Shown piece after piece: positions 1 through 64,000 of a stretch of 64,000 bases of DNA. The first letter of the stretch is position 1. Every line of letters begins with the position of its first letter. The stretch covers positions 8,129,051 through 8,193,050 of the forward strand of contig CM119264.1 of assembly GCA_051294375.1 (NCBI GenBank), read 5' to 3'. Position numbers and translations under genes: made by a program. The notes under the pieces are model-generated. The model did not search any database. It worked only from the letters and a program-made list of their open reading frames with translations, and was not told where the DNA came from. The DNA is from Paraspadella gotoi. Its lineage: Eukaryota; Animalia; Chaetognatha.

Positions 1-2128
1 TTGAAGTACACCGAATTTGTAGGCGAAGCAGCATTGGCGCCCTACCGCTCCTGTCCAAGGCTGGAAGAGACAACGACGGTATGGGTTCCTACTCCAGGAG
101 CTGCTGTCCCTAGTTCTGTGCCTTCGAAAATACCTCCAACAGACACCATCAAGTTGCCCAAATCTCCAGAAAAAACTCGTCGCTTCTTCGCTAAGAAACT
201 TCGACTCCGCCTGGAAAAGAGCCCAGAACTTCTTGACGACGAGGATGCCTTCAAGATTTTCCTTGCCGAGTCGGGACCGTCGTGGTTGAAGTGGGATGGG
301 AAGGACGTTAAATCTACTGCCAAAATCATCGCCTTGCAACCACCGGCCATTAAAGTTCAAAATCGAATTATGACGTTCCTAGAGTCTATTCCCATATTTC
401 ATCGTTTTCGCGTCATTTGCCGCTTCTTGGTACATATCGACGAAGTCTTCAAACGCAACTTACTCCGGCGCATTTTAGAGACCAAGATGATCGTTCCATC
501 TTTTCTCCAGCTCTTTTCCATTTTTCAAGTCTTTGACTTTGACGGACGGTTTCTTTTCGAGTTGGTCATCAGCAAGTGGGACCAAAAAAAAGAGAAGTGG
601 CGGAACGAGTTCGTGGAGAAACTTGAAATGAAGACTGTTGAAACGGCTGTGAAGACTCTTCTAGACTTTGTCACCAACTTTGATTCACTTATCAATAACT
701 TTGCGAAGCTCGACTGCTTTCCCTTCGGGTTTTTGTATAGCTTATGTTGTAGCAATAAGGTAACAATAATACTTATCAACTTTTTTTCGCAGTGGAAGTA
801 CATTTATATTTAAAAAATATTGTTTTTCTTAGGATTCGACACTCATAGATTTGAGTCCCACAGTTATGACGAGACTTTGCGATTTCCCCGAGGAATCCAA
901 CTCACATCTCCCTTTCAAGAATAAGGCAATTCCCATTGTCATCGGTTCCGGCGATGAAAGCTATTTCCAGAGCCTTGGGAAAAAATCTAAGAAAGCCAAC
1001 TTTTACCATGAAACGTGGCGGCAGGAGGCCACGTCTCGCGGCTGGACGAATTACGAGTTCTCTCTCTTTTTAAAAAAATACCTTGGTGTAGATTATGAAA
1101 GCAAAGAAAAAGAACTAAATCGCTTCCTTCAAATCCTGGTGAGCATGGTATTTAGTATTCACTCTCTTACAAAAATTTAACAAAACAAAATAAACAGTGA
1201 TGATTAACCGTGTAAGCGTCGCAATGGATTTTCAAGAATAGGAAGTGGGCGATAATGAAAATACTAATTTAATTCAGTTGGCTACGACTGTGCAGCACAG
1301 GGCCATTAAAATCCTTCACCTCATTCACCTTATCAAAAAGGTTCCAGTTCCGACCAACATTTCAGAGCTGGAAGAAAATATTTTCTTTAGGTAAACTTAA
1401 AGGAATAACTTTAATTTTGAAATAAAATGACTGATAATTCGTAAAGACATAAATTATAACTATCTAGAGTAATTTGACCTTATTTACATTTTTAAAACAT
1501 TGACTTCTTCCTTGAAAAATACAATTTTATTGCCCAAAAAACCCAGCAGTTTAACTTTAACGGTATACGTACTTATAGGTATTGCGACGCTGCCTTATTC
1601 GGTGGATTCGCAGACCCGGACGATCTATTCGCCATTGTAGAAGAGGGGCGCCGTCGCTTGAATCGTTCACCACGTTTTGCTGTTGAATTTTTTAAGGACA
1701 AAAACGTTTTCCTGACTAATCTCCTTTGCGAAACTCACAGTATTACGCCACCAGAGATGGCGACGAGGACGCCCCTTCACAGCGGCCATTGTGACTCCCT
1801 CAACGGCTCGATCCAGTCTGTAATCGATAATCTCATTCGCGTGGTCGTTATTACTGGCCATCCAGACTGCCTGGTGACGATGACCAAGAGCTTGAGGTCA
1901 GCTACTCGTATAGCGATCGTCCACGTTCCCGCGTTATCCATCATGCCCAGCTCCGACCTTCCCTTCTTTGGTCCCGATCCCGAGACGCAAATGTACAGTC
2001 TACGGACTGAGAACCACGTCTTTCATCTCTCATGCTTCGACCCGATCTTCCAAGAGGCGCGCACCATAGTCGATGCTTGCCTGAAGGACAAGATGGTCTT
2101 TTTAGCGAAAGACAAGACCGTCCGGTGA
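1..2128 (+). CDS. 3' part of a multi-exon gene of unknown function (5' end outside window)
   Basis: Phase-compatible GT-AG exon chain <1-758, 833-1138, 1278-1390, 1579-2128 (stop TGA). Exons are GC-richer than introns. No domain recognised. Confidence 0.7.
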
Positions 2129-2399
2129 GACATAAATTATTTTGAACGTGCAATGCTTGTATTTCTTTACCCAAACGATAACGACGATATATTTTGCGAC
2201 GGGTTATGAGAAGCCTATGGGTTTTATGTTCGTCGTCACCGTTATCACCCTGGTGTGTTCTTGGACGTCACGTTATTTTTTTCCCCCTGAGTCAAACAAA
2301 TAACAAAGATTCGTGCATCGATTTGGTTAAAAAAAATTTCTATTTTTTAGGGTACAGCCACAGGGTTCCTGTCTCACTCTTTCTCTCATTAGTTTTTAT

Positions 2400-3022
2400 T
2401 TATTCTGGGTCTATAATTCACTTTGTCGGTCCCACCCCTAAATCTTGTCGGTAAGTCACCTTCATCATCTCAGAATATCGAATTATGATAAATTATGCAA
2501 AAAAATTGATGTCCGTCCGTCCGTCCGTCCGTCCGTCCGTCCGTCCGTCCGTCCGTCCGTCCGTCCGTCCGTCCGTCCTCCGTTAGCTTTGAACGCCAAT
2601 TACTCCTGAGTGGATGGTGCGATTGACTTGAAATTTTGTCGGTAGGAAATTGTGTGATTGAGCAGGAAATAAGAAATAAGGAATGAGGAAATGAGCAGGA
2701 AATCAAGTTTCGATGGAATCGTCAAAGTGAAAATGAGTTAAAATGGAAAAAACAAAGTCTATTTCAATATTTGATTATGTTTTTTTTATATTAAATGTAA
2801 ATTCAAGAAGCATTAAATAATTATTAATAAATTAGTAATTAATTAGTTGTAATTAATTTATTAATTAATTTTGTGATCGAGATTGTGTTTTTGCGATTGA
2901 GAGGCGAGACAAATTGGAAAACGATTTTGACGCGAATAAAATTAATTAATAAATTATCTGATCAGCTGCTTACCGCTAATGATCGTGGGCAGATCCGGCA
3001 TTTTTTGCTAAAACTTTGTTTG
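2400..3022 (+). mobile_element. HINE-like family A copy with long (GTCC)n tract
   Basis: Collinear with 48041-48779; (GTCC)n at 2511-2578. Confidence 0.7.
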
Positions 3023-3695
3023 TTTTTTTTTTAACCTGCGGCAAGAGAAAAAGTAAAAGTTAAAAGGTTACAGTTAAAGTTTTGCCATTAGAAGTCGAGT
3101 TTTCAGTGTATAAAATTATTATAATTATTACTCAGCGAGGCTACCTATTAGTTTCGGGATTTTTTACTATTATTTTCCCATTATCGACAGGATCTTCCAT
3201 AATATGACCGACAAGAATATTTGCCTTCTTCCTATGGTTTTGGACAGACAGAATATGACTTCTGCGCAAATGGCGCACGAGGCTGTCGGCGACAAAAAGG
3301 CCGTTTCCCATCGGGCGTCGCTCTTCTCGTGCCACAAAACACCTTCAGTGTCGGCGTTACGCCACACAGAGATTCGCGCTTCTTTAGCCTTTCTCCTCGG
3401 CCGAAAGTACGAACTTAACTCGAATGTTTTTAAGACATCTCAGAAGAGATTACAGTCCTTTCTAAGTAATCTTGTTGATGAATCAGAGAGTGGACAGGAT
3501 CATTGAACCCAAGTATTACGAGTAGCGGTAGCGGATTATTTATTTTAGTTCCTAATAATTGATTGAAGCTCTTCCAACATTTTACTTTGGAAAACATTTC
3601 CATGTCGTAGTTTCATAGATTTAAGTTTACTTTTGACCGTTAAAATTGCTCATTTCATTTTTTGAACTTTTTTTTTCCTGAATGAGGCCTATTAA

Positions 3696-6937
<3,242 letters not shown>

Positions 6938-7380
6938 ACCTGAGAAGCGAAAGCAACGCTCGTTAAGACTGACAATCGTAGATTGGCTTTTGGGTTTCGA
7001 AGTGCTGTGTGAAATTTACTTTTTTTTCCTTTTTCCCCCCCGAATAATAGATACAATTATTTTCATGTCCAATTAATATTATTTCTCATTAGATATTTCT
7101 AGTCCATCATTGGCTCTGAAAGTTGGCAATACATTATATTAATCGAGCCACTTTAAAAATCTAGTCTTTCTCCATTTCAAATGGCATTATTTCTTCGTTT
7201 TGTTATGTTTACGTTTTTCGTGTTAGTTTTTTCACTCAATTACGCAAATCGCGAGAACCGATGAGACTTTACGGTTTACCTCTTCCAGTGAAACAATGAA
7301 GGATAGAAACTAGGTAGATTGTTTATTTACTTAACTTTAACTCATTGATCTATCGCCAAAGAAATATTTTAAACCAAAGA

Positions 7381-10300
7381 ATGGAGGGACGCAAAGCAAT
7401 GTCTCGTCTCCCGGAATTCGCGAGGCCCATTAAAGAAATTTTGGAAGCGAGGAGGTAAGAATAAATTGCGTGCGGCATCCATTTGCTTTTTTTTTTTTCG
7501 TGTCCTTTACCTATCTTTTTGTAAGGTCTTAAGAAAGGTATGCGACTTCAAAAAAACTTATTTTGCTTTAGCCTTTATGAATTAGCGACTAACTGGCTAA
7601 AAATGTCATTGTTCTTCCTTACTCCTTATTTTTATTCCATTCCCGTTTCTAGCGAGGAAATTGTCCTCGGCATCCTTACTTTTATGGTGGCCTGGGTCTG
7701 CGTCTGGGTGGCGCGTTTCTCCTTGCGTCGTTTTTTCGGTTGGCAACCTCCGACGGAAGAAGATTCGAGGGAAAACACCGAATGCGAGGTGGCCGAGCAG
7801 AAGGAGAGGTCGGTCAAGCCTAGGTAAGGCTAGATTCAACTTTTGGAATACAAAACAGAGAAGGTTTTAGGTCTAATTTTGAGTGAGGAGTCTCAACCAA
7901 ATCAACATTTTACGTATGTGCTTCTCTCCTTACTCTGAAGGTTCCGAAAGCGGGACAAGGTGATGTTTTACGGACGCAAAATCATTCGCAAGATGGGGTC
8001 TGTGGGCGCGACGGTCCACTCGGCCGCCGATAACCTTAACTTTAACGCCAAAAACAGACAAATATTGTCAAAAGTCTTTAGACAAATACTCAGAGACGGG
8101 TGAGAAACAGAGACTACCATGTGAGAGGATTTATTATTGTTTCTGTCACTCATTACTATAAACCACCAATTTTTATTTTTAGCGGGGAACGGGAACATTA
8201 CTTAGAGGAAAAGGAACTCCCCTCGACAATGCTGGAGGTGGACATGACAGACCGCGAGGCAGAGTCAGTCCTTCCCGCCGACATTCTCTACATGCTTAAG
8301 TCCATCAAGTGAGTGACGACGATCTCAAATGATTTCATTATTAGTTTTACACTGTTCACGGTTTACCAGTTTACCTAAATTTCAGAAAAATTTCATTGCA
8401 TACCAAATTTTAAAATCTGTTGAAAGCATCGCGCATTTGTTGACGCATATTTCTTCCCCTTATAAACGATCTCTCCTTCGCCTTTTCGACAGAGTATTCG
8501 GGCATTTCGAGCGCCCTCTATTTCTGCAACTCTGCAAAAAGATGGAGACGCTACGATTGGCCGCGGGACAGTGGCTCTTCAAACCAGGTTGATCTGAAGG
8601 AGATTGATAGGCGGTCCAATTTCTCTTTCTCGCGGCTTCCCTGTTTCTCACTTTTCCCTACTATCTCCTTTTTTCAATTTTACCTTCCCCCCAGGCGATC
8701 CCGACGATAGCATCTTTGTGGTGCAAGACGGCTGCGTCGAGATTTACATCCTCTACGAAAATCGAGAGATTCTAGCCAAGGTGGTGCAACCGGGCGAAAG
8801 TGTGGCCAGTCTTCTCTCGATTCTCGACGTGCTCACCGGGCATAGAGAGCCGTACAAGACTGTCTCGGGTCGAGCAGTGCAAGACAGTACCATCCTTCGG
8901 TTGCCGGGTGAGTGGAAATAAAAAACATTGGCATTTAGTTATTAGATTATATACTATATTTCCTTCGAAAATCTACATACATCGAGACATTACGGGTAAA
9001 TGGTAGTGCTCAATGGGATTCATAAGATAAAAAACGCAGTATAGTATTATTTTTTAAATGTGATTGTCTGTAGTTTCAATTTTTGCACATGTGACTTGTG
9101 ACTTTTTAATGATGACAAACAATTACGTAAAATCGTTTTTTCGTATCGATTTCCAGACCTAATGAGATCACCGCAATCCTCATGAACTACTTTGAGTGAA
9201 AAATAAACCTCGGTTTCTTTTTAGTTTTTAAATAAAAAACATTTTTTCCCATCCCGACCCTGGTCCGCCTTTTCCGATCTATAAATCGATATGCCCTACT
9301 TTGCCTTCTTTTTTCTCGATCATCGGGTCCGTAACAAGCGGTTCGGTCATCGTGTTTTGCGTCGTCGTCGTCAGCTGACGCGCATAGATGTAGCGAGGGT
9401 CGATGCGGTCGTCGTCGTCGTCGGTTTTGTCGGCGACGGAATCGGCCTTGTCGGCCTCCTTTTTTCCTTTTTTCTTTGCCTTTGGTGACGATAATCCCAA
9501 TTCTCGATCAAGCATATTTTGGCTGAAGTTGTAGTCCTCGATCATACGAGTAATTGCGCGAAGGTCGTGCTGGAGCTTCTCCACATGCGCCTCCCCGTCG
9601 ATTGAGGCTTCGATATCGACGTCCTCGGTCGGCGATGAGCTCGCTGAGGGCGACTTGGCCGCAAAATCATGGCGAGCGAGTTGAAGGTCGGCCAATTTTT
9701 CGTAGGAAAGACGCTCGAGCTCTTCCAATTTCTTAACGTTTGTTAAAAAAAAAGAATGAATAGTTCTATTTGCAGAAATTACATGCGGATTACCATCGTC
9801 ACTAACCTGAATCTTGTGTTCCTTGTACTTGGCCTTGAGACACTCCTGGTGGTAGGAGTTGCGCTTGAAGCAGCAACGGATCACGAAGTTACCACAGCAG
9901 GAGATGATAACGGCGAGGAGGCCAACGAGAAGAGCGAGAAGACGCGACATTGCCACCCACACTGCAGGGTTTAGAGTCGTCACATCTGCAATAAAGATTT
10001 CGGAGGACGTAAAAACATTACTCGCTTTATTTTTTCTGACTTTTCTTAATTCACCATCAATTTGGGCTCTCAGATCTTTGAGCTCAACAAGTGCCTTGAT
10101 TGTAGCTGTCACTATAGCTTTTTTTTATATTAATCTCCGTACCCTTTGCCGATTTGCCCGTTCCGCAAGATTCGACCGTCATTGCGCACTTCACGTATTC
10201 GCCGTTTAGCAGCGCGAAAAAGACCCAGGCCATCGCTACCACTGCCGCCTTGCCCATCGCCCGCCACAACAGGAGCTGGGAGCGCCAGTGGCATCCGAGT

Positions 10301-11525
10301 CGAAGATGGCAAAATCCCGTGGAAAGGATCCAAGTGGTTGGGTTGAGAACGATCGCCAGGAAGAAGAGGGCGACTGCGGGGACAAAGATGCAAGCCAGGC
10401 CGTAGACGAATCGGTATCTGGTAGTAGAATGGGAACGGGCAAGAGAAAATGCAAAAACGGAAGGGTGAGGACAGTGCAGTCAAACTGTATCTGTCAATGT
10501 TGTCGTTTTTGTTATTGCTGCGGCAACGGCACATTCGTGGAAAAACATTCGGTCGTCGTCTTTTAGGCACGGATTTATTGTGGGTCCTCACGTCCAAATG
10601 AAGTGGCCGTGGTCGACGTGATCGACCTCCGTGTCGAGGGTGTCGTGGACGACGGCGTCAAGGTTACAAGGGCAGTCGAACTCCGCCGCGGAAAAGATTT
10701 TCTCGATGGCCGACATGGTCAAAAAGATTCCCGTTGACGTCAGTGTGCTGATAAAAGAGGAAAAACGTTTTGAAAGAAGAAAGTTGTGACTTGTGTCCGT
10801 CCGCTTGCAGTCTTTTAATCAAAGCCTTGGTGTCTGTACATTAGAGTAGAGCACTCAGAACAAAAAAATACTTGAATGATCAAACAAGGATATTTAGATG
10901 TAAGATAATTAACTAGTACAAAAAATATTTTGTTCATATTGTCATATTTGTAGTAATATTCTTATAAAATAATAAATTTTAAAAATAATTTTTTAAAACT
11001 TTTATTAAAGATTCAGAAAGTTGAATCAAAAATATAAAACATGTTATCAAAAATTATGTTATTAAAATGGGAAAAATGTAAAAATTCATAACTTTTTTAT
11101 TCTCTTTTAAAAACTTATATATGTTAAAACATTTTAATCATTTTTTGTGATCAAACATAAAATATCATATAACATATTTTATAAAAGTTTTTTAGTTTTT
11201 TACGGTGAATCCAAATCTGTTTTTAAAAATAAAATATTGTGGTATAATCCTTTCTTTTCGTTGTGTAATAATTATTAGAAAAGTTTGAAATGAATTTTCA
11301 ACAACGATTTTATTTGATAAAAACGGACATGTTTCGGCTTAACTACAAGCCTTCATCAGCATTAAAAAAGTTAGTGAATTTTGAAACAAATTATGTGCAT
11401 AAAGAAAGAGTGAGAGAGAGAGAGAGAGGGCAAAGTTTCCAACACAGAGTTGAGAAGGATAGTGGTCAATTGTGAGGACAGATTAAGGTGAAACAAATAG
11501 AGCCAGTTTGTGAAAAGAAATTGAA

Positions 11526-11563
<38 letters not shown>

Positions 11564-13880
11564 AAAGGAGAGAGAGAGTGAGAGAACTTGAAAAATAATA
11601 CATTGTGCAATGTACAACAAAGATAAATATTGTTTAAAACTTAATGATTAGTGTTAACAATTAACTACTGTGAATAAATAAGTTAGTGAAGATGAAATTG
11701 TGAAATTTGAAATGTGAAGGAAATAGAGGTGAGGGATAGTTAAGCAATTATTATTATAGTGAAGTATAAGAGTTAAGATAGAGCTCAAAGTGAGCTGGCC
11801 CCCTTGGCTTGTGCAAATAAAGGCCTGATCGATGTGGTCGGGTCATTGACGTGTCAGTGGCTGTGAGGACAAAATCGTTGAGCCTATGTGTGCGGCGTTA
11901 GGGAGGCTTCCTTGCGGGAAGATACCAAGGCTACTCTGATGTCTCTCTGGCCTGGTACGCCTGCCGACTGCCCTCTTCTCGCCTGCTGACGAGGTGGGCG
12001 GCTTTCCGTTCTTGCCGCTTTTGCGACAGGAGTGGTGGACTCTCCTTCCTCCTGCAGCCGTCGCTTTGGGCGGCGCTCACTCCACAGAGAAAGGGAATGA
12101 GTTGCTACAGGTGAAGGAGAGGCATCGTCTGCCCATTGCCTGCGCAAGGGTCTCCGCCTGTCTCGTTGAGTGGAGACGGGGGAAGTCATTGTGCGGACGT
12201 GGTGGAGACGGGGCCTCCACCACGCTTTTTGATAAGCGAATCATAGCTTGGAGGGAGGTCGAATTCGTCCTCCATCACGATTCAAAGAGGGCTCGAGGGC
12301 TTTGATGTATATTGCCTCTCTAATACCTCTTGAGAACCATCGGGTCATGGGACAGCACGAGACAGTCTGTTTCTCTAAATACATGGCCAGGTATTTACCG
12401 TATGCTCGGCTACAGCGGACAATTAATGACCGCGGGCATCACGATAAGGTTTCGTGTGCTGCTGAAATCGATCCGTCAGAGATTTGCCTGTCTCGCCCAC
12501 GTATGCTGCTGTACAGGCTTGGTTGCCCGCCCCTGCACAGGCCGCCCAATAGACGGCTCCTGATGTTTTCGGTCTGGGGATTTTATCTTTCGGTTTCACC
12601 AAAAGCTCACGCAGAGATCTTCACTAACTTATTTATTCACAGGAGTTAATTGTTAACACTAATCATTAAGTTTTAAACAATATTTATCTTTGTTGTACAT
12701 TGCACAATGATATTATTTTTCAAGTTCTCTCACTCTCTCTCTCTCTCTCTCTCTCACCATTTCAATTTCTTTTCACAAACTGGCTCTATTTGTTTCACCT
12801 TAATCTGTCCTCACAATTGACCACTATCCCTTCTCAACTCTGTGTTGGAAACTTTGCCCCTCTCTCTCTCTCTCTCACTCTTTCTATATGCACATAATTT
12901 GTTTCAAATTCACTAACTTTTTTAATGCTGATGAAGGCTTGTAGTTAAGCCGAAACATGTCCGTTTTTATCAAATAAAATCGGCTTGTTTGAAAATTCAT
13001 TTCAAACTTTTCTAATAAAAATAAAATAAAATTATTTTGAAATTTAACGATTTTATAAGGATATTACTACATAAATAATTAAATTTAGTATACTATTCTG
13101 TTAAAAAAAATTTTAAAAGGATTTAAAATTTATTAATTACATATCCATAGACAGTAAAAAAATAATGTTCAATCACTCAATCTTTTCGTCACTCCACCCT
13201 ACTGTACATATATGTATAAACATATATGCAGTCTCTAATTTTAATTTCTTTTTTCTTTTACTTTTTTTATCTCCCTTTCGGGCTATAAAATATTCTAGCG
13301 GCATATATCTACACAGGATGAATTTCCAAAATCTGAGGGAATATTGCATAATTCAAATCGCGGCTTTGTATCAAAATGATAAAAACAAATTGTATCGGAT
13401 CTTTGGCTATCTTGTGCCCAATACGAATTATAATTTGATTTAGAGTTTTCTAGAATGACTTTATTTTTGCTTCTTATTTTACATTCGCCTACCTGAGACA
13501 GCCAGATTTTCGAAGACTTTCGAATCTGACTGGGTTGGATGCTCGTGGCCGAAGTCCCGACGCTGTGTGACTCAGGAAGCGATGGAACCAGGACATGATG
13601 TTCGGCCCGTGTTTTAAGAGTTAACGCTTTTGGAAACTGAAGATCGTGATGTTTACGGGTGTCGACGTCTATCCTCGAGTATGATAACCCGGTCGATAAT
13701 GATGGATGGGGTCGACCGCGAAAACGGTATTGCGATCAGACACCCGCGATTGATTTACGTCGATAAAAGAAATAAAACAAATGGAATTCCGGGCGAGATT
13801 TGCAAAATATTTGTGGTTGTCGATTGAGTAGATTTTTCGGTCTGTCTTTGCAGTCCGGTTGGGACCCGTTGCATGGAAAG

Positions 13881-13925
<45 letters not shown>

Positions 13926-16900
13926 AGCGCAAATGGAAAATGAGATAAAATCTCTCGTTTTCCGCTCAGAGAGAATTTTTTGTTGTCTCGTCTATAGACT
14001 ATAGCGCCCAACATTTCATGCGTTCCGTTTCTGCACAATGAGTTCTCGTCATGAAACTGGGTCAGAGACAAATTTTTCATGAGCATTTCTCTTTTCGATT
14101 GAGTCTGGGATTTCCTATCTATCCGTGTAGAAAATATATTATTATTATTATTATTATTATTATTTTTGTTATTATTATTATAAGGTTATAATTTAATATT
14201 TGGTTCGTGCAACAAGATGATATTTTACGTTTTAATTTGTCAGTAACAAATTTATGAAGCTTTTGTTTATATGTGGAGTTTTTTGTCGTATTTTTTGTAA
14301 AAATTTTAACGGTCTCGTGTTCTTTCCATTATTTTGGACGACTTCGTCGACATTTTCCTGTCCGGAGGAAAGATGAAAAGATTAATGAGGGATTGCCTCC
14401 GGCAGGAAGGGGTGCGTTGACCGGGTGATATGAAACGACGATAAAGGGTCGCAATTTATGCCTGATTGCATCACAAAATTTTGACGCGAAGGAGGGAGAA
14501 GACGTGTTTAAACTGTACCTGTATTTGTATTGTAAAAGTAATTAAATTAGTATTTTTATTAGGTTTTTTGTGCCGGATTTAGGAAAAACCGAATAAAAAT
14601 TTTGATTAACATGTTTTCTTCGTCTTATCGGGAATAATCAAATGCATATTTAGACATGGAATGAGTACTTAATACAATGGTCTTAGCAGACAGTTGGTGA
14701 CATCAGTATTCAGTAGGCCGATGCACCACTGTAACTCTCGCGGTTTCTGAGTAGAAGAAACATAGAACAAGCTTCGGTCGGCAGTAGTATGCGGGAGGCC
14801 AAAAGTCCGGCCAATGTCATGTACAACTGAATAGTAAGACAATCAGGTAACAAGAACCAAAGAGCAACAGGAAATAAAACTGTAAAGTAAAATGAAGCAC
14901 AAACCATAAGTAAGGCACATAATAAAATAAACGTACAAGTAATAAAAACCAAATATAAATGTCTATGAAAAAGTCCATTAGTTCGTGAATCGCAGATGAA
15001 CGGAGGCAGACGATCCTGAAGGAGAGAAGCCATGAACGTAACCGTAACAATTCTCTCTTTTTATTCAGGCACCGCTTTCAATGAAGTGTTCAGAGACTCT
15101 CCCCAATCGTTGGTTCGAATTGTCCAAGTAAGTCGTTCCTCTTATCTCTTGTCTTAACTTAAGAAATAACTCTTTGATTTTTCTTTTAAAGGTGATTATG
15201 GTTCGTCTTCAAAGAGTGACTTTTATGTCCCTACATCATTACCTCGGCTTAACATCGGAGTTGGTCAACGCCAGAGTTGCTCATACGCATGCGCATGCGA
15301 CTTTGAGTTTTAGTGAGTATTTTCATCCAAAAATCAATTTATGACGAGGAGCTAGTAGATGACTGCTATTTTGGTTACCCGTAATGAGCTCGAATCGAAA
15401 TTTGCTTCGCTGTCAATAATCAGGTCAACCAAAGAACTTCAACGCGAGTCCTAAAACTAGTCCCAAACGCGTGAAGAGGTCGGCCTCGCTCCCGCGCAGC
15501 ATGACTTCATCCGACTTCGATGCCGCCGTCAGGTATTCGCGCCGAATGTCGGTCCGTATGCCTGTCCGTCGGCCTGTTTCACTTACGTTAAAATGCATAT
15601 AATTTGCCTATAATTGGTTGCTCTTAAATCTAAGGGACTGCTAGCGCCGCTTTCAGGAAATCCTAAAACTAAAAAGAAATAAAAGACATAATTTTGATGC
15701 AGTGCATGTCATAAACCACCAAAGCCTGTCCAAAGTCAGAGGCAAAATAGCTTATTTATTAAATGAATGGATAATTTTTAAATTGGTTGTACCAATTTCA
15801 TATAAATATACGGGCGAAGAAAATTATTGTAGTCATTTTATGTCTTGTTATGTCAGGACATGTCATGTCACGAGAAATACATGTGATAAGGCAGTCACTG
15901 CGGCGCAACACATTTGATTTACCGTTCTTGTTTTCGACTTGTTGCCCTTTTGATAAACCCATTCCTTATCCTCAGTCGGGCGCGCGTTACGAAAGATGAA
16001 GGCAAACAGTTAAGGGTAAGTTTTCTATTCTCTGCCCGTTTTCGCTTTGCACTTTTCACGCTTGTTATTTTGTCCGATCGAGCGCGCCACTTTTCGCTTC
16101 CTTAGGCCAAGGCCATGAAAAACACTAATGGAGAAGCTTCTGAAATTTCTCAATCCCTATCAACCAGCGCGCCGTCGGCGAATCAGGTTCGGCTTTGGCA
16201 GTTCCTGGTGTTTTCTTTTATGTTGCCGCAATATTATTTTCTTTTCTATTTGTTTTTTTTTTTCGAAATTTATCTAAGACTTTTAAGTTTTAAATATGGA
16301 ATAACACAATAGCACAAGTTCTACACAGTTTCTTTGGAGGCAACTAAGAAACTGAAGAGACAGTAATAATTGTTATGAGTTAGTGTCAGAATCGTCAGAA
16401 TCGTCAGAATCGTCACTGAGCTTCGGATCAGGCTGTAACACTGGACGGTTGGTGGATTTTAGTCCACCATAAAACCTATTTTTTTAAATAGCTATTTGTT
16501 TTTATCGGCAAAATTTTGGTGATAAATCAACGACAGTACGTAAACTTTTTTACCCTTTAGGCAACCGTGACGATGAACAATCTGGAGGATTCAACCGCTG
16601 ATTCTCACCAAGACTTCTCCCAAAACGCCAGCGTCTCCTTCAAGCGTCTTGGAAAAAAGTCGGGCATCGGCGCTAATGACGAACGCAGCAACGCCAGGGG
16701 GCGCCAAACGGATTTTATTGATGGCGGTCACGCCTCTCGTCCTGTGGATCAAAACGCTCAATGGAATGCTGGCTCAAAAAAATCGCCTCCTGGCAATGAA
16801 AACATGGGGCGTCCGCACGCCGGCGGACTAGGAGGATACTCCGTCTCCACAATCGCGATGCACGACGCCACCGACAACGTTATTTTGCAACGCGCCACTA

Positions 16901-19900
16901 GAGATTTGGTGGAGATTCTAGGGCTAGCTGATGACGAGATGCTCAAGGTGTAAGGGGGATCGTAAAATTGATTAGAATATCGTTGTTAGTGGGGAGTGGG
17001 GAGGTGTGGCAACAACAACACGCGACCTCACCAGATCAAGAACTCTGGTCAAACTCTCTCTTTCTCTCTCTCACTCATTCTCCAATTCTCACCACGGTCA
17101 CCAAGAGTAGAGTGGAGCACTCAAGAACAAAAAAATTATTTGAATGATCGAACAAGGATATGTAAGATAGTATGATTAATTAGTACAAAAAATATTTTGT
17201 TCAGAATAGTAAAATATAATATATTTGTAGTAATAATCTTATAAAATAATAAATTTTAAAAATATACTTTTTTAAACTTTTAATGAAGATTCAGATTCTT
17301 AATAAAAAGTTGAATCAAAAATACAAAATATGTTATCAAAAATTCTGTCATCTTCAGCGTTTAAAATGGGGGGGGGGAAAAGGTAAAAATTCATGACTTT
17401 TTTATTCTCTGTAGTAGAAACTTGTATATGTTAAAACGTTTTAGTCATTTTTTGTAATCCAAACATTAAAATATCATATAACATATTTAATAAAAGTTTC
17501 TTAGTTTTTTTCGGCGAATCCAAATCTGTTCTTAAAAATAAAAAAAAATTATTTTGAAATTTAACGATTTTATAAGGATATTACTACATAAATAATTTAA
17601 TTTACTATACTGTTATGCTAAAAAGATCTTTAAAATGATTTAAAATTCATTAATTACATGTCTATAGGAAGCAAAAAAAATAATGTTCAATCACTCAATC
17701 TTTTCATCGCTCCACCCTTACCCTTACTCATGTCGCGCTTTCCCTACTTTTTGGTAAATATTTTTACGGCCATTTCTATCCTCGATGCCCGGAGAAACAT
17801 CGTTTTTACGAGTTTCCGAGGCATTTCGATTTAAAACGTTTCAACCTTTACTATACAACTTTTCCTTGGTGACTCACGTTGAGACGCTCGTCAGCGCTAG
17901 CATGAGAATAAGCGACAATTCTCACATTCTCTCTTCCGGCTGTCCTCAGCTCGTTCCTTTGTAAAGTTATTGTTTACTGTTTTAGACCTGGTGATTTTTA
18001 TATTTGTTGTAGAATAAATCATTCTCGATCTGAACCTCGTCCAATTTAATTGACACCTGTGGGTTCTTGTCGGTACGTTTGGCAATTCAATGGGACGAAT
18101 TTATTTTCCAACAACAAATATAAAAATGAACAAGTGAAAATGTTAAGTCTAAACAATAGCTTTACAAAGGAACCGGCTGAGGACAGTCGGGAGAGAGTCA
18201 ATGGTGACCGTGGTGACCGGTCAGCGATTGAGTGAGAGATGGAGAATGAGAGAGAGAGTTTGACCAGAGATCTCGATTCGGTGACGTCGCCTGTTGATGT
18301 TGCCACAGTGTCAATTTATGTTCATATTTTTTTTCCTGAGGTAGTTAGTTAGAGAAATCTCTTCTTAATTTTAAAGAAATGTGTTTTGTATTTCCCAGGG
18401 TCGGCTCAACTTCACGCGTTACCCGCCAGGTTTCACAATCGTACGCCAGGGAGCGCAGGATTCGGACCTTCTCTACGTACTCTCCGGCAATGTCTCTGTC
18501 ATTCATGAGCGGGTCTGTTTTATAATTTAATATATTTATTATTTAATTTTTGTTAAATTGCTGACTGTACAGTCCTGTGCAAAACAAATAGGACACTCTT
18601 CAAACTTAAGTTGCGCTCGTTTTACGTATGTATTATAAAAATTTATGAATGATAAATGTAGATTTTGAAATGGGAAATCCATATTCATAATTTAAAAGAA
18701 AATCAGTCCAGCATTTCAGAGCTTCAGTATTTTAAACACAAGAGGTTAAAAATATATTTATTTTTTTCTACTCTGATAATCTGTTTGAGTTTTTAGTAGT
18801 TGTGACTGAGTAGTTATTTTTAAAAAATAACTGCTTAGTAATGGATATATATGTACCAATAATTTTTTTATGCTATATATTATTCATTTATAATATTTTT
18901 ATTTAAAAAAAATATAATTTGATTTATTTTCATAGTGTTTTTGGGTGTCCTTTTTTTTCGTACAGGACTGTTATTTAAGGCTACTTTTTTGATTTATTAT
19001 TAAATTAAGCGATTTTATTTTATTAGTTTATAGCCAAAAGTCACGAGGTAATCCTGAATTAAAATATTTCCCTAATTTTGTTCCACTTCAGTCGTTGCTT
19101 TTTTTTTTCTCAATTATGTAGTTTACTTTTTAGATAGACGGTACCAAAGTCGAATTCAGTTTTCCTAGGTTATATAAAGTAAACAGAAGATGACCATAAG
19201 AAATTAAAACGTTTTTCCATTCCTCCCTCATAAACCTTGTCCAAACCCCTCTTCTACACCCTTCCCGCGCTCGTTAGACGGGGACAACCCCAGAACAAAA
19301 CGTGCTGTACCATTGTCACAAAGGCGACCTCATAGACTCTTTGTCTGTGCTGACCGGAGAACCCTCGGTCTTCTCCGTCGTTGCCAGTACGGGTTGTATC
19401 TTGGTGCACGTCTCGAAATCCAATTTTTACAGGTTAGTACAGTTTAGTTTTAACGCTAGCTTGATTAACCAGTCAATTTTTAACCAGTTTTTACTCTTCC
19501 TTTATTAATTTGCAGTATTATGAAGAACGACCCGTCGGTTGTGCTGAGGATAGCACATCACATTATCCGGAGACTCTCTCCTTTTGTTCGACAAGTATGA
19601 GCCCTACCTTTTTTCCGTCTCCCAATATGTAATTAACGATATTTACGAAAGTTTCCCTTCTTTGGCCCTTTCCTTCCGTTACAGATCGACTTTGCCTTGG
19701 ATTGGACCTACGTTGAGGCGGGCAAGGCGGTTTTCCGTCAGGGCGTAAAGGCCGACTCCATCTATATCGTTTTGAACGGACGACTTCGCTCCGTCATAGA
19801 GGTGAGTCCCGTACTTCGGTTTCTGCCATACTCCTAAATAAGTACTTACTATAGCATTATTTACAGGAATCTTCTATATCTGGTTCTATAAAAAAACGTC

Positions 19901-22900
19901 TCATCGGCGAGTACGGACGTGGAGAAATCGTCGGGCTAGTTGAAGTTCTCATGCAGGTTCTATTCGATGGATGGATCGATTGGATTGTTGGTTAGTTTAT
20001 ATTATTTTATTTTCTATTAATTCATTATCTTTTAAGACTAATCGCACGACGACGGTGATGGCTGTTCGAGACACTGAATTGGCCCAGATTCCCGAAGGAC
20101 TTTTGGATGCTATCAAACAGATGTATCCTCAGGTACCACTATCAATATTGGATAAAAAAAGACAAGGTTGCCGTTTCGTTGCTATTATATTTTTATATAA
20201 TTCACTTTGTCGGTCCGTCGGTCCTAATTAATTAACTTGAATTAATTACCGCTAATGATCGTGGGCAGATCCGACATTTTTTGCTCAAACTTGTTTTCCT
20301 TCTTCCCAGGTGGTTTCTCGTTTGGTTCACCTCCTCGGTACCCGAATCCTAGGCACCCTGAGGGGTCCGTCCCCCACGCACGATCCTTTGACCCATCAAG
20401 GGCATCACCCACACCACGGGCACCACAAGGTCACCAACCTCTCCACCATCGCGACCATTGCCATTCACGAGGACGTGCCCATCCTTAACTTTTCGAGGGA
20501 GCTTGAGAAGCACCTGGCTCTTATTGGTAGGTGAAGGAAACTAGGAAGAGATTGTAAGATTGTCAGCTTGTTCCGTACATCAGCTTCGTAACTGAGGCCG
20601 AGTTTTAGCCCTGGGCGGAACGGTGCTTGCAAAAGATTGACGGGCCGGTTAAACCACCGGAAGGAAGCCTATCATCGGTACCTAACTTCCGGAAGGCAAC
20701 TGACGGAAAAATGACCGTTAGAAAGAAGAGGGGGGTAAAAATCCGAAATATGAACTAACCTCCTTGGATCAGGTAACACGTTGCGTCTCAACTCTTTCCT
20801 TGTGTTCGATCGTCTCGGCAACTCTGCGATGGACTCCGTCAACGAATATCGTCTTCTGAGTTGGTTAGGGATGCAAGAAGATATTCACCGAATGGTCATC
20901 TACGAGGTGATTTTCTTTTCGACCCTTTATGTACTTAATCCTCAAAATCTTTTCCGACTTTTTTTAGTGCGACAGCCGTATGACGCCATGGACGATGCGC
21001 TGCATTCGCCAGGCCGACTGCCTCCTTTTTGTTGGTCTCGGCAGTCACGATCCAAAAAAACTGGGCTCTATGGAGAAAGAACTCGGTAGGGTTTAACTCT
21101 GATTGTAACGCTTTTTGTAATTCCGAATAAAAAATAATAATTATTCTTCCCACCGCCGGGCAGAGGGCATGTCACTCCGTTGCCAGAAGGAATTGGTTCT
21201 TCTCTACCCGAAAGACTCGCGAGGGCCGAGAAAGACTGCCGATTGGCTAAACTCCCGAGGTTACCTCTTCTCCCATCACCACATCCGATGCCCCAACTAC
21301 ATCTTCAAGGAGCGTAGGAGAAATACACAGAACAAAAACGCCGGATGTGAGTAACGCTTTTTATTTCGTTTTTATCTAGACTATTGTGGCGGTATATTCA
21401 CACCGCCTCACATCCACCATCGTTCAGCTAATATCATTGGCTCAGAGGGGCAACGCACCATCCTAAGCGTTGCGTTCCATCCAGTCCTAATGACTTCCCT
21501 CTGCGTTGGCAAAGCGAGACCGTCCCAGGGTAACCGGGCCTGTGACAGGAGGCGTCACTGAGGGTCAGAAGCCCCCAAAGCCAACAGTGAGATGCCCCAT
21601 CCCGATGGGCATCACAGGCAACCCGGCTGTTGCCTTACTATACCATTTATAGTTTTTCAATTTGCTTTAAATGGTATAAAAATAAAAGATACATTTTGCT
21701 AAATTTAATGCTAAGTACGAGAATTAAGCACAGAACGATCATCTTGAACATAATTCACATTTGTTTTCGAATGGCTAAAAAGAGATGAGATTTTTTCGAA
21801 AGTCTGTAAGGCTTGGATTCGTCCTAATTTGACGCTTGCGGCCGTTTAGAACTTTTAGGAGATGCTCGCCAACGCCGTCCGTTTTGTTGGTCAGCATCGA
21901 CACCCTGCTCTCGCTTTCTCGCGCTTCCCGAGATCGATCTCGTCGGCCTCCAAACTGACTTTTTCCCCCGCGAGATAATCCGATCGAGATGGTAGTTCCT
22001 CCTCTAGAATGATGTCCACCAAGTAATCGAAAACGGCTGGATAGTACCAAGGAATAACGTAAAGTCAAAACCTAATTCTTTGGTGAAGTTGTAAAAATAT
22101 CAGCGTTTTTAATTTTTCATAAGAGGTACATATTTATGAATTTTATTTTTAAAATAGCGACCTTTGACGTTGATGTTGTCTTTTGCCGATGCTTCGAAGA
22201 AGGGCAGTTGGATCTCATCGGCAAGGTCTCGTCCGTTGTCGTAGGTGACGACGCGATCTTCGGTAAGATCGCATTTGTTTCCAACGAGGATCGCCTAATA
22301 GTGGAGAGATTATCGAACGCGGTTGAACACCATTACAAAAAGAGCCAAAAACTAATTATAATGTCGTAATTGGCAGACTATATTCCTAAAGACAAATCGA
22401 AAGATTGGGGAAGAAAACTAGGGTATGCACAAATTTCAGAAGTAACCTTAGTGTTTTCGTAGCAAAACGACTTCACTTGAGAGCACCACCCGTTGATGTC
22501 GTTAAAGCTTCTCTCGTTGCTGATATCGTACATGAGGATAAATCCCGAAGTGCCTCGATAATAGGCGGACGTTATTGTGCGGTATCGTTCCTGACCCGCC
22601 GTGTCCCATATCTATGTGGATTAGGTGAACTATTGAAGGTAGCGATCAAATAATATTAGAAGATGCCGGTTTTGTTTCCGTATCTAGTTTTATTTTGAAA
22701 TTTTAGGTTAAAATAAAAAACAATCATTTTGGTATTATACGGGCGTTTTCCACGTGCCTGCAATTTGATCTTACGACCGTCTTTGACGACTGTCTTGATT
22801 CGGAAGTCGATGCCGATAGTGGAGCAGAAGGCGCTGTTGAAGACGTCGTCTGTAAAACGGGTCAGGAAAGCGGTTTTGCCGACGGCCGAGTCGCCGATGA

Positions 22901-23531
22901 TGAGGATCTTGAGCAGGTTATCGTAGAGTCGCCACGGCTCGAGGATGTCCGTTACTGAAACAGCAGGGGAGCTTTTTGAGAAATTCGTGGCTCACCGTCG
23001 TTTTATTTTTAGTCATTAATTAGTAAAGATGTATTAGACTTATCATTTGTTTGCTAAGCGTTTTTATATTTGAATTTTCGGAATTAAATTACAAAACGAA
23101 ATAAAAATATGACGAATCGTTTGTCATATTAGACCTTGAGGATCTTCCGGTTCCATCGCCTTTTCGCAAAACCGGAAATCCTTGCGAACGAGTCCGGGCT
23201 TTTGTCAGGTTTCACCGTTAAGTTCCCTCGTTACGTCACGGCATTGTGATTTTCCCAATTCGTTCACGAATGCGATGAAATACTTCCACAGTGTTAATTT
23301 AATGCCGTTGTTTTTTCGAAACTCGTCTTTTTATCCAATTCCCGTTTTTTCGATACGAACAGATCAATCCTTCTGTTGTTGTTGTATTTTTTATTTAATT
23401 TAGAATTTACCCGAGCTATTTGGGTCGAGTCAGAACGGAAGGAATACGGGCGAGTACTTTGTGCATTCATTTTCAGTCCGAACCGGTTTGTTAGATCTCT
23501 TTATTGTGTCCCCAAACTCAGTAATAATTCG

Positions 23532-23585
<54 letters not shown>

Positions 23586-25606
23586 CGAGGCCGTAGTGTT
23601 CGGAGTCGAGGGAGCGAACTTTAACTTAAAATAATACTAATATCGAGAGTAACTGAGGAGTGAAGTAAGATTTTATTCGAGGTGAAAAACTTGAAATTCC
23701 CTCTCGGTGGCGGAAAGCGACACGAGTAGTTTTGTCATGCGTATCGTTTTTTAATGATTATAATTATTTAAAAGTTGTAAATAGTTGATTTTTATGTTAA
23801 AGCATTGTCCAATGTGCGTAATGCAACCTTATTTAAGTATTTAGGATGTTATACGTACATATTTTGGTGATTAAACATTCATTTTTGTATTTTCCCAATT
23901 AATCTTTATATTATTAATATTTATTTATTTATTTATATTATTAAAAATATTAATATTTATTTATTTATTTATATTATTAAAAATATAGTAACTAAGCCTT
24001 CTCACTTCGTGTACTATTATGACACGAGGGGTCGAGAGTCAAAACAATAACAACTGAGACTGGGTCTGATAATTAAGGGGGGCAGTAAACTTTAAAGAGA
24101 AAACGAGGATATGTTACATGTATACGTATTTTCAAAATCGATGAATTAATGCGATAAGAACGAGAGAAATATCATGGTGGTTGTTGTTGGTTACTTTTTA
24201 GGATAACGAAGATCGTGTTCCCTCTGTATAAATAGAAGAGTTAAATAAGAAATTAAACTTTTTTGTGTCTATTTTCAGTGAAAGACAGTACGCCAGATCG
24301 ATGTTCCGATTTCTCTCGTTTGGCGCGATTTTTGACGGGAACTGGAATCGGCGTCGTTCTCGGCGGAGGTGGTGCCAGGGGAATGGCCCATATCGGGATC
24401 ATAAAGGTAAGGAACCAGAAAATATTGACGAAAATGAGGAGAACCTAACATCCCAAACTCCACCAATGGCATTATGGCACCAATTCTCTAGGCGATGTCC
24501 GATTATGGAATTCCCATCGACATGGTCGGCGGAACCTCGATTGGATCCTTCGTCGGGGCGTTATGGGCGGAGGAGCGTGATCCGGAGGTCATTGCTCATC
24601 GAGCAAAGGATTGGTGCGAGGTCATGGGGAGTCTGTGGAAAAAGATCCTTGACCTCACTTACCCCATAACGTCAATGTTTACGGGTCAGTGTCAAAATAG
24701 ATCACGGCAAAGTAACTAATAACTAATACCTAATAACTTATTTCCAAAAAGGAGCGGGATTCAACGGATCCATCGAAGGCGTCTTCCATGACAGACAGAT
24801 TGAAGATCTTTGGATACCTTATTTCGCCATAACCACCGACATTACTAGCTCCGAGCAGCGCGTCCACCGATCGGGTTCTCTCTGGCGATACGTCCGCGCC
24901 TCCATGTCGCTCTCGGGTAAACTATTTTATTTTCTTTCTGCTGTTGCATAGCTAACATCTTTTTATCGCATTCTCCAGGATATCTCCCTCCCCTCTGCGA
25001 CCCAAAGGATGGTCATCTTTTACTCGACGGGGGTTACGTCAACAACGTTCCCGCGGACGTCATGCGCGAGCTTGGTTGCCAGGTGAGAAGGGCGATTTCC
25101 AATGGCCAATGGTCAATGATTAAAAAACCAATAGCAACGATCATGATTAAATCTGTGAAGACGATTGTGATTTGGGACAATGATTTCTTCATTGTCGATG
25201 GCAAATGAGTACAGCGAGTCTTACTTTCCCCCAGACCATTATCGCCGTCGACGTCGGCTCCATTGACGACATGGATCTTACCAACTATGGCGATTCCCTT
25301 TCCGGTGCCTATTTCTGCTTTTGAAACGAGAAAAAATAACACCTAAATTAATTTAAATCCAGGTTTTATCGTCGCAATCGCTTGCGCTTGCGACGTTTTG
25401 GAAACGATGGTCCCAATAAACGTCGTCGTCGTCATCGTTGTCATCGCTATTGGCGTTCTAAATATAAATCGCCTTATTATAAAAAGTTTATGCGTTTTTC
25501 TCTCTCTCTACCTCGCTTTCTTTCTCCCTCTCTTTCTTTTTCTCTTCTCTTTCTCTCTTTCCATCTTTCTCTCTTTCCATCTTTCTCTCTTTCTCTCTTT
25601 CTCTTT

Positions 25607-25647
<41 letters not shown>

Positions 25648-28600
25648 ATAAAACTTAGTTTTCCTGTATCAAATTATCAAATTGTCATGGGTCGAGATTT
25701 TTGCTATGCGATTGCGACGATCCTTATGCTTTTAAGATTTTTTTTTCTACTTGCAAGTCTCCCTAACTTACTCTTCCTCTCTCACCCTTCACTTCCAGGT
25801 TGGTGGCTTCTCTTTAAGCGGTACTGGCCAGGAACGAAACCCATTCGTGTTCCCGACCTTAATGAGATCCAGTCTCGCCTCGCCTACGTCTCTTGCGTCC
25901 GTCTCCTGGAGACTGTCAAGACAAGGTGGGCTCGGCTCGGGTTGTGGAAAATTCTAAAGTTATTTTCGCTCTTTCTTAAAATTCATTCAATTTTCGTTTT
26001 CTTTTTGTAATGAAGACCTGAATATTTTGTTTTTCAGCGCATGGTGCAACTGGATCCGCCCTCCCATCGACCAGTTCAAGACTCTTCAGTTCTACTCCTT
26101 CGATGAGATTTACAAGTGCGGACTGCAACACGGACACACCAGTAAGATATTTTTGTACCTTTGCGGGCAGAAAGGACAAGATCAAAACAAAAACATTTCC
26201 TCCCAGTTATGGAAGAATGGAAGAAGAACGGGTTTCTGACAAGCATCTACGATGAAAAAACTCCCGAAAAGGATCACAAGCGCACCGATCTCTCTTACTT
26301 CACCAACCCACAGGTATTGAAAAAGCACCCGTTGGATTACTAATACAACCTCGGGTATAAAATACGTAGTATAAAATTAAATAATTTGAATATTGAAACA
26401 AAAGGCCGTCAACGTTCGCTCTGCCGCGACTTTCACCGACTTAGCAGAGCTGGTGTCGACCATCAAGAAGCCCCTCCCGATCTACACTGAGGAGGAGGAA
26501 GACTTTGATGAAGAGGACGACGAGGACGACGAAATCTTCTCCGTCGAAAACACCGTCACCTTCGATACCAGAGTCTCTGGAGAAAATGTCGGTGACGACC
26601 GAGAAGTCACCAGAGGAGCAGTTCGGGAGGAGGATGACGACGACGATGAGGGGGGTGAGATGAAAAGAATTATCACTCGCTATTTTTGTTTCTTCATATA
26701 CTTTTCTAACATAAGTGCGGAGTACAATAAGTATTCCCCGATCTAATACTTAAGGGAGTGGTCTTTTCATACAATTGAAACATTCTTTGAAATATTATAC
26801 CACTTCATTGATAGGGAAGCCAGGCACTCTGGGAGTGAATAAACGAGACTGTGAGAGAGTCTTGATTGAAAGCTTGCAGGGACCTGCTATGTCATTATCT
26901 TGTAAGAGTGATGGAGGCCTTAAACCACCAAAGCCTGTCCAAAGTCAGGGGCAAGATAGCTTATTTATTAAATGAATGGATAATTTTTATATTGGTTGTA
27001 CCAATTTCATAAATATAAATTATAAAATCATCTCATTGCCCCTGCATCAACCTCACTAAGTTTTATTTTCGAGAGTCCGATGTATTTTAATTTGGATACA
27101 TAGTAAAACGGGGGGGAAACTACGTTACGTTAAACATTTTTTGGGACAAACGAGATTTTTTTGCATTTTTAAAAGGGAACTTCACTGTGACAGTGTGACC
27201 TTATGTAAAAACGAATTAATGGCCACCGGCCACTGTATCGATAATTTGACTTTTCCTCAATTTGATAATTATTTCTACCTCTACATACATCCTCAAATTC
27301 CCCTCAATCCCGTACTTTCCCATTTTCAGAATCGATGTCCGATTTCCGCGAGTACCGATCCGTCTCAAATGGCGGTCCTTCCTACAGGCGCCTCTACCGC
27401 CACAAGATGAACTCGAGTCCCGGTGAGTCGCGCAATCGATGGGACCAGCCCAAATCTTCGATGCGTCTCGTGTTGGAGAGCGACAACGGTCGGCTAATGT
27501 CGGTTCCGGTGCGCGCCGACGAGTTGGGTTTGGACGAATTCGGAGCCGACGATGAGTCTGACAATTACGAAGACGAATCGGACGATGAGAAATCCTACAA
27601 CTCGGAAGACGACCGCAGCCCCGAAGAAGATCGCAAAAAGAGGACGTCGACAATGACTGATGCCATAGATTCCGAAACTGCTTCCACTTGCGAGAATCGA
27701 GGATCCCCTATTGTTTCCGACGCGCTTGAAAAAGCGTTGATCGAATCCACGCGTGATGGAAACGATGGCGTCCGAAGTACCGTCGATTCCCTTCCCTCGC
27801 CGCCCGATCGCTCTTCGAAAGTCAACACGGACGGTGCCTCCGTGAAAATTGCCTCGACACCCCCGTCGTTTTACCCTCACTCGGTCGGCGGAGTCTTATC
27901 CGGTGCTTCCGGAGAAAAGACGCCGACGACTCCGTCGATTCTTCGTCGCCGAGACGCCAAGGGCGACCAAGCTAGCGTGACTTCGGCAGCCGCTTGTCCC
28001 GGAGCGCCGGAGCGCACGACCCATCTTTTGGCTCCGGATAAAAAAATGGGAGCGGGTTCTAGGAGGCGAGATTTAACTGGGAAGGCTGAAGCCGGAGGCG
28101 GCTCCGAAAAGTCAGGGAAAAAGGGTGAGAGAGCGCGTTTTACAAAGTCGCTTAAGAAAAGAACGATATCATTGATTTTTGAGACTTGTTGATAGACTTG
28201 TATATAATCATTAGAAGAAACAAAAACAAGACCAACAGCATAATCCTCTCCATTGTACAACTTTCATGTCCACAGATTTTTCGATGATGACATCCGTAGA
28301 AGGTGAAGTCGACACCAACCTCCCTTTTTACGGCAGCGGGCCTATTCCAATTTCCAGCCTGTAAGTCGACCGAATGCCATTTTTACTCCGAAATAATTTA
28401 TTCCGTATCAAAGTGTTTAAAGACGCGACTTAACCTTTAAGGGTCGAAGGAAGTCCTCAGAATTGGAGTCAAAAATGAAGGTTGGTTCAGACAATTAGTG
28501 GACAATTAATTTTATTAAAATGAATACGAACAATTTTTTTCTCATCCTCTCAGGCGTTCTTTCCAAGAAGACGATTTGCTCGAGTGGGATCCTTACACAC

Positions 28601-29882
28601 CCGCGTTGGGGGGTGACGACTTTTTCGAAGACGACTATCCCCGACGACGACCAATGTCGTCGTCGTCGTCTTATCAACACCCTTTTTCTTCATCTACAGT
28701 GGGGATTGTTAATTTTCTTAAAACCATAAACCATAAAACATTGAAAATATTTCTTAAATTTCAGATGACCTCAGCAAACAACTTTCGTCGCGTCAGGGAA
28801 AATCACTTTCACGTTTACCACAGTCATCATCATCATCACCAACATATAAACTATCCACTTTATTTCTCTGGGGATGCCGAGTAAGCCGAAAATGTTCAAG
28901 TTAAAATGTTTTCTTCGTCTTCGATTTTTTCCTTCATTTACATAAAAAAATTACAGAAGATCGACGACAGCGACGTCTGCGTCTTCGTTTCGCGACAAAG
29001 CCGCCCGTTTTTCTTTTTCCTCCTCTTCCCAATCGGCGAAACTCTTTCATTTACTTTCTCATTATCCAACTGATCGTAAGGATGACTATCGCTGTCATTG
29101 TCGAACATCCGCGAAAGCGCATTTTCAACAGCAGAACGGTTGTCATCTACGCCATCCATTGCATCACAATCAATTATCCGCTTTTCACCCACCACATTTT
29201 TATCCCCACGACGATTTTCTCCACTCGCCATTTGAGACACTTTCATCTCCTGCGCCATCCGGATCATCTAAATCCCTCCCTCGTTTAAACTCCCGGCGCC
29301 GGGACCCGCATCCCGGCGCAGTTCGTCGTCCACTCTCCGCTCGGGACGGGGATCCCCGCGCTCTCGACGAGCGAATCTTCTCTTTGGAGGAAAGGGCCGC
29401 TGAAATTGTTGCCGTCGACGAGACCTTGAAGACCGAGTCGTTTCCGGCGAAGGCGAGGTCCGCACCTTCAAGCCCGACTCTATTGTCAGCTTCGATCCTC
29501 CCGCTTCGCCCGGATTTTCCTCGACGAGTAGATACGGAGAACGACGACAATAGGTCGTCGTCATCTTCGTCAGATTTAGAAGAAGTTTATCCTTTTCCCC
29601 TTCCTTTCGCCTGTGCTTCCGCCCTTAATAGCGAGTAAGTTTCGTCAATCTAAAATGAAATCAATGACTTAAAACCAAAAATATAATATGAAATCAATTG
29701 GAAAAATCAATCAAACTCGTCAATTCCATATGGGCCTATTTTATTTAATAATCTTCAGGTTACGTCTACCCGCACAGTCCCTTAACGACCCGATTCGGAC
29801 GTCGGAGAGGAAGAGAGACCGAAGTCCTTCGGGAAACTTTCTCCTTTCTACCCTCCGATCTTCACGCTGGACGTTTCCCTAG
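7381..29882 (+). CDS. sws: Neuropathy target esterase / swiss cheese (PNPLA6/7-like patatin phospholipase with cNMP-binding domains), >30 exons
   Basis: N-terminal TM; [14 protein letters not shown] (7941-); [14 protein letters not shown]; cNMP-domain exons ([30 protein letters not shown]); patatin motifs GGGARG (~24361), GTSIG (~24531), DGGYVNN (~25026); FTDLAELVS (~26432). Phase-compatible exons continue to TAG at 29882, but the 3' end is less certain than the core. Confidence 0.95.
9279..13596 (-). CDS. CALHM: CALHM (calcium homeostasis modulator) family channel, nested antisense in an NTE intron
   Basis: Exon 13493-13596 (MSWFHRFL...) splices in phase to the exon ending at 10748 ([28 protein letters not shown]). 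Next exon reads [29 protein letters not shown]...[17 protein letters not shown], then [11 protein letters not shown]. FxCPC, YGxxxxxxP, WxxxxLLxGxYxxCA and RC..SYxQ are CALHM hallmarks; 4 hydrophobic segments. Confidence 0.9.
11322..11363 (-). ncRNA. Minimal hammerhead ribozyme (mirror copy in the inverted pLTR)
   Basis: Exact reverse complement of the 12924-12965 motif. Confidence 0.85.
12924..12965 (+). ncRNA. Minimal (PLE-type) hammerhead ribozyme
   Basis: AAUG-CUGAUGA-A-GGCUU(guaguu)AAGCC-GAAAC-AU-GUC^-CGUU: intact core, stem II, 4-bp stem I, palindromic ACAUGU stem III. Confidence 0.85.
14716..15049 (-). mobile_element. LTR retrotransposon relic: 5' LTR plus tRNA-Gly primer-binding site
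   Basis: On the minus strand TGTTAC...GTTACA (15049 to 14730) is followed after 1 nt by TGGTGCATCGGCC, complementary to the tRNA-Gly(GCC) 3' end GGCCGAUGCACCA. Confidence 0.75.
17005..18307. mobile_element. Inverted-repeat element (TGTGGCAAC...GTTGCCACA) interrupted by a hAT MITE
   Basis: ~100-bp imperfect TIRs at 17005-17103 and 18202-18307; additional inner inverted pair ~17925-17978 and ~18148-18198. Confidence 0.6.
17108..17720. mobile_element. Uninterrupted copy of the TAGAGT...CACCCTA MITE
   Basis: Collinear with 10842-11240 plus 13020-13201; TAGAGTGGAGC...GCTCCACCCTTA ends; no clear TSD. Confidence 0.85.
18570..18970. mobile_element. Tc1-like MITE
   Basis: TA|CAGTCCTGTGCAAAA..AGGACAC ... 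GTGTCCT..TTTTCGTACAGGACTG termini. Confidence 0.7.
21385..21637. mobile_element. ~250-bp solo-LTR-like repeat
   Basis: TGTGGC...GCCTTA ends; 4-bp TSD CTAT; homologous copies at 45871-46126 and 57579-57786. Confidence 0.65.
21891..23156 (-). CDS. Rab3-like small GTPase, 5 exons, nested antisense in an NTE intron
   Basis: Exons 23135-23156, 22758-22954, 22447-22611, 22162-22294, 21891-22036 give [65 protein letters not shown] and a C-terminal CRC* prenylation motif. RYRTIT, GFILMYD and CxC are Rab3-type. Confidence 0.93.
25362..25755 (+). mobile_element. HINE-like element, family B
   Basis: SubTIRs ATCGTCGCAATCGC / GCGATTGCGACGAT, 5' hairpin, internal CT microsatellite. Longer inverted copy at ~39015-40576; fragments at 33343 and 34349-34422. 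Confidence 0.6.
26714..27015 (+). repeat. ~300-bp non-coding repeat monomer carrying the twister-like motif
   Basis: High identity to 45660-45870 and 46190-46420; partial copy at ~15690-15810. Confidence 0.85.
26896..26958 (+). ncRNA. Candidate type-P5 twister-like ribozyme
   Basis: UAUCUUGU(P5)-AAGAGU-GA-UGG(T)-AGGCCU(P1 palindrome)-U^AA-ACC-AC(T)-CAAAG-CCUG(P4)-U-CCA-AA-GU-CAGG(P4')-G-GCAAGAUA(P5'). Both pseudoknots pair; P2 is short. Confidence 0.65.
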
Positions 29883-31228
29883 TCTGCCGTTTGCACAGGC
29901 TTCCTGACTCTTTAGTCCTTTTTCTGAGATTATTTACTGTTCTGACGTCTGATGAATAATTCTGTTTAGGCTCTTCTTTTTATTTTCACTTTTTAGAATA
30001 TTCATTTTTATTAAATGTATTAATTTAGTTTCATTTTTTTATGCGCAGAAGAAAGTTAAACAAATTTTTTAATTTTTTTTTTTTTTTATCAAATTTAAGC
30101 TTTTAATCTTTTAGTATTTTTTTTTCCGTGAGTACTTTCTCAATTTCTCTCAAATATCAGTTCAAATCCCTTGTTTTATATTTATTTCTTTTTAGAAATT
30201 AGAATGGTTCTCGCGAAATTAAAGCTTCACAGTGCTGTTTTGTTGAAAGTGCCTTTATTATTATTTGACCCGTTTGCTCAACCGTATTGCATTTTGTCCC
30301 TGAATCAACAATAGTCCATAAAGAACTGCCACCAGTTTTTTTTTTATGGAATATGATACGACAGTTAATAATAATATGGGGTAATTCGACCGTTTCCTTT
30401 TAAGCATAGACAGTATTGGTGTTCTCGGGCAAACTTTGAAGCTCAACCCAATTCTTAATTTTGATTTCCATAACATTAAGAACCTCCAGAACTATTTTTA
30501 AGTTTAACAAATTATTACCTCATTAATTTTTCCTAGTCGCACTTCAAGCTTTTGCCTTGCAATATGAAGATTATTAATATAAAATTACGAAATTTGATTG
30601 CTTTCATTTTTTATAATTGAATTATTTTACTCTGATTTGACAATTACTGTGTGAATTCAGAACCGTATAGTACTATTTTTTTTTAAATACGTGTTATCAT
30701 TAAAACGTCTTTTGATCCGAGTTGATGTTTCGTGAATTATAAAAGTTAGAAAGATTCTTAGATAGATTTAAGACTTACAGAGAGGATAGAACACATACGT
30801 AAATACGAAATTCGGCATTTATTTCTACATATAATTTATCGCGATTAGTGAGAGTAAGTATTCATTTTTGTATGCAACGGTTATTACTTGTGCAACTAGT
30901 AGAAACTAGAACTAAAACTGGAAATGTGATAATGTCGAGAAATATTAGCCGCGTTAAAAATAAACTTTATCCATGAGTTGCGGAAACAGCGGCTGCAAAA
31001 AAAGTTATTAATTATTGTAATTTGTAGAGAAACGTGTTCGAAATTTTGTTGAAATTAAAAACACCTGCGAGCCGGAAGCACCGACCGCGTTGGCATTTCT
31101 TTGGCGACGATTGCGCAAGGTTCCAACGCGGATTTCTCCGGCTGACATTCTGTACTCTCCCGGAGACGACATGGATTCGATGGACAATCTCTGCCGACCG
31201 GCGAAAGAAACCTGTTCATCGACTAATT

Positions 31229-33282
31229 TTAACATTCTTCATAGCATTTTACATTCTTAGTCATGATGAAAGCGGTGGTCGGCTCCATGTAAAAAGTCCT
31301 CTTGTAGCCCTTTCCCTTGAGGTAGATTTGTCCGCGGTCTTCGAAGGCGAAATTATCGTCTTTGTCGATAACGTTTCTAATGTAGGACGGGTAAAATTGT
31401 CAACCTCGAAAGCTTTGGCAACAAATAGATTTACAGTTTAGTTAGTAGGATTTAAAGTCACATTAGCCTTTTCACGCCTTAAAAAGCCACTTCTATGACC
31501 CAAATTATCACTGTGTTAATAACGAAACGTTGGAAAGAGTTAATGGTTGAATGTCAATCTCATGGGGGGGCTACTAGAGCTGCAGGACATTTCTCCGTCC
31601 TTGCAGGGTCTTGGACTTCGAATGGCCAGCTTCCACGGGTGTTTTTAATCCGACCCCCTCATCCATCCCAACGTGAGTAATCAATGACCGCTCACCGGAT
31701 TTCCTCTGACACGTGAATCTTCATGGGAGCGCACGTGCTTTGCATTCGAGAAGCGACATTGACAATGTCACCGAAGATGGAATACTTGGGCACGTCTGTG
31801 CCAATGACGGCGGCGATGACGGGACTGGTTTCAATTAAATTCAGTTGAAGAATACTGTCTATATTAAAGTGGAACAAGATATGCATTTTTAAATATTTAA
31901 AAAGTGATAGTAATTAACTAAATAATGATTAAATATATGAAGGACAAATAAATTTTGTATTACAGAACTCCTAATGATAAAAAGTGATAAATTATATATA
32001 AATATATTACTATAAGCCGCCTTTCTCTTACCCTTTGGCCAGTCCGAACCGCATCTCGAGGCGATCCAGCGGTCGGCCCCTGATCTTGAAGTCCGCGACG
32101 AGATTTCGTAAATTGATCGCGAATGTGGCCATAACCAACTCGTGATTTTGACCAACTCCTGTGATGCCACAAACTAGAATCTGCGAATCCGATATTTGGT
32201 CTACCTACGACGGGACCATTAACAGTTAGTTGCTTAAATAAAGCTGGCTATAAAAAATAAATAAGCTAATCCGATGACAAATCATGGTAATTTTTCTGAC
32301 TCTCAATTTGTGATTATACAAATCATAACAGACTTCTTAATAAATCTATGAAAAAATCTATAAATCAATTGATCTATCAATCATTACCAGTAGTTGTGCC
32401 AATACCAACTGGCATAATTTGGTCAATTAGCATAATTTGGTCAACTGATGTAATTTGGTCAAGTGATGTAATTTGGTCACCTGGTATAATTTGGTCAACT
32501 GATGTAATTTGTTAACTAGCCTAATTTGGCAACTGGCATAATTTTATCAACTGATCTAAATTGGTCAACTGACATAATTTTTCAACTGCATAATTTGGTG
32601 AACTGGCGTAATTTGGTCAACTGGCATAATTTGGGCAATAAATAAATCAGAGAAAGATAGAGAGAAACTTTAAAATAGAAAACCAAGACTCATTTATTTC
32701 AATTTTTAAAGCTCTTTTCCACTCCTACGATTCCATCAAAAATCTATATTCAGCTTAATCACATACTTTTTTACACAACACAAAATTTTATTTCAATTTA
32801 TCTATCCAATTTTTAATAAATAAAGTTATTTTCTTGGATAACTTTTGAAAGAAAAGAGATAGCAAGGTGGGCGTGGTATCAAATTAAAGCCCTAATCATG
32901 GGACATCTTTCGAAAATAGTTTTATTAATTTTTATCCATAATTATTTACACAGCTTTTGTTTAAATCCATAAATTTGCTTGTATTTTTTAGTTTGAAGTA
33001 GAAGAGTTTGAAATGAATTTTCAACAACGATTTTATTTTAATAAGTTAGAGTTAAAGTAAACAAGTTTGAGCAAACAATGTCGGATCTTCCTACGATAAT
33101 TAATTAATTAATTAATAAATTAATTAATTAATTTTAATATGTAATAATTAATTTTAAATTTATATTCAACTTATCATCATCGATGTCCTTAAAATTGGGT
33201 TAGGACAGTTATTAAATATGTTTTGTTTACATTTTATAAAAAAAAAATATATACTCTATTTAATTTTATGTCTCCTTCTCTC

Positions 33283-33341
<59 letters not shown>

Positions 33342-36300
33342 ATGCAATTGCGACGATCTTTATGCTTTTAAGATTTTTTTAACTTGCATAATTTTTTCAC
33401 ATTAATTAATTAATTAAATAATTAATTAAAACATTTATTAGTAATCATTAATATTAAAGATTCAAGTAAATGTGACTTATGTTTTTTTCATCTAAACTCA
33501 TTTCCACTGGCACAATTCCGTCAAAACTTTATATAATTATTATATATTAATAAATATTTAAAAGCTTCAGTGCAACAACCCAATGAACTAATTCAAAAAG
33601 TTACATTGAAAAACGATTTAGGAGTAAAAGGAAAAAAAAAAATTTATAGAGAACCAGAAGTTATAAAAAGTGTTCAATTTTGGCCCGCCTGACTAGATAT
33701 TAGGCCGGAACAGGTTGAAAACTAGAAGTTCTCTCAAATAAATAATGGTTAAGCGACTATTAAATAATAGATATAGATATAATATAATAGATATAATAGA
33801 TATAGATGCTCCCTCTATTTCCAGAAGACAACACTGATTTTCCCTTCCCAAATTGAATTATTAGATAAATAAAAAATAAAACATTTTTAAAAAAGAAAGC
33901 AATATATGTTTGAATAAATAATATAGATTAAATGCTAAATCCTTCATAAAAATATTAAAATATTAAAATAGAAAAAAAAATAGTGAAACAAGTAATTTGC
34001 AAATTTTCATAATATGAAAATGAAAATAATTTTTAAAATTTTGCTAAAATTTTTATAGATTCTGATAGAGCTTTAAAAGTTAGATAAAGGTTTATTAATA
34101 CAACTTTTTAAAATTTTGTTGTTTTATTAATGAAAAATTTAAAAAAATAAAATTCAGCCAATAATGATAATGATGATGATTTTTTAAGTTTTTTTTCTAT
34201 TTTTAACTAATTTATTGTCAAAATTTGAAAAAATTATAGTACTAACTTTCATTTAACTTTTTAAGCTCTACAAGAACCCGTTCTTAAAAAAATCAAATTT
34301 TTAATTTTTTTTGTCATTCTCTCTTTCTCTCTCTTTCTCTCTCTCTTTGCAATTGCAACGATCCTTATGCTCATTTTCCCTCTCTCTCTCTCTCTCTTTG
34401 CAATTGCGACGATCCTTATGCTCATTATGTCAATTGCATAATTTGGTCAATCAATCAATCAATCAATCAATCAGAGAGAGATAGAGAGAGAGAAACTTTA
34501 AAAAATTCAAATAAATGTGTCTTTTGGTTTTCTAATTTGAACTCTTTTCCACTCCTACGATTCCATCAAAAAATTATATACCAGCTTTATCACATACTTT
34601 CCTACCCAAACACAAAATTCAATTTCGATTTATCTATCCAATTTTTAATAAACATAATAATTATGAGTAAATTTAAGTAAAAATACTTCAAGTAAATATG
34701 ACTTTTGTTTTTTTCATTTTAACTCATTTCCACTCGCACGATTCCATCGAAACTTTATATCCAGCTCAATCACACAATCTCCTACCATCATACAAAATTC
34801 AAGTCAATTGCCCTATCCACTCATGAGCAATTGGCGTTCAAATAGTGAAATATATTTTTTTTGTTTTTTCCATTTAAACCAATTTCCATTCGCACGATTC
34901 CCTCGAAACTTCATATCCATCTCAATCACACAGTTTCCTACCCACACACAAAATTTCATACCAATCCATCCATCCAATCACGAGTAATTGGAGTTTTTTG
35001 TTAAGGTGGACGGACGGACGGAGGACGGACGGACGGACATCATTTTTTTTGCATAATTTATCATAATTCGATGTTCTGACATGATATAAGTGTGTGCCCG
35101 ACAATATTGAGGGGCGGACCGACGGACCGACAAAAGTGAATTATAGAGTCGGATTTGCTGATAAGCAGATCGACTAAAAACAAACAAAAATTTATGTAGT
35201 AGCTTGATAAAATGTCTTTAAATATGAAAAATGATAATACAAACAATGTTTTCAACTTGATATAAACAGTCTGGACGTCTTCCTTCTTGTCTGAAAAAAA
35301 AAATAGTCATTTTTCATTATCTTCAACTGCAAATAAAAAGCCTGACACACTGCTTGTTTATCATAATACAATTTTTGAAAAATACATAGCTTGCGACATA
35401 TTTGACAGAGCAAGTCATCATTGTGTTAAATTTAAATATAACAACCTTTATACAAGGGATTTAATTCTATTATTTATCATCCATTTTAATTAAGAATAGC
35501 CGAATCGCCCATTGGAAAGGGTTAATTGACTGACTTAATGATCGATTTTTTTAGATTTCTTTACTGCCCCCATTTCACAAGATATAAAATGTCATGATTA
35601 TCATGTCAGTATGTCCAGATTATGCCTACCCTTTCTGCAACCTGTATTCCGAATTTTCTTTTTTTCCCTTTCAAATGTATTAAATAAAAAAAATATTTGA
35701 GAGAACGATCGGCATGGAGGATTCCATTGATAAGCCTTAGTTACCACACTTCCTGATCTAATTAATAAACAAGGTTTTTTTTTTCATCTATTCGAGACAT
35801 AGCACTATCTATTGATTCTATTAATTTTTTATTTCTTACACGATTTTTTGCGTAATCAGAGAAACGTTTAGCGTGTCAAAAAAATAAGGAAAAAAAAAAA
35901 AGAGTAAAACGTTCTGACAAATTAAAAAAATTATGGAGGAATCTAGAGGTAAAAATTTCTAACCTTGTACAGTCCATTGCCAGTCGTCTCGATGAGGTTG
36001 AAGATCTTCACTTCCAAAGTGTTCATCATGAGAAAAAAGTCGTTGGGCGCCATGGTGGCCATAAGCGCCGCCACGTTCGGCATGTCGGTAAAAAGGACAG
36101 TCGCGCTCGAATAGGCCTCCGGCGCCGCGCTGCCCGTGGCCAAAAGTTGAAGGGCGATTCTCCTCGGCATGATTTGGTAAAGGAGAGTTTCCATCTGAGA
36201 GGAGAGAAAGAAGATAAAGAAGCTAAGACTCGGTTTGATAATATTTGATATTATTTGAAATAATCAATTATTTAATTAATCAATTAATACAATGATATTT

Positions 36301-39300
36301 CATACAGTTGGTTAGCGATACCTTTCTTTTCTGTTCCTCATGCTCCTTGGTAATGGTGGCTATTTGTTTTTCCAGGACGTTGGACTGTTGGATAACTCGA
36401 GTTAGGAGATTCATATTATCTTTTCCTATGGAGACAAACGGGGGCGGGATCTACTTCTTTATAGTGGAAGCCCACTAAAATCTAAAGCCAGTCGGATGAT
36501 CGTTATTTTCATAGTTTATTTTTAAAAGTATGACTTTTTTTCGTTACAACTTTATTGAATTAATTTCCGGTATGGATGTATTTGTTTATTAATGTTTTTA
36601 TTCTATTATACGATAAATAATTTTTACATTCGTTTATAATTATCAATATCGCAGGTGTTAATATTTCTATTATTATTATTACCTGCAAAATAATTAAAAA
36701 TTGTAGCAACTGTTTTGCTGGTAGGCCGCTCTTCAGGGTCTTCTTTCCAACAATTTCGAGCTAAATTTTTCATGTTATTGTAGATTTTTAGATTTTCTTC
36801 TTCCACTAAAAAAATTGTTTTTAAAACTAATTAATGTATAAAGACAGTAATATACTTTTGTTCAGGCATTGAGGAGTCGCCCAATATATCTCAAAATAAA
36901 TAAATAAAAAATAATGAGTCATTTCATGCGGGACCGGAGAACGTAAAATCTACAGGTTTAGTGGTTCTGCCAGAACTTCTGGTACGCTTTTAGTACTCAC
37001 TGTATTTAAGAGTATCAAAGCAGGGTCGCAGTGGTGGCTCATTTGATTTTGCTCCTTCTTCTAACTGGAAATAAAAATGTTTATTTTAAAAAAAAAAATA
37101 AAACAAAAAATTTAATGATAGTTACCTTATCTATTATACTCTGTAAATTCATATTGGTCTCAGATCCGAGATAGAACAAGCCGGTTTGATTGATTACTTC
37201 GTGAATGATGATACCCAGGCTGTAAATGTCACCTTGCATGGTTCCATTGGGATGAGGCATTGGACTACCAAAATAAAATACTAATCCTGATCATAACCGT
37301 GGTCTGAAATTAGACCTTGATTGAAGAGTTATTTGATTTGCTTAGTTATGAGTATAAAATAAGAGAACTTAAGAATCTTTAGGACTTATTCTCAAACCGG
37401 TGATTCCTTATCCTTAACAACTCTGGAGCGATCCACAAGAAGTGGTAATCATAATATTTTAAAACCGTGAAGCCTCTTTCGTTGCTTTTTTTCTTTTTTT
37501 TTTCCACCGTTCTGCGGGGGAAAAAGGCAGAAAAAGAAAAAAAAGGGAAAATAATACGCCTTTTAGTTTACACCCAAACTAGAGGGAAGGATAAATATCA
37601 TTTGGGATGAAAAAAACTTATAGATTTTAAGTAATATACTTCTAATTATTTTGTAAATAATAAATTATCTTTTTTTTCCCTAACATTACCTGACTTCCAA
37701 ATCTGGATTCCACCAGGAAGATTGGATCGATTGAGGCATAAAAGCTGAGAGTCTCACCAAAAAATTTTTGTCAACCTGTGAAACAAATTTCGTAAATAAT
37801 AATTCTTATCGACGTTGGTTTCATTGTTTGCCATTCCACGGAGAACCGTTGGCAATAAACATTAAACTGTGACGTTGGATACGACATCATCATCATCATC
37901 AGCACAGTAATAGCTAACGCTTCATCTTCGATTCTAGACTTCAAGCCATGGTCGGAACGGGGACAACTTGTTTTTAAACCGCCGGATTCGAAGTTCGGGA
38001 AATAAAAGCTAGGCAACTGACCAGACCCCAGATCCCCTGCTTTCCACACCGTCAGTGAGGCACGGGGACCTTCTCTCCTACTTGTATATTGTACAATGTA
38101 CAGTAGAGTGGAGCTCTCGGGAACAAAAATTTTGAATAAACAATCGAGGATACTTAGACGTGAGACAGAATGATTATCGAGTACCAAAAATAATTTTCTC
38201 AAATTGTTTTGGGAACAGTATCGTAAAATATAATATATATTTATAATTTATATTATATCCAGTTTGGCCTATTTTCAAGTTGATTTAAATGACCTTTTTT
38301 CTTAACATAAAATATCAGAAGTTTTTGTAATTTTTTTTAAATAACGATTTTATTTAAAAAAAAAAGAAAGAAACCAGAGTTCAATGCTTCCAACAAAAAA
38401 TTGAGAAAAGGATAGTGGTTAGCGATGAGAATAGCTTTAGGACAGATTAAGTAAACTGAGAAAAGAAATAAAATTTGGTCAAAGAGAGAGAGAGATTTTA
38501 TAAACAATATATTTGAGCAAAGAACAACAATGATAAGAGTGAAAAACTAAGGAATAATATGATTAAAAACAAATTTAAAATAAGTTAATTGAAACTCAAA
38601 TTGAAAATTTAAATTAGAAAAATAAAGAGATGAGGGATAGATAAGTGAAAGATAATAGAGAAATATAAGAGTTAAGAAAGAGCTCAAAATTTATCTCCCC
38701 CCCCTGCCCCTCGGTTGCATGAAGGAAAGGTATGGCTGATGGTGCTGGTTCACTGGTGTGTTATTGGCTGCGAGGATAGTGGGGTCGAGCTTGTGTGATC
38801 CGGGTCGGGTATTGTTCCTTGCGGAAACAAACCTAATGCTACCCTAATATCTCTTTGGCCTGATACGCCCGCCGACAGTCTTCTTCTCACCTGGTGGTGA
38901 CATAAAAATATCATAAAACATTTTCTATTTAGGAAAAATAGTTTAATTTAATTTGTCAATAAAATCGTTGTTTGCCAAATAAAAACTGTTTTTCCTAAAT
39001 CTGAAAACATAACGAAACAACACAAAAAAATCTTAAAAGCATAAGGATCGTCGCAATAGCATAAGAAAAATCTGGATTGACGACAAATTTTGATACTAAA
39101 AAAAATAAAATTTGAGAAAAGAAAATTAAATTATAAACAAAGAAAAATTTTATTTTGTGATTGTCAATAAAAAAAAATAATAAAGTACGGAAGAAAATTA
39201 AAGTTATAGTTTCTGAAAAATAGCAAAATGATAACATGCACGAATGCGATGTTTAATTTTACGAGTTCAATCCTTATTCAATTTTTTTTTAATAAAAACG

Positions 39301-39305
39301 CCATA

Positions 39306-39360
<55 letters not shown>

Positions 39361-42300
39361 ACTATGATCGAAGTGAACGTTAAAATCGGAAAAATTATAC
39401 TAATGACATATTCGGATAGCTTAACACGAGTAATTCTTGAAAACTTTAGAGGTTATTCCATAAATTTTTAATATTTCAAAAAGGACAAAAATGTTTCATT
39501 TTATTTTTTACGTTTCCTAAAGATGAATCAAACGCTAAGCGGAGTTTTTTTGGCTTTATTTAATTATTTTTACCTCTCAAATACGGTAAAATGAAATTTT
39601 AAAGAGAAAAAAATGATTCAATAAGTTAAACCACTTCAAAATCGCAGTTAAAAATATAATTTACTTAGTAAATGGTTCTTATCGGGGTGTTAGAAAAAAA
39701 ATTAATTTGAAAATCATTTTGGCATTACTCATTTTGCGGATCGTTGCGGATGAAATCCCGAACACATCAAGTGCGTTATAATATCAATCATTATATTTAA
39801 TTAGAATGGTAGTGATTCCCCATGATTCCCTTTATATTTTAAGCTAGTTTTCAAAAACTCAGATACAGTAAAACCTTTTTAGAACAAATTTGTATTTAAT
39901 CCATGCTTGGTATCCAGTTGTTTATCAATATTTAAAAAAAAAGTAAATTCATCATAAAGTTCCTGGAATATAGCTCGACAAAGTGAGTCTGAAATAGAGA
40001 AAAGCCTTATATCCCTAAAGAAATGATTTTTGACAACTGATATTGCTTGAGAGGTTTCTGATGATAGTCCCTAATTAATTAAAAGCATATATATTTTTTG
40101 TACGATGGACTACACTTTTTCTGGAGAAAAAAAAATTATTTCGATGATAGTGGAGAGCGAGAGAAAAGAAAGAAATCAAAAGGCAGCAGCAGAAGCAGCA
40201 GGAAAAAAGAGAGAAAAAGAAGCTGCAGGCTCGTTTTTTTTCCTTATGATTATGAATCAGTGACTAAGGAAAAGAGAGAGGGAGAGAGACATGTAATTAA
40301 AAGAGAAAAGAGAGAGAAAAAGAAATATGAAAATAAAAGAGAGAAAATTTGCTTGTTTTGATAAAACGTAAACAAAACATATTTAATAACTGTCCAGACT
40401 CAATTTTAAGCACATCGATGATGAGAAGCTGTATATAAATTTTCAGCTTCATACACCCAAATTTAATCATAAAAAAGGCGATCTATAATTTGGAACGCCG
40501 ACGAAGACGACGCCACTTATGCGCAAAAGCGTTACAATATCGTCGCAAACGCTTAGCGATTGCGACGATAAAAAAACATATTTTTTTAAAAATTCCAAAT
40601 ATTTTCGGTCAAGTCCGAACCTGTAATTAAAATTTAAAAAAAATATTTTAAATAATATTACTATAAAAAATTTAATTAATGATACTGTTATGCAATTTTT
40701 TTAAAGGCTCAATTAGTTTTTATTACATTTACAAAGACAGCAAAGAAACATTGTTTCATATTTTCATCGCTCCACCCTATTTTACAGTACAGTTATGTCA
40801 TTGATTAATTTTATTATTGTTATTTCTTCATTTTTGTTATTGATTGAATTCGCTGTTTTTGACCAATAACTACCAAGCAATTAGTGCTCCTTAATTTTCC
40901 GTGGGATATTCTTAACCGGTAATGCAAATATTGTAATGCTCTTGCGATGTCTTGACAGACGGAAACTTTGTTATTCAGAGTCAACGGCGAACTATTGAGA
41001 AGGTCGTGAAGACTTCCACGGCCACAGTATTCCGAGACGATATAGTTAGGAAAGGTGTCCGTAATAATTCCATAAAAAGGAACAATATGCTCTTTGACAG
41101 CCCTCTACATTGCAATATAAATTTATTACCTTAAGTAATAGGACTTTTTCTAGGTCGCAGAGATAACTTTTTTTTTCTCTCTCTCTCCTTCTTTTTAAAA
41201 CTTGATAAATTTATATTCTTAAGTTTGTTCTTATATCTTGTTTATGCAATTCACAAAGTCAATGCGAATCGGCCACTGCAATAACTTTAGCCGTATTACA
41301 AATTCATTTTATGTAATTTTATTAAATAACTATAAACAAGTATTATCAAACAATGCCGGATCTGCCCACGATCATTAGTGGTAAGCAGCTGATCAGATAA
41401 TTAATTAATAATATTTTTTTTTATTCGTGTCAAAATCGTTTTCCGTTTTATCTCACATCTCAATCACAAAACAACAATCTCGATCACAAAATTAATTAAT
41501 TAATTACAAATAATGAATAATTAATTAACTACTTATTTATTAATAATTAATTAATACAGCTTGAATTTACATTTAATATAAAAAACCATAATCAAATAGT
41601 GAAATAGATTGTTTGTTTTTTCCATTTTCCATCGAAACTTTATTTTCTGCACAATCACACACTTTTCTACCCACATACAAAATTTTAAATCAATCGCCCC
41701 ATTCACTCATGAATAATTGGTGTTCAAATAGTGAAATATATTTTTTGTTTTTTTCATTTTAACTCATTTCCACTCGGACGATTCCATCAAAACTTGATTT
41801 CCAGCTCAATCACACACATTCCTACCAACACAAAAAATTTCATTCTAATCCATCCATCAAATCACAAGTAATTGGTATTTTTTGCTAAGGTGGGATGGAC
41901 GGACAGACGGACAGATATCATTTTTTTTTAATAATTTATCATAATTCGATGTTCTGACATGATATAAGTGAATGCCCGACAAGATTGGGGGGGCGGACGG
42001 ACGGACCGACAAAGTGAATTATAGAGCCGGAATTTACTATAAGCAGATCTGGCTAAAGATTGGGCCTTTTCAATCATCGATGCCCCCTTGCCGTATGACA
42101 GAGCAGCAAATCTCTCTCGCTCTCTCTCTGGCTGGATGACTTAGTCAGGATCGGGATCGACAAAAACGACTACGATAATTTGAACGATGCATTAATTTTT
42201 TAGGGTTTCGGTTAGGGATAAGGTTAGTTTAGGAGATAGATATTAGGGATTACAGTTGGGATTAGGGTTGGGGATTAGGTTTGAGATTAGGGTTGAGATT

Positions 42301-45300
42301 AGGGTTAGTGATTAGGGTTATTTTTCCCTATGCTACTTTTGAAACAATAAAATTCTGGCTTGCTGGGTGACTCAGCGAGAGAAAGAATTAAGCCTCCGTC
42401 AGGATCGGGATCCACAGAAACAACGACGATAATTTGAATGATGGAGGAAGCAGTTGCATCGGTGAGAGCGACGACAAAAAGAGTGATGCATAAAGCGACA
42501 ATAGAAGCAGCAAAAGATACGAGTTTTGTGAATGTGTTTGAGTCCGCTGCTTCAGGAGCCGCAGCAAGGGGGCTTCTTTGAAAAAAAGTGCCAAAAATTG
42601 ATATACATGGTGACAATTTTACAATCGCCGTTAGAAATACGCTGTCATTTGCAAACCAGTGGTTATTTCATTGATTTTAAAAATTAGTTGAGTAGAACAT
42701 ATTAAAGTCATTTATGTGTTCAAATTTTATATTGATCAGTTAAGATATGCCTTGGCCATGAGTGGAGAAAGTTGGCTTGTAAAATCGGGTTTCATTTTCC
42801 AACTCATTGTTTTTAAATTCAAATTTTTTTCAACTTTTAGCTCTTTTTTAAACAAAATATTTATTAAGATATTAACAATAATAATATCCTCAGAAAGCCC
42901 TTAAAAAAATGAAGAGAATAAAAATATATGACCTGATTAAATTATTATAACATAAAATATTATTATTTATATAAGTATCATGAAAGAGCCTGAAAAAAGG
43001 AGATTTAAGATAGCCAATCACAATTTGATAAAAATCTTAAATTTACCCTCCAGCTATTGATTTTTGGAAAGATGTCTTGTTTTTGAGTATCCTAATTAAA
43101 TTAAAGCTGGGCCGGTTAAATTTTATACTACAGTATTTACAAGTATGTCATTCACTTTAGATTTGAAAGGGCTTTCAGAAGATATTAATATTAATATTAT
43201 TTTATTTTAAATTTCTTCAGAAAACTTACTGAAAGTAAGAAAAAAAAATTGAATCTAAAAAAGTGAGTTAGAAAATGAAACCCGATTTTACAAGCCAACT
43301 TTCTCCACTCATTGCCAAGGCATATCTTAACTGATCAATATAAAATTTGAATACATAAATGACTTTAATATGTTCTACTCAACTAATTTTTAATATCAAT
43401 GAAATAACCACTGGTTTGTAAATGACAGCGTATTTCTACCGGCGCTTGTAAAATTGTCACCATGTAAACAAAAAAATTTAAAATTTAAAAGTAGACATTG
43501 TAATTGATCTTTCTCTTTTGTTGTTTTTTTATAAGTTTAAAGAATTAACGAAAATTTCGTTTGAACAACAATTTAATGTGAAAATTAGGACATGTTTTGC
43601 CTCTTGATTCTTTGCAAGTCTTCATCAGCAAGTGAATAGTAAATTTACATTTGTCTCAAACATTAGTTTTTGGGAGAGAAAGAGAGAGAGACATAGAGAG
43701 TTTCCAACAAAGAATTCAGTAAGGGATAGTGGTCAGATGTGAGGAGAGGTGAAAGTAAGGACAGGGAAGAAGAGAGGAGGTGAATTTGAAATTGGTGAAA
43801 GGAGAGAGAGAGAGAGAGAAGGACACAAATCAATACATTGGGCAATGTACATTGTACAACAGTGATAGAATTTTAAAAAACTAAATATATAATAAGATAA
43901 AATAAATAAATTAACAGCTGATGATTTTTTAGTAGGTTTTTAGAGAAGATAAAAATGAAAAGAAGAATACTAGTAAGTGATGAGGGATAGCTAAGTTAAA
44001 TTTGAGTGAAAAGGTAAGTAAGGTAAGAAAGAGCTCAAAATGAGCTGCCCCCCCCCGGCCGGGCAAATGAAGGGCGTTGCCGATGTTGTCAGTTCATTGG
44101 CTTGTCACGGGCTGAAAGGATATTGGGGTGGAGTGGGACAAGGTGGGATCTGGCAGTGAGCCGGCTGGAAAGATGCCACTCGAATATTTCTTTGGCCTGA
44201 TAAGCCTGTCGAGGGCCCTCCTCTCACCTGACAGTGAAGTAGGCGGTTTCCTGTTCTAGCCTGTTTTGGTACAGGAGATACAGACTTCTCTCCCTCCTCC
44301 TGCAGCTGTTGTTTTGGGCGAGGCTCGGCGTGAGAAGAGTTGTTCCAAGTTGCTGTAAATTCGGGTAAGACATCGGACGTCCATTACCTGCTGAGAGGCT
44401 TATCAGGACAAGGAGATATTCAAGTAGCACTTGGCATCTTCCCAGTCGATTCACTGCCAGATCCCACTCCAGCACAATATCGTCTCAGCCCGTGACAAGC
44501 CAATGAACCAACAACATCGGCAACGCCCTTCATTTGCCCGGCTTGGGGGCGCCAGCTCATTTTTAGCTCTTTCTTACCTTATCTTTTCACTCAACTTTAA
44601 CTTAGCTATCCCTCATTACTTACCAGTATTCTTCTTTTCATTTTTTTCTTCTCTTCTTTCTACTACAAAACTAAAAACCTACTCAATAATCATCAGCTGT
44701 TAATTTATTTATTATTTCCTATTATATATTTAGTTTTTCTAATTCTATCACTGTTGTACCTTGCCCATTGATTTGTGTCCCTCCCTCTCTCTCTCTCTCT
44801 CTCTCTCCTTTCACCAATTTCAAATTCACCTCCTCTCTTCTTCCCTGTCCTTACTTTCACCTGTCCTCACATCTGACCACTATCCCTTACTCAATTCTTT
44901 GTTGGAAACTCTCTCTTTGTCTCTTTGTCTCTCTCTCTCTTCAAAAACTAATGTTTGAGACAAATGTCAATTTAGTATTCACTTGCTGATGAAGACTCGC
45001 AAAGTGACAAGAGTCGAAACATGTCCTAATTTTCACCTTAAATTGTTGTTTTAACGAAATTTTCGTTAATTTTTGGAGTTTTCTCTGCGCCCTTGCCGAG
45101 CTATAAGCAACTGACCAGAGCTATAAATATTTCATTAGTTGGCGCGTTATAAACGATTTGTCGGAGGTCGCTTTTTTGCTTAAGGGCCACAATTCGTCTG
45201 TTATAATAACCCGTTCGGATGTATACCATCGGAAGGTAATCAGGAACTTCCGCTGTGGAGGTTTTACCCGTGAAGTTTCCTGAAGAATTTGGGTTAGTTT

Positions 45301-48300
45301 TATAAAACGTTACGTGGTGTTGATTAATTATTATGAGCATTTTTATTTGAATCCAACCAGGTTGATTCGGTACAAAAAACAAAAACAGAAGTCAGATTAA
45401 AGTGTCACTTTTAAGTCTGGAAAAAGCTTTAAAAGGAAGAGAAAGATAAAATTATTAAATAATTGCATTAAAAGAATGGATAATTTTTATATTGGTTGTG
45501 TGGCGAATCCTAATTCATAAAATTCATCTTAATTTCCAAAAATTCAGCTCTTGTATTTTGATGCTGGGCGGAGTACAATATAATATATGGATATATATAT
45601 GGATAATTTTTATATTGGTTGTACCAAATTTCATAAAATTCAGCTCCTTGTATTTTGATGCTAGTGCGGAGTACAATTTTCATACATTTGAAACATTCTT
45701 TGAAATATTTTCCACTTCATTGATAGGGAAGCCAGGTACTCTGGGAGTGAATAAACGGGACTGTGAGAGAGTCTTGATTGAAAGCTTGCAGGGACTTGCT
45801 ATGTAATTATCTTGTAAGAGTGATGGAGGCCTTAAACCACCAAGCCTGTCCAAAGTCAGGGGCAAGATAGTATGGCAACAGCCGGGTTGCCTGTAACGCC
45901 CACCGGGATGGGGCATCTCACTGTTGGCTTTGGGGGCTTCCGACCCTCAGTGACGCCTCCAGTCACTGGCGCGGTTACCCTAGGACGGTCTCGCTTTGCC
46001 AACACAGAGGGAAGTCGTTAGGACTGTGGATGGAACACTACGCTTGGGATGGTGTGTTCCCCCTCTGAGCCAATGGATTTGGCTGGAGGATGACGGACGT
46101 GAGGCGGTGTGAATATACCGCCAACAATTGGCTTTATTATTAAATGAATGAATAATTTTTATATAGGTTGTACCAATTTTATATATAATATAATACTTAA
46201 GTTAGTGGTATTTTCATACAATTGAAACATTCTTTGAAATATTATACAACTTTATTGATAGGAAAGCCAGGTACTCTTGGAGTGAATAAACGAGACTATT
46301 AGTCTTAATCGAAAGCTTGCAGGGACCGGCTATTTCATTATCTTGTAAGAGTGATGGTGGCCTTAAATATCCAAAGTAAGGGGCAATATAGTTTTTATAT
46401 TGGTTGTACCAATTTCATAAAACAACATTAAAAATTGTTTTCATGTCGTAAAAAATTAAATGAAGCCTTGAAGAACGGAATTTTTCAAGGAACAAACCTT
46501 AGAAATATAAAATTCTTTCTACGATTGTTAAACAGACTTGTTAAGTCATAATAACCAAACAAACTACGAAGTTCACGAACACATTCCAATCGATTGTATA
46601 CAAAAACTTTCCGAACACCTCCATTAACAGTATGGTGGACTAAAATCCACCAACCGTTTATCAGCGGCCATTGGTGTAGCAATCAAGTCATTCGCCTCTC
46701 CAACCCAAAGATCCTGGGTTCTAGCCCGGTGGTCGACCTAGCAGTTAAGAGGGACAGGGCGCTTGACCCGCACGGTGTTACAGCCTGATCAGAGGCTCAG
46801 GGACTGCTTATATTGAACGGTTCTGTCACCAACTCTTAACAATTACTGTCTCTTCAACAGCAACATTAAGTATGTCCATATCACGCAACCATAGAGTAAA
46901 ACGGGAACACAGTTTCATCTAATTTCATCTAATCTGACGGTTTAAACGATGTATTAATTAAAAAATTGCAGGACAGAAAAAATGAGAATACTTCTTTGCT
47001 TGAGTCAAACAGACTACTACAATTTCACTACTAAGATTAAATCCAAGGTAGGTCCATTTGTTGACTAACTAAATGCAGTTGCCATTTAGAGCAAGGACAT
47101 TTTTGAGAATTGTACGTTATTTAACATGGTACATGACTTTCGTCTCTCTAAAACTAGAAGTAAAACAATTTTTTTCTGAATATAGAGATATATATATATA
47201 TATAGAATATACAGAACAGATACCTATTAACAATTGCATACCAAACAAAGAAATCACTTAATTCACCTTTCCATCTGCATCTACTCGTAAGGTTGATGTA
47301 CCAATAGCCTAAAAGTCTCGTGAAACAAAAGTTTAACTCCGCGATCTATAAGTTTTTTTAAGAGACCATAGTGGTTAACCTTGTCAAAGCCTTTGCTACA
47401 GTCCATAAAAGTAATAAAACTCCTGAGCCATGATTGTTGAATATTGATGTGGAATTGTGGATAAGGCGCTAATTGGGGCTGAAGAGTGCTATCCGCAACT
47501 TCTAGCAGCCATGGAACGGGTCCTGGGCTTGGAACTAGGCTTGAGGGTTTTCCTCGCCCCTAAAGCGGCTTACGGCCGTCCTCACACTTCCCGCTGGGTA
47601 GGTAGCGGTTTGGGCTTGAACTCATTAACTAGGGGTCATGAGCTGACGGCTTTACTTAATGAGCCACCGGGTCACGACTGAAGGTGTTATCCTTATAGGC
47701 GGGGTGAACCTAGGCAATGCCTGACTACATTGAAATATTCTACACAAGTAGATAATGTAAACATTGCATGCATTATTAGATTAAATCTTACAATTTATTT
47801 TAAATCGATTGATATGAAATTTTTTTAACACTAGTTAGTAGTTAATTAATTTTTATGAGCTTTATACCTGACGAAGATATCGTTGTGTCTCCATCGAGCC
47901 TGAATTTTATAATTGATACGTAAAATGTTACTCGAGAGTCGATAGGAAGCTTGGAAGCAAGTAAAATTTTTTTTAATTGATACGTAATTTCATTGTTACC
48001 AGAAGAGCAGCCGAAATTGAAGAAACTCTGTTGGTTTTCCTTTTTAGCCGGATCTGCTTACAGCAGATTCCGGTTCTATAATTCACTTTGTCGGTCCGCC
48101 CCCCCCAATCTTGTCGGGCATTCACTTATATCATGTCAGAACATCGAATTATAATAAATTATGCAAAAAAAATTATGTCCGTCTGTCTGTCTGTCCATCC
48201 CACCTTAGCAAAAAACACCAATTACTCGTGATTTGATGGATGGATTGGAATGAAATTTGTGTGTGGGTAGGAAAGTGTGTGATTGAGCTGGAAATTAAGT

Positions 48301-51300
48301 TTCGCTGGAATCGTCCGAGTGGAAATGAGTTAAAATGGAAAAAAACAAAAAATATATTTCACTATTTGAACGCCAATTACTCATGAGTGAATGGGGCGAT
48401 TGATTTTAAATTTGTATGTGGGTAGAAAAGTGTGTGATTGAGCAGGAAATAAAGTTTCGATGGAATCGTCCAAGTGGAATTGAGTTAAAATGGAAAAAAC
48501 AAAAACAATCTATTTCACTTTTTGATTATGCTTTTTCTTATTTTTATATTAAATGTAAACTCAAGCTGCAATAATTAATTATTAATAATAAGTAATTAAT
48601 TAATTATTTGTTGTTTTGTGATTGAAAGATGAGACAAAGTGGAAAACGATTATGACACAAATTTAAAAAAATTAATATTAATTAATTAATTAAATAATTA
48701 ATTGATTAAATAATTATCAGATCAACTTCTTACCGCTAATGATCGTGGGCAGATCCGGCATTCTTTGCTCAAACTTGTTACTTTACATTTATAACTTCTT
48801 ATGGAAAAAAACTTACTTATTTTTGTTTAATTTGATTTCGGAATTGGTCTTTGAAAAAACGTTCTTGGATGGAATGACCCAGGCCGAACGGCACAGGAAA
48901 ATCCTTTTTCTAAAGCTGACTATAATTCCCGCCAAGACCAAAATGCAGCACATGAGAAATGGGACGCCCCAAATCCACCACGGGCAGTTTTGGTCGTTAA
49001 TACCACAGGCCGGCTCGTCAGGAGGATACGCACTCTGGTAGGGGTTTTTTTCTTTCCACAGCGAAAACAAGATGTGGGAATGCGCTTTCTTTACCGAGAC
49101 GTCGACGCTGCCAAAAGGGGGGGGGGAGAGCTTTCAAAACCAACTTGTTTGTTTTGTAATTTTCTTTTTCTTACTACTCGGTTTTGAGTGGAGTGAAAGA
49201 GTATTCTCTAACATATTCAAAATATTTTTTCTTTTTATCGTAACTCATGAGAAGCATGTCGTAAAGGAAATTTCCATTCATAGTGACAATTTGCTTCTTT
49301 CCAGGGCAACCTATATAGAATAAGTTATAAATCGTCATTAAATACAAAAAAAAAAAAAAAAAAAATTCGATTGAAACATGTACGGAAAAATTGAAACCTT
49401 TAAAAGGAGAACGAGCAATTTTAATTTACCAATCATTAAATCTTAAAAGAAATCAGGTATTTCTTTGATGTGACCATTTAAAATTTAAAAAAAGCATTTT
49501 ATATTAGTTTTTGAGATTAATAAATTTCCTGACTCGTGTGTACTATAAACATATTCACACTGAGTACATTAAAGTACAAACCTAAAAATAATTTCTGGCT
49601 TATCCCTTGGCTCTGCTGGAAGAAAGGAATGTTGAACCAGTAACCGTCTGAGGCGTTTCGGTCTCCTGTAAATAAACAAGTTTTAAATTCTTTTGATGTT
49701 CATGATCATCTCTAATTATTATAATAGGAAGATATTTTCGATGTAGTGGCACGAATTAGACAAGTTTTTGTCATTTCTCAATGATGGTTCTATTATTTTG
49801 AGAAAATTAATTTAAACAAAGAAAGCAAAACATTGAAAAGACAGTAATTATTGTTATGAGTTAATGACAGAACCGTTCAATATAAGCAGTCCCTGAGCTT
49901 CGGATCAGGCTGTAACATCGTGTTACAGGCGGGTTACGCGTCCCGTCCCTCTTAACTGGTAGGCGACCAGCGGGCTAGAACCCGGGACCATTGGGTTGGG
50001 AGGCGCATGACTTGTCTCCGGGACCAATGGTGGATTTTAGTCCTCCATAACATGCGCTTTTTTTTTTAAATCTTTGCCTAAATTTGACATTTAATTTTCA
50101 ATAGGAGCTTGTTGATTTCCATTATATTTGAACGATAGTGAAATATAACGAAACTAAAGAAGGAAAAACATCAACTTTTATCCTCACGAACCTTTTTTAA
50201 ATTCGCCTTTGATTGACATATTATAATTCTTCCAAAAGTGGGCCATTGCTTTGAAAAAACGCTCCTGTAATAAAGGACGATTCGAGAAAAAAAAATAATA
50301 AAAAAATAAAAAAGGAATAACTACCAAAATTGCCTAGCTAAATACTCGCCTGTAACCTCCCAAACAAGGACCATGTTTTGAGCTCTTTCATGCTATGACA
50401 AAACTGTCTCGGATCGACGGTGATATGCATGAAGCTGCCGTAGGCGTCTCCGCCTTCCTCGCTCGGCTTAGATTTGATGAGACGGCTGATCCAGGGGTAG
50501 CGAAGGTTCATGAAGTCTCGTTGCGCGCTCAGATCGATGAAGACGTATTCTCCGCGGACCATGAAACCCAATTCGGAGGCGGTCTTGACGACCTTTCGAG
50601 TCCAATCCGATGGTCCGCATATAAAGACGATCGACCGCTTGGCGCCGACGATGTTGGTCATCAGAATTTTGTTTATTTTTCCCTCTTTGACGATACCGAG
50701 TGTCAGGTCCACTTTATTTAGAAACTTTTTTTGAAAAAAGCGGAAAGGGCCTCTCTCCTATCTCTCTCTCTCATCATCCATCCTCGTCTCTTCCTCTCTC
50801 TCTCATCTTTCTTCACCTTCGACGGCTAAATCTTAGTTTTATTTCTAAATTGTGGCGAAGCCTCACCAGATTTTATTAAACGAAATACATCGTGACATAT
50901 GGCAACCATAGAGATTTTAGTTCGCGGATTCATTTCCTGTCAAGTAAAATATTATCAAGATATTAAGATAAAATAAGATGTTATCGATAATTTCAGACCG
51001 AGAAAAATTGAATCTTGTTGGGATAAGTCAACCGCATTCTGGTTCGTTATCAAAGCAAGTTTATATTAACATCATTTGTCTCTGCAATTTATAATAAAAC
51101 AAGTTGGAGCAAACAATGTCGGATCTGCCCACGATCATTATCGGTAATTAAATAATTAATAATTCATTAATTCAAATTAATTAATTAGTCAATTAATTAA
51201 TTAACTTGATCCGAAATGTTTGTTTTGATAGATTAATTGACTGATTAATTAATAATTGATTAATTAACTTCTTAATTATTTGATTAATTTATACATCTTG

Positions 51301-54300
51301 CATTTACAAAGAAAAAGAAGCATAATCAATTAGTGAAACAGGTTTTTTGTTTTTTTCCATTTAAACTCAACATATATAATCTTAAATAGGGAGAAAGAGT
51401 TTTGAGAAATAGTTGACAGCCTTGCAAAGGAAAACCATACTAACAAATAAAAGTTTAAATTAATAAATTTTAAAATTAACCGGTTAATCTTACCAAATTA
51501 ACCGATCGGTTAAAATTATTTTTAATCGGCGGTTAACCGTTAATCGGTTAAAACGCCTAGTCGAAACATGTTTGATTTTTCCTTTAATTAAAAATCTTTG
51601 TTTTAACCACAAAAACTTTTGTCTCTCTTAAATTCACACAAACAACAAAAGAAAGGTGATGGTGTCAGCATAAACACGCCAGTGACATGGGGTGTTCACT
51701 GCAGGTCCAAAGCCCTGATGCCTCACACCCCAGGCATCACACATGTCCCCCCGTTGCCATAAACCCCTCAAAAACAAGCAATGAACGCCTATTTAGTTAA
51801 CTGAGTGTAAAACATGATGTATCATGACATAAGAAAGCGGGTTTCAATCCCCCCGTCTACCTACAGCAGCTGGTACGATGTAAGCGGCTTTCTTCCATCC
51901 AAAGTCCTTCATGATCGACACAGCGATCTTCGCTCTTAGGATCGTTTGCGCCATGAGGGAGAAACAAGACGCACAACCTTTTAACAAAAATCCATTCATC
52001 AATTTACCCTCTCCTCAATTTATAAAAGATATCTTCTTCAATTTTTTAATTTTCTACACCTCCATACTTTGTAATTGTAGTTACTTTAATTAGGAAACAT
52101 ACAAATGTGCGATGATAGATTTGAGGACGATGACCAACCAACCGACCAACCAACCAAACAACCATCTGCCTCGAAACATGTTTCATTAATGAACTTCCAA
52201 GGAGATCCATGGGTACCGACCTCAAAATAATTTTAATAGCTCAGTAACTAATTTGAATACAATTTTAATTAACGTGGCAAAACTATCCCAAGTCATGAAA
52301 TTGATTTTGACTACCCTCATCCTATTGCGTTTGCCCAATGTAGCAAGACAAATTTCAGGTCGCTTTTTTTAATTTTTCTGATTTTCGAATTTTTTGAGGT
52401 TCTGTTTTTCGTCGTATCTGCTTACAGTAGACTGCCATATCTTTTTAACCGAGTTTAGCACTATTGTGCCTCGACAACGTACTAATTTTTTTTTGCATAA
52501 TTTTCTATAATTCGATCTTCTGAGATGATATAAGTGACTTACCGACAAGATAATGGGTTGCGACCGACAGACCGACAAAGTGAATAATAGAGCCGGAATT
52601 TTCTGATAAGAATATCCGGCTAAAAACCCTCTCAGCGATCTTGCAGACACGCTCTTCACCACCCAGAGCTCCCACGCGGTTTTGTCTTACCACATGCTTT
52701 CTACCCTTTCTTCATAAATCTTTAAAGGTAATAGAGCCAACGTGCTCCACACATCCAGTTAAATATTCATGTTGTAGCTATGTATCTAGCCACAAACTAC
52801 TACCCGTGGATCTCCTCGTACAATTCGTCGAAGGTAAATATCAAAGTTCGGTATTAAGAAAAATTTAATATTTAACTTTTTAATAAACGCACTCATTCAT
52901 ACCACATAAATAATTAACCAATTTTGAAAGACGCTCTTAACCTCTCGCCCCATGAGCTTGACAGTTGACTCTCTTCCCGCTCACCGTAAGGCTCAGTCTT
53001 CTTCGGAAAGCCCAACCTTCGGTAAAAGTAGTCACTCGTCGAAAGTTCTAAGGCTTTGATCCGATCGAGATAGTCGAGGTAAAACACTTGAGCGCTGATT
53101 AGACGAAAACGTTGGCGCCAAATTTCAAAATTTCATTTTCACATTAAAAAAAAAATCTTATTGCAAGCATGTAAGCATGTATCAATTGTATCATTGCATG
53201 GTCATGTCTGACCGTGACGTTTTAAACCCGCAACTGAAGAAGTGTGGCGTGAGGTCAGATAATTGAACCACCAAACAGTGGCACTATATTCCGAAGCAGT
53301 AACTAAACTTAATTATTTTAAAAATACTTAATCCAATCGTTAAACCTTACCTAATAAGGCGGAACAGAAATTGACGCTAATAGAATGATAGCCAGTTCTA
53401 TTCAAATAATTTTGGTTGCAAATAGTTTAATGCTTCGATAGGAAGCAATAAATTTTTATAAAATTCAACATCTGTGACGCAAAGCACTACATTTTTATTA
53501 ATCATTTTTACTTCCGTAAATTTCTCTGATTCTCGTCTCCTCCCGCCCCGTGATTGGCCAGATAGGTCACGTACTTTGCGCTTCCTATAGAAATTAAGCA
53601 CATAGCGGAAAGGTGGTTCTCACAAAATTTAGAATTAATTCAAGTTTTTTATTAATATTTTTTTTATCTCATAAAAACTTGAACAATAACTTAGATAGCA
53701 AAATAATGAGTTAAGTCGACGAAGACAGGGACGTGAAGGACGCAGTGAACAGTAAGAATAGCTACATAAACATGATACCGAAGGCTAACACTGGGCTGAA
53801 TAATATGATCTACAAGGCAAGAAACCATGGAAGAATGAGGAAATTAACGAGGAAGAAAAACTAGATAAGAAGAAAAATTACAAACAAAATGGAATTTTCG
53901 TCACAAAACAAAAAATTAAACGTTTAAACGTTTCCAAGCAAGCCCCGCGAATCTGACTCTTGTGGTTCAGCCAGGTTGGGAAAGATGATTCCCTCGATTC
54001 CATTGCGTGGCGCGCAAAATAATTGTTTCTTTGCATTATGGCCAGCAATTTTAAACCACAAACATCCGTCAAATCCGAATCATTCGCTCGACCAGATTGG
54101 GTGTGAGACGGAAAATGCGGAATATTTCAATTTGTTCAGAATCAATCCTGCAGATCGGAGATTGTGAGGTCGCAGGTGAGGACTGGTTCGTAAATTGGTT
54201 ATCGAATCCCAATCAATTAGTTCGGCAATAGTTTCCGCCTTGAGGTGAGAGGGGGAGGAACAAACTTTCTGACCCGATTTATCCCCGGAATCATTCCCTT

Positions 54301-57300
54301 GACGGGAGAGCAATGATTTTTGCCGACGGCAAATGCGCGAAAGATCGGATTGTCGTCGCAGAGCAAACTGACGAGCAGGTTTCCGGGTGAGCTTCCAAGA
54401 CTTAATACTAGCGGGGAAACGATAGATCTCTGGTTGACTGAGGAAGTAGACGAAGACGTTGTATTTGGAATAGGGTGTGATTTGCCAGGCATCGGCAATA
54501 TGCGGGCGAGATTTAATTGAGAACAGCAAAGAAAGCAGCATAATTTGTAAGTGAATAAAAAACTAATTTGGTAGAGAATTGGCTTGGTAATCTTTCCCTT
54601 AAAAGGGTGTTTCGAGAGATAAAGCCCGGCCCAAACGGCAACCAAAGTCCAACCAGCGTGAATGGCGAGATCGGGGCCGCCAGGCTTCAGATTTTTTAAT
54701 TTGAGGTTCAATTGTTCCGCTTTGAATAGATTATAGCGACGAGGTAGAGATATTTTTGGTCGGAAGATAAAATCCGAAAGTCATCTCTTCTTTCACAGAA
54801 AAATTTCACGGACCATTAGAAATTGAAACGAATTTTCATTCCAATCACAGAGTTTCTACGGTAGGCAAAGCTTTTCCAAATTGGTGCCTTTGAAAGAATT
54901 ATTGCCTGTAGTTGGGCCATCAATAGCTTGAAAAAGGTGGCGCAGACGCAAGTTCAATTGGTGTGTAAGCTGCAGATGGCCCAATGAAACTTTTTCCTGG
55001 CGATGGTCCTGCATCTTTTCACAATCCCGCCAATTGGACCGGTATGACGGCGGTTAGAATCAACGCCGACGACTTTTAAATCCTTTGTGAGGTTATACTC
55101 ATCAAGGAATCGCAGGATTGCGTCGGATGTTTGGTCCAGCAGCTTTTCCCGTAGGCGTTACATGAGTGAGAAACTTCCCATCTGGCTGAGACACCAAAAC
55201 GATATGGCTCCTTTTTTTCTTTTTTCTGACCGACGCACACCGTTTTCTTCTACCACCTCCAATGTCTCAATTTCCTTCCGTCGAATAAACGCCCTCCACC
55301 AAGTCATTCTTTAATCTTTGTTCCTTTCACGCCTGCAGTTTTTGGAACTTTTTTCCTTTTCACGACGAAATACGCTCACAGATCGATGACACATGAAGAG
55401 GTCGTCGGAAGTGACGATGGCAAAGTCGATGAGGAACGGCGGTGGCGATCGCTGCGGTTAAACCGATCCGACGCTCCCCATCAGCATCGCTCACGCGCCG
55501 TCGTCGGTAAGAGGAGGGATTCGATACGAGTCCTCTGGAAAAGGGTTTATTATTAATGATAATGCTTGATGTTATGCTTAATGTTGTCAGTTATAAAAGT
55601 TAGATACTATTTTAATCTAAAAAACACGAATAAGTATTACAATCACTAAAAAGTTACATATTGCATGCAAGGTCATTCTATAAACTAGCAAAGACTATTA
55701 TTTAAAACTAGCTTCACACGTTGAAAATGGATTATTGAAATAATACCTTTGTTTAAAAGGTTTAACCGGATCCAGCTGTTAAAAATGCTTAAAAGTTGAA
55801 GTAAACAGAGTATTACATTTTTCATTTTTAATAAGATTTTTACCTTGAGATTAAATTCTATATTCACTTCGCCGCGTTGAAGGTTCATCTTCAATCAAGA
55901 TTTCGCTGAGTTGCTCTTGACGCCAGATTTTGTGCCTCACTCCTTGTCCTCAATAACTTTGGCGGAATGGTTTTCTTTTAAAAACCTGCTTCACGAGGCC
56001 CTACAAAATAAAGGGCAAATGGCGGATAAAAAATAATCATACTTAGTAAATAATAAAATAAAAAAGTTCTAAGTTTTTAATGAGTTAAAAGGCAGAAGAA
56101 GTTTTTTTAAATGTTTACAAATAATAATTATTAATCTTCAAATACAGACATGTTTCGGCTTTAGTACAAAAGTAATAAAGGCTGAAATATATCGCGTGTT
56201 TGAAATTAAAAATATCGTTCATTTATAAACATTATTTAAAGGAACCCAGACTATCAATATCAAACGCGAATGAAAAAAGAAAGAAAAATATACAATGTCT
56301 AAAATTTTTATTGAATTATAATCTGAGAGATTAAGGTAAAGTAAACGTTAACAATGTAAAAAGGCAGAGAGAATGACTAGAAATTTAAAAAAAAAATACT
56401 TATTTAAGAAGTTACCTTTCGCGCCTCGATTTTTTTTCAGTTATTTTGCTCGTTGGAATGTCAATGTCGACCAATTTGCAGACGGGGGAGATGAAGAATG
56501 GCGATGACGTTGCGCAAAAATAAATTCGCGCTCAGGGCAAGGTGGAATGCTTATCGTGAAGGCGGCGCAGTTGCAGTCCCAGCGTGAACGTTGTCATTCC
56601 CCATCTCTTTCCATCGGACCATTGCAAATTTAAAACCTCGAAACATTGATGCGAGTTTTGAGACAAAATATTTTTTGTTTGGAACCAGAGAACTACATTC
56701 GTTGGTAGTATCTCATGCTTCTCGCGAGCTCGCTATTAGCTTTTGTATCGGGCGATTGAGAAAGTGTTGAAGAGAGCAAAGCGATGTACTTGCTCGACGT
56801 AACATGGACGATCTCTTTCGCGGACGTCTTCAAAAAGGCAAAAATCGACAGATACGACCCTTTCAGCGACCGGCGTGCGCGTTGTAACCATTGATGCTTT
56901 GGGTAAAATATGTAGATTAAACATTGGAAATAAAAAAATATTTTTAACCTGGAGTAATGATACATAATGCCAAAACGTCGCGTAAAGTTGGCAATCGAAA
57001 GCGGCAAAGTCTTCGATGGCGCAATAAGTCGAACTTGAGCCGCTTCGTGAATTTGGAACGTTTTTTACTGTTTTTAATTTTGGGCATTATTCTTAAGTCA
57101 ATATCGAAAAGATATTTGAATAATTAAAATATTTTAGGCCAAAAAAGCTGTTTTTCGACATAAAAATATAGTTTCTTCAGAGAATAAGCGGTCTAACCTG
57201 ATTGGATCTCATCGCTCCGAATTCCGCTTCGAGGACCAAAATCACATCAAAAGCTTTTTTTTATTTTTTGGCGGCAAATTTAATAGAAATTAACAATTTG

Positions 57301-58974
57301 GACGGAAAGCTTTATTGTAACCCTGTCATAAAATCGCTTTCCGTGCGTCAAATGTTCAATATTTTTTAATTTATTTTTATTGTTTTATGAACATTTTTTT
57401 CGACAGTTAAATCAATATATTTTATTGATAGACCTTTTAGTTTTGACTTTGTTGCCGCCTTATTACCTAATCCCTAATTTCAATTCTTAACACTTAACCC
57501 TAATCCATTACCTTAATCCCTAACCTTATTTTCTAATCTTAAAACTTAATCCCTTACCTCAATTCTTAAATATCCTTTTGTAACGGTATATCCACACCTC
57601 CTCACGTTCATCATCGTTCAGCCAATTTTCCATTGGCTCTCAGGGGGTACGCACCATCCATCCACAGTCCTAACGACTTCCCTGTGTTGGCAAAGCGAGA
57701 CCATCCTCGGGTAACCGCGCCAGTGACAGGAAGTGTCACTGAGGGTCAACGATGATAACGTGAGGCGGTGTGAATACACCGCCACAATATAATGATTAAA
57801 CCTATTATAAAATGGTAGTAAATGTGGATAATTCGCTACATTGTTAAATGTTTACTGGCACAGTATTAATGTTTATTTCATTGCTAATGTTATTGATTAT
57901 TATTATTACTGTTATCGCTTTGCTTGTTTAGGCATATAGGTATTCTGTTTATTTTAGTTTTACTACGTCAAGTTGAGTTGGGTGAGGGGCGCATCTCGAT
58001 TTGAGCGCCTTTCTCCTTTTTTTCAAAATTTAGAGAACGAATCGTTTCTTCCCTTGAGCTTTTCTCTTCATGTTTGAAGCATTTAACCAAAAAATTAGCT
58101 TTGAAATATATTCAATTCTACTTCTAAGTATGCATTGTGTTTCGAAATTTGACGCCATACTTTTCAATTGTGGACAAATAAACTAATCCGATAATTCGAT
58201 GTTCGCAGTTCCTTATTTGAAATTTAAATATAAAATTATCGTAAATTGTTATGACGCGGCCGAGAGAAAAGGAAGATATCTACTTATCATAAATTTCGAT
58301 ATACTTCTGTGATTGCATAGCTTAGAGAGCGAGACTTTGGATAACATATCGTCGAACATTATCTGTTACTCACTCTCGGAATTCTCTCCGTTCTCACTTG
58401 CAGCTGCAATTCTTCGCGTTGGGCCCTAAGGTGACCCCGGTGACGCATTCCACCTTCTTGATGGTTTCGTCGATGCCATTCCTGGGTCCACCGTCATCAT
58501 GCGGACGCTTGGAATTTACGAAGACGAGGCACATCTTCTTTTTCCTCCCGTTTTGGTCGCGTCCGGCCGCCGAAAGAGTTTTCAAGACATGGGCGTAGCC
58601 TGCTTTGACGTCGGGCCGGACGTTGACGAGCGAATCGCTATTGCCGGGTTCGGTCGGGGCGATGAGAATAAAGTAGGCGCGGAATTCACCGTCGGGAGGA
58701 TTCCTCGTCGGACACTCTTGCTCCTGGAGGTTGGAAGGGCAGTTGAATAGTTGGACGGGCTCTTCCTTTTTCTCTTAAACCGTCTCGCGTTTCGGTCTCT
58801 TTCATTCATTCAATCATACATTCATTCATACATTCATTCATTCGTACTTTCTTTCTATTTCTTTTTCTCTCTCTTTTCACTCACCACGCCGATGGTTTCC
58901 TCTGCCGAGCATCGAGTCGCACGAAATAGGAGCCAATAGAATGACAAGAGTAACAGCGACAAAAGCGACTCCAT
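31229..58974 (-). CDS. Receptor (membrane) guanylyl cyclase-family protein, divergent
   Basis: Signal-peptide exon 58885-58974; ANF-receptor-type ectodomain exons (58398-58723, 52985-53094, ~51860-51977, ~50350-50712); PPDEPACG plus TM (~48820-49110); kinase-homology exons (SEYCGRGSL, HGKLRSTNCL, WIAPEL, GDIYSLGII, CWKEDPEERP); coiled coil; cyclase exons 35964-36194, 32032-32204, 31696-31824, 31229-31376 (FGDIVNVASRM, RGQIYLKGKG). Confidence 0.93.
32405..32636. repeat. ~19-bp minisatellite
   Basis: About 12 degenerate units of TGGTCAACTGGCATAATTT. Confidence 0.9.
33059..35178 (-). mobile_element. Composite HINE-like family A region with nested insertions
   Basis: 3' end motif at 33059-33098 and 5' end at 35000-35178. 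Further partial copies at 20165-20296, 51098-51370 and 52488-52626. Confidence 0.6.
33541..34318. mobile_element. Circularly permuted relative of the TAAGGCGG hAT MITE
   Basis: The 3' part of the MITE (33541-33692, ending CCGCCTGA) precedes an 8-bp spacer CTAGATAT and then the 5' part (TAGGCCGGAAC..., 33701-34318). Homology to 4006-4612 judged by eye. Confidence 0.65.
38104..40779. mobile_element. Third, older TAGAGT...CACCCTA MITE containing nested insertions
   Basis: TAGAGTGGAGC at 38104 and GCTCCACCCTA ending 40779; degenerate TSD ATGTACAG/TTTTACAG; contains a PLE fragment and a HINE-like copy. Confidence 0.7.
38340..38898 (-). mobile_element. Degenerate Penelope-like pLTR fragment
   Basis: Shares blocks with the 11272 and 43543 elements (GGATAGTGGT, GGACAGATTAAG, GAGGGATAG, AGAGCTCAAA, TGGCCTGATACGCC); hammerhead core deleted. 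Confidence 0.7.
41335..42056 (-). mobile_element. HINE-like family A copy
   Basis: Reverse complement of 48041-48779. Confidence 0.7.
42198..42318. repeat. Degenerate TTAGGG-like interstitial repeat
   Basis: TTAGGG/TTGAGA alternation; a similar CCCTAA-rich tract lies at ~57463-57562. Confidence 0.7.
42606..43464. mobile_element. Tc1/mariner-type MITE with ~300-bp terminal inverted repeats
   Basis: TA|CATGGTGACAATTTTACAA ... TTGTAAAATTGTCACCATG|TA; arms highly similar. Confidence 0.88.
43543..45071. mobile_element. Penelope-like element pLTRs in inverted (near-palindromic) arrangement
   Basis: ~650-bp inverted arms (43543-~44215 and ~44395-45071) homologous to the pLTR at 11272-12060; hammerhead motif near each outer end. 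Confidence 0.85.
44985..45026 (+). ncRNA. Minimal hammerhead ribozyme
   Basis: CUGAUGA-A-GACUC(12 nt)GAGUC-GAAAC-AU-GUC; stem I is weak. The mirror copy at ~43590-43629 (-) is degenerate (GAAA changed to AAAA). Confidence 0.75.
45808..45869 (+). ncRNA. Second copy of the candidate twister-like ribozyme
   Basis: Identical to 26896-26958 except for a 1-nt deletion in the unpaired CAAAG linker. Confidence 0.62.
45871..46126. mobile_element. Solo-LTR-like repeat (inverted copy) inserted in the twister repeat
   Basis: Reverse complement of 21385-21637; flanks ATAG/ATTG; the empty site is visible at 26956-26965. Confidence 0.7.
46631..46856 (+). mobile_element. tRNA-related short interspersed repeat
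   Basis: A-box-like TGGTGTAGCAAT and B-box-like GGTTCTAGCCC in a tRNA-like segment; inverted copies at 49834-50049 and 16353-16471 (internally deleted). Confidence 0.6.
47448..47729. mobile_element. Possible solo LTR (second family)
   Basis: GC-rich block with TGT...ACA ends and TTGA on both flanks; single copy in the window. Confidence 0.35.
48041..48779 (+). mobile_element. DINE-1/HINE-like (non-autonomous Helentron-type) element, family A
   Basis: Subterminal inverted repeats GCCGGATCTGC (48047) / GCAGATCCGGC (48749), 5' partial IR, (GTCY)n microsatellite, internal tandem duplications, T-rich ends. Confidence 0.7.
53355..57462 (-). mobile_element. Full-length decayed hAT-superfamily (hATm-like) DNA transposon in a guanylyl cyclase intron
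   Basis: Imperfect TIRs TAAGGCGGAAC / GTTGCCGCCTTA; perfect 8-bp TSD TTACCTAA (53347-53354 and 57463-57470); internal frameshifted transposase. Confidence 0.9.
53950..57050 (-). pseudogene. Frameshifted DDE transposase (hATm-like)
   Basis: Fragments across several frames: LPTxxDVL, CNC...EREFIFAQR, FDGRK, KVVGVDS..TGPIGG, WAICSLHTN-L, RHLFQAIDGPTTG, SSDQKYLYL, HSRWL, FPSHTQS..ERMIR. Many stops and frameshifts. Confidence 0.8.
57579..57786. mobile_element. Rearranged copy of the solo-LTR-like repeat
   Basis: First ~170 bp match 21385 onward; ends in an inverted copy of its own first ~38 bp. Confidence 0.65.
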
Positions 58975-60083
58975 TTTAGAATTTTATTTTATCGGTAAAA
59001 CAATCGAGTTAAACCTTTTTCTATCTTTGGGAGAAATAAACTAAACTACGTTTAACTAAACTAAACGCACGTTTAACTCTCGTTTTTTGGTCAAGACATG
59101 TTACCTTCAAGCGACTACTGAGTACTGTAAATAATTTTTAATTATTGAAGGATCGAAAAAAAAAAAATCAAAACATATATTTATATATATCTCACTACAC
59201 ATCTTTGTTTTCCTATTTAATTATAAAACAAATGAGAAGTTGTAAGGGCCTTTGCCTCTGTTCAAAGTCATGTGGAGGTGGGGGGTGGAGGGATTTATCC
59301 CTGTTGTATTGTCTGACTCTCACCTGTTCTCTCTCTCTCTCTCTCTCTCTCTCTTCCTTAGCTCTCTTCTTTTACTCATTTCACTCTTACCCTGAACGAT
59401 GATCTGTCAAATAAGATCGAAATATTGGTTTTCTTTAAAAGAAAAAAAAAATACTGCACTTGATCCCAAATTCGACGTTTTCTTAATCATAAATTAAACA
59501 GTGCATGTGATGACTCTACAAACTTATCATATGAAGACTTTCTAACTTTTTATTTTGAAAATTAAAGAAGTTTATGCAGAATAACGAAGTTTTTTTTAAT
59601 TGAGGTCATGTTATAGCATAACTGTAACAACAACTATCAATGCACGCTTGCAAAAGAATACGACGAATTTATGAGATCGCCACAAAACGATTTAATATGT
59701 AGTTTTTTTTTTCGAAAATAAACACGACGAAAGTCAAACTCTTTTCTTTAACTATGAGTGAAAAAACCTTTCCAGATATATTACCATTTGTATTGCCTCT
59801 ATTTTTTAAAATATTTTATCAGGGAAAGAGTTTTGACTTTGGAAAATATTCATGTCTTGTTTAAACCAAGTGGGTATAACGCAATGAGGACAATGACCGT
59901 ACAAGGGGAAAGAAAATAATTTTTCAGAGTAAAGAAAGAGGCGAAAAATTAGAACCAACCTAACAAGTAATAAAAATAAAATAGATTGCACCGAAGCGTC
60001 ACCAGAGAAGTAAATCGTTGGCCATTCCTTTTTTTCACTCTGAAAATGTTGGAAGTTATCGATATTTTCTATAATTTTTTACA

Positions 60084-62927
<2,844 letters not shown>

Positions 62928-63906
62928 CTGAAATTCAAAAAAAAAAGTTAATTTACGTCGAAAGAGAAAAACAAAACAACAAGAAACGAAAAATCAAATC
63001 CTTTCACTCAACTTTTACCCTTACATCCAAAACAAAATTATATTTAAATTATTACAATAACTTTACATAATCTTTAAGGTGTTGGTATTTCGTACTTTTA
63101 CTTTTAAAAGGATTTTTATGATTACTGACATCCAATGACTGATCTCTGAAAGTTAGATTGGTGAAAGACTAATCAACCGTCAGTTCGTGACGACGACGCA
63201 AAACTGAGATTTTTCGAGCGGAAATGCGATTTCCAGCGTCGCGTCTCGCGTCACTCACGCCGTTATCGTCGCCACGCCTACTTTCCATTCCGGTCAAACC
63301 GGAAATAATGGACGGGTACAGAATCAAAGGCGGTTAATGCTAGGATCGTGCGACAGTTCGTCGCTTATGTGTCATGTGCTATTAATACTGATTTAATATT
63401 TATTTATGGTTTATGATTTATGCGCGATTGTAAAGCGAGAGTTCGATGGTCATCAACCCTATTGCGAGTCAATTTTAAATTTAAATTTGAATACATTCAA
63501 GTTAAAAAGTTAAGTTAAAAAAGTTTAAAATAATTATGAAAGAGAAAGAGAGAGAGAGTCTGGATATGAACGATTCTCGTTAGGAGGCGCCAGGATTCGC
63601 GACGGGGGAATTTCTACTTTTTTTATGATTAAAATTGTTTTGGTTTTGGTTTCCGCCGCAAGATTCTCTCTGGTCTCTTTTTTTTTCACTCCTCTCCTAT
63701 TCTTCTTTTTTTTCTTAATTAAAACAAAGCCAAAATAACAAAAAATCGGTTATTAACAGGGATAAAGTTTAATATAATTTTCTAAAAGTTAGTTCAACTC
63801 GATTTTTTCCTTCATTCTCTTGTCTCCTTTTTTTGACTCTCTCTGGTTCCTTGTTTGCGTTTTGTTTGTTTTGCTTTCTTCATCGTCTCCCCCAATCTAA
63901 AGCTTT

Positions 63907-63985
<79 letters not shown>

Positions 63986-64000
63986 GGTCCTTGTGGTCGG

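Follow-up and report, generated by a model that had tools for sequence, protein, structure and literature searches.

Twister ribozymes are marked by a U^AA cleavage strand, a P4 loop of the form U-NNN-AA-NN that makes two pseudoknots, and GA-NNN preceding P1, and minimal hammerheads that cleave as dimers were reportedly described by Lunse in 2017. Metazoan non-LTR retrozymes are 170-400-nt non-coding units with one ribozyme each, which occur dispersed and in tandem at very high copy, have a GC content under 45-50%, a type I hammerhead per unit and a highly self-paired monomer, and yield abundant monomer RNA in linear and circular form (PMC7229834; bioRxiv 10.64898/2026.07.22.740005), and hammerhead retrozymes are stated to derive from Penelope pLTRs (bioRxiv 2026.07.22.740005). 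Hammerheads of amphibian retrozymes that have one pair under a palindromic tetraloop depend on dimers, monomer cleavage being poor (PMC7229834, PMC7761336). Most Naiad/Chlamys elements of the Penelope-like group were reported to lack a canonical hammerhead (Craig et al. 2021, PMC8557442); the word twister does not occur in the text or supplement of that study, which leaves undecided whether Penelope ribozymes are functional or parasitic on the elements. T-variant twisters of S. mansoni lie on the LINE Perere-3 (PMC8501958), and the main text of that paper contains neither 'dimer' nor 'circular'. Here we compare with these systems a repeat found in a window of 64 kb, the whole stretch of DNA analysed.

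An intronic repeat with a twister fold

The repeat unit is ~325 bp long, non-coding, has a GC content of 0.38 and is present in very high copy. Its copies and surroundings in the window are:

26655..27329, + strand: host intron of the NTE/PNPLA6-7 gene, from GT at 26655 to AG at 27329
26714..27013, + strand: copy A, without the first ~25 bp of the unit
26991..27013, + strand: 3'-terminal hairpin (26991-96/27000-05) and fixed 3' end (27010-27013)
15713..15802, + strand: copy B, a 3' fragment in another NTE intron, with its 5' boundary at the predicted cut site +/-1 nt
45467..46422, + strand: tandem cluster of partial, internally deleted units
45638..45663, + strand: 5' piece of the unit, 25-26 bp, at head-to-tail junctions
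45819-45860, + strand: second ribozyme core of the tandem cluster
45871-46130: unrelated ~260-bp repeat inside the tandem cluster

The first-pass annotation had proposed a retrozyme-like repeat of ~300 bp ending at 27015. Its retrozyme-like character is supported, as are the dispersed (15712-15810, 26714-27013) and tandem (45467-46422) copies, while the length and end had to be revised to ~325 bp and 27010-27013. Copy A is close to the family majority (one majority difference in 300 bp, at 26825) and, as proposed, lies in sense orientation within an NTE intron: the gene is on the + strand, the intron runs from GT to AG, and one contig of X9, a putative RNA run whose contigs give no level, ends or circles, joins the exons flanking 26655..27329. 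X9 also holds contigs of the repeat, and the best named matches of the NTE gene are from a chiton, a nemertean and a bryozoan.

At least 645 contigs of run X1 leave the repeat at 27010-27013 (four ends listed), where it reads TTTCATAAA; its 5' ends are variable and contig depth climbs toward the 3' end. Hairpins are subterminal at both ends, and there is no clear target-site duplication beyond a microhomology of 4-5 nt. Head-to-tail junctions, for instance from 27013 to 26714, are common in the contigs, and summed depth is 1.0-1.2 million for the junction piece versus 2.8-4.8 million for the core; such depth (millions on the repeat, 232-286 on the flanks) does not measure copy number. Pieces of the repeat in organisms B, C and D and in a biofilm metagenome were discarded as relatives, being mostly near-identical and of low depth.

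The ribozyme candidate occupies 63 nt of copy A and is composed as follows:

26896..26958, + strand: predicted type-P5 twister-like ribozyme, closed by an 8-bp P5 (26896-26903/26951-26958) with U.G as top pair
26904..26911, + strand: AAG junction, 5' strand of P2 (26907-09) and GA, from the core pair check and contig variants
26912..26914, + strand: pseudoknot T1 strand UGG, partner CCA at 26939-26941
26915..26920, + strand: self-complementary hexamer AGGCCU, all that is left of P1; predicted to form an intermolecular P1
26921..26923, + strand: U^AA, predicted cut 26921/26922, with ~91 nt of the repeat downstream
26924..26933, + strand: 3-nt P2 strand ACC, T2 strand AC (26927-28) and C-AAA-G remnant of P3
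26934..26949, + strand: P4 CCUG/CAGG with loop U-CCA-AA-GU

The sequence agrees to the letter with the first description. P4 and the terminal P5 are both formed, the conserved GA, N^AA and L4 U..AA are all present, and the substituted pairs (CCA/UGG in T1 and GU/AC in T2, AC 26927-28 with GU 26944-45) make all five pseudoknot pairs Watson-Crick. G26910 would be the general base, judging from solved twisters. The cleavage strand contributes 3 nt to P2, which has two to three pairs, short of 4 bp; A26907 varies between A and U (10%) in the contigs, so that it is mismatched or bulged, and G26906-C26926 offers an alternative third pair. An intramolecular P1 hairpin would have a loop length of 0.

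In an E-value search of 26600-27200 with Rfam, Twister-P5 (RF02684) scored 25.8 bits (E 0.003), below its gathering cut-off of 37.6; in the alignment the P1 loop is 0 nt long and one P2 position is deleted. No Rfam model matched anywhere in the 64-kb window at gathering level, and no hammerhead was found in 26600-27200 at E up to 10. A degenerate architecture pattern matched once in the window versus 0 of 100 shuffles, and a structure-aware scan matched four times versus a mean of 0.017 in 60 shuffles. The match at 26896-26958 is not due to chance. The twister core is missing from the minimum-energy fold (z -0.18), which is to be expected of a double pseudoknot. The repeat shares with type-P5 twisters (RF02684, clan CL00120; PMC5408937) the P5-ended permutation, T1, T2 and P4, together with GA-NGG, U^AA and L4 U-CCN-AA-GN, and is unlike them in its loopless 6-nt palindrome as P1, its 3-nt P2 cleavage strand, its score, and T1 UGG/CCA and T2 AC/GU in the predicted fold.

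Across genomic contigs, variants are scarcer in the core than in its flanks. Variants of at least 3% occur at 3 of 63 core positions versus 28 of 184 flank positions (p=0.02), and variable G/C sites number 1 of 29 versus 18 of 63 (p=0.004), both from contig tables whose depths are non-independent counts. The three core variants keep pairing or sit in unpaired or mismatched positions; G26951A (15%), for example, turns the top U.G of P5 into U-A and leaves P5 intact. Over its first 50 bp and last 34 bp the repeat varies as little as in the core, and flank variants keep ten predicted pairs and break nine.

Relatives in the window, in Penelope-like elements and in a metagenome

Two further repeat families of the window carry a twister:

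49893..49950, - strand: twister of the second family; T1 CGG/CCG, T2 GC/GC, P3 hairpin, 3-nt P2, AAG junction
51655..51716, + strand: twister of the third family; T1 UGG/CCA, T2 GC/GC, P3 hairpin; 5' strand of P5 absent

One window holds covarying versions of the fold in three repeat families, and the pseudoknots at 26896-26958 covary with the second family, the Rfam consensus and the metagenomic locus described below. The second family is a relative of the ~325-bp repeat, not the same repeat. Its hexamer is not clear-cut as a palindrome, with GACGCG in one copy and GGCGCU in a decayed one, and its head looks tRNA-like by eye; ARAGORN found no tRNA in it. The P1 region of the third family, UGUCAGCA, is not palindromic.

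We also found the fold, by eye, in the last ~300 nt of the consensuses Naiad_Mgal, Bpla, Mphi, Scon and Mmer (Craig 2021) and, after a motif search, in the same 3' part of Chlamys-1_pPol, that is in 5 of ~50 Naiad 3' ends viewed and in one Chlamys consensus. Motif strings did not retrieve the bivalve Naiads, whose T1 differs, and about a tenth of matches in the consensuses are hidden from such a search by line breaks. Read by eye, all five bivalve Naiads have a 3-nt P2, an AAG-NNN-GA junction and, directly before the cut nucleotide, differing self-complementary 8-9-mers with a 0-1-nt centre; Naiad_Mgal and Bpla match the repeat in P4 CCUG/CAGG and T2 AC/GU. Unlike the repeat, which is minimal and without an ORF, they have a full P3 and two palindromes. 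P1 of Chlamys-1_pPol is ordinary, short and with a long loop, whereas Chlamys-1_cAtm matched a motif string but lacks the fold. The proposed analogy to Penelope hammerheads turns out stronger than claimed, because Penelope-like elements carry the twister fold itself in their 3' tails. With its fixed 3' end, 5' truncation and head-to-tail copies the repeat looks like a non-autonomous Naiad/Chlamys derivative; 5' truncation, partial tandems and non-autonomous derivatives in head-to-tail order are on record for these elements (PMC8557442). No RT lies within the 64-kb window, and we found no twister retrozyme of Naiad/Chlamys type in print.

An architecture-only scan of metagenomes, with a pattern that fixed 18 bases and spacing, gave three matches, one of them real (L007); L008 and L009 failed the structure scan and had no Rfam twister. 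L007 has the same 3-nt P2, scores 27.3 bits with the Rfam P5 model and shows no DNA similarity to the repeat outside the fold. Between the two, pairing is kept in 29 of 30 cells, and 6 of the 15 pairs are changed on both sides, including one pair per pseudoknot and two of the three hexamer pairs, so that the hexamer, CAGCUG versus AGGCCU, differs at four of six positions and is still a perfect palindrome. It is the single independent hexamer example found computationally. L007 sits ~290 nt behind an ORF ending in YMDD and thumb, which found 192 homologues matching at their C-termini in a full HMMER search; among 23 longer homologues scanned, 8 have an N-terminal GIY-YIG and 11 an RT. Neither Pfam nor a word-based protein search matched the ORF, and in the ESM Atlas an HTH_animal lead (10% of members) was all that came up. 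L007 lies behind the RT of a Penelope-like element with N-terminal endonuclease.

The exact 24-nt pattern was absent from metagenomes, and the element-specific and 3-nt-P2 patterns from viral contigs. Three viral contigs retrieved with canonical patterns (two of them tandem) are all type-P1 twisters, not P5, and all nine matches in prokaryote genomes failed the structure scan and had no Rfam twister. The short P2 and P1 hexamer, noted at first as atypical, are traits of the family: P2 is equally short in L007, in the second family and in five Naiads, a feature common to relatives, not decay, and L007 has a hexamer palindrome too.

Proposed dimer pairing and rival explanations

We favour, with modest confidence, the reading that Naiad/Chlamys-type elements gave rise to the repeat and mobilise it, as a non-autonomous twister retrozyme whose cleavage, predicted at 26921/26922, would proceed mainly in a strand-swapped dimer. 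In a tandem transcript, AGGCCU of two neighbouring units would form one 6-bp P1, and each ribozyme would pair its 5' half (P5-P2-GA-T1) with the 3' half of its neighbour. No cis partner would be available to a circle formed by re-ligation or to an isolated copy in an intron, and both would be largely spared. In A/T-rich targets, the RT of the element would prime at the fixed 3' end of the repeat, and rounds on circular or uncut template could give 5'-truncated, full and tandem insertions. The hexamer duplex is calculated at -9.1 versus +5.6 kcal/mol for a 1-bp hairpin, and the strand-swapped dimer at -30.5 versus 2 x -8.7 kcal/mol, counting nested helices only. As in the minimal dimer hammerheads of Penelope pLTRs and amphibians (PMC6765202, PMC7761336, PMC7229834), the helix adjacent to the cut is a palindrome, the ribozyme lies in a 3' repeat and the tandem layout provides the partner; unlike them, it belongs to an unrelated ribozyme class, so that the likeness would be convergence, and hammerheads rely on stem III more than twisters do on P1. 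Among the loose ends listed (20, with 833 more, and 16, with 506 more) the cut site is absent, and only copy B starts there, a single hint of cleavage.

The same active twister might, however, cleave as a monomer, the hexamer being a 6-nt linker (one A-U pair and a tetraloop) left over from a P1 that lost its loop, which we consider rather unlikely. Six nucleotides suffice to span the gap, and P1 is dispensable in an engineered mini-twister, P1-less versions cleaving at almost wild-type rate (PMC5408937), which weakens the dimer case; P1-less cleavage is called inefficient elsewhere (PMC8501958), and an altered number of P2 pairs is suggested to disrupt the active site (PMC5408937). The single copies of families 2 and 3 in the window speak against a dimer rule, as the third family and one copy of the second lack a clean palindrome. 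Set against this, five bivalve Naiads retain different self-complementary 8-9-mers, copy A stays in sense within a normally spliced intron, and the palindrome of L007 is perfect despite its changes, even at the second pair, whose formation in a single strand would leave a loop of 2 nt; this different palindrome, with pairs impossible in one strand, lends the dimer model comparative support. A P1 stem that loses its loop becomes a palindrome automatically.

Two other readings replace the Naiad/Chlamys origin, and we regard both as improbable. A SINE-like repeat could be moved by a conventional LINE such as RTE and have its transcripts trimmed by the twister, on the model of Schistosoma Perere-3: a fixed 3' end with 5' truncation suits any target-primed reverse transcription, twisters are announced for RTE elements (PMC7761336), the tRNA-like head of family 2, negative in ARAGORN, would fit, and the Perere-3 twisters likewise have a weak P1 on an animal retroelement. 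Those twisters, however, are of type P1, at the 5' end of the LINE and with P1 completed by the target site (PMC8501958), whereas ours is of type P5 and close to the 3' end (~91 nt); its 3-nt P2 and AAG junction recur in Naiad tails, and head-to-tail junctions are common in the repeat that carries it. A non-autonomous rolling-circle DNA element (Helitron/Helentron), or a satellite, could also have captured a twister, now an inactive remnant; each end has a subterminal hairpin, copies occur in tandem and with internal deletions, microhomology stands in place of a clear target-site duplication and the Rfam score is subthreshold, all of which would agree with it. Helitrons typically end in a 3' hairpin followed by CTRR, or in subterminal inverted repeats. 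The 3' end of the repeat has the hairpin but no CTRR, the core is better conserved than the flanks, and three families of the window carry the covarying fold.

Consequences for retrozymes and Penelope-like elements

A dispersed and tandem non-coding unit of 170-400 bp with low GC, carrying one ribozyme, very abundant and with a likely Penelope pLTR origin, places the repeat beside the metazoan non-LTR retrozymes (PMC7229834; bioRxiv 10.64898/2026.07.22.740005). It differs in having a twister in place of a type I hammerhead and only modest self-pairing (linear monomer z -2.0; circular z -1.3, with 18 of 150 shuffles as good), and is known here as DNA and contigs. In its widest form, which we put forward only tentatively, it may be a natural twister acting as an obligate strand-swapped dimer, convergent with dimeric Penelope hammerheads, the missing ribozyme of part of the Naiad/Chlamys clade and the first twister retrozyme, with 325-nt circles unable to re-cut.

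The 3-nt P2 and missing P1 loop explain why standard models miss such RNAs. Retrozymes would extend beyond hammerheads, and a 63-nt natural candidate for a dimer-gated twister may serve RNA circularisation or logic devices. For Penelope-like elements, another, unrelated class of ribozyme in the same place and with the same palindrome device would argue for a function of regulated self-cleavage.

The twister-like fold and a covarying counterpart

The bases at 26896–26958 read as the first-pass annotation gave them, and all base pairs of the type-P5 twister-like fold proposed there form. Rfam returned zero matches at the gathering level for the whole window; in E-value mode Twister-P5 aligned to 26907–26949 with 25.8 bits (E 0.003; cut-off 37.6), and in this alignment the window core has no P1 loop and lacks one position of P2. 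A degenerate pattern of the architecture has a single match in the window and none in 100 shuffles. The strict structure-aware scan, for which T1 and T2 must be Watson-Crick, P4 must have 4 bp and P2 two pairs, gave four matches in the window, where 60 shuffles gave 0.017 on average; a looser one (eight versus 2.5) was not informative. The fold recurs in two more repeat families, at 49893–49950 (minus strand) and 51655–51716.

Copies of twister-bearing repeat families in the window
26714–27013: repeat copy
15712–15810: repeat copy
45467–46422: tandem repeat cluster, partly deleted
49833–50070 (−), 46630–46857 (+), 16353–16489 (−): second family, ~230 bp
51655–51716 (+): third twister, T1 UGG/CCA, T2 GC/GC, P3 hairpin, without the P5 5' strand; single in the window

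The second family has a tRNA-like head by eye (ARAGORN found none), followed by a P5 twister with the T1 variant CGG/CCG and a full P3, and is possibly a SINE with a twister.

A pattern in which 18 bases and their spacing were fixed and the helix partners left free gave three matches in JGI metagenomes. Two of them (L008, L009) fail the structure scan and were rejected as twisters. The third, L007, passes all helices, P5 among them, and scores 27.3 bits with Twister-P5. It differs from the window core at 16 of 43 ungapped columns, and 12 of these differences form compensatory pairs (T1 one, T2 one, P4 two, hexamer two); the remainder are one wobble change, two in the third P2 pair (C-G in L007, A·C in the window) and one loop base. 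Pairs in T1, T2, P4 and the hexamer change on both sides. The L007 hexamer, CAGCUG, is a perfect palindrome like AGGCCU in the window. The case for covariation rests on the pairs left free by the metagenome pattern, the shuffle control carrying little weight for a pair of sequences that also supplied the structure. In viral contigs (L002/L005, L003/L006) two type-P1 twisters lie back to back, 48 nt apart, linked by G-AACGUU-AA, a palindrome including the cut-site U.

The repeat unit and its host gene

The description of the repeat as both dispersed and tandem was borne out, and across the unit there is no start-codon ORF of note. In X1, a DNA sequencing run, 28,956 contigs matched 26300–27500, with a summed depth of 0.9–8.9 million within the repeat versus 232–286 on most flank bins, which shows a very abundant repeat family and is not a copy number. 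Depth declines towards the 5' end, and at least 645 contigs exit the repeat at 27010–27013 into unlike A/T-rich sequence. Contigs also join 27013 to 26714 with 25 letters in between, which defines a unit of ~325 bp and corrects the earlier size of ~300 bp. The 25-letter piece is present at 45638–45663; because its summed depth is 1.0–1.2 million versus 2.8–4.8 million for the core, head-to-tail junctions are common. The copy at 15712–15810 starts within one base of the predicted cut site (26921/26922), and the minority of loose-end rows listed in the contig tables show no pile-up there. As a rod, the unit folds with only a small advantage over shuffled sequence (z −2.0 for the linear form, −1.3 for the circular one). 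An unrelated ~260-bp repeat is inserted right behind P5 in the tandem cluster (45871–46130), with further copies at 21383–21641 and 57575–57788.

Variants of at least 3% in X1 occur at 3 of 63 ribozyme positions, compared with 28 of 184 flanking positions (p=0.02), and at 1 of 29 versus 18 of 63 G/C sites (p=0.004), counts weakened by the non-independence of the contigs. The core variants are A26907U at a mismatched or bulged P2 position, A26931U in a loop and G26951A, which turns a P5 U·G pair into U-A; conclusions from the junction-unit table cover the variants listed in it. Both ends of the repeat, 50 bp on the 5' side and 34 bp on the 3' side, are as invariant as the core, which tells against this contrast.

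The host gene is NTE/PNPLA6-7 (plus strand, about 7.4 to 28 kb). As annotated, the copy at 26714–27013 lies in sense in one of its introns, and one spliced contig of another run, X9, joins the flanking exons.

Host intron
26655–27329 (+): intron of NTE/PNPLA6-7

A Rab-family GTPase gene (22076–22991, minus strand) is nested antisense within an intron of the same gene. Long inverted repeat pairs (43540–45074, 41335–48779, 11272–13018, 42604–43466) probably represent DNA transposon or MITE families.

Probable relation to Penelope-like elements

In L007 a frame with YMDD and a thumb reaches its stop ~290 nt ahead of the twister, and both have the same orientation.

Features of L007
150–192 and 482–1090 (−): RT palm and thumb, then minimal P5 twister; 3'-terminal part of a Penelope element of Chlamys-like type

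Its N-terminus is off the contig, so the clade is inferred. HMMER found 192 relatives, aligned at their C-termini; among 23 longer ones scanned, GIY-YIG was matched at the N-terminus in eight and RT in 11, no nuclease was matched at the C-terminus in any, and the alignment contains DKN and CxC-like motifs. This layout is the permuted arrangement of Naiad/Chlamys elements. In several of the long homologues a PCIF1_WW-like domain precedes the RT.

According to the available text of Craig et al. 2021 (PMC8557442), Naiad/Chlamys clades lack canonical hammerheads save for two Chlamys subclades, and 'twister' occurs zero times in its main text and supplement as available. A motif search of its consensus files, judged by eye, placed the twister fold near the 3' end of Chlamys-1_pPol, within its final ~140 nt. 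By eye and unscored, the fold also appears in five bivalve consensuses among ~50 Naiad tails viewed (last 200–350 nt). All five have AAG-NNN-GA, a 3-nt P2, P3, P4 and P5, a self-complementary stretch immediately preceding the cut nucleotide (AACC-A-GGUU, AAUC-U-GAUU, AACC-U-GGUU, AACC-A-GGUU, AACCGGUU) and a second palindrome. In the available part of File S5 of the same paper, a different conserved motif, which begins GCGGGTG, is common to several Naiad tails from oysters, hemichordates and others, and two nematode tails show hammerhead cores; Naiads may have several kinds of unannotated ribozyme on board.

No RT was found in the window, so that the partner element in this genome is putative; what the repeat shares with elements of other species is the RNA fold. 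Mobilisation of the family by Naiad/Chlamys-type elements is likely.

Possible dimeric cleavage and standing of the family

Within one strand AGGCCU forms one pair only (+5.6 kcal/mol); across two strands it forms six (−9.1 kcal/mol). The nested helices of a strand-swapped dimer sum to −30.5, versus −17.4 for those of two monomers. Each core of this dimer would combine the 3' half of a unit with the 5' half of the following one, as an ordinary twister set on a P1 of 6 bp. Cleavage of tandem transcripts would yield monomers, and neither circles nor single intronic copies would have a partner in cis. Such dimeric behaviour is described for hammerheads from Penelope pLTRs and from amphibian retrozymes in the accessible parts of PMC6765202, PMC7761336 and PMC7229834. 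The main objection is that, according to the available text of PMC5408937, twisters without P1 cleave at nearly the wild-type rate and the length of P2 has been proposed to be critical. The available text of PMC8501958 describes cleavage without P1 as inefficient. In family 3 and in one copy of family 2 there is no clean palindrome. On balance, we slightly favour cleavage that is dimer-dependent or strongly dimer-stimulated. That the family masters encode an active twister is very probable, and a circular intermediate has about even chances.

In the mostly open-access literature searched, neither twisters of Naiad/Chlamys elements nor a retrozyme based on a twister nor a natural twister acting as a dimer was reported, and 'Naiad' and 'twister' occurred together in zero papers. 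Such repeats may figure in the original lists of twisters (Roth et al. 2014). The word 'twister' is absent from the available part of a 2026 preprint that traces retrozymes to pLTRs, and the available part of PMC7761336 announces work on RTE twisters. The additions here are the minimal form with a single palindrome, a covarying counterpart of it downstream of a Chlamys-like RT, and the ORF-less tandem repeat carrying it. The repeat is a real feature that is predicted to work like a P5 twister and a non-LTR retrozyme, yet it lacks defining features of both as catalogued.
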